A program made the position numbers and the translations under genes. A stretch of 64,000 bases of DNA. Origin: Yuukianura sp. NJ FZ-2021 (lineage: Eukaryota). The stretch is taken from NCBI GenBank assembly GCA_046563655.1, contig CM102285.1:6386001-6450000 (forward strand), in the 5' to 3' direction. The notes beneath the pieces were generated by a model. That model had not been told where the DNA came from, ran no database searches, and saw only the letters and a program-made list of their open reading frames with translations. Every line of letters starts with the position of its first letter. Positions within the stretch are counted from its first letter, which is position 1. Of this stretch, positions 1 to 64,000 are shown piece by piece.

Positions 1-244
1 GTCAATGCCCAGACCGACAACGATATTTGAACAAAGACAAGTTCATGAAATCGATCGTTCTTATAATCGATCGATCTAAACAAAAAATTATGGAGGAATT
101 TCCTTAGTATTTTCTTGCCAAATCCAGAAAAAGTGAACAACGGGAGGAAAATGAGAGGAAGCGACAACGTCAAAATTAAACACAAAACCGACACCTGTAG
201 GTGCTCATGATCCTGTATTGACGATGACCACCATGTAATAACAT

Positions 245-620
245 TTCCCAAATACTAACATTTATGTAACTCAAATCAAAGTGCTCAAATGCAAATGGGT
301 TTGTAGTTATAGATCCAATGTAGTTTTCTGATGGTAAAAGTCCAATTAGTATCGGATCGCATATGAAACCAGAAATGAGATTTTCGTTGACGTTGGTAAC
401 TGTGCCATGGGATAGAGTATATGTTTTAATTTTGTTTCATTGGTAAGTTGCTGGCCTTCCACGCTCCCAAACTTGGAGAATTAAACTTAGTAATGAGAGA
501 AGGAGTTCGTGGCCCTGTACAATGAGGCGAAGTAGTAACCATCGCGTGACTACTACTGAAAACCAACTTGACAGTTAGGTCAAAAATGTAAACATGAGCT
601 AGTTGCACTTTCAGAGTGCA
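245..620 (-). pseudogene. Degenerate Maverick/Polinton (adintovirus-like) major capsid protein fragment
   Basis: Manual minus-strand translation of ~430-250 gives IKTYTLSHGTVTNVNENLISGFICDPILIGLLPSENYIGSITTNPFAFEHFDLSYINV. This resembles the Polinton MCP block ending NPFxFxHFDL. The upstream frame is broken by frameshifts and stops. Confidence 0.55.
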
Positions 621-871
621 TGAGAAAATGATGATATCATCTTCTCATTAATTTTTTCCAGAGACGGCGAGACAGTTATGAAGTTTAATTTTTTTCACAA
701 TGTAACTTTTCAAGCTCATCTCGTATCTTACGGCGTTGAGTTTTTGATGTCAATGATCACTTGGCATAAAAGATGCATCTTCGGTTGTGTACCATATGTA
801 AGACTTTGTAATTACACTAAATTTTTACGAATTTCGTCTCTCACAGTAATCAATTTAATAGATTGATCTTG

Positions 872-943
872 AGATCAACACAGATTTTGATTTCAAATTT
901 ACTTCTGTTGAAGTAGCTGAAGAAAGAAACTTTACAAAGTCTT
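872..943. repeat. 72-bp dispersed direct duplication, copy 1 (copy 2 at 2669-2740)
   Basis: AGATCAACACAGATTTTGATTTCAAATTTACTTCTGTT...TTTACAAAGTCTT occurs twice, with 3 G/A differences. Confidence 0.9.
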
Positions 944-1665
944 TCCACTAACTAACACAAAAAGTGCACCACTTTTCGTAAAGTTCATCGTCAAATATAA
1001 TTAACTTTGTCGGTTCTCCTACTGCACTTTCGATAAATTTAAAAAATTCTTTAGAGTCGGTAAGACTTATTTCACCAATCTTAGCCGCACCGTCTGGTGT
1101 GCTGATGGAGTAGGAGTTTATTTTGTTAGACTGATGAATGTAAGGAAATCCAAAGTTCCTTATAAGCCAATTTTAAATTGAGTTAGCTGCATGATCTTCA
1201 GCAGAGAATATCTCTAAGTCACCAACTCCACAAGTTTTTTAAAAGGTTAAATCAAAACCCCTTGAAAATGTCCTTTTGTCTTTTATGCGTTTGCCTTCAT
1301 GTCTCACTTTTTAATTGAGTTAAGTAGAATGTATTCAGTAAAGTTCACCAAAATCCCACAGGATTTAGATTATTATAGCTTTGAGACCAGTCTCCTAATT
1401 TCTGAGTGTTTAATTGTCTTTATCAGCGACTTCAGCAAAATCGTCTAAAATAAAATAATCCTTGTGAAAGCCATTGCGTCTAACAATGAAATTTTTGTCG
1501 ACTAGAGTGAAGACGTTAGACCTACACAAAACGACATTAAGTGTCAACGCTTTATTACTTAAGTCCAGTTGATCCATCTAAAACACATCTGATTTTGACA
1601 CTGTAGACATTCACTATACTTTGTCATTTCAAAATTCCGAAGTATCAATTTTGCCCTTGCTACCA

Positions 1666-2033
1666 ATGGAACAAGGAATTATTTCAGCAATTCTTGCAAT
1701 TCTTGTTCAGTTACGAATTCAACTGAGAGAAACCACTAAAGAGCTTTATAACACCAAGGATGCACTTTACAAACTGAGAACTGTAGTCGTAGAAAAAGAG
1801 AACGAAATTACAGTTTTCAAGCACGAGTAAGCATTTCCATTGTCAGAGGCGTATGTATTGTCTTTATTTGTTCTTTTTTTTATATCCACTTTGTTAGAAT
1901 CCTGAAATTGGAAGATGAATTGAAAAACGAAAGGAATGCAAGCGAGATGTGGATTAAGGATGCAGGAGATGTGTTTGCAAAAGTAATACAGACTCCACGC
2001 ATTTTACATCCAACCATTAACCCATCTAAATGA
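1666..2033 (+). CDS. Small two-exon coiled-coil protein, 98 aa (exons 1666-1826, 1898-2033)
   Basis: ATG at 1666, GTAAGC donor at 1827, polypyrimidine tract and TAG acceptor at 1897 (71-nt intron). Splicing keeps the frame open to TGA at 2031-2033 (...VFKHEILKLEDELKNERNASEMW...). AATAAA at ~2113. Confidence 0.55.
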
Positions 2034-2788
2034 GCATTTTTGAAGCTTGTCAAGTGAATTACACATAATTGTTCACAATTATGTAACACCTTTTCCCAAA
2101 AACACAATCTAAAATAAATAAACTTCTATCTGTATACAATCGGCATAAACTCGGCTTGTGTAATTTGAAGCTTGCTGCAATAAAATATAATTGCTCTGAA
2201 ATTTTTTAATTTATATAAAAATTTAATTTATAATATAATAAAAATTTATTTATTTTTTCACACATTTAATATCGATGTGAACATTCAATCTTTCTTTCAA
2301 GTTTCAAGGTTCGATTAGTCGCGGGTTAAAAGCAACAAGATTTTGTTTTCACTAATTTGCCATATGATTCTGAAATTACAAGAGGTGGAAAAGTGCTAGA
2401 GATGTGCTTGCAAAACTAGTGAAATATTCCGTACTGTTTACGATCAGTCTCAACCTCTTTATCATTAAAAAAAGTCTTCCAGACAGCGGATGTCTGCGGT
2501 TTTACATTCCTACGAGAAGCTGAAGCGCGACTTGTGAATAGAAATTGAGGTCTTAAGTTATAACTACCATATGTGCAAAATAGCTCATGGGGTTTGGTGT
2601 TTGTTCTTGCCAAACCTTATGCAGTTTTTGCGGTTTTTCGCACGAGACTCCTATCCCCCTCCCTACTAAGATCAACACAGATTTTGATTTCAAATTTACT
2701 TCTGTTAAAATAGCTAAAGAAAGAAACTTTACAAAGTCTTGTTCAAAAAAGTACATTAATTAAGTACAATGACAGTAATTTGTGGAAT

Positions 2789-2913
2789 TGTTACGGATCG
2801 TTATTGGGCTAGTGCACTGCCGAGGGTAACCCCCTCGGTAGTGTTTATTTATACTCATAGTGTTGAGCCACTTTTACATAATGTTGGGCGTCATGTCCGA
2901 ACACTCCTACCCT
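2789..2913 (-). mobile_element. 3' end of an LTR retrotransposon: PPT (2904-2913) and ~115-bp LTR (2789-2903)
   Basis: The minus strand reads CGAGGACG...AGGGTAGGAG (PPT), then TGTTCGGA...TCCGTAACA. The LTR contains TATAAATAAA and a hairpin (CACTGCCGAGGG/CCCTCGGTAGTG on the plus strand). No partner LTR was found. Confidence 0.6.
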
Positions 2914-3244
2914 AACATTGTTGATCGTCCTCGATCATAATTATAATTATAATTTTATTATTAAATTTATGCCGTTATTATAAAGGAAAAATACATAATT
3001 AGTATATATGCTTTTTTGTTTTGTTTTTAAGTTTTATTTTGCTTTTTATATGATTTTTCTTACCTATGCTGTTGTCTTAGAGGTAGAAGAGAGCTTTTGA
3101 GTTAAAAGGTAGATTAAAGATGAAAATTAAGAATTCGTGATTCTACATTTACTACTACTAAGGTACTACAGAAAAGTTGAAAAAGAAAAATGAAAGAAAC
3201 TTAAAACTTTAGATTAGGACAAAACTTGCGTGATTTCATAAAAA

Positions 3245-3900
3245 TTTAGGCTGAATTCTGTGCGGAACTGGCAGAGGACGAAGAGGAAGAGGATTCACTG
3301 TCAGACTCAGACAGCTTGACCTCGGCTGGGGACAATCATAGGTGTTTCTTCTTCTTTTTCTTCTTCTATTTTTCCTCCTTGCCGAATATTTCTTCTAAAG
3401 TTGCCACCTTCGTCAAGTGTTCCGGATTCACTTGTTCTTCTAAAGCCTGTCTTTTCAGAGATAATTTCGTGCCTTCCTCTTTGGTGGGTATACTCCCCTC
3501 TCGTCCCGAACATGAGGCTGCGTCCACTGGGCTTGCTGGCGTGATATTTCTGGAACCTGGCGTGATATTTCTGGCGTGATATTTCTGATATTATTGGGAT
3601 TTGATTTGACGCTTGTGTATAATGATGTTCGGCTACGTTTGTCGTGTATGTGTGGGAAGCTCTAGCCACTTCGCCAGGTCGTGAGTGATTTGCATTTGCT
3701 GTACGAAAGCAGTGGGGGTGCTCTCCTGGCTTGTGGATGGATATGGAATAAAATTTTCCGAAAAAGATGTTTTTGTCCCGTTTTAATCGTCTTGTATATC
3801 TCCCAATACGCCCTCGTGAACTGATCTGCGTCTGATTGTGGTTCAGTTTATGGTCGTCAATATGACATTTTCGTGAGTATTTGTTTGGTTGACGTGACAG
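3245..3900 (-). pseudogene. Degraded ORF of unknown function upstream of the PPT/LTR (basic then Ser-rich C-terminus)
   Basis: Protein-like pieces lie in shifting frames, e.g. EPQSDADQFTRAYWEIYKTIK and ...EEIFGKEEK*KKKKKKKHL*LSPAEVKLSESDSESSSSSSSASSAQNSA*. Short tandem repeats of CCAGAAATATCACG at 3540-3590. Confidence 0.35.
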
Positions 3901-3941
3901 AATGGAAAAAATACTAACGAATCTAGAATTTTGACACCGGA

Positions 3942-4227
3942 TTACCGTAAGTGATTTGTAATTTGTCGACAATGTTTACTTTTTATCAAGAAGGATGGAT
4001 ACTGGCGTCTGCGCCTTACGGTAACTGGGTTATTAAATAGTGTTGATGGCCTTGGTACTCCGTTTCTTTTTTGATACTGATAACATGCGTTGCACAATGG
4101 ATTTCCGCTAGTGACATTCCTCCAATATCTAGATCTAGTCGTATTGCACACACTGCATTTTCGAATGCATAAATCAGGGTCAGAGTTATTGAAAATATCT
4201 TGTGTAGAGGTTGAAGGTTGTGGAGTC
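3942..4227 (-). CDS. GATA-type zinc finger exon or fragment
   Basis: CSVC-NTTRSRYWRNVTSGNPL-CNAC-YQYQKRNGVPRP is C-X2-C-X17-C-X2-C with the GATA W/R, LCNAC and basic RP tail. A candidate acceptor (T-run...TTGCAAG) lies at ~4228. No complete gene model was found. Confidence 0.75.
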
Positions 4228-6506
4228 CTTGCAATAGAAAAAAAAATCGTTCGACCTTTGACCCCGATGAGGCCAAAGTCAAAATTTATGAAAATCAAAG
4301 GAGGGGAGGGCGCGCATTGTGTTTTACACTGCGTTCACCATGCTTGACACCAAACAAAAAATTAATTACGTTGACCCCTTCAAGGTCACGGAAGGTCAAA
4401 TAAATAAAAATTTATTTTTACAAAAATCATGTTGACTTTAAAAAGGTCAATTCAAAAACATAATTTATTTTACCCCGACCAGGTCAAATTTCATCAAAAT
4501 TTTGAAAAATTGTTGACCTTGCAAAAGGTCAAATCGAAAACATAATTTTTTGGCCCTTATGGGGTTAAATTTCAAAATTTATCAAAAACTAAAAAGGGAG
4601 GGAATTCAATGGGATGAACATTGTGTTGACCTTGACTGACCTCAACGTAAAAATTTGAGTTTGTAAAAAAACTCAAAGCAATAAAAAAAACCTTACTTTT
4701 AAAAATCATTTTAGTTCATAATTCGAGGTGAAATTCAAATCACCTGTAACTTAAGTAAATTTTCAACTCAAAAATATTTGACTACAAAACTTGACAAGAA
4801 CATGCAAGGCACAATGCCCTTTATTTATAAGATTCTGTAATTTTCAGAATAAACATGAAAACAATGTCAAATTGACAAAGCAATTTTAGAAGTTGAGATA
4901 CTTCGTAAAAATTCTCATTCTAATTCAAAATTGTACCGATATTTGTCCATAAACCTAACAATTTCATACTGATTAAAACAAAACCCAGGCATTTTGTTAA
5001 AAATTTCCACTTTGGGAAATAAATTACCTCTGAAATTTGTTTAACTTTGTATGTCGACTCCAGTTTCGCAAATACATGTTAAAGAAAGATTTTCATTGAG
5101 AAAATTAAATTCTCAGATTTGCTGAAACATGTAGGAGACTTCAAAGGTATTGCAAATTCAAGTAATAATTGCCTAACTAATTGCATCTGATTATTTAAAA
5201 TAAAAACTAAAATCATGATTCCTTGTACGCCGCCATTGAATTTGCTCTTAAGGTGAGGTAGAAACCTGAACTTCGCAAGTTCAAACTCAAAAAGCAGTCG
5301 GCTAAAGCGATTGAAGTGCAGAGTTAAAATGGTGTGTGACATGGTGTTTTCATGCAAAATAAATTTGTTTTACAAAAAGTTGCAAAAAGATTTATTTTTA
5401 ACTCAAACATTCAAAATCATGTCAAAAATTAAAAATTCCAAAAAGGACGCAGAAGTTACCAATAAAACCACAAGGACACCAAACTGAAAAGCTTAAAACA
5501 GTTTCCTTCACCTCACCAAAAACAAGGTCAACGAACCTAAGCGGTAACTCATGGAACAAAAGTAAGCTGTGTTGGTGGGTGAACTGATCAGTTCAATTCT
5601 TTAGATTATTTCTAAGTTTACTTATTCATATTTCAGTTCTAGTTTTCCAGTTAGTGTATTTTTACCCTACCAAAGGGGCAGGAAGGAAAGACCGTTCCTG
5701 GGGTTTTTCAATTTGTATCCAAAGTCAAACCCACATTCATTTCAGTGTTCACTTCTCAATTCAGTTCCATTTTTGAGCTTCGTCAATTAACTTCTAAATA
5801 AACATACTAGTAGTTTCATTCAACCAACGTCTTTTGAGCATCGCTTTCTTCTAACAATACGATCCAACACCAAGCTCTCCCACATTCACCTCATTTGAGC
5901 TATTCAAGCTGACCTTTGACCTTTCTGCAATTTATAATATTGGTTGTCATGTTCCATGTCACGCTCTCTATTGCAAACAGTTTTTAATTTTACATTATTT
6001 CATTTTTCTATTTTCAATTTTGCTCAATTTTATTTTTAGTTTTCTAGATGAACTTGGAGCCGCTGATGCACTTGGCTTCGTCATTCCTGACCCCGACCTC
6101 AGATGAACTCAGGAGAGTTCTTGCTCTAAGGAGGGAGGAATGTTATGAGATGAACATTACATCAGCGACAACTCCAACTTCACATCAATCCCCACATTCA
6201 AATCTGCTAATTAGTAATCTTTCTGTCTTTGAGTTAAAGCTTAAAACACAAAGGTCATTGCCTTTTAGATAAAAATAAATTTTAGTTTGCAAAATGTAAA
6301 ACAGGAGTAAAATGTAAAACTTTTAGCCTCGTTTTACTCCAGTGGTTTCCGGTCTGGGCCCTATAAAAAGACCCAGCGCTGCCTGTACATACAATTCATT
6401 CTGTTTTCTTGCTTCTGCCCGCTTGGACAGAGTTCAACTTTACTGCTCGACAGTTTGACCTCGGCGAGGTCAAACTGCCATTTTCCTTAAACTTTGAATA
6501 AAAATT

Positions 6507-6922
6507 TGTTGTCAAAATTAAACGCCCTTTTAATTTTGTTATTGATGGATCTTTTTAAGCAATGTTGCTGATTTTTATTTGGTCAAAAGAAACTTCAGAA
6601 AAAGAATCTTAAGTTTTAATTAGGACAGTTTCCTAGAGAGAGACTTGAAAGAGACTAACTGACTTTCCGGACTCCCGGGTCCTTTTGTTAACTGGCTTAG
6701 AATTTTCGGGAAGTTTCCAGAATATTCTGGAAGCTTCAAGACCAAAGCAACTAGAAAGGTTTTGAGGGTCCCCTATGTAATAACTTTGACCAGAAGTGTC
6801 ATATTTGGTTCCCCCTCAGCTCAACTTGTCATCGTAATTCAGATGTGAGAATCAGTGGTTGAGTTAACCTGTCAGCTAACTTTATATGAGAAAAGGTCAA
6901 GTTTTGACCTCTAAACTCAACA
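6507..6922 (-). repeat. 3' LTR of the copia element
   Basis: Direct repeat of 13743-14158. Preceded on the minus strand by PPT GAGGGAGAG (6923-6931). Confidence 0.97.
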
Positions 6923-7153
6923 CTCTCCCTCAAAAATTGACTTTTCCTGAGTTATTCCTACTTTCAACGTTTTAGATTTGTAAAGAAGATGAACAGACAG
7001 TTATTCCAAGAGTAAAACTTAATTCTAATTAATTGTAAGTTAACCTCTCCCAAATCCATATCTTACAGTAGGGAAGTAACTATCTATACAAAAATAGAAT
7101 TAGTCTAATAATTCTGTTTTTCTTTTAAATTTTTCTCGTTGGAATCTTGTTCC

Positions 7154-9442
7154 TCAGTCTTCTTCCGTTTCTTTCTTGCTTTCACTGACAGCATCCTGAA
7201 GTTTTGCAGCAGTGATTTTGATAATCGGAACTCTTTCCTTCCGAGCTCTGTAGTAACAGATACCAAGCGCAATACAAATCGCGATCATTGACGTCATTAG
7301 GAATCCAATTACAATTCCTGTCCATGGATTTTCTGTAAAGTAGGCTTCATGGGTGATTTTTATTTTCTCCATATTTTCTTCTAGCTTCTTGTCTTCATCT
7401 AGAAGCCCATGAAGTTCTAGCAGATTGGTCATGTTTAGCTTGTGACCTAAGTGCCAGTTTGCTTTTGAGGTGAAAATCCGGTCCTGTCCCTGGATGTGTG
7501 TTCCCTCGAAGATTGAACCCTCGTACAAGTAGTCATTGATTTTTATGCTGACTTCCTTGGGAATAGGGAAAACGTGATCTGGACAATTTGTTGTCTTTCC
7601 CCCGATTGTAATTTGGTTTCCGTAACAGTAAATGTAGTTGTTTTCTCCTTGTTGTTTGAGCTGGACAAAATCCTTCTCATCTCCAGGGTGAGTGGGCAAA
7701 CATTTCTCCACAGTGAAGTGTTTGGTCATTCCAGGAAGTTGTCCAGATGTACTACATCCAGCGTCTGGAGCGATGATGAGGATGTCATCGGCTGGTTCTT
7801 TAAAGTTGGCTCCGTATACGCAGTCTTCGTGTAGTGAGACAATAGCTTTCTTCGGTCCAATGTATTTAATTTCACAAGTTTGATTCTTGGTTTTGTGCAT
7901 CAAGGAGAAAGCATCAGCTTTTACTACTTTCAAATTTTGATCCAAGATTGGAACTTCAAAACGCATCTTCATGGCCATCTTGTCATAAGTCATGTGACAT
8001 GACTTTGGAGTTCCGAGATCCAGTGGGCATGAACTTCCACATGGGAGTGAAAAATTCAAATAGTCCAGAAATGGTACGAACAACTTTCTTTTCGTGTGCC
8101 ACTGACGATTAGTCTCCTTCAGAATTTGATTTCCAATCAAAAGCCTTCCAGTGATGGAAGAAATCAAAAAAGTTGTGTCGACTTGCTTTTCCTTAGACTC
8201 CAGGAAATCTCCAGCAAGTTTCTCCGTGAATTGTCTTAACTCGTCCAATGCTCTCCTATGGATATTTAAGCGTTTTTCGATTTCTTCCAGTTTCTTCGTG
8301 TGTTCCTGTGCCAAGTTTCCAAGTTCAGCCAGTGTCACCTTGTTTCCTGCAGAAGAAATGACAGCAGCAGTCCCCAGTCCAATGCTTGTAATCAGCGAAA
8401 TGACAAGCGTACTGAGGATGATTCCGGTCAATATGAATCTTTTGTGACGGTGATGAATTTCTGTTGTTTCTTCTGTTGGACACATTTTTAGAATTTCTGA
8501 GGTAAAAAGTTTGCTATAAATCTCCTCGCATCTTTCCTTGGCCATTTGAACATTATCCTGGTGGACGCTGTTGATGTCCAGCATTTCACATGGAGAGGTG
8601 AATTTAATCAGCAAATGCACTTGATTTGAGCCTTTGGTGACTTGAGTGTCACTTTTCTTCCATAGAACTGGAGAAGCCACTTGGAAATCACCGGAAGCTC
8701 CATGAATAAGTCCAAAAAATATCATCATCAGAAATCCAGCAGTGAACATGAGAGAAAGATTTTTGAATGTCCAATTGTTTGAAGTCTTTCTTTGTTCATG
8801 GAGAAAGTCATCGTTCCCACCAAAACACTTTCCCTTTGTCTTTTTCAAGAAATGATTTGGGTTTCCAAAGTCCGTTTCTTTCCTTTTTCTTTTGCCGTTT
8901 TTATGTGCATGTTGGTTCCACGGTGGCTCCTGTTTCCGTGGACCAGAATTGACAAGGTTCCTTCTCAAAAAATTTGAGTTTGGTGGAGCTGCCCTTGAGT
9001 AAAATCTTTTTTCTTGTGGACGAAGGACCTCAATGTAAGGATGGTTTGAGTGTCCACTTTTTCCGCTTTGACCTTTAACCTTGTTCCACTTCCCAAATTT
9101 TGAGTTTTCAAAAACTTGGGTAGTCACACTCCATTTAGGGTTTCTGTTTCTTCGGTTTTGCCCTTTTTCTTTCTTTGGGTTGAATTGACCCTTGTCAATT
9201 TCAGACTTTATGGCTTTTTGTTCTTTTTCAAAATTTTCAAACTGGACCTTCGGAGGGTCTATGTTCTGAAGGGTCTTCCCTCCTTCCTTTTGTGAGCGAA
9301 TTGCCACTAGAGCCTTAGCATTGGGCTCTCCCTGAGTCTTCAATCCAAGCATTGAGCGACAAAATTCAAATCTCCCGCGATTCAAAGGTTTAGTCAATAT
9401 GTCTGCCTTCTGATGTTCAGTTTGAACGTAGGTGACCTCCAC
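7154..9442 (-). CDS. env: RNase H C-terminus, basic linker and envelope (class I fusion-type) glycoprotein
   Basis: Begins with the copia RNase H end VEVTYVQTEHQKADILTKPL, then a ~190-aa K/R/N-rich linker. Then signal peptide LSLMFTAGFLMMIFFGLIHGASG (~8770-8690), furin site RHKR (8449-8438), fusion peptide FILTGIILSTLVISLITSIGLGTAAV and heptad repeat LAELGNLAQEHTKKLEEIEKRLNIHRRALDEL. Cys-rich region, sequons NFS/NQT/NMT, TM WTGIVIGFLMTSMIAICIALGICYY and a short tail. Confidence 0.85.
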   Translation of the reverse strand: MEVTYVQTEHQKADILTKPLNRGRFEFCRSMLGLKTQGEPNAKALVAIRSQKEGGKTLQNIDPPKVQFENFEKEQKAIKSEIDKGQFNPKKEKGQNRRNRNPKWSVTTQVFENSKFGKWNKVKGQSGKSGHSNHPYIEVLRPQEKRFYSRAAPPNSNFLRRNLVNSGPRKQEPPWNQHAHKNGKRKRKETDFGNPNHFLKKTKGKCFGGNDDFLHEQRKTSNNWTFKNLSLMFTAGFLMMIFFGLIHGASGDFQVASPVLWKKSDTQVTKGSNQVHLLIKFTSPCEMLDINSVHQDNVQMAKERCEEIYSKLFTSEILKMCPTEETTEIHHRHKRFILTGIILSTLVISLITSIGLGTAAVISSAGNKVTLAELGNLAQEHTKKLEEIEKRLNIHRRALDELRQFTEKLAGDFLESKEKQVDTTFLISSITGRLLIGNQILKETNRQWHTKRKLFVPFLDYLNFSLPCGSSCPLDLGTPKSCHMTYDKMAMKMRFEVPILDQNLKVVKADAFSLMHKTKNQTCEIKYIGPKKAIVSLHEDCVYGANFKEPADDILIIAPDAGCSTSGQLPGMTKHFTVEKCLPTHPGDEKDFVQLKQQGENNYIYCYGNQITIGGKTTNCPDHVFPIPKEVSIKINDYLYEGSIFEGTHIQGQDRIFTSKANWHLGHKLNMTNLLELHGLLDEDKKLEENMEKIKITHEAYFTENPWTGIVIGFLMTSMIAICIALGICYYRARKERVPIIKITAAKLQDAVSESKKETEED

Positions 9443-10261
9443 TTATTTCTCTTCAATTAAGTTTCTTGTGAAGTGATATCTCAGTTCGATATGCTTCGTA
9501 TTCTTATGAAACTGGTGGTTTTGGGTCAACTTAATGGCAGATTGATTGTCCACGTAAATTGGCGTTGGATTTGTCATTTTGATTCCCAATTCTTCCACAA
9601 ATCTCCGAATCCAGACAGCTTCCTTCGCTGCAGCAGCTAACGACACGTATTCGGCTTCACAACTGGATAATGCAATTGTGTTTTGTTTCTGACTCATCCA
9701 GCTTACCGGGCAGTCATTTATGAAAAAGACATATCCAGAAGTTGACCTTCTGGAACTTTGACATCCAGCAAAGTCCGAGTCGCAGTATCCAGCTACAGTG
9801 ATTTTGTTTGATTTGGGGCTGGAAGGAAGACGTAGCTCCATGGATCCCTTGAGGTAGCGTGCCACGTTTTTGGCCATCTTCCAGTGACTTTCGTCGTATC
9901 CAGTCAAATGTTGTGAAAGTTTAGACACTGCAAAAGCAATGTCAGGTCTCGTGCATCTTGCAACAAAAAGTAAGCTTCCAATCAATTCCCGGAATGGTAT
10001 GCCTCCAGTTTCTCCAGCCAGTACCTGTAGAGTAGTGTTAGGTTGCATGGGGACGTTGACTGGCTTACTTTCTTCGAGGTGAAAGTTCCTCAATATCTTC
10101 TTGATTTGTCCAGTTTGTGCCAAGTTCCAGCTCCCATCTTCTCCGTTGTTTAGTTCCAATCCAATGAACACTGAGGGTTTGGAGAAAGTCAGTGGGAATT
10201 TGTTGTTTAATTCTCTGACGACTTTCTCCAGGTCTTCCAGTCTTGGGCCAAGAGCTAGGGC
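9443..10261 (-). pseudogene. pol: Copia RT C-terminal half and RNase H (frameshifted from the upstream ORF; in-frame TAA at 9445-9443)
   Basis: Motifs FRELIGSLLFVARCTRPDIAFAV, GYCDSDFAG, RRSTSGY, SSCEAEY, VDNQSAI and TKHIELRYHF. Confidence 0.93.
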
Positions 10262-13200
10262 CTAATTTTTCCAGGTTCGGTGTCCATTTGAAATACTGAT
10301 GGCTCACTCTCCAGCTGGAGAAAACCAAGACTTTGCAGTGCTTTCTTCAGTTTTTCAAACCACATCAGCGGAGACTGCTTGAGACCATAGATTGACTTCT
10401 GAAGGTGACAAATCAGCGACTTTCCCTTTTCAAATCCATGTGGCTGTGTCATAAACAATGTTTCTTTTAGATCTCCGTGGAGAAAGGCGGTCTTTACGTC
10501 GAATTGAATAATCTCGTAGTTCCATGCACTGGCAACTGCAAGAACGATCCTAACAGATTCGTATCTAGCAACTGAAGCATAAGTATCGTGAAAGTCCACT
10601 CCAGGACGCTGCCAAAATCCACGGCAAACTAAACGAGCTTTGTAACGATCGATTTCTCCATCTGGCTTTCTCTTCAGTGCGAAGACCCAACGGTTGTCCA
10701 GGACTCTTTTCTCTGGAGACCATTTAACCAGACTCCAGGTTTTGTTTTTCTCCAGACTGTTAATCTCATCTTCCATTGCTCTGATCCACTCTAACTTTTG
10801 CGGCGAAGCGAGAGCTTCTTCATAATTGTTCGGTTCCAGGATCTCCAGTCGAGCAACATTTGCATGATATCTGGAAGGAATTTTAATTCCTTCTCTTGGC
10901 CGGAAATTGTATCGCTCCAGAGCGTGTGCTGGAATCTGTGCAATGTAATCTCCAGCAGTAGTTGAAATGGTCAATTTCAAATCATCCGTGCGTTGAACTT
11001 TCCAACTTTTTGGAGAAAGTGAGGATCCAGCTACATTTTCTTCATCCTGGCAGTTATGCTTTTCGGCATTGTCATCTTCTTTCTCCAGTAGTTTTTCTTT
11101 CTTCTCACTGGACTGACGATTTTCTTCATCTCCACTTTCTCCAGACTCCTCCTCAACCACTTCCGTAATTTTCACTTCCGGTTCTTTCTCCTCAAAAACA
11201 ACATTAGTTGCAATCACTATGGAGGCGCTGTCTGGATCAAAAAGTCTAAATTTTTTCTCGCAGACACCATCATAACCCACCAAGTACATTTTTCTGGACT
11301 TTGGTGTCCAGACTGTACGTTTCGCTTCTGGAATGTGGGCATAAGCTTTACATCCGAAGACTCGAACATTTCCGAGGTTTGGTCGCCTCCCCATGATTTT
11401 CTGAAATGGCGTTTGCTCCGGTGAGATGCGACTTAAGGTGCGATTGTGAATGTAGACAGAAGTTGCAACGGCTTCCCCCCATAGAAAGTCTGGAGTGGAG
11501 TAAGTCTGGAGCATCGCCCTTGAAGTATCTTTCAATGTCCTCATGGATCTCTCCACTCTCCCATTCATTTCTGGACAATAGGCTGCTGAAGTTTCGTGGA
11601 TGATTCCATTTTCTTCAAAAAATTTGTTCAAGGTTGAATTCACAAATTCACCTCCGTTGTCACTCCTCACCCACTTCATCCTGTTTCCGGTTTGCCTCTC
11701 CATGAAATGAATGTATCCCTTGATCGCTTCTGCAGCTTCTGACTTTCTCTCCAGAAAGTAAACAGTGCGAAAGTTAGTTGCGTCGTCGATTAGAAGGAGA
11801 AAATAGCTGGCTCCTCCCAGTGACACGACGCTCATTTTTCCAGATAAATCCATGTGGGTTCCAGTTCCTGGTTCCGAATTTCTTTTTGGAACTGAGTTGA
11901 AAGTCTTCCTGGGTTGTTTACCGAATTGACAATTTTCACATGTTTCCCGGAGTTGACCTTTGACCTGCTCCGGTGGAATTCCGTAGACAGCTCCGCGTCT
12001 AACGCTGGCCTGAATGTATTCAGTGTTGATGTGAGCGAGACGGCGGTGCCAAACATCCAAGTTGACTTGTTTGAAAGCCAGAAGTGCTTTTGGCTGAACT
12101 TTCACCGGGAGAAAGTTCATGACGTACATACCTTTGCTCACATGGCATGTAGGTCCAGGACCTTGTTTGTGCGAAAAACGAGCTCCTTCGCTGTCTCTTT
12201 CAATCTTGTATCCGAGGTGAGTCATCTGGAGTTCTGAGAGGAGATTAACAGCTCCAGGAATAAACAAAACATTCTTGAGTGTTTTGTATTGCCATGTACC
12301 GTCAGTAAGTGCAAGTAACTGAACAGTTCCTTCTCCAAGGGCATCAACGGCGGTAGAGTTTAGTTGGTCAACTTTCTCTGGGTTTTGAAAATCTTTGTAA
12401 TCCACAAACCAATCTTTGGAACCACAGATATGGTTTGACGCTCCAGAGTCAGCATACCAGGTGTCCTCCTGGCGTATTGGCCAAGGTTCGCTAGCCTGTC
12501 CAGGCCCTGGCGAACCACTTTTATTCCTTCTACGATCTTGACCAACAAAAGCCTTGGCATGGGGAAAGTCACTTTCTCCATCTCCAGACTTTTCACCTTC
12601 TTTCCGTTGTCCAAGGAAGCCATTCCTTGAAGCTTCTTTCTCCTTCCGCCCTCGAGAACCACCTCTCCCTTTCCCCTGCCCATGGTGGGACTTCTTGGAG
12701 AAAGGCCTTGTGTTTTGCTGAGATTCTCCTGAGGAAGCCTCCGAGTTTCCTTGTCTCAGCTTCGGACAGTCACGTTTCCAGTGATCTTCCGATTTGCACA
12801 AGAAGCAACCAGATTTCTTTGAAGAGAAGCCCTTCTTCCGTTCCTTGGTGGGGCTACTTTCTCTCCCCCTTTTTCCCTGTTCAGAGAGTGCCTTGAAAGC
12901 ACGGCTCCTTTCTTCTCTGGAAGCTCCTGCTGATTCTATGTTCGTTTGGTCAATTTGCTCCTTTTTCAACCGAGCAAAGAGAATGCTCATTGTCTGAGAC
13001 TCAGCTGGTACAGAGTCCCACGCCCTTTTCAGAGCCGTATAACGTGGCTCAGGAAGTGACGAGACAATTTTAGTCACAACTGTATCTTCCTCCATGTTAA
13101 CACCGATTTCTTTTAAATTTCTCCAAATTTCCTCCATCTCCGTGTACGCCTCAACTAAGTTTTGCTTATTACTGACCTTAAAATTGAAAAACGCGCTTAG

Positions 13201-13536
13201 AGTGTGCTGGCGGTTGATGATGCTTGAGTCCGAGTTAATGTCCTTTAGCTTGTCCAGGACTCCCTGGGCGGTGGTGCAGCCAACAATGTGTGTCATTTGG
13301 CTTGCATTCAGAGTGGGTACAATCACTGCCTGAGCCTGGATGTCCTTCTCGTCCCACGTCGTTTGAGCCCCACTTTCGTCAGACTCTGGACGCGGAGTTG
13401 TCCCTGAAGCAACATCCCACAACTTGACAGCCTTGAGGATCAATGTAATTTGCATCTTCCATCGGCTATAGTTCGTCCCATCTAGTTTAACCACGTGCTT
13501 CGTGTCAAACAATGGACGACTATCTCTGCTCGACAT
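10255..13536 (-). CDS. gag-pol: Copia Gag-protease-integrase-RT (N-terminal part) polyprotein
   Basis: Likely ATG at 13536 (MSSRDSRP). Copia Gag KLDGTNYSRWK, zinc knuckle CFLCKSEDHWKRDC, protease WYADSGASNH, WHRRLAH/CENC, integrase HMDL...SDNGGEF...VER, RT YKARLVCRGF, DVKTAFLHG and IYGLKQSP. Confidence 0.95.
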   Translation of the reverse strand: MSSRDSRPLFDTKHVVKLDGTNYSRWKMQITLILKAVKLWDVASGTTPRPESDESGAQTTWDEKDIQAQAVIVPTLNASQMTHIVGCTTAQGVLDKLKDINSDSSIINRQHTLSAFFNFKVSNKQNLVEAYTEMEEIWRNLKEIGVNMEEDTVVTKIVSSLPEPRYTALKRAWDSVPAESQTMSILFARLKKEQIDQTNIESAGASREERSRAFKALSEQGKRGRESSPTKERKKGFSSKKSGCFLCKSEDHWKRDCPKLRQGNSEASSGESQQNTRPFSKKSHHGQGKGRGGSRGRKEKEASRNGFLGQRKEGEKSGDGESDFPHAKAFVGQDRRRNKSGSPGPGQASEPWPIRQEDTWYADSGASNHICGSKDWFVDYKDFQNPEKVDQLNSTAVDALGEGTVQLLALTDGTWQYKTLKNVLFIPGAVNLLSELQMTHLGYKIERDSEGARFSHKQGPGPTCHVSKGMYVMNFLPVKVQPKALLAFKQVNLDVWHRRLAHINTEYIQASVRRGAVYGIPPEQVKGQLRETCENCQFGKQPRKTFNSVPKRNSEPGTGTHMDLSGKMSVVSLGGASYFLLLIDDATNFRTVYFLERKSEAAEAIKGYIHFMERQTGNRMKWVRSDNGGEFVNSTLNKFFEENGIIHETSAAYCPEMNGRVERSMRTLKDTSRAMLQTYSTPDFLWGEAVATSVYIHNRTLSRISPEQTPFQKIMGRRPNLGNVRVFGCKAYAHIPEAKRTVWTPKSRKMYLVGYDGVCEKKFRLFDPDSASIVIATNVVFEEKEPEVKITEVVEEESGESGDEENRQSSEKKEKLLEKEDDNAEKHNCQDEENVAGSSLSPKSWKVQRTDDLKLTISTTAGDYIAQIPAHALERYNFRPREGIKIPSRYHANVARLEILEPNNYEEALASPQKLEWIRAMEDEINSLEKNKTWSLVKWSPEKRVLDNRWVFALKRKPDGEIDRYKARLVCRGFWQRPGVDFHDTYASVARYESVRIVLAVASAWNYEIIQFDVKTAFLHGDLKETLFMTQPHGFEKGKSLICHLQKSIYGLKQSPLMWFEKLKKALQSLGFLQLESEPSVFQMDTEPGKIRP

Positions 13537-13726
13537 TTTGCAAACTTTCACTTTTTCCAAAACAAGTACAACCACAAGTTAGTCCGAGTCCAGAAAAATA
13601 AGTCCAACCACAAACTAGTTCAAGTCCAAAACCAAGTCCAAAACACACACTAGTCCAAGTCCAAAACAAAGTCCACTTTCACTTGTTGTCAAAACCTAAG
13701 AAACAATTCCAGCAACGCAGAACCTC

Positions 13727-13738
13727 CCTCTGCTACCA
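13727..13738 (-). promoter_or_regulatory. Primer binding site complementary to initiator tRNA-Met
   Basis: Minus strand TGGTAGCAGAGG, 4 nt from the 5' LTR. It is complementary to the 3' end (CCUCUGCUACCA) of animal tRNA-iMet. Confidence 0.9.
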
Positions 13739-13742
13739 AAGT

Positions 13743-14158
13743 TGTTGTCAAAATTAAACGCCCTTTTAATTTTGTTATTGATGGATCTTTTTAAGCAATG
13801 TTGCTGATTTTTATTTGGTCAAAAGAAACTTCAGAAAAAGAATCTTAAGTTTTAATTAGGACAGTTTCCTAGAGAGAGACTTGAAAGAGACTAACTGACT
13901 TTCCGGACTCCCGGGTCCTTTTGTTAACTGGCTTAGAATTTTCGGGAAGTTTCCAGAATATTCTGGAAGCTTCAAGACAAAAGCAACTAGAAAGGTTTTG
14001 AGGGTCCCCTATGTAATAACTTTGACCAGAAGTGTCATATTTGGTTCCCCCTCAGCTCAACTTGTCATCGTAATTCAGATGTGAGAATCAGTGGTTGAGT
14101 TAACCTGTCAGCTAACTTTATATGAGAAAAGGTCAAGTTTTGACCTCTAAACTCAACA
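13743..14158 (-). repeat. 5' LTR of the copia element
   Basis: Direct repeat of 6507-6922, adjacent to the PBS. Confidence 0.97.
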
Positions 14159-15344
14159 AAATTTCATTGACTCCGCATCAAGCGGAGAACCTAAAACTTG
14201 TAGTGTTGTGTTTCTTTCTTTTAGGCCTAAAAGGCCTTATTTCATTACAGGGTGAAGGATTGTACATCCTTGTTGAAGTTGGCTGGAATTTAATCCGGCT
14301 TTTGGAATCAGGAATTGTAACGTCGAATTTCGAGCCACCCGGAGATTTGGAAATCTTCAGGTGGGCCGTAATCGGACGATTGTAAAAAAGAACATAAGTT
14401 TTAATAGGACGAGTAAGAAAGCGAGGACTCAGCTTCTTTTCCACTTTCCCAAGAGGATTAAACAAAAAGAGGATTTACGACAAATGATCTTTCACAAGAC
14501 GGGCAAGTGGGAGTAGTTTTACACTTGTTAAACATGTGAATGTCAACTCATCAGTAGTCGACATTCATACAAAACGCCCAGATAATCAATTTGCATAGTC
14601 CCACAACTTCGTTCAATCTTGGACACTAATGACAAAACTGGATCATAGATCCTGGTCATTAACGTCCAACTTTGAACTAAGGTCGCTAAGCGTCCCTCAG
14701 TTGAACGACAAGCTAGATCAAGTGTAAAGTTATAAATATGAGTGGAACTCTGTTAGCGTTAAGTCATTCTCAAATCAGCTTTTGCAGTAAGCTTTCCGCT
14801 TAGAAGTAGTAGTATAGCCAGTCTTAGAATTTCTCTTGCTCTGAGCAAAACTTCCTAAAACTCTGTTAGGTTACTCGTAGATTCCACTCTTATGTGTCAC
14901 TTGGTGAAGGAAATTGGGAAATAAAGCTACAAACACACATCTCCATCGCTGCCTGTGAATCATTTCGTCCCACCACATCACTCAACTGTAGCAGAACAAG
15001 GTAAATGACAATCTCTCTCACTGTTGATCTAAAAACACAGCTCGTTATGAACAGCAGCTTGGAGATGTAACAGGGAGTACGGTGGGACCGGCACCACGTC
15101 TAAGGGTAGGATATGCATAGCTCAGGCGAAGGTTTTTGCGCGGGTAAAGCGGACCTCATTCTGAGGCCGTCAGATTTAGCAGTTTTCCTGAAGGGCCCGG
15201 AAGTGTTACACACATACTTTCAGTACAAGGACATTGTATGCCCTTGCACTGAGAGTGAGTGTGTGTGTGAGAGGATCTATCAATAAAGTTAGTTGATACG
15301 CAGCATCCAACAATGGTGGACGAGCTGAACGAGCTCTCAACTCA

Positions 15345-16691
15345 ATGCTAACTAGAAGTCAAACATCTCAATTAGGGAAGTCTATAAACGAGAAAAGTGA
15401 AAGTTCGAGAGTAGTGAAGGAAAAAAACAAAAAGAAGCCATCAAAGAGTGAATCCGCGATTAGTGAAAGTGGGAAAATAGAAAAACCAGAAGTTTTTTTC
15501 GAAACAGTGGACAGCTTCGACGCACTACTCAACGATTCGCTAGAAGAAGAGATAATAGAGCAGGACTCCAACATGGCCGACGACAAAAGTGGAGTTTCTC
15601 TCCCCGGACCCAGCCGACCACGGGACGACGCTGGACTACTGAATCGGAACCAACAAGTTCTCCTCAGGGGTGAGAAAAAACCCATTATGAAGCAGAAACT
15701 CACGGAAAGGTCGGTAAAGCAGTTTATACATAATTACGAGAATTGGGCCGAGGCTCAGGGGATTACAGACCAAGACAAGAAACGCTATTTCACGACAGCG
15801 TTTGGAAGTGATCTGGCCAATCAGTGGTTCTATGTCCAGTCAGACGCAGTCAAAAGCGTAGCGGTGACTTGGGACACGCTGAAACGAAGCTTCATCGCCA
15901 ACTGCCCAAAAGACGAAGTTGAGCGAGAATTACAACTCTACGATGTAGGTGATCACCCGCAAGAGCTCGGCGAAAAAGCATTGGCCTATATTTTTCGGAT
16001 CCGGGCTAGATTTGGCGAAAACTGGGGCAAGATGGCTGCAGAACATGCTGTAGAAGCTATTGTTAAACACATGCTGCCGCCAATCCGACGCTACCTCCAG
16101 TACCGAGGTGTGCCAGCAAATTGGGCCGATTTGGTGAAAATGACCGGAGAATACGAAGGCAAAGGGATGAAGGAAATCGATGACCTTAGTCCTTCGGCTG
16201 TTAAAGCTACTGTTTCAAAAACCAGAGTAGAGGAAAGTGACATTGCTAAACTGGCAAAAGCACTGGAGAATTTGCCAATACTCGCGGACTTAACCGTGAA
16301 AATAACAAATTTGGAGAGGTCAGTGAAAGCGGTAACTGACCGACAGAACGACAGAAATGGCCCACCTCAAACCGCTCCTAGACCACAGAGGGGTCAAGGT
16401 CAACCCAGACCCTACGACAATCGTAGCTGCTTCATCTGTAAGAAACGAGGTCATCTGGCGGCAAGGTGTTACTACAACAGAGCCAACGACGGCGGAGCAC
16501 AGAACCAGCGTAGCGGAGGGCCAAGCTATCAAAGCCCGCGAAACGGCAGAGAAAGTAACGGTCAATGGGGTTCCAGATACAACTCTCCCCCGAATTACGG
16601 TGGATTTTACCAACAACGAACAAACGGAAATCAAAATTCCGGGCAGGGAAACTTCCAAGGGCGAGCCGCCCAGGGCTCGCCTCGACAGTAA
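15345..16691 (+). CDS. gag: Gypsy Gag (448 aa)
   Basis: First ORF after the PBS, with zinc knuckle CFICKKRGHLAARC and a G/N/Q/R-rich C-terminus. Confidence 0.9.
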   Translation: MLTRSQTSQLGKSINEKSESSRVVKEKNKKKPSKSESAISESGKIEKPEVFFETVDSFDALLNDSLEEEIIEQDSNMADDKSGVSLPGPSRPRDDAGLLNRNQQVLLRGEKKPIMKQKLTERSVKQFIHNYENWAEAQGITDQDKKRYFTTAFGSDLANQWFYVQSDAVKSVAVTWDTLKRSFIANCPKDEVERELQLYDVGDHPQELGEKALAYIFRIRARFGENWGKMAAEHAVEAIVKHMLPPIRRYLQYRGVPANWADLVKMTGEYEGKGMKEIDDLSPSAVKATVSKTRVEESDIAKLAKALENLPILADLTVKITNLERSVKAVTDRQNDRNGPPQTAPRPQRGQGQPRPYDNRSCFICKKRGHLAARCYYNRANDGGAQNQRSGGPSYQSPRNGRESNGQWGSRYNSPPNYGGFYQQRTNGNQNSGQGNFQGRAAQGSPRQ

Positions 16692-16698
16692 CGGGGGC
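16646..16698 (+). promoter_or_regulatory. Programmed -1 ribosomal frameshift signal (gag to pol)
   Basis: Slippery heptamer G GGA AAC in the Gag frame (16646-16652). An 8-bp stem GGCGAGCC/GGCTCGCC follows, and its loop GCCC can pair with downstream GGGC. The -1 frame is the protease ORF. Confidence 0.8.
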
Positions 16699-19600
16699 AG
16701 GAACACACTCTCCAAATCTCGGAAACAGGATTGATCAAAGGGAACAACCGGAAAAATTCAAATTTAAAATTCCAAACACCAGAGAAATCAAAATTCATAG
16801 TGTGGCCGGAAATGAAGGTGGATCGAAGGTAGAAGTTAAGGTAAAAATCGGAGGCCGGAACATTCTTGCCGTCATTGACTCGGGATCTCCTTTGTGCATC
16901 ACCAAGGCCTCTCTAGCGGAAGGATTCAGGAAAATTCCAAACACTGTGGCAAGATTAAATCAGTTACAAGGAAAACTGAAGGACAAGGGCGTTGTGTTCG
17001 TTCCAATTGAGTTTGGAATGCTGACAGTAGATTACACTTGCATTGCCATTGATGACATCGAAGACGACTTACTAATTGGCGAAGATTTCCTAGAGAAATT
17101 TCTTATTCACATGGATCCCGAAGCAAGAATGTGTAGGTCACAAAGAACAGGAAATGTGCCATACGTTTCACAGAAAGTTGACCTTTGGAGCCATCATGGT
17201 ATCCAAATTGATCAAGCGGAAATGCAAGAAATTCCAAGAAGCAGACCTCGGATTCTTAGAATTCGAGCGGCCGAGAAAACAAAAATTCCAGCACGATCAA
17301 GGATCCTTCTGCCAATCCAACCAACGGGGCTAAGGTCAAATGAAGAATGCATTTTAAATGGATCGGAGAAAATTTACAAAAGTTGCCGCTTACTTATTCC
17401 AAGAATGCTGATCAATGGCGAAACACGAGCCATTGTGGTGACTAATCCAACAGAGGAAGATTCAAACATTAACAAGGACACAATTTTGGGAACGGAAATC
17501 AAGAAGGATGAGTATGAAGATTTGACATCGAGGTCACAAGAAAAATCTAGAATGCGTGTCAACCGCATCTCGATTGAGGACGAATTGAAACTGGACATCA
17601 ACCCTGAACTCGACAAAGAAGACAAGAGAAAGTTGCTTGAGGTGATACGGAAACATGAAAAAGCTTTCTCTTGGAATAGTCAAAACATGGGAAGGACCGG
17701 ACGTTTGAAATTTAAGATCAACACGGGTGACCATCCGCCTAAGCGAATAAGACCATACCCAGCGTCGGAGAAAGTCAGAAGAAATTCGGAAGGAAGTTAA
17801 AAGAATGATGGAAGTGGACCTCATCGAGCCAAGTTCATCACCATGGTCAAGCCCAGTCCACATGGTAGCCAAAAAGGACAGCACTGCGAAACGATTCACG
17901 ACAGACTTCCGGTTTCTGAATTCTATTACAACCAACGTCACGGCCTACCCTCTGCCCAGAATCGAAGACATCCTGTCCAGCTTAAGGAACGCAAAATTCA
18001 TCACCGTGATGGATTTATACGCTGGATTTTGGCAGATCGAACTGGATGACAACGACAAAGAAAAAACAGCTTTTGCTACACCGGAGGGGCTATTCCAGTA
18101 CAAAGTGCTACCGATGGGAATTGCTGGAGCACCTGGTCATTTTAGCAAACTAATGGACGTAATTTTAGCGGGCCTCAAACCGGAAGTAGTTGCATCTTAC
18201 GTCGACGATTTGATTATCCACAGTCTCACAATTGACGAACATGTTGAGAAATTGGACAAGGTTCTATCCAGAATCGAAGATGAAGGCTTGACCCTTCAAC
18301 CGAAGAAGTGCCACGTTGGATACCGGGAAACCAGGGTCCTCGGATTCGTCGTGGGGAATGGGGGAATCAAGATGGATGAAAGTGTACTGGCTGGAGTTAA
18401 GGACCTCCCCACACCCACCAAGGTCAAGAAGTTACAGCAAGCGCTGGGATTGTTCAATCATTACCGAAGATTCATCCCCGGATACGCCCAAAAAATGGCG
18501 CCATTGTACAATCTTTTGAAAAAAGACGCAAAATTCCAGTGGGGAAAGGACGAGGAAGACGCCTTCACCTTTGCAAAAGAAGCCCTGGTATCAGAACCGA
18601 TACTTGCCTTATTTCAACCAGGGTTGGAGACCAGACTGCAGACAGATGCAAGCACAGTGGGGATCGGAGCCACCCTAACCCAGATCCAGAAGGATGGAAC
18701 CGAAAGACCTGTGGCATTTATAAGTAGAACGCTGACCCAGGCAGAACAGAGATGGACAACTACGGAACAGGAATTGCTGGCGATTGTCTTTGCATTGAAG
18801 AAACTAAAACAATTCCTAGATGGTCATCCAGTCAAGATTTACACCGATCATCATGCACTATGCTGGATCCTGCAAGCGAAGAAAGAAGAAATTACTCCGA
18901 AGTTGACTCGAATGGCCATTAAACTCTCCGAATTCGAAATTACGGGGATCTACTACATCAAGGGGAAGAATAATCACGTGCCGGACGCCCTATCCAGATG
19001 CCCATGCGTCCCAAAAGATCCGATCCAGCAGGAGAAAGCGACAAAAAACCGGAAACCAGAAGGAGTCCGAATCATGTCAATAAGACCCGAGACCTTAGCA
19101 GAGTTGCAGAAGCGTAACACCAAAATGGAAGCAATTCGTAAGAAAATCTCGGATGAAAACGGAATTCATTATCGGATTATCAACGACATCCTATATTTTT
19201 TGGATGGGAGTGGCGTAACTAAGCCTTGCATTCCAGAGGAATTGCAGGACGAAGTCCTAGCTTCCTGCCATGACGACCCTCTGAGTGGCCACCTTGGATT
19301 CACGAAGACTTATGACCGTGTCAGAGGACGCTATTTTTGGCCAAAATTGAAGAAAAGTGTCTCTCAATTTGTGACGTCATGCCACGAGTGCCAGCTTAGG
19401 AAAATTCCACGGAGAAAGCCTTATGGAGAAATGCAGTGCATTCCTGTCCCGGACCAAGCATTCGATCACGTCCAAATTGATGTAATGGGGCCATTTAATA
19501 GGTCAGCTAAAGGAAATAAATACGTAGTCACCGCAGTGGACTACCTGACGAAGTGGATAGAAGCGAAAGCCCTTAGAAATGCGGACACGCTCGATTTGGC

Positions 19601-20661
19601 AAAATTTCTGGTGGACCAAGCGATTTGTCGCCACGGCTGCCCAAGGGTCATCCAAAGTGATCAAGGAAGCATCCTGACGAGCGATCTTTTCAAAAATATC
19701 AACCATCTGCTAGGAATTGACCACAACAAGAGCACAGCTTATCATCCTCAATCTCAAGGGCTCGTGGAAAAGTCACATTCAACATTGACAGACTGCATTT
19801 CTATGTACGTTAGCTCTAATCAGAAGGATTGGGACATTTTTCTACCGCATTTGGTCTTCGCTTATAATACTACAACTCAAAAGACCACAAGAATGACACC
19901 ATTTTTTCTAATGTACGGCCGAGAACCTAAACTACCAGCTTTAGCGCTACTACCGGAATACACAGCATGCCAAGAGGTCGACGACCTTCATAAGAGGATT
20001 TCTGAGGCCAGACTGCTAGCGAAAGCACACATCGAGGAGGAGCAAGAAAAATACGCCAAAAGGGTCAACTCAAAATTGACGCCGCCTCCGGAGTTTGAAA
20101 TTGGATCCGAAGTCGTCATTCGAAAATTTGCAAAAAAGAAAGGACTTTCGGCCAAACTCATGGAGTACTTCAGTGGTCCCTACATTGTTATGGAAAAGAG
20201 GTCACCAGTCAACTACGTAGTGGAATATTCGGCTGGCAAAGCTAAGCACCGCAAAACAGTCCATGTAGATAAGATGAAACCGTATTTACGGAGGAATAAG
20301 GATTTGCATCTTATTCATGAAAAAAGGAGACGAAGGCGAAAGCAATGCAGATTCAGGCTTTACAAATGAAGATCCACCAAGAGAGCCACCAAAAACTACA
20401 ACCGATGAGGAGGAGAACAAGGGGGAAGACAAATTAGGAACAATGAACATGACGGGAGACGCCCCGAATCAATCCACAGATTCAAATCATGATCTTAGCA
20501 AAGGAATAGGATCTGGAAAAGATGACGTCATGAAAAACTTAACGGAAGATGGAAAATCACTTAAAAGTCAAAATCAAGATCTAACTATCCACACATCTAC
20601 TCAACGTTACAATTTGAGACCCAGAAGGAAAAACGACCAAATTGTGAAGAAACAAAAGTAA
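16646..20661 (+). pseudogene. pol: Gypsy Pol (protease, RT, RNase H, integrase) with two single-base frameshifts (~17780, ~20322)
   Basis: Protease VIDSGS, RT SSSPWSSP, YPLPRIED and YVDD, RNase H TDAS/EQELLAIV/TDH, integrase HHCC, IDVMGP, SDQGS, a GPY motif and C-terminal RYNLRPR. Confidence 0.93.
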
Positions 20662-20747
20662 CTACAGGGGTTGCTAGGGAAGGCTCAAGTTATAGTGAAA
20701 GTCAGGGGAAAGTGAAAACTGATAACTACTGAATAATAATCTCAAGC

Positions 20748-21563
20748 ATGACCGACTACAGTCATGACAGTGACATCACTTATTTCAGTGACGAAAGCTA
20801 TGTTAGTCGCACCGGCAGTGAAAGAGAAAGTGAAAGTTCAATAGAATTTGGGGCGGAAAGTGAAGACAGAGATGGGCTCCCGCCACCATATAACCCCAGA
20901 TGGAGAGATTGGTGGAGGAACATCACCTTCAGCGACTTCAGTCGACGGCGGCTGCACCTGTCGCCGACGGACACACGTCAAACGCCCGAACAACGAATTC
21001 GATATTTGCGGGCATGCAACCTTTTGAGCAGGGAAGAGAAAGACGCAGCGGTTAGTTGCGTCAGCTACTGGCTCCGGGAAGGGGTTTCAAAATGTAAGGA
21101 ATCGGACGTCACAGCATGCTGGCATTGTCATCACTGGAAAATGATGACAGAAAAGGAGAGAATGGCGGCCGCCGACACCCGCAGGTATAGAGTTCCAGCC
21201 GTACCCACCCATGAGAACCGCGCAACCCGGGGTGCGACTGGGAAGCTGATAGTCCTCGGGATCCTCCTAGGAATGATACTATTGACAAAAATGGCAAAAG
21301 GTGAAATTACGAATACAACGATGATGGGATCAAGTAGCAGTGCAGAAGAAGAGAATAACGTTCCCTGGTACGAGGGGTCAATTATGATAATATTTGACGT
21401 CTGCTGCATCATCATGGTTGCCGTCATGGTGATTTTTGCAGTGAAGAAAAGATACGACGGAAGGTACTGCCGATGTCCCAGCTCAGGCGCAGTCCCACTT
21501 GAAGTCTATTTCCAGAACCTATCCTCAAACGAATTGCTGAATGGAATGGAGGAATCAACCTAA
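20748..21563 (+). CDS. Gypsy ORF3: 271-aa predicted membrane protein of unknown function
   Basis: Intact ATG-TAA ORF between integrase and the 3' LTR. Acidic N-terminus, Cys/His cluster, hydrophobic segments LIVLGILLGMILL and IMIIFDVCCIIMVAVMVIFAV, then KKRYDGRYCRC. Confidence 0.75.
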   Translation: MTDYSHDSDITYFSDESYVSRTGSERESESSIEFGAESEDRDGLPPPYNPRWRDWWRNITFSDFSRRRLHLSPTDTRQTPEQRIRYLRACNLLSREEKDAAVSCVSYWLREGVSKCKESDVTACWHCHHWKMMTEKERMAAADTRRYRVPAVPTHENRATRGATGKLIVLGILLGMILLTKMAKGEITNTTMMGSSSSAEEENNVPWYEGSIMIIFDVCCIIMVAVMVIFAVKKRYDGRYCRCPSSGAVPLEVYFQNLSSNELLNGMEEST

Positions 21564-22869
21564 CCAGTGAATTACACTTAACCTAGCCTCATACAGGACC
21601 TCATCTACTGAACCGAAATCTGCCAACGACCATTACTGACCACTGCCGGAAACTGGAAATCTAAACTGAATGAATCTAAGGATGGGTGATATCAAACTTT
21701 AAGCTTGCATTATTTTAATTAGCGGGGATGTCAAAAATATTTAATCTACAGGCCCTTAAAGTTAATAGAAAAATATCCCCGGACTTGAGTTTCTAAAAAT
21801 ATCTTCATATTGACCCAGGTCAGTAATATTATTAATTTAAGGAACAAATTTTAAGAACAAAAATATCTTCTTTTCCTCATATTTTGGGCAATATAGACAT
21901 ATTTTTGACAACCCTGATAATAATTAGTTAATTAACAATAATTGGTAAATTACTTTCAGTAATGATACTCTTATGTGATAAGTGAAAACCCTCATAACTC
22001 TCTCTAACCTTCTCTGTCTAACTGCAGAGCTGTGGAGGCCACTTTCCTATCTCACGTCCACACCTGTAACTTTCACGCGGTAATTAAGGAAGGTGAGAAT
22101 GAAGAGGAGGCCTCTACAAAGAGACGTGCACATAGCAGTTTCGGTATTCCCCCTGGGGGTACTGACCTAGCGTTGCTACTGCGGGGTCTCTCCCGGGCAC
22201 GGAAAATGGAAAGGATGCGCCAAGGACACAGTCATACGTACCATTCACACAACAATCAAAATGCAAATCCTCTTTGTCATGGGAATCAAAGTCATCTGGT
22301 TATCTGCTTTCACGTCACCTACATAGAATAAGTCCACTTTTTAGAATAATAAGTCGAATTAAGTTTAACTTATCATTAGAATAGGACACTTATCTGATAA
22401 TGTAAGATGTAAGATGTAAGTGATGAAGGTAGATGTAAGTCAGAACGTTTTCTGGATTTCAAACGATGAACTTAATTAGGAAGTTTGAGTTTTAACTTCT
22501 GTTTTACTTCAATTTGGCCTTTTTGAAAATGTCTTTTGTCTCCTTAGTTAATATAGCACTATAGCTAAAATATGATTCAGAGGTGCAGTAGCTCCTCTTT
22601 TGTTGTGTTGGGAGTGTTACACACACACTTTCAGTACAAGGACATTGTATGCCCTTGCACTGAGAGTGAGTGTGTGTGTGAGAGGATCTATCAATAAAGT
22701 TAGTTGATACGCAGCATCCAACAGAAGGGTGAAAGTACTTAGGTAGAGTGATATGGGCATTAGACTCATGCAGGGCTTAGGGATTGAGCCACCTTAGTTA
22801 ACCATTTTCAGAGAATGGCTAGCTTGAATAAGGTAAAGTTAGGGAACTTTCAATAATCACTCGTTTCAG

Positions 22870-23136
22870 AATCTATACTTCACAACAACATTAAACTTGG
22901 CTTTACCACCTTGTTTGAGGAAGTTGGTGCTCGGTCGTTGTCGTATGGAAAGAGTACATCTCGTGACCATGGTGGCTGGTTTACCTAATTTGGACACACT
23001 CTGTCCTTATAATCTTGGCGACCGTTACAACGATACATGCGGAGTGAATGCATATGCGTTTCTCGACATTGTTAAAACAACGCAAGAGTTTGAAGATGTT
23101 GAGGTTGCAAGATACTTCCGGAACCTCGTTTGTTAA
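22870..23136 (+). pseudogene. Possible leucine-rich-repeat gene fragment
   Basis: LPPCLRKLVLGRC and LPNLDTLCPYNL fit LxxLxL repeats, after a TTTCAG acceptor. No intact gene. Confidence 0.3.
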
Positions 23137-25027
23137 CAATGACGAAGATGATCGGCTGTGCACGGACATAATTACTGCTGGACGGTCCTTGGACATGACA
23201 AATGTACATCCACCACGAAATGCAAGATCCGTATGCCATTTCACCTTTTCAGACGTTCGGAGACAACAACAACTAATGAAAAGGTGAAGATTATGATTTC
23301 AAAGTATGATAACGAATTGAGGAGGAGTCGCATACATCGAAAGCGGCAACGGTATTATCCGGAACTTCAGAACTTGTACATTTCAGATTAGGGCTGTGGT
23401 TTCGAGAAAAAATTAGTTAGTTCTACTTTAGCAGTCGACCAAAGCGGTTCAAATTTCAGAAGAATAAGATCATGGAGTCTAGGCGACACTACACAAGTGA
23501 AAAGGAAGGGAAGTGGTTCAAGTGTTGGTACACGAATTCAGATGGCAGAAGAAGGTCACATTCAAGAGAGATGGCTGGCATACGGAAATCCTCATAAAGG
23601 ACACTCCCTTCATCGTTGAAAAACTCATCCAGTGCTACATTCTTGCCGGAAACACCCAAAATCCAAAAACCCGCCCAGAATTCAAAAAAATTATGGGGGA
23701 GGCGAACATCTTATACCTGAACAAGCAAAGGAACTTGAGGTACGATGGTGAGTCTTAAAAATGTAAGACTCTTCATCGGGTGAAAAAAATCAAGGAAGAC
23801 AATTGGAACGAAGATGTTTGGGGAGTTAGGGGATTTGGAGATGGAGTAAAGACATGGAATATAACAATTGGCTACGTTCTCTAAATGGTTCAAATTCCGA
23901 CATGTCATCGTTCTCAGGGGATGACGGACATTCCAAGAACAAAGACGGAGTTCATGCTAATAAGAGATAGTAACAAATTCCCAGCTATAACTGAAGCAAC
24001 GTCAGCAGTTTCCTACACTCCCAAATCGTTTTCTCCTACCTTGCCCTACTTCTCTTTCATGTTCCATTTGATTTCTACTCGAACCTTCATCATCTTAACA
24101 CTACTACTACTACTCCTTTCTTTTGCTGGCAATAATGGCGTCAAACGATCAAAGTAAAGTAAAACAAATTTCTGTCTCTGCTGCTTTGGAGTTGCAATGT
24201 TTAAAAAGTAAAAAAATTCTCGTGCTCTGTTTCAGACGAATCTTTGGACGTGATTATGTTTGCTCCCAGCGATGCGGCTTTTGATTAGGACAAGCGGTTG
24301 TGGGTTTTTAGCCTGGAGACCATGTACAAGGAGAAGGTGTACCACTGGGTCTACTTTCGCCGAAACTATCACATTCACACGGTCAGCTCGGTCCCGTAAG
24401 TTGTGCGTCGACTCTCTACCTTTTACTTGAGGGCAACTGCAGGAGGGCCGCAACAATTGGAAACCTTCAAGACGACCCTGTACACTTGCCTCAGCCACAT
24501 TGAAACCTTCAACCAGGAGCTGGAACACGTCCCACACGACTAAATCTCTTTCCCTTTTCACTTGGTAAAAACAAAATTTTAATCTTTTTACTTGATTCGG
24601 AACGAAAAAGAGATGTGGATTTTGTAAATTTTATTATTTTCTTTTGGATTTAATTGAATGAAGTACAGTATTGATTAATGTTAGAGAAGGAAGGAGATAA
24701 TTTTTTTGAGAGTGTCCTTAGCTTTTTTCTCACAAATTGTCTAACTAGCCTATCATTTATTTTGCAATTCGAGTTGAAGTTGCAGTAGATGGACGACAGC
24801 AAGTGTGGTAAGGTGTCTATAAAAAATAGATTGCATATTCTCGACAGAGTTGGGAGATTGGGCTTTGAAGAGTCGGGATGTTTTCCATAATTGAAGTCTG
24901 GAGCCGAGATGCAAAGTTGGAAAAGGCCTTGTCGTAAAACGGTTTGTCACAAGTGTCTTGGGTCTAAACTGGAACAAGAAAACGGACGCTCTGTTTTGTG
25001 ACTCAGTTCCACTAGACATTCCACTTA

Positions 25028-26394
25028 CGAGGCATGCTTTTTCACGTGATCTCGAAATTTTGAATTTTAGAGTTATAGTCGAGTTCCTGATGTAAGCACA
25101 AACATTGCGGTGGTAGTATTAGTTGCGAATGCAAAAAAAAAAAAAAAATCTAAAATTTCTACCCCAGTATTTGAACCCGCGTCCCCCACCTCAAAGGACA
25201 AAAAACGCCCAGACGCTTTCTCACTCACAAGCAAGAGAAACTATGGACACCTGGACTGAAAATTCCCCTTTTTGTCGTCGACACAAAAACGACTTTTTCA
25301 CAGCTAACATTAATTTTAAAAACTCCATTTTTTTTTTCAAAAAATGGACGTAAATCCAATCGAAATTTCGAAAAAGTTCGTCAGAATTGTTGAGTATGAG
25401 TTCGGGGAGTATAATTTAAACACTATGTGAGAAAGTACAGACGCTTTTGCTGACAAGTTGTACTCAACTTTCCTCCAGCTCCTTGATGGCATTGTTTTTG
25501 GAGAAGAAGAGGACTTGATAGCTCAAGACAAAGGGAAAGTCAAAAGTTTCTCCCAATAGTCATTTCAAAAACGTTCCACAACCTTGTTTTTAAACATTTT
25601 TTTGAAAAAATGGATGAAAATTTTGAATCTGACAATGAAAGTATTGATGCCAACGAAATCCCTTTACACGAAAAGAAAAGAATGCTGGATTTTGTTGACT
25701 TACATCCTAACTACAGCCTACCTACACTAAAACGTAAAGGATGTGCTTCACTTCCATCCAAATCTCGTCTACCCTTTTGGAGAAATCAAGTTTTGGAATG
25801 AGGAACAAGAAGAGAAAAGCTACGCCAAATTAAAAAGTTTGTGCTTCAAAATTTCGTGGCTTCACGTGACTCAGGCAAAATCCTCCGGCCAAAAAATCTG
25901 CAACAATGGGGAATTCAAAAGGCAACCGAAATTCAAGCAAAATTTTTTTAGAGCAAGTAGAAGTTGGGCTGACAATTTTAAATCAAAACATCGAATTAAA
26001 AGTCGTCGAATAAACCTTCTCCTAAGCCGTCACGTAGTTTCAAATTCAGAGGATCTCATGGAGAAAGCAGGGTGGTTTCAAGTGAGAGTGAAGGAGAAAT
26101 TGAAAAATTTAAAATTAATTTTCACCCGCGAAAAAAGTCGTTATTGTGTCGACGACAAAAAGGGGAATTTTCAGTCCAGGTGTCCATAATTTCTCTTGCG
26201 CGGCGAGTGAGAAAGCGTCTGGGCGGTTTTTGTCCTTTGAGGCGGGGGACGCGGGTTCAAATACTGAGGTAGAATTTTTTTTTTTTTTGGCGTTCGCAAC
26301 TAAAACTACCAACAAAATGTTTGTGCTTACATCAGGAACTCGACTATAACTCTAGAATTCCAAATTTCGAGATCACGTGGAAAAGCATCCCTCG
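25028..26394 (+). mobile_element. Internally deleted pogo/Tc1-mariner DNA transposon with ~295-bp imperfect TIRs
   Basis: TIRs at 25028-~25320 and ~26108-26394 (CGAGG.ATGCTTTT.CACGTGATCTCGAAATTT...), with TA on the left. The interior is a degenerate CENP-B-type HTH (FRASRSWADNFKSKHRIKSRRI) with no DDE domain. Confidence 0.85.
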
Positions 26395-28865
26395 TTAGTA
26401 TTACTAAAAGAGTAGTTTTGTCTGTTTTTCAAAAAGTTTTTGACCCCCTCGGATTTTTGGCTCCAGTGCTCAGCGTGCCAAAGATGCTTCTTCAGAAAGC
26501 CTGGAGTGACAGCAAAAAGTGGGACGAAGAAGTGACAGAAGAAATCAAGTCGGAATTTTTGTCATGGTCCAAGGAACTGTCAAGGGTGCTGGAGAAAATT
26601 CAAATTCCGCGGGGCGTAACTGGTAACGTGGGCCAAGACTGCCACTGCCAATTATATGTTTTTGGAGATGCATCTCAGAAGCGCTATGCAGCAGTAGCGT
26701 TTCTGCGTGTGGAGACGACGTCAGATGTCAGTTTACCTCGTGCAGTGCATGTTCGGGAATTTGCTTTCTGTTTTGCAGAGATGGGAATAGGCTACTTAAT
26801 TTTAACCTAACTTTAACTTAGAATTACTGGAAGAGATGAGACTGAAAGTGAAAGGGTTAGGATTTATTTTAGTGCTATTTACATTACTCTTATCCACTTG
26901 AGTGGAGAGAGAAAGGGTTAAGCGTGAGTTTTAAGGTGCATGCAATTTACTATTACTATTACTGTACGACTTGCGCACTAGAGTAAGGACAGTAAGTGTA
27001 ATTTCCAAATAGCCGCTCTCTTCACATTGCTATAGGATAAGTTACCGCTCTTTGGTGTATTTTTGCTATTATTAATAGTATAAGCAAGGAGGAGTGTTCC
27101 TGCAATATACATATTCATACAACAGTCTTCGTTTCATCTTCCTACTGTAAGGTATTCTCTTTCAATGAGTCATCGAATAGCCATCTTAGGTTTTCTTCTC
27201 TTTCATGTTTTTACCAATTACTAATTAGTCAAAATAAATACTAAATCAAATCCACTTGACGTCAGAGCGGTCATCGATTATTTAGAACCACCGAACATCA
27301 AGCATTCTACATTTCAGTGCAAGTCTCGAGGCGCCCCATAAAGCTAATGCAAATTGGAACTACTCGCCACCACCATCGATGCAAGACTAGGAGTTAGTGT
27401 CAAAGAGGCCCTTCATTTGAGTGACATCACAACGTACTAAGTGTCTGAATCCTCTACAGCACTGTCGTGAGGAAGTGACTACTGGGGGACGTTCGTGGGA
27501 AACAGCTAAAGAAATTTGTACTTTGACCAGAGTCAGTGACTGGAACCACATACCAGGAGTTCACAATCCAGCAGATGTTCCGTCTAGAGGCGTCAGCCCC
27601 ATCAAATTCCTCGAGACGAAATGGTGGGAAGGACCTGCGAGGCTGAAACTGCGGAAGGAACAGTGGTCGAAAGCAGAATTCGTCATGGACGAAGTAGAAG
27701 TGAACAGGGAGAGAAGAAAGAACAATTCGTCTCTCGTTAATTTGAATGCTGCATCTAAACGTTGGTACGTGAGGAAGAATCAGTACGAAGCTAATCTCCG
27801 TCTCCTTTGTTATGTTCTTAAGTTCGTGAATTTGCTCAGGAAAAAGTCAGTTGAGAAGAGCTCCCGACCTACCAGAGATTAGAGAAGATTAGCAGAAGAG
27901 AGCACACAGCTTCATTTCGTTTTCCAAAGATCAAAGACCAAAGCTACGATTTTCGCGTAGCTCCAAATATCTACTGAGAAAGTCACTTGGATTAGGCAAA
28001 TTGTCATTGGGGCAACTGGAGAAAGCACTTTGTGAAGTGGAAGCTACCATCAATCATCGCCCATTGGCTTACGTGACCGAAGCTCTGAAAGATTTTGTGC
28101 CTTTGACTCCGGCTATGTTCATGCACAATCTTCCCTACAGTGAGCTACCAGAAACCAGTGCAGTCATCGCGTCAACTATGAAGAAGGAGGAGAACACTCT
28201 ACAGCAGCTCCACCAAGAAATCAGGAAACGTTTTAGATCTGAATAATTACGCCAATTAACTCAAAGCGGAAACGAGCAGGAGATCCGTGAATTCAAAATT
28301 GGAGAAGTCGTACTGGTTGGAATCGACAATCACAAGCAGATCTTCTGGCCATTGGAGAAGATTGTGGAACTCCTTACAGGGAAAGACGGAGAAGTACGAG
28401 TTGCGAGGATTCGGACCAAGAATGGCACTCAACTTCGTCCCGTACAGCGTTTGATTCCATTGGAGATCCGAGATGACGTCACAGAAATCTCACTGGTCCA
28501 GACCCGAAGTGTCGCGACGAAAAGAGAATAAAACACCCAAGAAAACTTCAGGAACAGGAGTCCGTTGTAGAACTGGACGTGGAGGTGGAATCGGATTAAG
28601 TTGTAACCTGGAGTGGAAGAGAGGTGAGGAAGCTAAACCGATTCTCCGTCAACTAGATTAGGTTTAGTTCTTTATTTTCATTTCCATTTCAAAGTTAAAG
28701 TTTAGGTTAATTTGATTTGGTTAAGTTATGGTTTCATTCGGAGTTTTTTTTTCAATAGAGTTTCAAAGTAATTGTTAAAAAAGTTTCTACGTAATTTCTT
28801 ACATCAGAAATTGGGAAGAAATGTTGGATAATTTAGTTTTTCTAAATGTTAACTTAGGAAGTGAG

Positions 28866-30069
28866 AGTTTTTTTCTAACTCTCGTGAGTATCAGACGTGT
28901 GTCATTTTGCTCCGGCTTTTTCCTTCACCACTAATTGTCGCAAGTTACGCTATGTCTAAGTTACTACGTTACTACTAACTACTAAGTTACTACTAACCAA
29001 ACATCACCCTCATCTTCACTCTCAAGATCAAATGTCAACTTAACTGGAAAACGACCAGCCTCGTCTCCGCTTCAAAAGGATGACAAAAGAAACAAAGATG
29101 AATCTGCTGAAAGTGACCCTTTGAGTGGAACCCTCGAAGAGCTAATGCGGTTTCTGGTTCGACAATTCATCGAGTGGCAACCGGTAGTGGAAAAATTAAA
29201 GAAAATTGACATGTTAGACCCAGTAGCTATGGTTCAACGCTTTATGACAATGGAATCTGAATGGAATCGAGTTCAACGTCAAGTCATTGCACCCAATGTT
29301 GTGATTACCGGTTTGGAAGAAGGTACTCCTGAAACTGCGGCAGATCTTTACCTCAACGTCCAAAACCTATTCCAGAAGCTCAGATTACCAAATATGGACT
29401 TCAGCCAATGCAGAAGACTCGGAAGGAAAGCGGATAGGCCCCGACTATCCTATAACGTAAAACGTTGTCGTAAAACTTCTTCGTGAGCGAGATAAATTTA
29501 GCATATTGAAGCAGAAATCGACACTACGTGATGACTCAACCTTTAAAAGTATTTACATCAACCCTGAGAAGACAAAGATGGACAGGGGGAGGGAAGGCAT
29601 ATTAAGAGAAGCGAGAAAAAATCCCCGATTGGATGAACCCGGTGCCAAATTTGAAACACGAAATGGAATACTGAAAATGACGGTAGGAAAAACGTGCAAA
29701 CGCGTCACAGTGGACGCTGGGGATCTATCGTCCCATCATAACTACTCTAATTCGGTAAACGTTTCTGTTCCCTTTCTGATGTAACCAAACGTGAGAATCA
29801 TAAGATCCCAAGAAATTCCTCATTTTTGGACTCTGTGCCCGTCTTTATTGTTTACGCATTACAAATTAGATCACAGACTTGTCAACGCAGCTAAATTCTC
29901 TTGTTCTAAAATCTGTCAATCCAACTCTGTTCTATTTTTACTGAATGATTACCCAACAATGAATCACGCTAGTTAGAATCAAACTCCTTGTGATCCTGTA
30001 CATCAAGCAATGCGTTAATTGGCTCCATGGATTACGGGCCCGCAGGGAGCGGCTTTATTAAATAAAAAA
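28866..30069 (+). mobile_element. Non-autonomous LINE derivative carrying only a degenerate ORF1, inserted in the Pao LTR
   Basis: TSD AACTTAGGAAGTGAGA at 28851-28866 and 31054-31069. ORF1-like segments KRPASSP, NVVITGLEEG, RRLGRK..RPR, VVKL and SIYINPEKTK. Ends in an AATAAAAAA A-run. No endonuclease or RT. Confidence 0.75.
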
Positions 30070-31052
30070 CAAGGTAGGGCGATGCTCAAGGGTTGAGCAT
30101 AGGTCTTCTGGAGGGAGTTGACAATTGATACGACATTTAGACCGGCCTACCGTAAAACTGTGGACGAACTGAGAAACCGTTTTCATGTAGTTGCTGCACC
30201 ATGTGGCTCAAAATTTTCAGTGCGGATGTAAGGTCCTATTTTGTGCATGAGTTGCACCAAAATTGAATTGGCAAATCTATCATTTAATTGAACCAAAATC
30301 ATGTTCCAGGTTTTGAGCCCCAAAATATTTGCACTGAATTAATGTTCTTAATTTGTTGAGCAAGATGCACATAATGTATTGTCGGTGTTGCCATGGCAAT
30401 GTACTATTAGCGAAAAGAGCGTAAACGAAACAGCCTCAAAATAATGATGTCGAAGTTGAGATTTGAGCATGATGCACAAATTTGAACGCTGAGGAGGATG
30501 GGTCGAATATCCCTTCTTTCAAATTGAAATCGGTTCATGAAAATGCACAGTGTATTAAATTAAGTGCATAAGTTATTGAGCCGAAAATCGCTTGTTTATA
30601 ATCAAAATTATAAAAATTTCTTGCAAAGGCAAATTAGAACCCTGCCAAGCACTGCTTACGCATTACGAATTTAAGCCGGATTTTCTACCCTCTGATCGGT
30701 GTTAATTTAACAACGTAATTAAACATACTGCCAGAAAATGACCAGATCAAAACTCCGTTGTTTATAAATATTTTGAGTGCAATCGAAACTAAAACAGTTT
30801 TGCGGAGCCACGATACTGCGGGTACGTAGTGTAGCCGCCTGCTTCTACGTTGTTAATTTAACACTTTGAGTGCAATGTAGACCTACTGAAAACTCTTGAG
30901 CCATACATAACCCCCCGACTGCGATGGGGCTAATGTTTCAGAGCAATGAGTACTAAAAAACGTGACGGACGGACGGACAGACAGACAGACGGACAAAGTC
31001 GTATCAATAGTCTTCTTCAGCACGTCGTAGACGTGCGTCTCCAGAAGACTAA
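30068..31052 (-). mobile_element. Helentron-associated (DINE-1/HINE-like) non-autonomous element
   Basis: Subterminal inverted repeats GTCTTCTGGAG (30103-30113) and CTCCAGAAGAC (31039-31049), with a partial repeat at 31009. (GGAC)n(AGAC)n microsatellite at 30964-30995. Terminal hairpin ATGCTCAA-GGG-TTGAGCAT. Inserted in an A/T run with no TSD. Confidence 0.75.
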
Positions 31053-31555
31053 AAACTTAGGAAGTGAGAAATTTTGAGCGCGATTTTCTCTTTCTAGTTT
31101 CTAAATTTAAAATAGCCTTATGCGCCTGCGCTCAGGGTTTCTCACCTCGAGGTGTTAGATTTTTAGTGTAAGATACAACCAGTAACAAGTAGCAAGTTAT
31201 GCACAAGTAAGAATCTGATTTTGTAAGATTGAGATTAATCGGTTTTGATTAATTAAACGTTACTAAGTTAGTACAAGTACAAGTAATTAAATTAAATACA
31301 GGTTGCTAATTTTGAATCTTTGTCTAGCCATTGTCATTAGTCAGTTTGCTCCGGCCAGTTAATTTGTAGGAATCAGAAAAGAGCAGTGAACGGTTAGTTT
31401 TCTGGTCCACCTTTTTAACACCTTCTAACGGTTATAAAATCTGTTCTAAATAAATTTAGTACTCTTTCAGGCCTTGATAGGAACAAGAGTAAAACCTTTA
31501 TTCATAACACGGAGTCACAGCAGAGAATGGAATTCGCAGAAAATTTAATCAAACG

Positions 31556-31938
31556 CAGTGTTGGTGGATGCTTAAACGCCCAGTGGCTTAATTCCGACTT
31601 CCATTGGATATCCACTGGAAGAAATACACCCGAAATGGATGAAACTTTTAGTGAATGAATAAGGAAATTAACTCGAAATTCAAAAAAAAATCAAATTTAA
31701 AATTACAAGATCATATGAAAAAGACTTTCTTTCATCGTTAAAATTAAAACTCAGGCAAAAACGCTGTTTCCTTCGTTTTTGTACGGTATTTTGAATTGTT
31801 TATGCCTTTTGTATTTAACAAATTCAAACACCGCGACCAAAGCTACGCCCCTTTGAATTCATCCATTTCGTCCATTTCTTACACTGGATGTGCAGCCGTG
31901 GATGAAATGCCGAAAAAGTGGATATCCACCAACATCTG
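31556..31938. mobile_element. hAT-like MITE
   Basis: Termini CAGTGTTGGTGGAT / ATCCACCAACATCTG. Flanks ATCAAACG / ATCAAAAA look like a degenerate 8-bp TSD. Confidence 0.6.
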
Positions 31939-32369
31939 ATCAAAAAATTTTCATCACTGTTTTTCCTGCCGAAAGGAGCTTTCGTTTCAGTGCACACTCA
32001 AAAACTGCGGTAGACCTGTGTCCCCACAAGTGTTGCGCAGACCGGTTTTTTTAACATTCGTCAAATGAGGCTTAAAAACAGAGATTGCACGTATGTCGCT
32101 ATTACGGAAGTCAACATGTTCAAACGGGCGACTTTTGCTGAGCCTTCTTTTTGAAGTGTCTGCCGGTAACTTTTCTTATCGTTTAGGCCTCGAGAAAAGA
32201 ACCAGTTTGAACGTGAAAGTCGCATCAACCAGAACACTGTGGCAACTTGCACATAACTAGCTGAAAATTTTCGAGTTGTGTTGTAAGGTGACGGCACTTT
32301 AATGCATTTTAGCACAATTTCGCAAAAAAAAAAGACGCAAAAAGGATTAGTTTGCATTTTTCGGATATA

Positions 32370-33265
32370 CAGGGTGTACCACCAGAAAGGAAACGCCAAA
32401 AATTCGTTGCTATGAGCAACTTAACAAAAACTTGTAAACATGGAGGGGAAAACGTACTCAATAATAACGAGCTTTAAAAAAATTTTTTTCTTAATTTCTG
32501 CCAGACCCGTTCGATCGTTCGATCGGACTTAGCAAGGTCTGGTTCACAGTGAAATTTTTTATGGTCTAGGGCGTTAGCAAGGTTTGGTTCAAAGTGAAAA
32601 TTTTTATACTCAGCGGTCTCAGCAAGGTCTGGTTCACAGTGAAAATTTTTATGGTCTAGGGACTTAGCAAGGTCTGGTTCACAGTGAAATATTTTATGCT
32701 CAAGGGCGTTAGCAAGGTTTGGTTCACAGTGAAAATTTTTATACTCAGCGGTCTCAGCAAGGTCTGGTTCACAGTGAAAATTTTTATGGTCTAGGGACTT
32801 AGCAAGGTCTGGTTCACAGTGAAATATTTTATGCTCAAGGGACTTAGCAAGGTTTGGTTCACAGTGAAAATTTTTATGCTCTAGGGCCTTAGCAAGGGTC
32901 TGGTTTTCAGTAGAAATTTTTATACTCATTACTCAACGGTCTTAGCAACGTCTGGTTTTCACAACTTCAGGTGTGAGTTTCAAATTTTGTTGTGTAACCA
33001 AATTTTGTAACAAAAAAACCAAACCTCTGATGTTTTGATTTGAAATCAGATACTGGGCCCAAGAAAACCCTCACTGAATGAGTGACATCAAATCACAAAA
33101 TTCTCCAAAATTAAACGTTTGGACTGGTGTGAACGGTGATCACATCGTGGGACCGTTTTTCTTAGGCTTTTTTTTTCTAATATTTGCTACGGTTTCCCCC
33201 TCATATTCGATCAAATAAACAAAGAAATTAGTTTTCGAGCGTTTCCTTTCTGGTGGTACACCCTG
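32370..33265. mobile_element. Tc1/mariner-type MITE containing a minisatellite
   Basis: Perfect 27-bp TIRs CAGGGTGTACCACCAGAAAGGAAACGC, with a TA TSD on both sides. Confidence 0.92.
32527..32960. repeat. 45-bp minisatellite, ~9 units
   Basis: Unit AGCAAGGTCTGGTTCACAGTGAAAATTTTTATGGTCTAGGGACTT, with three alternating variants. Confidence 0.95.
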
Positions 33266-35139
33266 TACACCACCAGTTGTGGAATCTAATTTTTTATTTA
33301 GAAGAAACCCAAGCATTCGGAACAATTACTTTGTAGATAAAGATTACTTGAGTGATAAAACTGATGAAAAAATTTTGAGAGAAAAAACTAAGAAATATAA
33401 CTTGAGTGAAAATTCAAATAGTATTTGTTGACGGGGAGCATTTTTGTTTTTGTAGTTTCCTTGTCATAGGGACCAGTAAAGATTTCCAAATTGGGTTAAT
33501 TTTCATTCCGTTGTCTTGATTTAAGGAGGGATAAGAGGCAGCGTTTGTTTACGATTTGGTGTCAGCTATTGCCGTTAGTAACAAAGCAATATCACAGCTC
33601 AAACTTGTAAAAGTCGGCACTGTTTCCAATGGTTGACAAACCAAAGTTTTTCGTAGGATAGTAATTCAAACAACCATGGGTTCACTAACAACAGCAACTT
33701 TGTGCCCATGGAGACGGTTGATTTCAGTGCCGATATTTGGAAATTGTTGAATAATGTCAGAATTACATCTGTTTTGTCTTATAACTTTTTTATTATAAGA
33801 CCTAAAAAAGCGTTTGGGGTGTCTAAAAATCCGAAAGACCATTGCACATAAGTTATATTTACCAAATTCCCGAATTTTTGTATCATAACAGGCTTAGAGA
33901 AAAACAAACGTTGTATGCAATTTTTAACCTCATTCCAGAACAAAAAGGCAAATTCTGAGAAATATAACTTATTCTACTGATAATAACGATTTTTTAGAGT
34001 CCTCGTACACATTTCTGCGTTATTCCTGTGAATACTTATAAGGCCCTAAAGACTTTAAATTAATTAACTTAGTTAATTAATTTGAAGCGGAACAAGACCA
34101 TCTGTTGCCATGGCTCATGTGTCCTTAAATTGTCCGATTCAGACTCGATGAAAAAGAGATTCGTAGAACTTCCTATGGAAGTTTTTCGGTTCTTTTAAAA
34201 TCAGACTTGCTCAGTCGAATAAGATGTCGTGGTTTTGATAGTATTTCATAGTCTTTCAGATGCTTGAGACATGACAAATGACAAATATAACATAACCTAA
34301 CGCAAAAAGGACCGCGATCTATCTGAAAAATTGGTGGAACCACGTAGATTTTTATAGTAGTCATTTACACAGAACTCAGTTCTTTTATTAATCGCCTATG
34401 TACCGAAAACGAACTAGATAACTTACGAGCAGAGTTTATGTGATTATTGTTTTGTTCCGGTAGTCTTTGCGAACGATTCCTAAATGAGTCACAGCGGCAA
34501 GTGTACGCCGCGTTTAAAATAAACAAAGCTCATTTTGAGAAGTGACTATGATTACTAAGTTTACTGTATTGCTTTGCAAAACAGTTGTTTTCCAACGCAT
34601 GCAGCTTCCGTTGTTGTCTAAAACATTTCCATGTCTTCTTGTCTTAACTGTTTGAGAGAGGCAAGACCAAAGGGCACAGGCACATTTGTGGATTCATAGC
34701 AATCCCAACATGGCAACGGAAACATGACGTTAAATTATGCATACCCACCGAAACAATAAATTAAATTCAAATTGATCGGCATAGTTAACTTTTCTCTTAA
34801 AATTTAACCTTTCCCACAGTTTTCGTAATTAGTATTGGTCAGTCTTTCTATTATTTATATATGTAATTTGGGTACAAGCAAAAATGTATTTCTAAAAAAA
34901 CGGACTGATAGTATTAAATATAAAACTGAGTCGGTTTCATAAATGAACCAGTTCATTGGATTTACATTGTAAACTCCCTTAGATAATCTGGACTTTAACA
35001 TTACCCTCAGATTTAGCGTGCGTATGTGTATTAAACACAAGGCTGGTAGCCAACTTACTAGTTCGTAGAGTTGCACTGCTGCACTTTAAGTAATGGATGG
35101 TTGTTTAGTTGAGTTTGAAGAGTAATAACGTCAGACTTA

Positions 35140-36871
35140 CTAATCTTGACTGACTTCGCTATCAAAGCCTTCCTCGTACTCCTCCTCTGTTTCGTCTAAG
35201 TCCACTTCAGTTTTTATTTCCAGCAGATTCTCATCGTCATCGGCATCAGCACTGTCATCACCAGAAAGTAGCATGTCGTCCTTACATTCGTCTTTACTAA
35301 CACGTCGAGCTCTTTTCTTAGGTGGCACGACGGAATGCTCTCGGTGACCACTTCGATGACCGTTTTGACTACGCATAGGCTTTCGCTTTGAGGTTCCAGA
35401 AGTCTTCTGCTTAGCTTCTTCCAACTGACGTTTTTCTTTCAAGAGCCTTGACTCCCGGCGGCGCCTTAACCGTTCTTGAATTGGAAAATTTTGAAGGTCG
35501 TCATCCCGTCGCTCCTTTTTGTGCTCAAAAACTAAAGAGTACGCAACCTCAACGGCAGTTTGAACTATTGCCACACTTTTCCCAGTTATGGTAATACTTC
35601 CAGTAGAAAATATCTTGAGAGTTGCTCCAGTGTCACGGATTTTATATGTGCACCCTGGATGAAGTTCAGGCTCGTAACTGAAAAGACAAATGCATGTATT
35701 AGAAAAACAAAGATATCATGTGGCCCATCACTTACCAATAGGCACGAAACAAAAGCGGTACATGCTCGTTATAACTACCTGGCAAGTCTAGGATGAGCCG
35801 ATGCGAAGTCGGCAATCTTTATAGCAAAAGGCATTGTACAGGTGGCGAGCACATTCACCACCCTGTAGTTTGTGAACTTAGCATTGAATCCCAGTTTCTG
35901 AATTATACGCGCACATCTTCGAGCTCCTTTCTTCGCCTCATCTTCAGTGGTTGCACCAGTCATTGTAATTTTACCGGAAGACCAAATGGAAGCCGTGCAG
36001 CGAGGTTCGCGTAGCTTCATTACCAGCATCTGCAAAAAGAGAAATTGAAAAACCCGTGTTAAATTCATTATTAACTACATCAAACTACCAGATTTACTAT
36101 TCTGAAGGCTTCCTGCGCAATGACACATGATAACCCAGTCCTCACATCCAATCTGCATGAACTTTAAGGTTAAAAAAAAAACTTCCCTTTCGGGTGGAGT
36201 TGGACTTACAAGTTGCAAGTTTTCTTTAAAAAAAAATCCTATACTTAATTAAGCGGAGTAGGAAATAAGTACTGAATGAGTTATGCAGCTAGAAGTTACA
36301 TTCTTCTGCAACACGTTATTCGACGGACGATCCTCGGCTGCACGGAACATATCAGGAGCTTAATCCGTATTACTCAACGTGTTGTAAGCCCCTTAGAAAT
36401 ACCATTGGTAACTGTTCTCGTTCTCATACCCATTATATTATTTTGAAGTGAATGAGTGCTCATCCTAAGCGACTTAAAAGTTTTAAGTTAAAACTATAAA
36501 CTGTCTATCGTAACACTTCTTTCATCTTTCATGAAGAAAGTAACGATTACATCATGTGTGGAAAAGGTTAGGCATGTTTTCTGCAATAGTTACTTGTCCG
36601 TCAACCTTAAAACGGGTATTTACGCAATGTAGGCCCTCAACAGCGTTTAACAAATATTTCTAGTCATGAAATCTACTAAAATATTAATACAATCCCGGTT
36701 TTTACATACCGCCATGGACTTGTGGTACTCGACATTTAGGCCAGTCATTGCAATTTGTCTGAGATTGAGATGACACCGGACACTGAAACTGCAGACAACG
36801 TTGTTTAAGATGATGTCAAGGTTGGGCTCGTGACTAGCGTCACATCCGTTTGTTGGTTGTGTTTGCATCAT
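35140..36871 (-). CDS. Trf2: TBP-related factor 2 (TBP-like protein 1); exons 36871-36710, 36029-35779, 35677-35140 (~316 aa)
   Basis: Motifs DIILNNVVCSFSVRCHLNLRQIA, MKLREPRCTASIWSSGKITMTG, YRVVNVLATCTMPFAI and SYEPELHPG..LKIFSTGSITITG. GT-AG introns keep the frame. Further 5' exons are possible. Confidence 0.93.
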
Positions 36872-37856
36872 GAGGCTGGCGATTTTAGTAGCGATGATCA
36901 GATGAGCTCCGTATGATTGCAACAGTTGCGACACCGAAAACCGAACAACCGAAAATTACCGATGCAGCGTTCAACCAAGGTCGGTGTTCCTGGCCCGCAA
37001 TAAGAAATACAACATGTAGTTAAAGTTGTGTGAGAAGGGGACTTCCGTTTCAGTACACCAGAAACTAGGGTTGCAATTTTAACAATAGAACGGGGTATAG
37101 TTTTTATGACTGATTTTAATTTCAAATCACAACTCAGACTCAAAACTCAAAATTCAAATACTCGTACGCTTACGCTTACGGTATCCAGAAAGCGAACTTC
37201 TGACGATCGTTAATTTCGAACCATTGTACGTGTAACCTCTTCCTTGTTATGTGTCCTACTTGTTCTCTTTTTAATTTCCTTCCAGCGTATTACTCAGAAT
37301 TCAGAAAATAATAAACTCAAGTCAAGTCAAGTGCAATATTACAAATGCAGAATAGTATAGCACAATAGGCTTACTTACTTACTTTCTCTGTAGTAGCCGA
37401 AAAAGTTGGACCCTACGACAGGCTCTGGCTTATGACAAATTATGGCCACACAAACTTTTAAGAGAAGTTTGCATTCAGAAGGTGCTATAACTGTAGTGTG
37501 TAAAACGGTGTTTAATCCTCAGAATTGTGATGCTTACAAAACATATCCTAGGATTCTTAGGAATGGTCATCCGAACTAACACATTCAGAATTTACGCTGG
37601 GAAGTGAATTTTTATATCACTCTAGCGCCTGCCTAATCCTCAGTAACCTTAGGTTTGGTTTGTTAAGCGTTCATTCTGGGGATTAGACACCGGAGCAATA
37701 CTCAGTGTTGTATATTTTTCAAGGTTGGGTAGTTTTTTTTTCCTATCAGTGAAAGAAACTGAAATAATGAAATAAATGAAAAAAACTGAAAAATTGAAGA
37801 AAAAACTGAAAGAAGGGGTTACAAACTGAAATTTTTATCGTCGTTTTTTCCAATTC

Positions 37857-38915
37857 TATGGAGGGGTATTGATGACTCCAAAGATAAATTATATTTAATT
37901 AATTTAAAGAAATTTTTTTTTCTAAATAAAAATATTTTATTATAACAAGAAATATTTTTCCAAAAAAAAAATTTTTTTTCTTAAAAAGATATTTTTTTAG
38001 TAAAACAAAATTTTGCGCTGTAAAAGGTTTTATTTTTATATTTTTAAAAATATTTTAGTGTCTGATATGGAGGGTATTGATGACTCCAAAGATAAAAATT
38101 ATATTTAATTAATTTAGAGAAAATTTTTTCTAGATAAAAATGTTTTTTTGTAAAAAGAAATATTTTTTCAAAAAAAAAGTTTTTTTCTTAAAAGGATATT
38201 TTTTTAGTAAAACAAAATTTTGTGCTGTAAAAAGTTTTATTTTTATTTCTTTAAAAATATTTTAGTGTTAATTAACTTTTAATTTTAGAATCTGGGTTAA
38301 ATTTTAGCTAACTTTCACTTTCACTCATGTTGGGTAAGCTTATTTAATAAAATTTAAGTTAAGTTCATTTTGAAGTTTTCGCGCTCATAAGATTCGACTT
38401 GTTTACATTCGCGGGAACGGCATTCACGCCTTTGGGTTTCGTGAGAACTTAATGATAAGTGCAATTAAAATCACAGCATGAAACAAGGAAGGAAACTATG
38501 TGGATGTATTTACTAGATTGTGTGATCACAAAAAGCGTACGTCTTGTTTACAGAAACTAAGACAGAAATCCCGACGTGGTGTTTGCTTCATGTAAAAAGT
38601 TTTTTTCAGCGCATTGGTACACAAAAAAAAATTCGGCCAAAAATACAAAAAAAATGTGAAGAACTAAAAATATTTTCTAATTTCATTAAAAAAAAATTTT
38701 TCTTGTTCAGACACTAAAATATTTTTAAAAATATAAAAATAAAACTTTTTACAGCACAAAATTTTGTTTTACTAAAAAAATATCCTTTTCAGAAAAAAAC
38801 TTTTTTTTTGAAAAAATATTTCTTTTTCGTAAAAAAACATTTTTATCTAAAAAATTTTTTCTCTAAATTAATTAAATATAATTTTTATCTTTGGAGTCAT
38901 CAATACCCCTCCATA
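37857..38915. mobile_element. Non-autonomous DNA transposon with ~209-bp TIRs (IS3EU-like ends); left TIR duplicated in tandem
   Basis: Starts TATGGAGGGGTATTGATGACTCC and ends GGAGTCATCAATACCCCTCCATA. 6-bp TSD CAATTC at 37851-37856 and 38916-38921. A second left-TIR copy starts at 38066. Confidence 0.8.
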
Positions 38916-39243
38916 CAATTCACTGAAACAAATTGAAAGGAAGTGGAAAAATTGAAATATTTCAGCTTATCAGTGAAAGAAATTAAAGAACCTCAAAAGG
39001 TTTATTTCATTTCATGTATTATTCAGCTTTTTTTGATTTTTCACTGAAAAGTAAAATATTTCAGTTCTAATTACTGTCCATACTTCATTTATTAAAGAGT
39101 CTTACTCTCGTACTTGATTTTTTTTAGCAAATGATTGTACTTGTATTTCCTCAGCCCTGACCGCGAACATTGGATGTGAATCCGTGGAGTCCGAGGATTA
39201 GTTTGTTGTTGAACTTCCAATAAATTCTAATCAATGGTTTGAA

Positions 39244-41290
39244 CTCGGGACTCCCTCAAAGGCGCATCGCGGATTCAGCGGATTACCACGTCCTATCTGA
39301 GGAAAAGGCGGATTACCGCGCACTATACTGGGAAAGCGCTAATTATCGTGTAATAGCAAAAGGCGGATTACCGCATACTATACGGGGAAGAGGTGGAATA
39401 TCGCAAACTATAAGAGGAGAAGCACAAATTACACGAAAATATCATCACTAGATATCACTTTACAAATTTTATTTTCAATTATTTTAATTTTAATTCATTT
39501 AAAATCTACCTACTCTTGAATTTAATTAACTTTCATTCCAATCAATCTGAATTTAAACTAACAGAAATGTGGAAAGTTCCACTTACTCAACCATGTTTAA
39601 AGCCGATTTGTTCAAATAGCTGTTCAGTAACGCATTTCCGCTGTAAATTAGCTTCACTGAGAACAGGAACCCTTGTACATGATTACATGATGTCAGTGTT
39701 TAAACGAGAACTAGACCTCCCCTCCAAAGTTCTAATTTAGTTCAAAAATTTTGAGGGCTTACCGTTTTCATCAAGCTTGTTTAACTCGAAATGTTTATTT
39801 CTTCTTATAAGATTATGTCAGAACTGATGTTTTCAAATTTTCAAATTTTTTGAACCACACATCTGACGCGGCTCCGTTGCGTTAGCAATTCGAATTTAAA
39901 GTATGACTCAGCAACGTGAAAATTAGAAGATTATTGTGAAAATCAACAAAATTGGTCCAGAAGTTGTTTTTTTTTTGTGTTTTTTTATTTAAACCGGAGT
40001 TATGACATAACCTGTTACGCCATTTTAGTATAAATGGTCGATATAGCAATCTTGGTTTTCATGGAGTTGATGCACCAAAACGTCGCTCAAAATTTTCAGT
40101 GTGGATGCGAGGTCCTATTTTGTGCATGAGTTGCACCAAAATTGGGTTGGCTATTCTACCACTTAATTGCACCAAAATCATGTTCCAGTTTTGAGCCCCA
40201 AAATATTTGCACTGAATTGATGTTCTTAATTTGTTGAGCAAGATGCACATCATGTATCGTCGGTGTTGCCATGGCAATGTACTATTAGCGAAAAGAGCGT
40301 AAACCGAACGACATCAAAATTAATGATATCGAAATTGAGATATTTGCATGATGAACAAATTTGAATGCTGAGCATGGATGAGTCGAATATCCCTTCTTCT
40401 AGATCGAAATCGGTTGATGAAAATGCACAATGTGTTAACTTAAGTGCATAAGTTATTCAGCCGAAAATCGCTTGTTTATAATCAAAATTATAATAATTTC
40501 TTGCAAAGGCAAATTTGAACCCTGCCAAGCACTATTTACGTATTACGAATATAAGCCAGAATTTCTACCCTCTAACTAGGCTTAATTGAACAACATAATT
40601 AAATTAACTGTCAGAAAATGACCAGATCAAAACTCCGTTGTTTATAAATAGTTTGAGTGCAATCGAAACCAAAACAGTTTTGCGGAGCCACGATAATGCG
40701 GGTACGTAAAGTAGCCGGCCAGTTCTCCGTCGTTAATTTAACACGTTGAGTGCAATGTAGACCTACAAAAACGCTTGAGCGACACATAACCCCCCGCCAA
40801 TAATGGGACTGTTTCAGTGGAAAAGGTCCTATTTATAAAAAAATAATCAATAGTGATAAATAAATAAGAATTAAAAATTTGAACCGAATGGAATTTAAGT
40901 CACCACACTGTAAACCATCAACCCGAATTTGAGTTATATTCAAGTCAAAATTAGCTAATTTTTAAGTAAATAGAATTAAGTTTAAATTTTGATTAATTGA
41001 AATGGAAGTTAATTAAATTTAAGATTAATTAAATTTTAAATGAATTAAAATTAAATATAATTAAACTGATATCTAGTGATTATATTTTCGTATAATCTTC
41101 TGCTCTGATGGTTTGCGATAATCCACCCCTTCCCGGTATAGCACGTAGGGATCCGCCTTTTCTTATCGTTAGTTTAGTACGCGGTAATCTACGTTTTCCC
41201 AGTATAGTGCGCAATAATCCGCCTTGTTCTCACATAGTACGCGGTAATCCGCTGAATCCGCCTAATCCGCGATCCGCCTTTTAGTCCCTC
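39244..41290. mobile_element. Foldback-type DNA element with ~330-bp imperfect TIRs built of GCGGATTACCGCG sub-repeats
   Basis: 39244-~39560 is an imperfect inverted copy of ~40970-41290. TGAA flanks both ends. Superfamily uncertain. Confidence 0.7.
39990..40812 (+). mobile_element. Second Helentron-like non-autonomous element; ~740 bp shared with 30180-30915
   Basis: 40055-40797 aligns by eye to 30180-30915 in direct orientation. Starts in a T-run with GGAGTTATGACATAACC and ends CATAACCCCCCG plus a short hairpin. Confidence 0.55.
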
Positions 41291-41366
41291 TGAACGCTGC
41301 GTTGACGTAAACCTGAGCGATTGTCAGTGTAGTCACAGATCAGTGAACCCATATTTGGACGACTTA

Positions 41367-42518
41367 AGGCCGTTTCACACCGGACCACTGGATGGATTTT
41401 CCTTCCACTGGACGGCAATCCAGTCTTTCACACCAGATTTAATCCGTCTGGATGGATCATCCAGAGAAAGTTGGGGTGGATTTTTTTTCCATGGACTGGA
41501 TTTCCGTTCTTTCACACCGAAAAAATCCATCCATGGAAATTTTTTCCACTGGATTTTCTTGTAATGCTGAGAGATGGGAGAAACGATCCAGACCAAAAGT
41601 TCATTCAGGTGAACTTTTGGTCTGGATTGAGTTATGATTTGTCTTACCTTGCCCCAATTTTCTCACGGGCGCGCTGATCGAAAGTTTAAAACGACAAAAC
41701 AAATCAAACAGCACTTGTTTTTCTAATAACAATACACAACTACAACTTCGCTTTGATTTTAGTCGAAAGTTAATTATTGTTTACAATTAATCAAAGTTAT
41801 AATGGATAACGATGGTAAACTGCACGACGGGGACGAGTTGTAAAGTTAAGCATGGCGCCATGCTATTAATCTAGTTGTTTATAGTTAAAGCTGAAGTTTC
41901 CAATTTAGAAAAACTTTGTGACTTGCGTGCCAGCCGAAAGATTCACCTCTACCAAACTTGCTTAGGTCAATGATGGGATCAACTTCTGTCCTGTGACTCA
42001 TGACTCTCGACCCTGCGACCACACCCTGAGACTATAGGTTAGGTTCCGTTAGGCAAAACTACTCAGGTTGATAAAACTATACTCAAATGGAAGGAACTGA
42101 TCATGTCAAAGGTCAAAGGTCACGTCAAAGGTCAAACATCATGACACCTTTTTCAGCATTGCGTCAAAGGTCATATGACACATACAAGCCAAGTTCTAGA
42201 AAAATCAAGCAATTATTTCGAAATTTGACCTTTGACACACTTTGACGGTAATTTTTTCATGTGTCACGGGCCATGTCACTCGCAAAAGGACTACAATTCG
42301 GCGCCGGTCATTTACTTGCTTTTCAGAAATTCAATGGAAAATCTCTGTTCACACCGCATCCATGGAATTTTTTTCCACTGGACGGAAAATCCATCCATGG
42401 AAAAAAAATCCACCCCTCGCTTTCCCCAAAATCTGGTGTGAAAGAGTCAAAATTTTATCCATGGACTGGACGTCCAGTGGACGGAAAATCCATCCAGAGC
42501 TCCGGTGTGAAACGGCCT
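41367..42518. mobile_element. PIF/Harbinger-type MITE
   Basis: TIR AGGCCGTTTCACACCGGA / TCCGGTGTGAAACGGCCT, 3-bp TSD TTA, and subterminal TCCATCCATGGA repeats. Confidence 0.88.
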
Positions 42519-42943
42519 TTAACATTACGAACGTTGCTTCCGTTGCAGTTGCCACTATGTAGCCATCCTCGGTTTGCGTAGCGTAAAAAATATTACATTA
42601 TATATATGATATGTCTCGTTGTGTAGCAATGTATTGTAGGCACAGGTCACATTAATGAGAGTGAATCCTTACCCGGCACTTATTTGCTAACGAAGAATCT
42701 GGTGTGACTATTCCCCTGACCCTTTTTATTCTCGTTTAACTCAAATTAACAGAAGGAACAGGTGATTCTACAGAAGTATAAGCTAAACCTTACATAAGAA
42801 AACCCAGTAACCCCTGTGAAGTTACCAACTCGTTTCTTGAATTACAATCGGATCGGAGGACGACTGTGATCAGTGACCCAGGCCACCTGACGGAAGAGCT
42901 ATTAGAGCTGGCCGTGTCTGTCTTCTAATACAACTAATTCAAG

Positions 42944-45900
42944 ATGTCGGATGTGCCTGGATGGAGAGGCTCGAGTCAATGGAGTCTGGTTAGAGTGCTT
43001 TTGCCAGGACAGGAAATGAACCCGCTGACTTTGTTGCTCTCAGAGGTTCGTGACTAGTATATCTGTAATGTGGCTTTAATGTGACTAAATGATTACAATT
43101 GACAAGATCATTTGAAAATAGTAATGCAATTGAGCCTGTGACCACCGCTTGACGTAGATGGCAGTTGGTTAGGTTTGCGAGTGCTTCCATTTGCATTTGT
43201 AGGAACTTATTAAACGTCTTCCATTGCTCAATTAACCATAATTTCGCACAGCTTTGGTCGTTTTGCTTCAAAGTACATACAGATTTTCATGTTCTTTTTT
43301 TTGTTTTTGTTTAGGAAACATATGAAATTGGAAGGCTCGATGGCGCTGGACGTATCAAAGTCTCAGGAAGTGGATTTATTTCCAAAAAGCATTGCAAAAT
43401 ATATCTTCGAAATGGAATCTGGAGGTTGCTGGACATGGGTGTAAGAATTATTGACACGAAATGTAGACATTATCTTTCCGTTTCCGTCTTAGAAATTCAA
43501 TTGCATATTTCAACGTCAGTAGGAACCATTGATGTTCATTAAAGACTAAAGAGTACAGAGGTTCACCATTTTTAGGCTGACGCTGAATTGCTGTTTCATT
43601 TTGGAGTTCAATGTGGTGAGTTGTGGATCTGCATGTTAGGTTAGGTTTTGTCGTGTGATGTATGGAAGCGGTGGGTTGTGGTGGGTAACCTAACCTAACG
43701 TACACCCACCACATCGAACTCCAGAATGAAACCGCAATTCAGACCATTTTCGCTCGACGACTTTCTCCGACTGATCATTGAATTTCTTTTACGTATAACA
43801 ACCTTACCTTGTTACTTGCTAATTTGTTTTTTGTATGTACTATTTGGACCTTTAGTCAATGAATGGCACATTCCTAAATGGAGTAAGAATTTTCGAGGAA
43901 CGGGAGTTACGTCAAGGCGATCTAGTTGGTCTAGGTGTACATCAGCTAAACTTGAATCTTGAGCGTCCATACGAAGCTTATTTCATGTTTCGGTTTGTTC
44001 AGGTAACGCAATTTGTTTTGATTTTTTTTACAGCTCATTTAATTTATATATTTTGGTTCTTAATATTTTGTATTGTTGTGGCTGGACTAGCTAACCGAAT
44101 CATAAGTCCACGCACAACATGCATCAATGCATGAGTTTTTTTGTTTCAATGCACTTCCTGTCTCCTTCCTGCTTAAAGATTTTAAGTTTCGTTTTAACAA
44201 CAACGCCAAGCCGATCCGTGTCAAACCAAACCATGGGTTGCAAAAACTGGTTGTAGTTTGAATTTTAGGAAGTGAGAATTTGGGAACCGCTGGATTGCAG
44301 TTGGTTCTTTTTGTTGTGGCCTATGGAACCGACTGCGATGTAGTTATCACCAGTTTTAATTGTGATTACATTGAGACCTAACGTTATTCGGCTTTTCAAT
44401 TGTCAGGTTGTAGCCCACCTAGAGATTCCTGTAATACCTTGCTCGAATCGCATAGAAATCAAGCAAGAAACGCCAGAAGTAATCACTATACCTTCCGATG
44501 ATGAGGAACCGCTGCTAAACCCGACTACTTACACTTCACCACCATCCACTATTACTAATGAAATTCTGAAACAAGAAAATTTCGTTCCGAAGTCCGAACT
44601 AGATCCTGTAAATCCTATTACCCGAGAAGGACAAGCTTTGACAAGCTGCAATGGCACAGAACTCGCTGCGGGAAATCAGTTGGAAACTTCTGACCGTGAA
44701 CACAAACGAGAATTAGTAGCCGATGTCAAGGAAGAAACGTATGAAGCAAGTAAGCAGTCCATGGTAAGGCTTTTTTCTTGTTTATAGTTAAGTATCCCCA
44801 AGTATACTTAACTCAAGCAGTGCAGAGCGCATCAAATAGGCTCTGCGTGATTTGTGAACTTATTTTTTGCTTGTTATCAACGTGCAACGTGGAGAGAAAG
44901 GTGTCTTTATTTAGTCGTATTTGTTGATTCACATTTTATAAAAATGTGATTCAAAATCTAACGCGAATCAATGGTGCTATATGTACAGCCGATAAAAAAT
45001 GAGGGAATTGGATTTCTGATACTTGCTACCTACTACTTGTTGAATACAATTAGCAAATGCTAGTATCTTCAGAAGTACCATTCATAAAACTGTTTACTTT
45101 GTAATATTTAAAGGAGTCCTCTCCAGTAAAGAAATATCGGCGGATCATGTCTATACCTTCCTCTTCGTCGTCATCTGATGAACATGTTTCTGATGAACTG
45201 GATCATACTGACAATCCTTACGCCGTTCCTCCAGTAACAATCGAGCCGCCTCTGTCGAGCATAAATTTATTGCAAATGTCGCCTCCAACTGCAAAGTTGA
45301 TAGAGAGGTTGCGCCGACATCCGCCGAAACTTTTAGTCACTCCGGTGATATCGTTTTCGAAACGAAGTAGTATCCTTCTTACACTTCCCAAGGAGTGGAA
45401 GCAAAACCTGGATTCGAATTCTCTGAAAAGGGTAAATTGATCTCTACTCTGTTAATGATTGGTTCCCTTCCATGTCAGAAAGGCGCAGTCAAAACGGGCT
45501 GAAAATAATTGAACCCGATGCGATGCCCCAAAGTGGGGCTAAAGTTTATGCCAACGGCCCAAGCCACCCCTGCGTATTGTCAATTTATTCCTTACTTTAA
45601 TTATGTTAGTTGTTAGTCCAGTTCCAACGTTGTTAAACTACTTCTTAATTATAGCCCTCAATCAACTATTACTCGTTTTACTGACGATTTGTTTTTTGTT
45701 TTTTTTGATTTTTTTTCAGGCCAAATTACAATTTAAAGCGTCCTGCGCAAGAAACGACGTCAACGTATATGATGGCAAAACTCCAATCAATGGTAAGCGG
45801 TTGCACTCGCACAGTTTCAGAAATGAAAGGAAGGGGGGTAGGGGCTTCTCATCAACAAAAGTTTTTTGAAAAAAAAAAAACATGGACTCAACATTTTTCA

Positions 45901-48900
45901 GATCCAGAAATTAAACTTTTCAAATACTAATTTTTCAAGAACTTTTTGTTGCGTAGAATTCTCGGCAAATGTGCCTGAGTTCCATTTGTTACTCACTTCA
46001 AAGTTCATTGCCAAAGAAAGACGACATGATCACTCAGTTTTTCATTGTTCATAGGTTTGGGCAAAGGTTTGAAAAGCAACACGACAGCACCAGTGGACCC
46101 GGACTGCTTCAAGACAGACAAAAAGATTCCAACGGGTTCGTCAGTATTGCCAATACCACCTCAAGCAACACGCCTACACGATGACTTTGTGGAACCAAAG
46201 CTACCTCCCAGGGTTAGTTCAGAAACGACTGAAACGAGTATAAAGTCGGACAGAGCAAACACGAGCCATCAGCAAACCACGAAATCTTTCCCGTACTTGC
46301 CATCAGCGTCTTCTAGTTTTCAAAGAAGGCCTTCCACTTCAAACATCACATATAAAGATAAATTCGTACCCGTTTCTGGTTTACTGAATCGACAGGCCTC
46401 CAAGACGATTAAAAATAGGGGCTCACCAGCAGCGCAGGCAATACTCTCATCAGTGCAAAAGCCGAGCTTGCAACAGGAACACAGTAGTGGAGACAGAATA
46501 AGACCTGAAGCAACACAGAAAGATTATAATGCTATTACGAAAAATATCTCGAAGAAACACGCCAACAGTCGACATTGTATCAAGTTTATACCATCACCAC
46601 TGGAGCGGTATAAAAAACGAAAACGCGGATGCTTTTCAAACAATGGCATTCCAACCCCACAAGCAGCCCAAGTTGTAGACAACAGTATTAGTCCAGCATC
46701 ACTTACCAAAGAACGCTCGGAGAGGTTGTACCAGATTGCTACTGTGAACAAAAGGCCCATGGCAGAAGTGAGTCAACAACCGAAACCTCCGCCACCGAAG
46801 ATATCTAAGACAACCAAACCATCACGAATGGATCTTCTGATAGACGCTATTGCTCCCACCGGATCGGATCCAGTTGCCTCAAGTCATACACAATCTGACA
46901 AGTGGAAAGTTGCAAAAATTGCGCCGCTCAGTAATAACAGCAATAGCAAAAACCTTCAATCCTCTACTGCTGTAGTGGGCTGTGTGAAAGATAATTCTTC
47001 TGAAATCGTGGGGCCTCGGCCATCGGTTTCCGGGTCCCCAACTGCTCTTAGTGCAAACGCAGTGCAATATATGCCGATCGCCATCACAGAGAAGCCGATT
47101 GTACACGCAACTGCAGCTAACACTGTGGATGGATGTAGTACGAGTCACGGCCTCCATCGTGTGTCTGGATTTCCATCCCGTAGTGCGACTTTGGACTTTG
47201 CGTTCAGTGAAAATTCGAAAGCCGTGTTGTCATATGATGCAAACAAACCTACACTAACTGGCCCACCAAATGTGCAAAGGGTTTGCGACATCACTTCCAG
47301 CGAGAGGTATTATTGTTACACTCTTTCATTTTGGAAAAGTCTCGTGTAATTTCTTTTGCACTCAAAATAAGTAAACTACGTAAGAACTATCGTCTCGCTG
47401 TTTTTAATACTCGTTTTGTTATACCTAGACTACCGGAGGATCAAGTCTACCGGGATACTCTGATGTGGAATCCACAATGGCTTCAGGTAATAACATACCT
47501 AGTTTAAATAGGAACTATTATTACCCTATTAAAAAATATTTCGCATTTTAATACGGAAACATGCATTAGATGACATCAACTTTTGGCAATGTATTAGAAC
47601 TTTATTTGACAAAATACGAAGGGAGAGTGTACCTTAGTTCCAGCACTTCCCTCGGAAATGGTTCGTAACTATTCAATTCAACTCAATGTAATTGGAATCT
47701 TCTATTATGTTCAGGAACAGAGTGCCAACAAGAAGCCGCCGCCAGTTGTACATGGAAGGCCGATGCTTACGAACCTTCCATTTTATAAGGACTACGAATC
47801 CTACAAAAATACGTTCTATCCACTGATGCTTCTGGAACTCTGGGCTGCTATTTTCCAAGATTCAACAACTGATCTTGAACGGCAGAAATTTCGACAAGGC
47901 ATGGAGAGGTTAGACCGTAAAAATGAAAGTATTCCAACAAGGATAATGATTTCGATCCGTAGCATTACAGTGGTTTTTACTGCAACAATGTTGTGGAACC
48001 CTTTGATGATACGATGAAGGGCCGACTCTGGGCCGCAATAATCTCTCTTACCTTGTGCTCTATTTTGTGTGTTTCATGCTAGCCGTGAACTTCTCGTGGG
48101 AATCGAACGAATAGATCATAGTCACTTCTGCCCGCTACTACTGAATCCTAACCAGCCCTTGAACCAATTGCAATTACGGCAGAAAGAGCAAGAAGCTGCT
48201 GGGAAAAGCAATCCTCAATACCCGTTCTATCATTGTGTGAGACTCGTGGGTACGATTATAAAAATATTCTTCTAATTTTTACAACTAAATAATACACTAA
48301 TAACGGTGAGACCCCATTACATTTGAGCATACTTTTAAGTATAAAAATGACACTTGCTTACCATTAAGTTTTAACCTAATAGTAAGGAAGTGTCATTTTT
48401 ATATAGCGAATTATGTTGTGCATTTTAATTTTAGCGCTGGTGGACAGAATGGGAGCGATAAATAGGGACCTGGATTTTGGGACGGTGACTTTCGACTTCC
48501 ATCGGTCGTCTGGAGATGTTCAACCATTCACTTTTTTTGCATTTTTCCAAGATCCGCAATACGAGCAGATTAACTCAATGACAATCCTTCCTCCATGTTT
48601 GGACCGTTATCGCGGTGAGTGTATATAAGTCCAATTCTATTAGGTAATTAATTACTGATGGAATCATTTTGTAATTCTCGTGTTCAAATTTTCTCATCAG
48701 CTTATACTTTTTTTTACCTCTTTCAGGGTCAAAAAAGTTTAAAGTCATTATACCTACGGTGACCCACGTCAAATACGACTTAAACAAAATTCTTTGCGCC
48801 AATGTAGGCAAAATTCGTAAGATTGCGTATATTTCTTCAAAAATCCGAGACTTCCGAGCTCTATCGCAGTTACCAGACTCGTCCTTATTCACACATATTC

Positions 48901-51900
48901 TATATCCACCGAAATGTACGGAAGAACAAGTATTGAAAATTGACGCTGTTCCACGCTCTGAACTGGTATCATCAATTTATGTGAGCCCAACAATTGATTT
49001 CATTATATTAAGTAAAGTGTTGTGATTTTTGTTAATTTTGCTTTTGTTTCCGATACTAAGGATACATTGAATCCTGTTCAACGCTCCGTCGTGCACCACA
49101 TTTCTCGCCGTATTTTGAAAGTTCAGGGAGCTGATTTAATGCTGTTGCATGGACCGGCTGGCACTGGGAAGACCAGAACTATTGTTGCGCTCTTGTTACA
49201 GCTTACATTGGACTATCGGCAGAATAATCCTGCAAAACAGGTTAAGATTTTGGTCTGCACCCCATCAAATACTGCCGTCGATGAAATCATCCGAAGGCTG
49301 ACGAAACAGGCCCAAGGTAAGTTGCACTGAAAGAATAATGGAACACTTCGCGCTTATTAGTTAGAAGAACTGAAAACTCTAAGACCACGCATCATAGTAC
49401 CAACATGGAAACAAGAAACTTGTGTGCTATTGTATTTGTATCCTTCTTTAGGCTTGAAAATTGTGAGAATTGGTGGTGGATCCTCCGTCGCTCAAGACAC
49501 TAGGAAGTTCACTTTAGATGAAGCAGCTAAGCCGTACCTGTCAAGTACAGGGCAGATCGAAAGCATAAGCGAATCGGTAAATCCTGGCCAATATTTGTAT
49601 ATAATAGAAGAAATGAGTTCGCAATTTCATAATTGGTATTAGTGCCTTGAGTTGTGTTGTGTCTAATAACCCTTATTACCTTAAGTAAACTAAGTTCTAT
49701 TATTTAGTCGCCAAGAAGTTTCACCATTTTTAAGAAAATTGAAAGGAGCGCTAACATCTTTTATAGATAGAAGACAGCTAGGACTCAGTCGTGCTTGATT
49801 TCTAATTTACTATAAGTAAGAATTACTATCTGTTTAACAATTCTCCTTCAATTATAGATTGCTGCAGTTGAGCGAAAAATTGAAAAAGCGGCGCGAGAGC
49901 TATCGCAACTGAAAACAGACAGCAACAAAACCAGTACTGTGGTGTCTGCGCTTGAAGCAAGTATTGCGGAATGGCAGCGTGACCGAAACATGTACATCTC
50001 TGATCTCAATACGATGGTAAGCCATGCGTCAAAGTCCTTAGTCGTATACACCAATAGTAAGACCTCTCGTTAATGGTCAGAAGCCCATGATGTGCACATA
50101 TCACATAAGCATATACCATATCCTAAACTTGAATTGTAAGATCTAAAGAAATTATTACAACGAACTTATAGCTAATTGAATTTCCATTATGTGTTTGTTT
50201 GCGTATCTTAAATCGAAACGTCGTTTCGGGAATGAGTGTGAGTTATTAGCGCTTGCTTACCAAGTCCACCATTCGGTCGTAACGTGACGGTGAATTCTCA
50301 ATTGGGTCGCAAAACCGTTGTAGCTTTTCATCATTCCGTTTTCTGCAACAGAACTGAAAATGTCCCATTTGCCTGTATCTGTTGTGCTCATGCGCAAACG
50401 AGTCTTGTTTTACACCAGGCTTATGTCACTTATTGTTAGTTCGCTGCTACTTCTCACTCTCAACGCTGTCGTTAAATATTTTCTTTGGACTTATTTTCAT
50501 TTCAGAAGGCTGACAAGAAAGGAATGGAGCAAGCCAAACGTAGTGTGATTACCAATGCCCAAATTGTGTTTAGTACCTTGAATTCCTGCAGTTCGGGTCA
50601 ACTCAGGCGACAATTCAAGAAGTCAATCGAAGGCCGCCGCCAAGATGCCAAAACAGGTCTCCTCTTCACTTGTTGTATTGTAGACGAATCGACGCAAACA
50701 ACAGAGCCAGAATCATTGGCTCCACTTATGCTCGGATGTGAAAAACTGATTCTTGTCGGAGATCCAAAGCAATTACCGGCTACTGTGCTATCTGCTGAGG
50801 CTGAAAGCAAGAAATTCCGCCAATCGCTCTTTACAAGAATCTTTAATCACTACGAAGAGAATGAACCTGGAGGGTCAAATCCTGTCATGATGCTGACAAT
50901 TCAGTATCGAATGCATCGAGAAATTCTGAAGTGGCCGAACGAATGGTTTTATGGGAAGAGGTTGCAGACACACCCGTCAGTGGATAGACGCCCACCTCTG
51001 GAAATTCGACCGTACCTGTTTCTCAATATCGCTGGAAAAGAAACAAACGTTCAAAATGGGTAACAACTCCAATGTTTAACTCTTTAACATGTGTATTTGG
51101 AATGATTATTTTGACGCCTTTTCTTTTCAGCCAAATCAGTAATGACGAAGAAATTAAATTCTTGAAGGAAATTTTGAAAATACTGCAAAGCTATTCTCAA
51201 ATATATCCCTCCCATCGGAATTTGACGATAGGTGTGATAACCCCATACAATGAACAGCGAAGGAAAGTTTGTGAAGTTCTGAACGAGATCAAGCGGTAAG
51301 GTACACGTAAAATTGACATTATCATACTACGTAACTAAAATGCTTACGAGGATTGAGTTATTGAGAATTTCTTTACAAGAATGGCGGTGATGGTTAAACT
51401 CTGATTGATAGAAAAGCTGAGTAGATTCCGTATCATGTCAGCCGGACAATTTGTTTAAAATTGTTTCAAAGTTTTGTTTAGTTTGGCAATGTATCCGTTT
51501 TTTGCTTTAAAACAAAGTATCATCCCTCGAATGAAAGAAGCATCTTTTCATTTTACATTCTTTTTGTAGAGACAACAACGCTATCGGATTTCACGTCGAA
51601 GTGGACACCGTAGATAGCTTCCAAGGACGTGAGAAGGATATCATCCTCTTTTCCTGTGTTAGAACTAGCGATTTAGGGTTTGTAAAAACTCCAGAGCGGC
51701 TTAACGTGGCTTTGACGCGAGCGAAGCAGTCTCTGATCATCGTCGGGAATGCCCATTGTCTACACGTAGTAAGATGAACAATAATTCAACATTATATCGC
51801 TCCTGTTAATTAAGTTATAGTATTTCATGGAAAAATCTCAATCTTAAGCGGACGTAATTTGAATACTATTTAATCTCATTTTAGAATACGATGTGGGGGA

Positions 51901-52070
51901 GTTTGATGGACGATGCCCAACAACGCGGACACTACCACACAATTCCCTCAGACTATGCGCGTCGTCCGAATCTTAATTTGTCTTCGTATGTGGAGAATGT
52001 GCTTACGCGAAAAAGTCCGTCCAAATCGTTTGTTGAGACTGAATATGAAGGATCGAAATTTAAAAGATGA
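42944..52070 (+). CDS. Setx: Senataxin/Sen1-like SF1B RNA/DNA helicase with an N-terminal FHA domain (multi-exon)
   Basis: FHA exons at 43315-43440 (EIGR...FISKKHCKI...WRLLDMG) and from 43856 (SMNGTFLNG...GDLVGLG). Long low-complexity middle. Helicase motifs [65 protein letters not shown] and [10 protein letters not shown]. Last exon ends TGA at 52070. The start codon and some middle exons are tentative. Confidence 0.88.
43583..43742. mobile_element. Small palindromic MITE in a Setx intron, with GTTAGGTTAGGTT motifs
   Basis: CTGAATTGCTGTTTCATTTTGGAGTTCAATGTGGTG is an imperfect inverted match to CACCACATCGAACTCCAGAATGAAACCGCAATTCAG. Confidence 0.65.
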
Positions 52071-55000
52071 ATCCTTATTTTAGCGTTTTCGATTTTGCAA
52101 TACATATTCACATCAGGAGTGATACCGCTTGCTTGTGTAAATAAGAAATAGTTATTGTTATCTCCGCGCCCATGAAGTTGGTATATTTTTTGAATTTTGT
52201 AACAAACATTATTTAAGGAGTTATACTGTAAACTGCTCCTTTAAAATATCTTCCTTTGGCCTCCTGCAAAAATGCAACTCCGTTTTTGTCGGCAAATAAA
52301 ACACTCGCCTTCGAAAAAACCATCCGATGCCCTAATTGGTATCCATTTTTCTATTATTGTCAGTATTAATTTACCGAAAGTGACTGTCCGAATTAGCACT
52401 TTTATTTTAAAAGGCGGTTTGAGAGAGAACATAGGTGAGCTGCTGGAGTTCAACTAGACCAATTTAATATTCTCTTATAATTCGTTGCCTCGGCAACTAC
52501 TCCCTTCCACTGCGTTCTGTCGTTGAATCGTCTAGGCAATAGGCCGGGTAGTACGTAACTTCTCCAGCAGAGTTTACGGTCTTTAAGGCTTCATTAGGCG
52601 ATGTATTACTCTGACTCCCAATTGAAGTATACCTAAGCAAAAAAATCAAAATAGTGCATTAATTCAATGTTAAACGGTAAACTACTTTGGACAATATTTA
52701 ATGAGAACGGTAGCAGTTTAAATATATACTCTGCGTATAAGACGTGAGAAATTAGTTGTAAAGTAATAGAAAAGCACCAATAGAAGGAATAGCGAAAGCG
52801 AATGCTTATTTTCCGATACGTCGATTTTTCGATTTTTGTGGGTGGAACTAGTAAACTTCAAGACTACACATTTAATGTCAGCATCTCAATTTAAATGCTT
52901 TTTAATAGATTAATTACTAAGCCCAATGAATTTGATTACAGTTTTCCCTGTTGCACCTTCTGATTAATTTTTATTGTTTTGTTTAATATTATCATTACCA
53001 ATGTTGATTCAATTTTTAAGAAAGTTTGAACTAACATAACTATTACTAGGTTTGTGTCAAAAAAAAGTAAAACTTTCGAAACGGTACCAGCAACTTAATC
53101 CTCATCGGAGTAAATGTCGCAGAATTACGCAGAAATTGTTAAACTCTACAAAATGATTCGACCTTGTTACTTGCTATATAAATTATTATTAACGCGTTAT
53201 TAAATGTTCCAACTTATTTGAACAATCTGGAAGGATACAAAAGCTTTCCTCCCTTCCTAAAAAGCTTCCTCGCAGCTTTTGATAATTTTGATCAATCCAG
53301 TACTGCCGTCACGTCTTTAGGCCAAGTTATTATTATAGTAAGCTTCGCTGCGTATTGTTTACAACACGTCTGCGCACACTTTAGAAAGCGCATGGCCTGA
53401 GTGCAGGCTTGTGCAATTTGCCACTGAACTGACTGAGACGGTTCCTAATGAGTCTCCTTTGTTCGCATAAATGGAAAGGATGAACAGAGAGTGATGTCTT
53501 GAAAGACTAAATTATTCATATTCTTTGACTTTCTTTGATTTTTTAAATGAAAAAAAAAAAGGAAAATTACGGAACCGTCCGCCCTGCATTAGACTATGTT
53601 TCCGGAAATCATCAAGCAGCGAAATCACAAACTGAGCGCGGAATAACGAATTTTGAAATTTAAGCAGTCAGCCTAACGTATGTTTTGTGCTCTCTCTCGT
53701 ATACAATAGTACTCATTATAAAAATAAATGCTGCAAAATAGTCTCAAAGTGAAAAAAAAAGCAACTAAACGAACCACTAGTATGAGATTAAAATGGAGAG
53801 TTGAACGTGTACCGGTGAACACGTAAGAACTTCTGGAGCTATTTTCCCGCACATAGAAAGCAAAGAGAACGTGTACGCAAATGTCGATCTTTTGTAATTC
53901 AAATTCTATACAGCAGTAAGCTTCCCAAATAGATCGTGGTGTTTGATCATAAATTTTGATTCATACTCAACCTTGACACCTATTTCTTTTTAGCCTTTTC
54001 ACCGCGGTAATAGTGTAAATAGGGTGTGCGTCTCCTCGTCACATCATCGATTTCAATTTCATTAATGGTCTAACCAATACCTTGCTGTTGCTTGCCTGGC
54101 ACGGTATACTACAGAGAAATATTTCTCTGTCGTATACTGTATGATATTCGAGCACAATAATGTCAATTCTTCCTAGCAAACTACCAAATTATTCCAAATT
54201 CAAAATATGTTTCACATTCAAAGTCCTAATACTGCCCTGACTGATTCTTCAAGTATTTCTTACGTAAAAGAAACTTTTAAATCCTCCTGTTTATTTTATG
54301 AAGTAATCAACCACAAACAATGCGTCAAATGTTTTAAGAATGGCGAAGCTGAGGGAATCCACTTTAGACAGAAGTACAGTCTTACGCCCGCCCCTCTTTA
54401 GGTTAGTTTAACCAAGCATATCCTTAACTTGGTCTTAGTTCGTACCTCAGCGATTTTAGGAAACAGTACACGAATTTTTACGCGTTAAACTCCCGGATTG
54501 AGATTCATAAACCAACCACCATCAAAAAAGGAGGCCTCAAGGGGTCTACGACGTGAGTCAACCACCGTCATAAAAGAACTACTCAAGAACTGAAATAATA
54601 CACTGGAGGCGAATTAATGTTGTGACGAGGAAATCAAACTCATTTCAGCACAAAGCATTTTTACTGGAACACAATGTGGTCGTGCCCGGAACAATTCGTA
54701 GACTACGAAAAGACTAATAACGAAATTGACTAGGAAATTGTAGAAAGAGTTGTGAAAAAATGCAAACACTGATGAGAGTGCGAATCTATAAACAGCACGA
54801 ATTTCACTCTATAATTTTTCCCTATAAATCAAAACCTTGAAGCATTCGCTTTAGCAATAAAGAAACACGAGCACAACTGTTTATGTGTTATATGATTCCT
54901 GTCCCTGATCTTCAATGAAGAGGTGACTTTTTAAATAGTGGTCAAAAGTACATCAAACCCCAAAGTCACTCAAGCAATTTAGTTATAACTCGGTAAACTC

Positions 55001-55256
55001 TCGGCGTGTTCATAAGTCACAACTACTTTGTGACTGATGAACAAATATTTTCTAAAATATGCATCACGTCTTTGCAAATTACACTCATTTCAAATATTTT
55101 TAATATTTAGTATTTAATATTTTGTAATCCAAGCTTAAATTAGTGGATGTCAAGAACTTTTAATTCCGAACAAAATTATAAGGCGAGTTCACCGAATAAA
55201 GGCAATATTTAAAATAAAAAATAAAAGAAATCTAAAGGCATATAACAAACGTTCTA

Positions 55257-55373
55257 CAGGGTGGGCCCCAGAACAGTTTACCAAAGTGAAAGAAAGAGAA
55301 ACTCTCACATGAGTTTCTTATGAGAAGAGTGAGAGGAAAAGAATCAGGGTAAACTCTTCTGGGGCCCACCCTG
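55257..55373. mobile_element. 117-bp Tc1/mariner-type mini-MITE
   Basis: 26-bp TIRs CAGGGTGGGCCCCAGAA.AGTTTACC (1 mismatch) and a TA TSD. Confidence 0.88.
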
Positions 55374-55450
55374 TACAAAAACTCTCTACATCTATTGATT
55401 CCAATCCAACATTGAGAGACCGTACCTGAATTGGCTCAATTTTTGCCTCA

Positions 55451-56521
55451 TTACAGGAACTGAATGGAGTGCTCATACGAACTGGTGCGTCTACCACCAC
55501 CGTCTTCAGATGCCATAGAGACGCTCGGTGTTCCGCCGCCAAAGGATGTACCAGGAGTTCTGCCTACAAGTATCCCTTTGCTTTCACTTTTCTTTGCAAA
55601 TAGCTTCCCTTTTCTTCTTTTCTTGCTGGAATTCCCACGTCGTGGCAAAAATTTCTTGCGAAACTTTTTCTTAATCCCGGGTGGAGCTCCATTGTTCAAA
55701 GTCCCATTTTTATCGATACTTTTTCGGCCTGTTGGCGCCAATTTCGGACTGCCCGACAACATCTCTTCGTCAACGCCTTCTTCATCTTCACCCCCTCTAC
55801 CCTCCACGTCTCTCTTCTTCCTCCCTCCAATAAGGCCCACTTGATAGAACAAGTACGTAAAAACGCCAAAGGCTATCACAAGAGGAATAAGGCAGTACAA
55901 TATGTTTCTCACTGCAGCCATTTTATCAACCGTCGTCACGACAATCGTGTTATTTGAATTGCTTATGTAGCAAGGGAAGGTCACTGAGGTCAAGTTTCGG
56001 TGAGCATCATAAAAATCCGCACACCCTTCTGCCGATGGGTAAATGCATCCCTGTGGATTTGGAAACAGAGTTCCAACGCCGTAGGATTCGGAGTCATACC
56101 CCTCCAGCAGCATTACTTCAAAAATGCTTTCGTAAATCGCCGACATGTTCCGATCTCGTCCTAGAGTATATGTGTAGTTTTGAGGTGGCAATGACCAGTC
56201 CAAGTGACTGGTATTTAAACTGTTGCGTAGCACAGAATTACGAACATAAACAACGATGAGGTGAACGCATGTGAAAATCTCAGCTGTACAACCCTCGCGG
56301 CAGGATGTCCAAGAACAGTTGGAAATTCCACGGAGACTTTGACTAAAAATGGTTTGGCAACGCCCCTCTTCAAACGAACTGAACAACGTATCTATAGCTG
56401 GGTCTAGCATTACTGGGCACACGACGACTACCCCCAGCAAACTCATTGCTGCCAGTGCACTACACAACTGAACTTCACAATTGGCCAGGAACCACAGACA
56501 GAGTTTACGACCTCCTCCCAT
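55451..56521 (-). CDS. TipE/TEH-family voltage-gated sodium channel auxiliary subunit (356 aa, single coding exon)
   Basis: Two TM segments flank a Cys-rich loop with LDPAIDTL, NCSWTSCREGCT, LFPNPQGC.YP...C..FY and FPCY. The paralogue (tipE vs TEH1-4) could not be resolved by eye. Confidence 0.88.
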   Translation of the reverse strand: MGGGRKLCLWFLANCEVQLCSALAAMSLLGVVVVCPVMLDPAIDTLFSSFEEGRCQTIFSQSLRGISNCSWTSCREGCTAEIFTCVHLIVVYVRNSVLRNSLNTSHLDWSLPPQNYTYTLGRDRNMSAIYESIFEVMLLEGYDSESYGVGTLFPNPQGCIYPSAEGCADFYDAHRNLTSVTFPCYISNSNNTIVVTTVDKMAAVRNILYCLIPLVIAFGVFTYLFYQVGLIGGRKKRDVEGRGGEDEEGVDEEMLSGSPKLAPTGRKSIDKNGTLNNGAPPGIKKKFRKKFLPRRGNSSKKRRKGKLFAKKSESKGILVGRTPGTSFGGGTPSVSMASEDGGGRRTSSYEHSIQFL

Positions 56522-59500
56522 TGAATTCTTAATGGCGGCTTGTTTTTCGTTGGTATGATTGGAGTTCGGAGACTGATGGCTGTCTAACTTTTTAACGGCG
56601 ATGGAGGCAATCGATTTAGTTCAATACAAAGGAGTAGCGGCGAGTAATAACGGTATTAGTTTCGTGTTTAGAATGCCAAAATAGCAAGGTTAGTAGATGA
56701 TCGGTCCAAAGTTGGAGTTCATAGGTCATAGGCACATACACTACACAATGTTAGGCGATGACTGACGATCACCAAAAACCGGATTAGGAAAATATTTTGT
56801 AATACCGCAACAGGACAGTTCACCCCAGTATTCTCATAATCTCTAAAAACCAAATATAAATCTAAACTTCTCACTTAATACAATGATCATACTCAAAGTT
56901 GAAACTAAACAAAAGGGAGATTCAAATTTATATAAGGCGGAGAACAAATAGTGTCAAAATCACGACATGACAAATGTAGCTCATTAGGAGATAGTGAAAC
57001 CACCGTTACGATAAAAATAGTTAAAACGGCTACAATGGGACGTTTAATATAAAGTGTGTGCTATAGAACTAGAAAAAATATATTATACGACGTAGTATTC
57101 AACCACGTTTGGTGAAAGGTTTGACTTTCACTTTGGTCCGAAAGAACTTTTGTATACCTCCACTCACTCTGGCAGTAATTGTTGAACAAAAGGTCACTGG
57201 ACAAAAGTTGTTCATTTTTAACAAAAGGACAGCAGCGGCTAAATGAAAAATGAAACGACATTTTCCTATAGCCATCGAAAAAAAAAGACCTACATTACCT
57301 ACTTTGAGCTTTTTTTAACTCGTTCGGTCTTTAAAGTGTGCCAATCGATCTCACCTTCTGCTCGATTCAAACTTCGATTCCTTTATCACTTTAGTTTCAC
57401 TATCTCCCACCGCTTCGTTTCACCGCATTTACTTATTGGCGTCTCAACTTGAAACGAAAGTTCTAATCCACCTCCCTTTTGTTTCTTTTTTAGAAAATGA
57501 TATTGTCAAAATTATACCCTCGATTTTTGGATTATCCGCCTGCGATGGAAATGAAGCGGTGAAAATATTCTGCTTGTCTGAATAAAAGTGACGGTTCCGG
57601 ATAATAATTGAAAGGTTTCCATACTGCAAATCCTATATGGTTTGTATTCCAACGAGGTAGATTTCCAAAAATCAATTTCAATTTGAAAACTCAATTATTC
57701 AGCTTCACAGAAACGGCGCAAACAAGAATCTTGAGATTCCGTTGGATACGGAACTTAGGCTTCCATTTTTCCTTTGAGGATTTCAATCCGTTATGATTTA
57801 ATATGGAATAACTATATGTGCTTTCACTTTCTCCGAGTCAGAATTTGAAGTGGTTGGATAAATCACGCCTCCACTTTTAGAAGAAAAATTTCAGGCAGCG
57901 CAGATGAATCCGGTTGTAACAAGAGTCTTTTGTGGATGGAAAGAATGGTGTGAGGATCGGGAAGCCGCAGGCCCTCTCAAAGGAAGCGAAGGCAAGGTAC
58001 CTAAGCAATTACAGTTTGAACAGAGCGAGTGTGAACCTTTGAAGTCGCTTTCCTTTTACTTGTCGCATCTCTCAAGCCGCTGTCGACAAAGGCAAACGTT
58101 ATACGTCATTCAACCTAGTTTTGCACTAACACTGAAGAAAGTATTCTTCTTCTCCCTGGCGTGCTCCACAAAGTTTAGCACTCCCGCTTCCATGTGCATA
58201 GGACATTAAGAGCCTTGCTTTCACTTTGTCTCAGTCCTCCGTACCATGTCAAGATTTCAGGATTCATGGCTTTTGTGTATGTGCCTATGATCAAATTAAG
58301 TAACATTAAAATCTTCGCACTCCCTCTACTTCTATAATAATCCGAAAACCAAAGACGTTGAATTACAAAACACTCGGGGTTAGAAGTTACAGTAAAAAGG
58401 AATAGAAAATCTAAAACCACAAAGAACAGCATGAAAGCTTTTTGGTATAAACGAATCAACGCGCCTAATTTGGAAAAGATACGTCAAACTGAGAAGGCCA
58501 AAAACTACACGGGTTCTACTTTCTAGAAACATTCTATATGCAAGATTCCAAAATTTGACTACACACAAAGGAAAGGCTATGAAAAGAAAATCAAGCTAAT
58601 TCTAGGTTTCAAGTGGAACTTGAAAACAAGAGGACTACAAAGTTAAGTCTGGCCGAGAGCAGCTGTCAACATACTTAAATGATGCTTTGTGAAAACTCTA
58701 CTTTGTTCCCAATCTTTTCTACGTAGTGTAAGGCGCACAAGAAAACTATGCCAACCCCATTGTTCTGTCGGCGTAGAACTTGGCCAACGGATAACATGTT
58801 TGCTATGAAGTTGTTTAGTTTTTCACTTATCGTGATTATAATATATTTCTGGTTCAATTCGGCAGTGTAATAATTTTTCATAAAACTTTCTATTAGTCAA
58901 AACAAATTAATTGAGGGTGTTTGATGCATATTTTTGTGTTCAGCATTGTACCGGCGGAAAATTGTTAAATAACATCCATATCGACATTCGATACGAAGAA
59001 TATCTTGCAAATAAACACGAAGACTTTAGTGAATGAAACGATTAATTAGACTTCTGCTTGAATACTGCTTTTACCCTGCATTTGTTTACTCGTGATACTC
59101 GTAAACAGCAAAAACCGATTTTCACATTTTGTTTCGGTTAAAGCACATTTCAGGTAATATTCGGCAACAGACTAAGTTCCTTTTTCTAGGTTAAGGCCAA
59201 GGTCAACGCGAAGACCAACAAGGTTTGCTGCTGTGACAAAAAAAATCTCCCTTTTGAAAACCCTATACTAGCCATTTTAGATTTTAATTTTACTAGAACA
59301 CAGAACCAAGCGAAGCAAGAGGTAAAAAAGATTATTAGTAAAACGTAAAACAAGATTACATATGAAATTAAAAACAATTGCGCCATAGTCATTGCATGCA
59401 AGAACGAAGCCGTAACAATCAACGATTCTAATCGATACTTTTAAGAAATCAATATTGAGAACGAATTACTGGCACTTCATCTAAATGCACCAGCTTTCGA

Positions 59501-61526
59501 ATTGAAATTGAAATTACGCAATGCTTTTGCGTTTGTAAGAAAAAAAAGTCGATTAACTGGCAAAGTCAATCGTATCGATTTCAAATCTATTTGAAAAAAT
59601 TCAACAGCGCGCGATTCATCATATTGAGAACAAATTGGAACGACAATCTCTGGCACACTTATTTCACAAATGGAAAGCAGATCAAAATTTGAATATTTGC
59701 CGAGTAGTACTGAATCACTTGCAAAAAATGTAAACCAGAAAAGATTTTTCACTTTTGTTCTCGAATGTCCGCTATAATTTAGTAAGCACAAAACTTTTTT
59801 TATAAGTTCTGTATAATTCCAGCCTAACCTTTAAGTTAGGTTAATCACCAAAATCTCATCTAATAAGCTTTCTCGTTCACGTTAATTAGTATCAAAAAAG
59901 TAGCCGAGCGATTTCCCCTGCTGTTAGATAGACAGCGCGATAATGTTCCTACTTTTTATCCCGTCAACACAATAACCATGAACTGTAGCGTTGCATATGC
60001 CGACGCCTGAACTATGAGGTTGCTGTCATATGCTCATTATAAAAAATATTCTCATTAACAACCTGCAATGCACTAAACCTAATGGAGATCACACGACGGA
60101 ATGAACAGGACAACGTAAGGGGTTAAAATGTTCAAAAATTTCAAATCTCAGGGAGACGCTATATGTTCAAGAAAGTATTAGGAAAATTCTTGTTTTAAAT
60201 AAAAATGCAGTATAATATTCTACGTCTTTAGGAGTTGCCGAAAAATTTCTCAAATATCCCTGATTATCCCTCTCTCATATTAGTAACCAAGTAAATATCA
60301 TAAAATAGTGGTTACAATTTAAATATATATGATAAAGTTTAAAAATTTGAACCAAGTCATAACCTCGTCCTGTGGCGGATTAGGTCCATCGTTAGGCCTT
60401 TTCCACTGGGATTGATCGAAAACTTCCTTTTGATATATTTCGACAGGAGGGAAAGGTGGTGTAAACTTTGAGCTTACGTCGACTAAGCACCTTGAAGTAT
60501 AAATATTAGATGGTGATTCGTGCGATTGGAAATTCTCACCAATACCTTGAAACGTCTAACGTTCTTTCTCCACCGTCTCTCAAGGTTGGTGGCGCACTGA
60601 AGAGGACTAAGGTTGTGCCGAATGGAAAAAGTCGGCAAAGCATGACTGGCCCGCCTTCCCTGATTGCACCCCTTTCCCCAGCAAGGCACCCGAAAACGAC
60701 CCTCACCTAAGTTCGGAAATTTGAAAATGGCAAGAAATGACTTCCATGACCCTCTCTTCTTGGAATGAAAGTAGGCTTCAACAACATGCAACTTTCACCT
60801 CCAAAGGCTAAACTTTGGGAGAAGAATGGAGAAAGCACTCCTAAATCAACTCATTCAACCTAGGCTCCATCCAAAACTTTTAGGAGTCTTCATTTCGCAG
60901 TTCTTCGCTTCCAACAACTACCACTGCCCTACCAATAATACTTGGAGCTGACATTTAGTTATTGACGTTAAAACAGCACGTCCAACCAAGTACAGAAATA
61001 TGCTCAAACAAACAACGAAACTCAAAATTGCTTTTCTTTTTGGCTTGTTTTAGCCTGCCATTTTAAGATGTTGCATTTCTGCATGCTTAAAATTTCCCGT
61101 TCTTTTGTTCGTTAAGTTTCCTTTATTGCTTTCACTCAACCAGAATTTTTTGTGACGTCATGCGTAAAGCATGCGTCCACAGGAACCACACAAATGGCAG
61201 TTGAGGTCCCTATATCTCTGGAACTGTTGTTGTTCAAAAACAAACTAATTACCTCAACGTTCTGTTTATATTTTCCTCGCAATTTATCAACTCCCACCTT
61301 GTTTAGCATTAACTTTGTCGTGCCTATTTTTGAAACCTGGACTTGAGAGTAGAAAATGAATGGTTTTTGCCTCTTCCACACGTCATCTCAAACTTACTTT
61401 GAGTAACAAATATAACGGTCGTAACCCGGGCATACACAAGTACCGAAAGATTGGTCGAACTTTCACCTCCACAGGCTCTAGTGGTTTATACTAGATTGCT
61501 CAACAAGCAAAGAGCAATTTCTTTAA

Positions 61527-62567
61527 AGCCCAATTTATCAGGGTTGGCAAAATGACGTCATTTTCACGAAAATGACGTCAAAAACGTTTAAAACGTTAAA
61601 AACGCGTCAAAAACGTCAGAAACGTCAGAAACCTTTCCTCAAAAATTAAAATCTTTAATTCTAAATTTCCGGTTAACCTACATTGTAAACTTGCTAACTA
61701 TTACATTATAACGTATAACCGCTGTCAGTTACCAGTAACGAATGCTCTGACGCAGACGCCCCATTCCGTTGCACATCTGTCGATTTCTTCTTTCGCCAAA
61801 GTTCTCAAACATTGGGATGTGCGCGCATGCCCTGATGTGTCAATAAAGCTTGTTAAAGCTTGATTTCCGTCAGAATCAGCGATTGATATGCCGACAATTG
61901 GTTCGTTCTGGACGTTGGACCAACCATCAAGACACATTTTGCTGGTTTTTCTTTAAATTTGAACGCGAATGCACGGTTTTATAAGAAATGAATCTGACAA
62001 AAATGACGTTTTGTGACAAGGGGTCTTGTCAGAAACGTTTATGACTGACGTTTTTGACTGACGTCATGGTCATTTTGCCAACCCTGCAATTTATACTCGC
62101 GGTTTTGCCGGGAAATTTCCTTGGCAACGAATGGGGAACGCAATTTATACTTTTTTCCCTCAATGGCAAACCGTTTCCTGGGAGACGAGAGGGAAACAGA
62201 TTTCTTGGGAAAACAATTTATGCTTTTCCGCAACTTTGTCTTCTCCTCTCATTTTCCAAAGTTGAACACAATCCTACTTTTTTCCCGGGAAAGGCTGATT
62301 ATCAGAGATTGACTGTCTGATTTAGAAAGTTGCCAAGGCGATTTTCTATTTTTTTTTTCTCTAGACTAACAACGTCCACACATTTTTCCTCTACCAATTT
62401 ATACTTTCTCCAAGACAAAGGTCAAAATTTGTGTTTGAAAATCCCAGGGAAATTGCTCAGGATGAGTTGACGGGAAAAGTATAAATTGGTAAAGGCCAAA
62501 CAAATTCCCAACGCAACTTTTCCCTGCTTTTGTCCTCGGGAAAAGGAAAAAAAGTATAAATTGGGCT
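61527..62567. mobile_element. PIF/Harbinger-type MITE, interrupted in its left TIR by a hAT element
   Basis: Termini AGCCCAATTTATAC (reconstructed) / GTATAAATTGGGCT, with TSD TAA. Confidence 0.8.
61539..62086 (-). mobile_element. Internally deleted hAT transposon with a transposase fragment (61725-61950)
   Basis: 18-bp TIRs CAGGGTTGGCAAAATGAC and a perfect 8-bp TSD CAATTTAT. The fragment CLDGWSNVQNEPIV...FIDTSGH..T...AFVTGN matches the hAT catalytic region. Confidence 0.92.
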
Positions 62568-62962
62568 TAACAACAAAGTTTTGTTGGCAAGACACCTACC
62601 TTGGGTTTATAAAACGCTGGCACACCGTTAACAACGGTGCACCTTTTGCAAGCCATGTTTCACCATGAGCAAGCTGAGCTACACAGTTGTTAGTCTCTCT
62701 CATTGATATGACCTTTTGTGTTGGTCATATTGCACGTTACCGTGGACATATATTCATCTTGAGCTTTGACCCAGAAAAGGCCAAATATGATACTCCCCTG
62801 GGTCCTCTGCTGTTTAAAGCAAAAGGCGGCGGAAAAAAGATAGATATTTGTCGCCGACGGTAAGGCAGACAAATAGCGGATGCGTAAAGTAGCTTTATGT
62901 ATCCAAATAACTTCCAGCATAAAAGCATGGGCAGTGCCATTTCCAAGTTTAAACTTATATTA

Positions 62963-63381
62963 GGCAGTTATCTGCAGCCCACGTATCTTGAAAACGTAAA
63001 CGTATCACGTATCTTTTCGAAAAAGATACGTGAAGAGCTTGAGATACGTAAACGTATCTACTTACGTTAACGTAAAAATCAAAAAGATACGTGAAAGATA
63101 CGGGAGACGTAAACGTATCTTAAATTCCAAATCACACTCGGTTCAAAGTGTGAATCCCTTTAGAAGTATGTTTTGTATCTGTAACAGGTGCAATTTGAAA
63201 ATCACTTTTTTCGTCTTTTTTTTTGTAAACAAAACGGACTTGCGCTAGACGTTACGGTTTTTTGGTTTTGGGGCTTGCAGAAAACTGGTGAAAAAGATAC
63301 GGGAAACGTATCACGTATCTCAAAAAAGATACGTTACGTTACAACGTACGTTTCAAGATACGTGGTCTGCAGATAACTGCC
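62963..63381. mobile_element. MITE with ACGTATC/GATACGT sub-repeats
   Basis: TIR GGCAGTTATCTGCAG / CTGCAGATAACTGCC, flanked by TATTA on both sides (TA or 5-bp TSD). Confidence 0.8.
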
Positions 63382-64000
63382 TATTAAAAGCTTGACCTTC
63401 TAAACTCCGTCACTTTCCGTTGTTGGTGAAAACTCACCTGAAAACAAAACAGGGATTTTTTCCATATAGGTTTTCAACTATGTAACTTTGAGTTTGTATT
63501 TTTTTGAAACACTATTCCAAAATCCAAATAGAGTTTCACCAACAATCACTTGTCCCGAAGTAAACCTGTTTCGAAGTTAGCATCAGTTTAGTCCATGTTT
63601 TTACCGAAGAAAATTTGAAGCCTAACCACAAGCTGAAGCTAAAGGTGAATACGCTCATAATCAAACACACACTAAGCAACTTCGACATAGTCTGTTTGCA
63701 CATATACTACGAAAGATTCCGTTTCTCCAACAAAAAAGAAATGCAATCACAAAATTACCTATTAGGTGCTTCAGAGCCAGTCCAAATTCATTGAGTTCGT
63801 CGAATTGCTTATAGCACTTTGCAAAAATCAATAGCCTACAATTTTTTACCTCGTTCTGTTCTGGTGTGACTTGAGAAAGCTGTATTTTTTGTACCAATAC
63901 CAAGAAACACAGGAAGAACGTTTTGGGACAAAAATGACAGTATATTTTTCTCAAGGCCAATTCGAATTGATTGAGTGGAAGGATATCAACAATATTGTTG

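Follow-up and report, generated by a model that had tools for sequence, protein, structure and literature searches.

A Candidate F-Type Envelope Glycoprotein Gene Linked to Ty1/copia Retroelements of Animals

In a stretch of DNA of 64,000 nucleotides (the window), we identify a Ty1/copia retroelement whose third gene appears to encode an envelope-type (Env) glycoprotein. The gene is not peculiar to this copy: many independent records contain a conserved, predicted env-type glycoprotein gene in linkage with copia pol. Taking the explanation as a whole, we consider it probable that the product is a type I membrane glycoprotein of the kind represented by paramyxovirus F, baculovirus F and errantivirus Env, and that env is a hallmark of an old and diverse copia clade in which it has diverged together with gag-pol. 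The capture of an env gene turns a retrotransposon into a virus, and such captures are documented in retroviruses, in Ty3/gypsy errantiviruses and in some BEL/Pao elements. Among Ty1/copia elements the only env candidates, to our knowledge, are the plant sireviruses, whose “env-like” open reading frame (ORF) has, as far as we know, no traceable viral origin. If our explanation is correct, an animal copia clade with a constrained F-type glycoprotein would add the one remaining superfamily of LTR retroelements to those known to have become enveloped.

The copia element and its third gene

The element occupies 7,652 bp on the minus strand (6507-14158) and bears the hallmarks of Ty1/copia, namely TG...CA long terminal repeats (LTRs), a 5-bp target-site duplication and a primer-binding site (Table 1). 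We take the primer site at 13728-13738 to be complementary to the 3' end of initiator tRNA-Met; an identical 11-mer comes after the 5' LTR in six relatives. According to the ICTV family description, this tRNA is the usual primer of the Pseudoviridae (PMC8515867). The 1093-amino-acid ORF matches the Pfam domains Retrotran_gag_2 (E 8.4e-27), zf-CCHC, rve (residues 555-654) and RVT_2 (residues 931-1083; E 6.7e-43). Both the Gag and the reverse transcriptase (RT, RVT_2), the latter truncated in the window copy, are of copia type; the integrase (IN) precedes the RT, as is typical of copia pol, and the RNase H part lies downstream. The order found in errantiviruses (Metaviridae), with RT before IN and the domains RVT_1 and Integrase_H2C2, is not the one seen here; the element has just its env in common with gypsy-linked relatives. 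Contigs of all four sequencing runs contain empty-site joints that link position 6500 to 14158 and omit 7657 bases; since this is the length of the element plus one target duplication, the insertion is real. The single mismatch between the 416-bp LTRs argues that it is also young.

The window is rich in other retroelements. A fragment of a BEL/Pao peptidase and a TipE-like gene lie in it as well, from which we conclude that the host of the copia element is an animal. ORF3 of a neighboring gypsy element was considered as a second env of the same family and rejected, as it has no match to the env profile; the one match of this profile in the whole window is at 7154-8749.

Two lesions interrupt pol in the window copy. 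The RT matches only positions 1-154 of the 244 in the RVT_2 profile, and contigs of X1, X2 and X3 have insertions relative to the window at 10259-10263. Farther downstream, contigs of X2, X3 and X4 have a sense codon at 9443-9445, where the window has a stop. Both lesions are absent from the other copies in the sequencing runs. The segment at 9446-10252 has no Pfam match of its own and is similar to the RNase H regions of relatives (44-60% identity). Because its pol is broken, the window copy cannot replicate on its own. It is a recent, now defective insertion of an endogenous retroelement of Ty1/copia (Pseudoviridae) type that carries env, in an arthropod-like host.

Table 1. Features of the copia element in the window, in order of position
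Feature	Position	Strand	Basis or remark
Target-site duplication, 3' side of element	6502..6506	.	same 5 bases at 14159-14163
3' LTR, 416 bp, TG...CA	6507..6922	-	one mismatch to 5' LTR (6743 vs 13979)
Polypurine tract adjoining 3' LTR	6923..6931	-	labelled from position and composition only
Env-like ORF, 531 codons + stop, intact	7154..8749	-	ATG 8749-8747, stop 7156-7154
Predicted cytoplasmic tail, residues 501-531 (~30 aa)	7157..7249	-	ORF and hydropathy
Predicted transmembrane anchor, residues 476-500	7250..7324	-	hydropathy
Cys-rich ectodomain core, residues 237-389	7583..8041	-	9 conserved Cys, 2 conserved sequons
Heptad-repeat region A, ~residues 135-205	8135..8347	-	family periodicity, F0 HRA alignment
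Putative fusion peptide, residues 105-134, hydrophobic, right after cleavage motif	8348..8437	-	hydropathy, F0 profile alignment
N-terminal (F2-like) subunit, residues 21-104, 3 conserved Cys	8438..8689	-	RHKR end at 8438-8449
Predicted signal peptide, residues 1-20	8690..8749	-	hydropathy; small residues at -3 and -1 judged by eye
End of pol and open basic spacer	8750..9442	-	231 stop-free codons, in frame with env
Premature in-frame stop near pol end	9443..9445	-	private to window copy among copies seen
C-terminal RT / RNase H part of pol	9446..10252	-	frame differs from upstream pol ORF
RT lesion: stop (10255-10257) and frame change	10255..10263	-	other copies have 22-23 extra letters
Gag-protease-integrase-RT(N) ORF, 1093 aa	10255..13536	-	ORF and Pfam
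Tandem repeat in leader	13556..13675	-	35-36 nt unit, 3.3-3.5 copies
Primer-binding site	13728..13738	-	4 bases past 5' LTR
5' LTR, 416 bp	13743..14158	-	sequence read
Target-site duplication, 5' side of element	14159..14163	.	5 bp, same as 6502-6506

The env-like ORF lies at the end of an open frame (9352-7154, minus strand) that codes for 732 amino acids from its first ATG. By hydropathy the predicted Env protein has a type I layout of signal peptide, transmembrane anchor and short tail: residues 1-19 are hydrophobic (mean KD 1.64) and a second membrane stretch falls within residues 475-502 (mean KD up to 2.59). RHKR at residues 101-104 is the sole R-x-K/R-R motif in the protein and would separate subunits of 84 amino acids (21-104) and 427 amino acids (105-531). 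Windows within residues 103-134 reach a mean KD of 2.33, and residues 136-185 are heptad-like. In heptad-repeat region A (HRA) the hydropathy of the family has a strong 3.5-residue periodicity (power ratio up to 6.0). Periodicity in the membrane-proximal heptad-repeat region B (HRB) is weak, with a best ratio of 2.6 at 441-461 and about three heptads visible by eye in the window protein. There are 12 ectodomain cysteines (54, 74, 90, 237, 241, 251, 292, 310, 332, 350, 375 and 389) and three sequons (232, 289 and 439). A preliminary description of this DNA had claimed a copia element with paired, near-identical LTRs, IN before RT and an initiator-Met primer site, carrying a stop-free region with the layout of a cleaved fusion protein and subunits of about 84 and 427 amino acids. 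The Pfam order, the LTRs, the primer site and the ORF coordinates agree with all of this, from signal peptide, RHKR, hydrophobic peptide and heptads to cysteines, transmembrane segment and tail.

Conservation of env and its linkage to copia pol

Are there other copies of this gene, and what accompanies them? The window Env matches 576 library proteins at E ≤ 0.001, of which 316 reach E ≤ 1e-10 and 119 reach E ≤ 1e-30; the first and last of these counts place the ORF beyond chance. Its closest relatives are fused in frame to copia gag-pol in single polyproteins of 1,741-2,005 amino acids, and more distant relatives are fused to Ty3/gypsy pol. Pfam divides 25 long Env matches into 15 of copia type, 9 of Ty3/gypsy type and 1 without a family; 12 of the 15 copia-type matches are whole gag-PR-IN-RT-env ORFs of the same range of lengths. 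The named relatives come from springtails, and public gene models label the relatives only as “uncharacterized” or “unnamed” proteins. A scan of viral contigs for Env relatives found none. In a word-indexed protein search, a single Env protein retrieved nothing and alignment A3 retrieved P0003 only.

Metagenome loci show the same linkage. Copia RNase H lies directly upstream of env in 19 of 36 loci; in 16 of these 19 pol and env are in one frame, and in 15 there is no stop between them. Four loci (L004, L010, L011 and L012) are single frames of 1,860-1,902 amino acids, and the LTRs of L004 and L012 are 100% identical. Sister copies with the same RT-env linkage, proposed earlier as a check on the window element, are therefore at hand in 19 loci and 12 whole polyproteins. 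The cysteines are strongly conserved: each of the 12 is kept in 96% or more of 26 copia-linked rows, the three before the cleavage site (54, 74 and 90) in 96% and the nine after it in 96-100%. Since both numbers are odd, at least one bond would have to join the two subunits if all cysteines are paired. The sequon at 232 is found in 23 of the 26 rows and that at 289 in 16. A strict R-x-K/R-R occurs in 17 of the 26, with R104 nearly invariant. The spacer between pol and env is not conserved in the nearest relative.

These features suggest how the protein might work. The signal peptide would direct Env into the endoplasmic reticulum (ER), where it would be glycosylated and disulfide-bonded, and cleavage by a furin-type protease behind RHKR would leave a small N-terminal subunit and another one anchored in the membrane. 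The anchored subunit would then begin with the fusion peptide, and the long heptad repeat would come next. The protein could in this way fuse membranes, copia particles could be enveloped and pass from cell to cell, and the env-bearing copia lineage may leave cells as retroviruses do.

Most members of the clade have gag, pol and env joined in a single frame free of stops. The env signal sequence begins 14-54 residues past the last conserved pol motif, and in 4 of 21 polyproteins no methionine for a separate env start is present nearby. As a tentative proposal, possible if short of probable, we suggest that the whole genome of the env-bearing copia clade is translated as one Gag-Pol-Env polyprotein and that the clade is an enveloped, potentially infectious branch of hexapod Pseudoviridae. 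The env signal would then act as an internal signal that directs the growing chain to the ER, signal peptidase would separate Pol from Env, and Gag-Pol would be kept at the same membrane that receives the fusion protein. Internal signal sequences operate in flavivirus and pestivirus polyproteins; among retroelements we know of no polyprotein strategy of this kind. Such an arrangement raises the question of how a membrane glycoprotein is translated from the end of a Gag-Pol polyprotein.

The shared frame also lends itself to a different explanation, namely a conserved glycoprotein that serves inside the host and not as a fusogen for extracellular infection. It might anchor Gag-Pol at the ER or at other membranes for particle assembly, mediate direct passage between cells, or block receptors against superinfection. 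Where pol runs into env without a stop, as in 15 of the 19 loci, any Gag-Pol precursor would be held at the membrane by the env signal sequence; HRB is weak, and the ICTV describes the Pseudoviridae without an extracellular phase (PMC8515867). However, the conserved basic cleavage motif, the hydrophobic peptide and the long heptad repeat are in register with the F precursor (F0), a signature of a primed fusion machine that would be costly to retain for anchoring alone. Env relatives borne by gypsy elements are members of this family too, and gypsy F-type Env, which may include our gypsy-linked matches, has been modelled as similar to RSV F (PMC13524379). We therefore regard a purely internal role as unlikely and favor a fusion protein.

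Likeness to F-type fusion proteins and the history of env

The F proteins of paramyxoviruses, pneumoviruses and baculoviruses have a characteristic order: a signal peptide, then a small subunit, a basic cleavage site, the fusion peptide, HRA, a head rich in Cys, a transmembrane segment and a short tail. The window Env shares this order with the PF00523 and PF12259 families, with similar sizes and with profile matches that are in register; it differs in that its carrier is a retroelement and not an RNA or DNA virus, and in its weak HRB. When the family profile is compared with PDB sequences, paramyxovirus and pneumovirus F make up 50 of the best 60 rows (best E 1.2e-5), and in a second profile search they make up 46 of the best 60 (best E 6.1e-5). 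The alignment with F0 runs in register through cleavage site, fusion peptide and HRA (profile 91-205 to chain residues 60-173), and these matches, at E of about 1e-5, are confined to the most coiled-coil-like part of Env. Pfam Fusion_gly (PF00523) matches 3 of 36 family members (best E 1.2e-5). The window Env itself has no Pfam match to PF00523 or PF12259 at E ≤ 0.1, and alone against the PDB sequences it finds no F0 chain (7 rows, all E ≥ 0.47). In a protein atlas, two relatives have F0, Baculo_F and Gypsy-env clusters as their feature (language-model) neighbors (0.85-0.90), and for each query the ten best named neighbors all fall within one family or clan. The atlas model of one relative is poor (pTM 0.44), with best structural matches at TM 0.44; the longest two of its structural alignments, which span 341 and 345 residues, pair it with clusters carrying Baculo_F, at TM under 0.5.

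Could the class I layout be a look-alike, in which a different fold matches F0 through its coiled-coil and hydrophobic composition? The restriction of the F0 profile matches to the fusion peptide and HRA would fit this explanation, as would the other coiled-coil proteins in 10 and 14 of the best 60 rows, the failure of the single window protein to find F0, and the TM values under 0.5. Yet F0 rows dominate both lists, in a register that starts at the end of the small subunit and passes through the cleavage site. The Fusion_gly matches, the agreement among the atlas neighbors of both queries and the long alignments to Baculo_F-carrying clusters point the same way, and we hold a look-alike to be even less likely than an internal role. 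The putative class I fusogen of the preliminary description is upheld in layout, sizes and a weak profile similarity to F0, while the window protein on its own falls below the Pfam threshold. Between the two retroelement groups the relationship is much closer. The copia-env and gypsy-env profiles align over 436 columns (probability 100, E 6e-93), and by this profile comparison the homology of copia env with Ty3/gypsy env extends along its full length.

The F-type glycoprotein gene appears to be maintained. Among the differences listed between copies, 24 of 30 in the whole element are synonymous, and those in env comprise 5 synonymous and 2 non-synonymous changes; this count rests on 40 of the 207 differences between copies. 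Between the window and L001, pN is 0.34 and pS is 0.82. In all pairs of loci the synonymous sites have reached saturation, and pairs that include a broken copy cannot be trusted, so the comparison between loci does not give a proper dN/dS. Of the possible neutral decay of env raised in the preliminary description, the differences between copies give little sign, and the saturated sites between loci are uninformative.

Pol and env also share much of their history. Their identities are correlated (r = 0.556), a value reached by 10 of 5,000 Mantel permutations. An RT phylogeny had been suggested as a further check, and in the pol tree the env-bearing rows do cluster: the window falls in a clade with 99% support whose 25 rows comprise 22 env-bearing and 3 cut ones, and none of the 85 env-less rows lies inside it. 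In the env tree (48 rows) a single branch parts copia from gypsy labels (support 77/48), and 74% of 200 bootstrap trees need just one label change. The main pol clade takes in 22 of 24 env-bearing rows. The other two, P0223 and P0254, may mean that copia elements acquired env on a second, separate occasion. P0223 sits on a long branch and its env lies among gypsy env; under AU tests a single clade is not rejected for either gene (p = 0.162 and p = 0.399). The independent env capture claimed at first for the window element requires revision, as the gene is not private to it, and the data fit capture from a virus and exchange between copia and gypsy equally well. The env-bearing clade may be the springtail-specific Copia clade “CoCol” (reference Copia clades: PMC11889832), and env could in that case explain why one host group has a Copia clade of its own.

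An assembly chimera or a gypsy env fragment nested within the copia element, the first of which had been raised from the start as a danger, would agree with the breaks of Logan contigs at several points between pol and env and with the abundance of other retroelements in the window, but we rule out both as extremely improbable: contig pieces that overlap one another cover env, spacer and RNase H (8675-9235 and 9206-9846), the terminal LTR pair is the only one between 5000 and 16000, the same pol-env junction recurs, mostly in one frame, in 19 independent loci and 12 whole polyproteins, and pol and env have diverged together.

Comparison with known env-bearing elements

Metazoan Ty3/gypsy errantiviruses carry an F-type ENV (Chary and Hayashi, eLife 2026, PMC13524379). 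As described there, they resemble the copia family in being LTR retroelements that encode Gag, Pol and an F-like Env furnished with furin site and fusion peptide; in both, env and pol co-diverge, and the elements are multicopy and recently active. They differ in pol, which here is of Ty1/copia type (IN before RT, RVT_2, copia gag) and not Ty3/gypsy, and only elements classed as Ty3/gypsy were retained in that study (PMC13524379). In the copia family, moreover, env usually lies stop-free in the frame of pol, whereas the main text of that paper does not mention a fused, single-ORF or spliced env (PMC13524379). If our explanation holds, the copia clade would offer a second, independent case in which to ask what keeps env and pol together.

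The TelKA element of bdelloid rotifers is a gypsy-type element. Its Env is described as similar to paramyxovirus F, with about 600 amino acids, an RXXR site, a fusion peptide, a coiled coil and conserved cysteines, as here; compared by description only, it is placed among retrovirus-like lineages and not in copia (Rodriguez et al. 2017, PMC5408684). Lokiretroviruses, which are likewise reverse-transcribing, have an Env like the F of Mononegavirales (PF00523) with an RXKR site; unlike the copia family, they are described as vertebrate retroviruses that fall with the Retroviridae in the RT tree and have env as a gene of its own (Wang and Han 2020, PMC7947760).

Plant sireviruses, as described by the ICTV, also belong to the copia superfamily and have a third coding region downstream of pol (PMC8515867). 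Compared with them by description only, the present family has an animal host and a traceable, viral-type protein family. The BEL/Pao peptidase fragment and the TipE-like gene in the window, together with the springtail relatives, do not fit the plant host of a sirevirus. For the env-like ORFs of plants, the envelope identity has been called still unclear (Rodriguez et al. 2017, PMC5408684). Among the papers searched, none reports env in an animal Ty1/copia element. The current ICTV description gives the Pseudoviridae no extracellular phase (PMC8515867) and no env outside the plant sireviruses, whereas an env-type gene is present in the window and in a whole clade. The presence of env departs from this description of the Pseudoviridae, not from their definition by pol.

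Structure and insertion of the copia element

The features of the window are listed in the table below. The domain order and the domain families of the 1093 amino acid ORF are those of Ty1/copia. The element is flanked on both sides by the same five bases, and its primer site is presumably the complement of the 3' end of initiator tRNA-Met. This tRNA is the usual primer in Pseudoviridae, according to the ICTV profile (PMC8515867).

Features of the copia element and of its surroundings (window positions)
Feature	Position	Strand	Remarks
Complete LTR element (copia)	6507-14158	-	7,652 bp
LTRs	6507-6922 and 13743-14158	-	416 bp; TG start, CA end; 1 position different between the two
Primer-binding site	13728-13738	-	11 bases, four bases past 5' LTR
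Tandem repeat	13556-13675	-	35-36 nt, 3.3-3.5 copies; copia leader, between primer site and gag ATG
First ORF, 1093 aa	13536-10255	-	Pfam: copia Gag, zinc knuckle, protease-region barrel, integrase, RVT_2, in that order
Spacer	8750-9352	-	~200 aa, basic, low-complexity; between pol end and env Met; open in env frame
env ORF	8749 (ATG) to 7154 (stop)	-	531 codons
Purine run		-	adjoins 3' LTR; read directly from sequence
Ty3/gypsy element	15199-22723	+	direct repeats 15199-15312 and 22610-22723; gag, protease, RT-RNase H-integrase ORFs
Gypsy ORF3, 276 aa	20733-21563	+	small ORF, two hydrophobic stretches
BEL/Pao fragment	26304-26810	+	Peptidase_A17, E 5.1e-28
TBP fragment	35140-35715	-	host-like coding piece
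AAA_11/AAA_12 helicase piece	50476-51063	+	host-like coding piece
TipE-like sodium-channel subunit	55451-56620	-	host-like coding piece; E 5.2e-23

All four sequencing runs containing the element (X1-X4) also yield contigs that join 6500 straight to 14158, skipping 7,657 bases, so the boundaries of the element mark a real insertion. At the flanks (6300-6568 and 14101-14360) word depth is as high as 2004 and 820, which indicates insertion within another, very high-copy repeat, whose other copies may be the source of the empty-site joints. In run X4, which carries a second organism label and belongs to another study, 68% of the words sampled from the element are present, along with pieces that are at least 99% alike and with this empty-site joint. 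These findings suggest that X4 comes from a close relative of the host or from the same species labelled differently, or else that there was a recent transfer.

The window copy is broken in pol. Its RVT_2 domain covers no more than positions 1-154 of the 244 in the Pfam profile and is followed by a stop at 10255-10257, with the remaining pol in another frame. Contigs from X1, X2 and X3 have 22-23 extra letters at 10259-10263; the RT core of the window copy has thus suffered a short deletion with a frameshift. Towards the end of pol, at 9445-9443, this copy has an in-frame stop where contigs from X2, X3 and X4 have a sense codon, and the frame behind the stop is open for 231 codons, into env. 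The env ORF itself is intact.

Also present in the window are a Ty3/gypsy element, a BEL/Pao peptidase fragment and an ORF similar to TipE, described as an insect sodium-channel subunit family (PMC3240667). ORF3 of the gypsy element falls into no Pfam family and is not matched by the F-type env profile. Two relatives bear springtail names: CAG7733176.1 (Allacma fusca) and LOC110855167 (Folsomia candida). A survey of metazoan Copia describes a Collembola-specific clade, "CoCol," defined from RT/RNase H alone (PMC11889832).

Anatomy and class of the env protein

The preliminary description had proposed that env is a cleaved class I fusion glycoprotein, and the layout it gave is borne out. The protein has a hydrophobic N-terminus, a single R-x-K/R-R motif (RHKR, residues 101-104), a 30-residue hydrophobic stretch directly after it, a heptad-like region (residues 136-185), an ectodomain with twelve Cys and three sequons, and a second membrane stretch inside 475-502 followed by a tail of approximately 30 residues. 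At 84 and 427 amino acids, the two subunits also have the sizes given in that description. The spacer before env is much longer than in most relatives, in which 37-75 amino acids separate the pol end motif from the N-terminal motif of env; it is not conserved in the nearest of them.

Conserved blocks run along the whole ectodomain in an alignment of 36 env-size relatives. All twelve Cys, three before and nine after the cleavage site, are present in at least 96% of the 26 copia-linked rows (those whose env adjoins a copia pol). If all Cys are paired, the odd number on each side would require at least one inter-subunit disulfide; the subunits of paramyxovirus F are disulfide-linked. The sequon at 232 occurs in 23 of the 26 rows and that at 289 in 16. 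Family hydropathy has a strong 3.5-residue periodicity at about residues 132-201 and again at 195-242.

When the family profile was searched against all PDB sequences, the paramyxo/pneumovirus fusion glycoprotein precursor (F0) made up 50 of the best 60 rows (best E 1.2e-5), and in another such search 46 of the best 60 (best E 6.1e-5); the other rows were coiled-coil proteins. The F0 alignments stay in register from the end of the small subunit, across cleavage site and fusion peptide, through heptad repeat A. Pfam Fusion_gly matches three of the 36 family members (best E 1.2e-5). Language-model comparison in a protein atlas puts two relatives next to F0 clusters (0.90), Baculo_F clusters and a Gypsy-env cluster. 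The F-type reading stands at the level of the family. Against it, the window protein alone falls below threshold for fusion-protein families (Pfam) and for F0 chains (PDB sequences), the membrane-proximal heptad repeat is weak, and a poor Atlas model of one relative attains no more than TM 0.44 with its best structural matches (341-345 residues), to clusters carrying Baculo_F. Judged from these sequence profiles, the copia-linked env likely has an F fold.

Linkage to copia pol and relation to gypsy env

A word-indexed protein search with env returned no homologues, while with exhaustive HMMER searching 576 representatives matched at E ≤ 0.001 (316 at E ≤ 1e-10, 119 at E ≤ 1e-30). Among the 25 long matches scanned with Pfam, 15 are copia-type, nine Ty3/gypsy-type and one has no family; 12 of the 15 are whole gag-protease-integrase-RT-env ORFs of 1,741-2,005 amino acids. 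BLAST typing of 154 proteins gave copia pol in 35, gypsy pol in 23 and neither on the same protein in 96. A metagenome scan identified 36 env loci, and in 19 of them copia RNase H lies immediately upstream of env, in one frame with it in 16 and with no intervening stop in 15. Loci L004, L010, L011 and L012 are single open frames (1,860-1,902 amino acids); these four, L015 and L016 have the same primer site past the 5' LTR as the window element, and the LTRs of L004 and L012 are 100% identical. Env, spacer and RNase H are also covered by overlapping contig pieces in the family to which the window element itself belongs. The linkage of pol and env, which was to be checked in sister copies, recurs in 12 whole polyproteins and 19 metagenome loci, and this repeated linkage, together with the tiling contigs, excludes for practical purposes an assembly chimera or a nested fragment.

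In five gypsy-linked relatives (P0075, P0100, P0102, P0105, P0107; ORFs 2,306-2,686 amino acids) env is also in frame with pol, so the stop-free junction is not peculiar to copia. Locus L003 (2048-3619) has an intact env ORF of 523 amino acids with its own Met, and the 2 kb upstream contain no pol; this env may be solo or domesticated, or may belong to a non-autonomous element.

How are the two sets of env related? Their profiles align with probability 100 (E 6e-93, 436 columns). In a careful env tree of 48 labelled rows, one branch divides 26 copia from 22 gypsy rows (support 77/48), and a single change of label suffices in 74% of 200 bootstrap trees; quick trees agree except for one gypsy row at the boundary, P0045. 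Pol and env identities (0.34-0.46 and 0.21-0.39, respectively) correlate across 11 whole copia polyproteins (r = 0.556, reached by 10 of 5,000 permutations). In an integrase-RT search, with env-bearing rows labelled by the env profile, the twelve best matches are 1,575-1,909 amino acids long and env-less lengths start at 39% identity or below. A pol tree of 123 rows places the window in a 99% clade of 25, of which 22 bear env and three are truncated by contig ends; all 85 env-less rows fall outside it. Two env-bearing copia polyproteins, P0223 (1875 amino acids) and P0254 (1702 amino acids), lie outside this clade, and the env of P0223 groups among gypsy env on a long branch. AU tests did not reject a single clade (env p = 0.162; pol p = 0.399). 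The simplest reading is a single old acquisition of env by a copia lineage, with a gypsy element or the same kind of virus as the source, and co-divergence thereafter; transfer between the copia and gypsy lineages may have run either way.

Expression, activity and known env captures

The layout of env, its conservation and the absent stop between pol and env are plain from the data. The signal sequence would take env into the ER for glycosylation and disulfide bonding, and a furin-type protease would cleave it behind the basic motif. Membrane fusion might then be driven by the hydrophobic N-terminus so exposed, together with the long heptad repeat, and copia particles budding through env-bearing membranes could enter other cells. 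Since pol and env are not separated by a stop in most members, ribosomes translating the genomic RNA must read on into env. The hydrophobic core begins 14-54 residues past the last conserved pol motif in the 21 polyproteins examined; 17 of them have a Met in the 25 residues preceding this core, and the other four have none there. Env may be released from the end of a Gag-Pol-Env polyprotein by an internal signal sequence, or its start codon may come from an in-frame spliced RNA.

Between loci, synonymous sites are saturated, so no dN/dS is obtainable; non-synonymous sites are far from saturated (window versus locus L001: pN 0.34, pS 0.82). Within the host's own family, among the 40 differences listed of 207, 24 of 30 coding differences are synonymous, including five of seven in env and 10 of 11 in the RNase H part, where the eleventh is the stop private to the window copy. 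The near-identity of the LTRs, noted earlier, amounts to one mismatch in 416 bp and, with the intact variants that the runs contain, argues that the copia-env family has been active recently.

Capture of env by LTR retroelements is already known. Published cases include F-type env on Ty3/gypsy elements across metazoans (PMC13524379), the env of rotifer TelKA (PMC5408684) and the lokiretroviruses (PMC7947760), and a 2025 overview counts Errantivirus and Anakin among env captures (PMC12440569). As the ICTV profile presents Pseudoviridae, env is confined to plant sireviruses (PMC8515867), and no animal copia with env came up in the papers searched. The element described here resembles the published cases in being an env capture by an LTR retroelement, but it belongs to the one superfamily for which env was not established in animals, and its single-frame layout is unusual.

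Follow-up and report, generated by a model that had tools for sequence, protein, structure and literature searches.

What does a Ty3/gypsy element encode behind pol when the frame in the env position has only 271 codons? This question is raised by a locus of Yuukianura sp. NJ FZ-2021 (GenBank assembly GCA_046563655.1, contig CM102285.1, positions 6,386,001 to 6,450,000); the window analysed here is that whole stretch of 64,000 nucleotides. An earlier note had proposed that the frame, ORF3, ends in a small membrane module resembling the FAST fusogens of reoviruses, that this module stands in place of env, and that it serves cell-to-cell transmission without Env.

The element that hosts ORF3 belongs to Ty3/gypsy (Metaviridae): it has LTRs with a target-site duplication, and gag is followed by protease, reverse transcriptase (RT), RNase H and integrase. 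Its parts lie in the window as follows.

15204..15312, + strand: 5' LTR (TG...CA), 109 bp, with the target-site copy GAAG before it and a PBS-like sequence after it
15297..16691, + strand: gag, 464 aa from stop to stop, with a weak zinc-knuckle match (Pfam zf-CCHC, E 0.058)
16559..20661, + strand: pol (PR-RT-RNaseH-IN), Pfam domains in the order protease, RT, RNase H, integrase
20295..21690, + strand: lineage-specific 3' cassette (integrase tail, ORF3 and start of the 3' UTR)
20748..21563, + strand: ORF3, 271 aa without internal stop, read here as an env derivative lacking the F ectodomain
22060..22614, + strand: 3' UTR block, 73-88% identical to full-env siblings and to copy 2 (see below)
22615..22723, + strand: 3' LTR, 109 bp, followed by the target-site copy GAAG

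The LTR pair has one mismatch in 109 bp, and the GAAG duplication is found on both sides. In the window copy the pol frame is interrupted twice, near 17750-17790 and again near 20320, so that pol spans three frames; in the siblings L009 and L013, elements of the same genome with a full-length env, pol is one long frame. The second break is absent from copy 2 and from the runs X1, X2 and X3. The gag DNA is about 95% identical to that of the sibling in L010, and the approximately 95% DNA identity of gag-pol to L009 and L013 ends at 20294, with divergence until the shared 3' UTR block. This pattern suggests that the window element arose by recombination and thereby carries another 3' cassette than the siblings, the putative junction lying near 20294.

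As the earlier note had it, the 271-aa frame lies intact behind pol, and the segments described in it could be recovered at residue level.

20748..21227, + strand: predicted cytosolic leader, aa 1-160, acidic in 1-49 and Arg-rich in 50-160 (17 Arg)
21228..21302, + strand: signal sequence, aa 161-185, colinear with the signal of the sibling Env; cleavage at A-K-G predicted
21303..21401, + strand: putative relic of the F2 N-terminus, aa 186-218, with the N189 sequon, MG at 193-194 and the strand motif Y-E-x-S-I-x-I-I-F-D
21381..21443, + strand: transmembrane segment, aa 212-232, its first third corresponding to the F2 strand
21444..21560, + strand: cytosolic tail, aa 233-271, with 5 Lys/Arg in the first 15 residues and CRC

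The signal-like hydrophobic stretch reaches a Kyte-Doolittle 19-mer peak of 1.96 at residues 162-180 and ends at A183-K-G185. It is followed by the 26-aa ectodomain (residues 186-211, polar, sequon N189-T-T) and by the 21-aa transmembrane segment (TM; residues 212-232, peak 3.07), which contains the CC pair (C219-C220) and, in addition, Asp217. Juxtamembrane basic residues (K233-K-R, R239), C241-R-C and the 39-aa tail are all present, as is the internal ATG at 21324, from which a 79-aa product starting MGSSSS would be made. Pfam returned only DUF4012 at E 0.17 on ORF3, the best Atlas score was 0.84 and thus below the useful range, and the fold model (pLDDT 47.2) had no match at E≤0.001 in a comparison with BFVD.

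Searching the own genome with ORF3 gave six matches among seven candidates, namely two copies of ORF3 and four siblings at 34-40% identity. The sibling frame at C12 is, with 845 aa from the first Met, much longer than ORF3. Against Baculo_F clusters the sibling Env reached an Atlas score of 0.95, and its model (pLDDT 52.9) matched the F proteins of RSV and parainfluenza virus (46 matches at E≤0.001, best E 2.8e-8). It carries a furin-like site, a fusion-peptide-like segment and, judged by the model, probably a class I F fold. Pfam yielded nothing useful on the sibling Env, and a sequence search of the PDB with the Env profile found a single coiled-coil match (E 0.0008). ORF3 lacks the furin site, fusion peptide, heptad repeats and Cys-rich head of a functional F-type Env.

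The remainder of ORF3 follows the sibling Env from its N-terminus onwards. Residues 1-185 aligned with the leader and signal of the sibling Env at a score of 175, which none of 300 shuffles reached. Identity peaks in a Cys/His block at aa 81-148 (30/68; elsewhere 17/80, 9/37, 7/33 and 0/53), and the two proteins have in common the motif C-x3-W-x-REGV-x-KC-x7-CWHC-x2-W (in ORF3, C104-x3-W-x-REGV-x-KC116...C124-WHC127). For ORF3 186-271, the best local match in the whole sibling Env was aa 208-218, placed on the diagonal of the leader at the first F2 strand. The score of this match by itself was reached in 122/300 shuffles; placement on the same diagonal occurred in 19/2000 shuffles, and with as high a score in 4/2000. 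We also built a profile of the F2 N-terminus from 86 of 156 homologues, the others being without a 30-60-aa segment there, and left out ORF3 and L009. The profile score of ORF3 was reached by 2, 2 and 0 of 1000 shuffles (three shuffle kinds). The profile columns agree with ORF3 at Y208 (Tyr in 78/85), E209 (Glu in 58/86), S211 (Ser/Thr in 82/86), I214 (Leu/Ile in 79/86) and F216 (Tyr/Phe in 84/86) and disagree at M213 (Pro in 68/86). In pairwise comparisons the F2 match was seen with L023 (2/500 shuffles) and P0006 (0/500), whereas L022 (407/500) and P0004 (133/500) gave no signal and count against it. Because of the diagonal, the profile and the column matches, we take the 'ectodomain', together with the first third of the TM, to be where F2 begins. 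Held-out members have median scores of 39-42 bits, the relic 7.6-7.7 bits, and a score as low is seen in 1/86 members; more eroded than in 85/86 held-out members, the relic fits an old loss or a long release from the F fold.

With leader, signal and F2 strand colinear, the claim that the module stands in place of env did not hold: ORF3 is derived from env. Judged from these alignments, it is very probably an env gene that has lost approximately 500-600 residues of fusion ectodomain, its lineage being errantivirus-like Ty3/gypsy with an F-type Env. An F-type Env encoded, like ORF3, by a third ORF behind pol is known (Chary & Hayashi, eLife 2026, PMC13524379, in excerpts); new is a headless F-type env that keeps a long conserved leader. 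In the excerpts of that article, metazoan errantivirus F ectodomains have a signal peptide on one side and a single TM on the other, and neither a leader of ~200 aa nor a headless form nor a second C-terminal TM is mentioned for F-type Env.

A second TM is what the full Envs of the own genome have: their C-termini carry two hydrophobic segments separated by an A-x-A-like site. A profile search with the sibling Env gave 1298 matches at E≤0.001, while a word-based search with it found no relatives; an alignment search with Env detected two metagenome loci and none in viral contigs. We surveyed the C-termini of 157 sequences, the 150 best of the 1298 profile matches and 7 from the own genome. Of these, 117 were classifiable, the other 40 being fragments, lacking the anchoring CxC or having another spacing. 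Two C-terminal segments were found in 76/117 F-type Envs and one in 41/117. The 76 two-TM Envs, which come from the set L009 (6179-3555 on the minus strand), L020-L035 and P0001-P0150, have an anchor, a signal-peptidase-like site, a tiny ectodomain, a second TM and a basic patch. The pattern P-x(0-4)-small-x-small occurs in 67/76 linkers (shuffled mean 48.5, maximum 61 in 500), at least three Lys/Arg follow the second TM in 72/76, and MGxxxS/T precedes it in 0/76; the median tail is 58 aa. It is probable from this layout that the two-TM F-type Envs release a small N-out membrane protein of FAST-like topology. In mostly open-access literature, including excerpts of PMC13524379 and PMC12992720, we did not find the two-TM layout or a released protein described for F-type errantivirus Env. 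It is the full-length sibling Envs whose C-termini resemble the alphavirus E2-6K junction, where, according to excerpts of PMC5580485, another hydrophobic signal comes after the glycoprotein anchor and cleavage by signalase frees a small membrane protein. Alphavirus 6K precedes E1, whereas the errantivirus small protein would end the chain with a basic patch and a cytosolic tail. If real, a second signal and a C-terminal small membrane protein would mean an accessory function beyond gag, pol and env.

Other features were seen in these elements. A fourth ORF of ~430 aa follows env in L025 (2150-837, minus strand), with like frames in L026, L033 and L034; that of L025 has a weak match to the 3'-5' exonuclease family PF01612 (E 0.00028, below cut-off). 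In the metagenome element L038 (3-4886, plus strand), a single frame of 1628 aa covers pol as well as an F-type env of the two-TM type.

Could the C-terminal part of ORF3 be this small protein? On such a reading, a broad clade of F-type Envs would be polyproteins that release a C-terminal small protein, and ORF3 would consist of the leader and that protein, with the start of F2 joined to the second TM. ORF3 would then be a natural intermediate between an enveloped retroelement and one transmitted from cell to cell independently of Env, and a candidate origin of sORF2/FAST-like genes. We hold this to be very unlikely. A rival alignment, in which both hydrophobic stretches of ORF3 are paired with the C-terminal pair of the Env, was borderline (27/500 shuffles). 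Neither the anchor (TM-A) nor the second-TM (TM-B) profile matched residues 219-271 better than shuffles (378 and 246/500, respectively): ORF3 186-240 scored 6.7 bits with TM-B (held-out median 15.6), and an origin of the ORF3 TM from the anchor, suggested by resemblance to the eye, was rejected at -0.3 bits (held-out 5th percentile 7.5). Downstream of ORF3, the three forward reading frames between 21399 and 22610 contained no Env relic with a positive bit score. We also rejected an origin of the short form from spliced RNA, as the sibling env has no donor-like site at the F2 strand, an argument that is weak given the divergence.

DNA of the ORF3 cassette is present at only three places in the genome assembly. 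Copy 2 (L007; G000:C3, about 6339600-6342705, minus strand) lies 66 kb from the window copy and is a non-autonomous element of 3106 bp with its own 87-bp LTRs and an ATGT duplication. It contains part of the integrase, no gag, no RT and an intact ORF3; between the two genomic ORF3 copies one codon differs, and no selection signal is seen. The third piece, on C10, ends at window position 20668, ahead of ORF3. Two copies whose LTRs differ have the ORF3 frame intact, as does run X2. The 16 differences listed within ORF3 comprise 7 synonymous and 9 non-synonymous changes and no stop; the list is complete for X2 (21/21 contig differences) and shows 17/26 for X3, with 6 gaps not placed. X1 and X2 are one sample, X3 comes from another study, and X5 is without codon 195. 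The resulting ratio was 0.38 (p 0.049, or 0.22 allowing for transitions). Synonymous changes are in mild excess, which is not significant once transitions are allowed for, and these variants provide only mild evidence of purifying selection on ORF3.

Two junctions in related sequences may be recorded here. The stretch 3519-7604 of L017, embedded in BEL/Pao-like pieces, is a fragment belonging to the ORF3 lineage and ends at window position 20668, where the junction reads like a splice donor, possibly by chance. Run X3 includes a contig with a joint in the 3' UTR similar to that of L007.

What might a headless env product do? We propose that translation would start at M1, that aa 161-185 would target the chain to the ER and that cleavage by signal peptidase behind G185 would yield two products, the leader of 185 aa and a type I membrane stub of 86 aa. 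The stub would be glycosylated at N189 and probably palmitoylated, and would serve mainly to allow synthesis and processing of the leader as in the full Env. The Cys/His motif of the leader would probably bind zinc and its Arg-rich surface the RNA of the element; both activities are read from motif and charge because the ORF3 model is poor and no fold was found. ORF3 would thus take a route like that of MMTV Rem, with a precursor split into a Rev-like leader and a small C-terminal product. According to excerpts of the respective reports, Rem is cut into a Rev-like signal peptide of 98 aa and Rem-CT (PMC5371415), and Fsp, which is the signal peptide of the FIV Env, 175 aa long and called the longest, acts alone (PMC10128041). 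ORF3 resembles both in its very long Env signal peptide, to which a function of its own can be assigned by analogy, and it has the layout of Rem, a long leader ending in a signal sequence followed by a short C-terminal product, with cleavage predicted. The likeness is one of layout; MMTV Rem and FIV Fsp belong to Retroviridae and ORF3 to Metaviridae. MMTV Rem is made by splicing, whereas the short form of ORF3 is fixed in the DNA. The leaders of ORF3 (185 aa) and the sibling (~205 aa) exceed in length the 175 aa of FIV Fsp as excerpted, and that of ORF3 adds the Cys/His motif.

From the sequence features we give an even chance to ORF3 being such a Rem-like precursor, cut into an Arg-rich, probably zinc-binding leader and a membrane stub. 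That the leader is the functional part of ORF3 we likewise put in the balance, and RNA handling as its specific job is a tentative and rather doubtful assignment. The element is unable to infect through the ORF3 protein alone. The earlier suggestion that the N-terminal part is a second product is likely right. The conservation of the leader with the sibling Env could date from the time when the lineage still had a full Env. A leader that outlasts the fusion protein, in the manner of a Rem- or Fsp-like accessory, would add function beyond gag, pol and env; in the literature searched, we did not find a Cys/His leader of ~200 residues described for invertebrate errantivirus Envs. In database searches, ORF3 had no relative of near length (242 candidates) and none of greater length by two-sequence alignment (7998 candidates), the latter being weak evidence; relatives of the leader were found neither in metagenome or viral contigs nor beyond the own genome and near kin. 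The F-type Env homologues P0094, P0006 and P0129 have leaders of 100-270 aa. By eye, that of P0094 shows two CCHC-like knuckles before the signal, which could be a gene-calling fusion.

ORF3 may instead be a functionless remnant, a decayed env whose short open frame and chance hydrophobic extension ride in a few young copies. Just two full ORF3 copies exist in the assembly, nearly identical to each other, the pol of the window copy is broken, and 9/16 natural differences alter the protein. Yet all 271 codons remain open in spite of the erosion of the F2 relic, which exceeds that of 85/86 held-out members, the Cys/His/Trp motif is intact, synonymous changes are mildly in excess, and a copy without gag and RT kept ORF3; we regard decay without function as unlikely. 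Alternatively, the protein could stay uncleaved as a two-pass adaptor, its leader tying Gag capsids to membranes for budding or transport, or it could interfere with the full Env of the siblings. Its two hydrophobic stretches and large cytosolic N-terminal domain would suit such a role, the genome also contains full-env siblings whose capsid is the same, and the Env leader peptide of foamy viruses offers a precedent. The first stretch, however, is colinear with a signal ending in a small-residue site, and ORF3 is without the heptad repeats needed for joining F trimers; we consider an adaptor or interfering role quite improbable.

The fusogen proposed in the earlier note would be a peptide of 79 aa (internal start) or 86 aa (released by signal peptidase) that drives local cell-cell fusion and Env-free capsid transfer. 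It is indeed plausible that there is a small single-pass peptide, oriented N-out, whose TM is accompanied by a basic patch and juxtamembrane cysteines, and the assembly's two ORF3 copies share these features, as well as MGxxxS, with sORF2 of the Drosophila MDG1 group and reovirus FAST proteins as excerpted. In excerpts of Voichek et al. (10.1101/2025.03.14.642691), sORF2 genes lie downstream of pol in 7/22 lepidopteran consensus sequences, and several of the criteria given there apply to ORF3: ectodomain of 10-50 aa (here 19-26), tail below 150 aa (39) and at least three Lys/Arg within 15 aa behind the TM (5). The TM contains CC, and palmitoylated dicysteines replace myristate in some FAST proteins (PMC12945298, in excerpts). 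Among the 1964 Met that the window encodes in six frames, only 8 form MGxxx[ST], both genomic copies carry it, and the non-autonomous copy 2 keeps ORF3 intact. On the other side, sORF2 and FAST proteins are, in the excerpted sources (10.1101/2025.03.14.642691; PMC12945298), stand-alone ORFs of 60-210 aa with one TM and amphipathic motifs, whereas ORF3 is an env derivative of 271 aa with two hydrophobic stretches. Its hydrophobic moments, from our own calculation and not from Heliquest, are 0.18 in the ectodomain and 0.57 in the tail, values that 815/1000 and 293/1000 shuffles, respectively, also attain. The ectodomain is the F2 relic, and conservation with the sibling Env lies in the leader, not in the membrane module. 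G194 itself may plausibly be the conserved F2 glycine: Gly stands 10-15 residues before the Tyr in 78/82 homologues (nearly all 11-12; 14 in ORF3, which needs an insertion of 2-3 residues), preceded by Met in 1/78; the insertion needed counts in favour of the earlier note. M193 comes after 15 other ATGs of ORF3; 7 share its frame, M192 being one of these. Splicing to the best splice-acceptor-like site nearby (21270) would still place three in-frame ATGs before M193. A product of signal peptidase would begin at E186, which precludes myristoylation, and it is on this route only that the N189 sequon, which persists despite a change of codon 190, is relevant. At codon 195, where both genomic copies carry Ser, Pro follows the Gly in 3/3 covering runs (X1, X2, X3; 2 samples, 2 studies), and the PROSITE pattern PS00008, G-{EDRKHPFYW}-x-x-[STAGCN], excludes Pro (PMC9405953, in excerpts). 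We found no published direct data on Pro after a myristoylated Gly and judged the allele by this pattern. Of the proposed N-myristoylation motif, the letters MGxxxS are thus kept in all alleles seen, but internally and, unlike in sORF2/FAST as excerpted, not as a myristoylation pattern, since the Pro allele of X1, X2 and X3 fails it. With 15 ATGs upstream, a signal sequence ahead and Pro after Gly, the internally initiated, myristoylated FAST-type protein was not borne out. Fusion activity of ORF3 is possible, and we think there is little likelihood of either peptide being a driver of fusion and capsid transfer. The tempting FAST call, corrected here, is a caution that filters for MGxxxS, TM and basic patch can catch env relics.

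Further repeats were noted around the element. A neighbouring copia element occupies window positions 6502-14037 (minus strand), with 300-bp LTRs that are 99% identical; its last frame (9442-7157) encodes 762 aa, shows three peaks of hydrophobicity as well as a TM at the C-terminus and is env-like by sequence. Broken copia elements with env-like frames behind RT/RNase H were found in L019 (3874-7080, plus strand) and L008 (2417-3034, plus strand), and that of L019 has ~155 bp in common with the gypsy 3' UTR block. The window also contains a long inverted-repeat element (25023-26399), a 45-bp tandem array (32484-32933) and a pair of direct repeats 9.9 kb apart (30187-30931 and 40066-40810).
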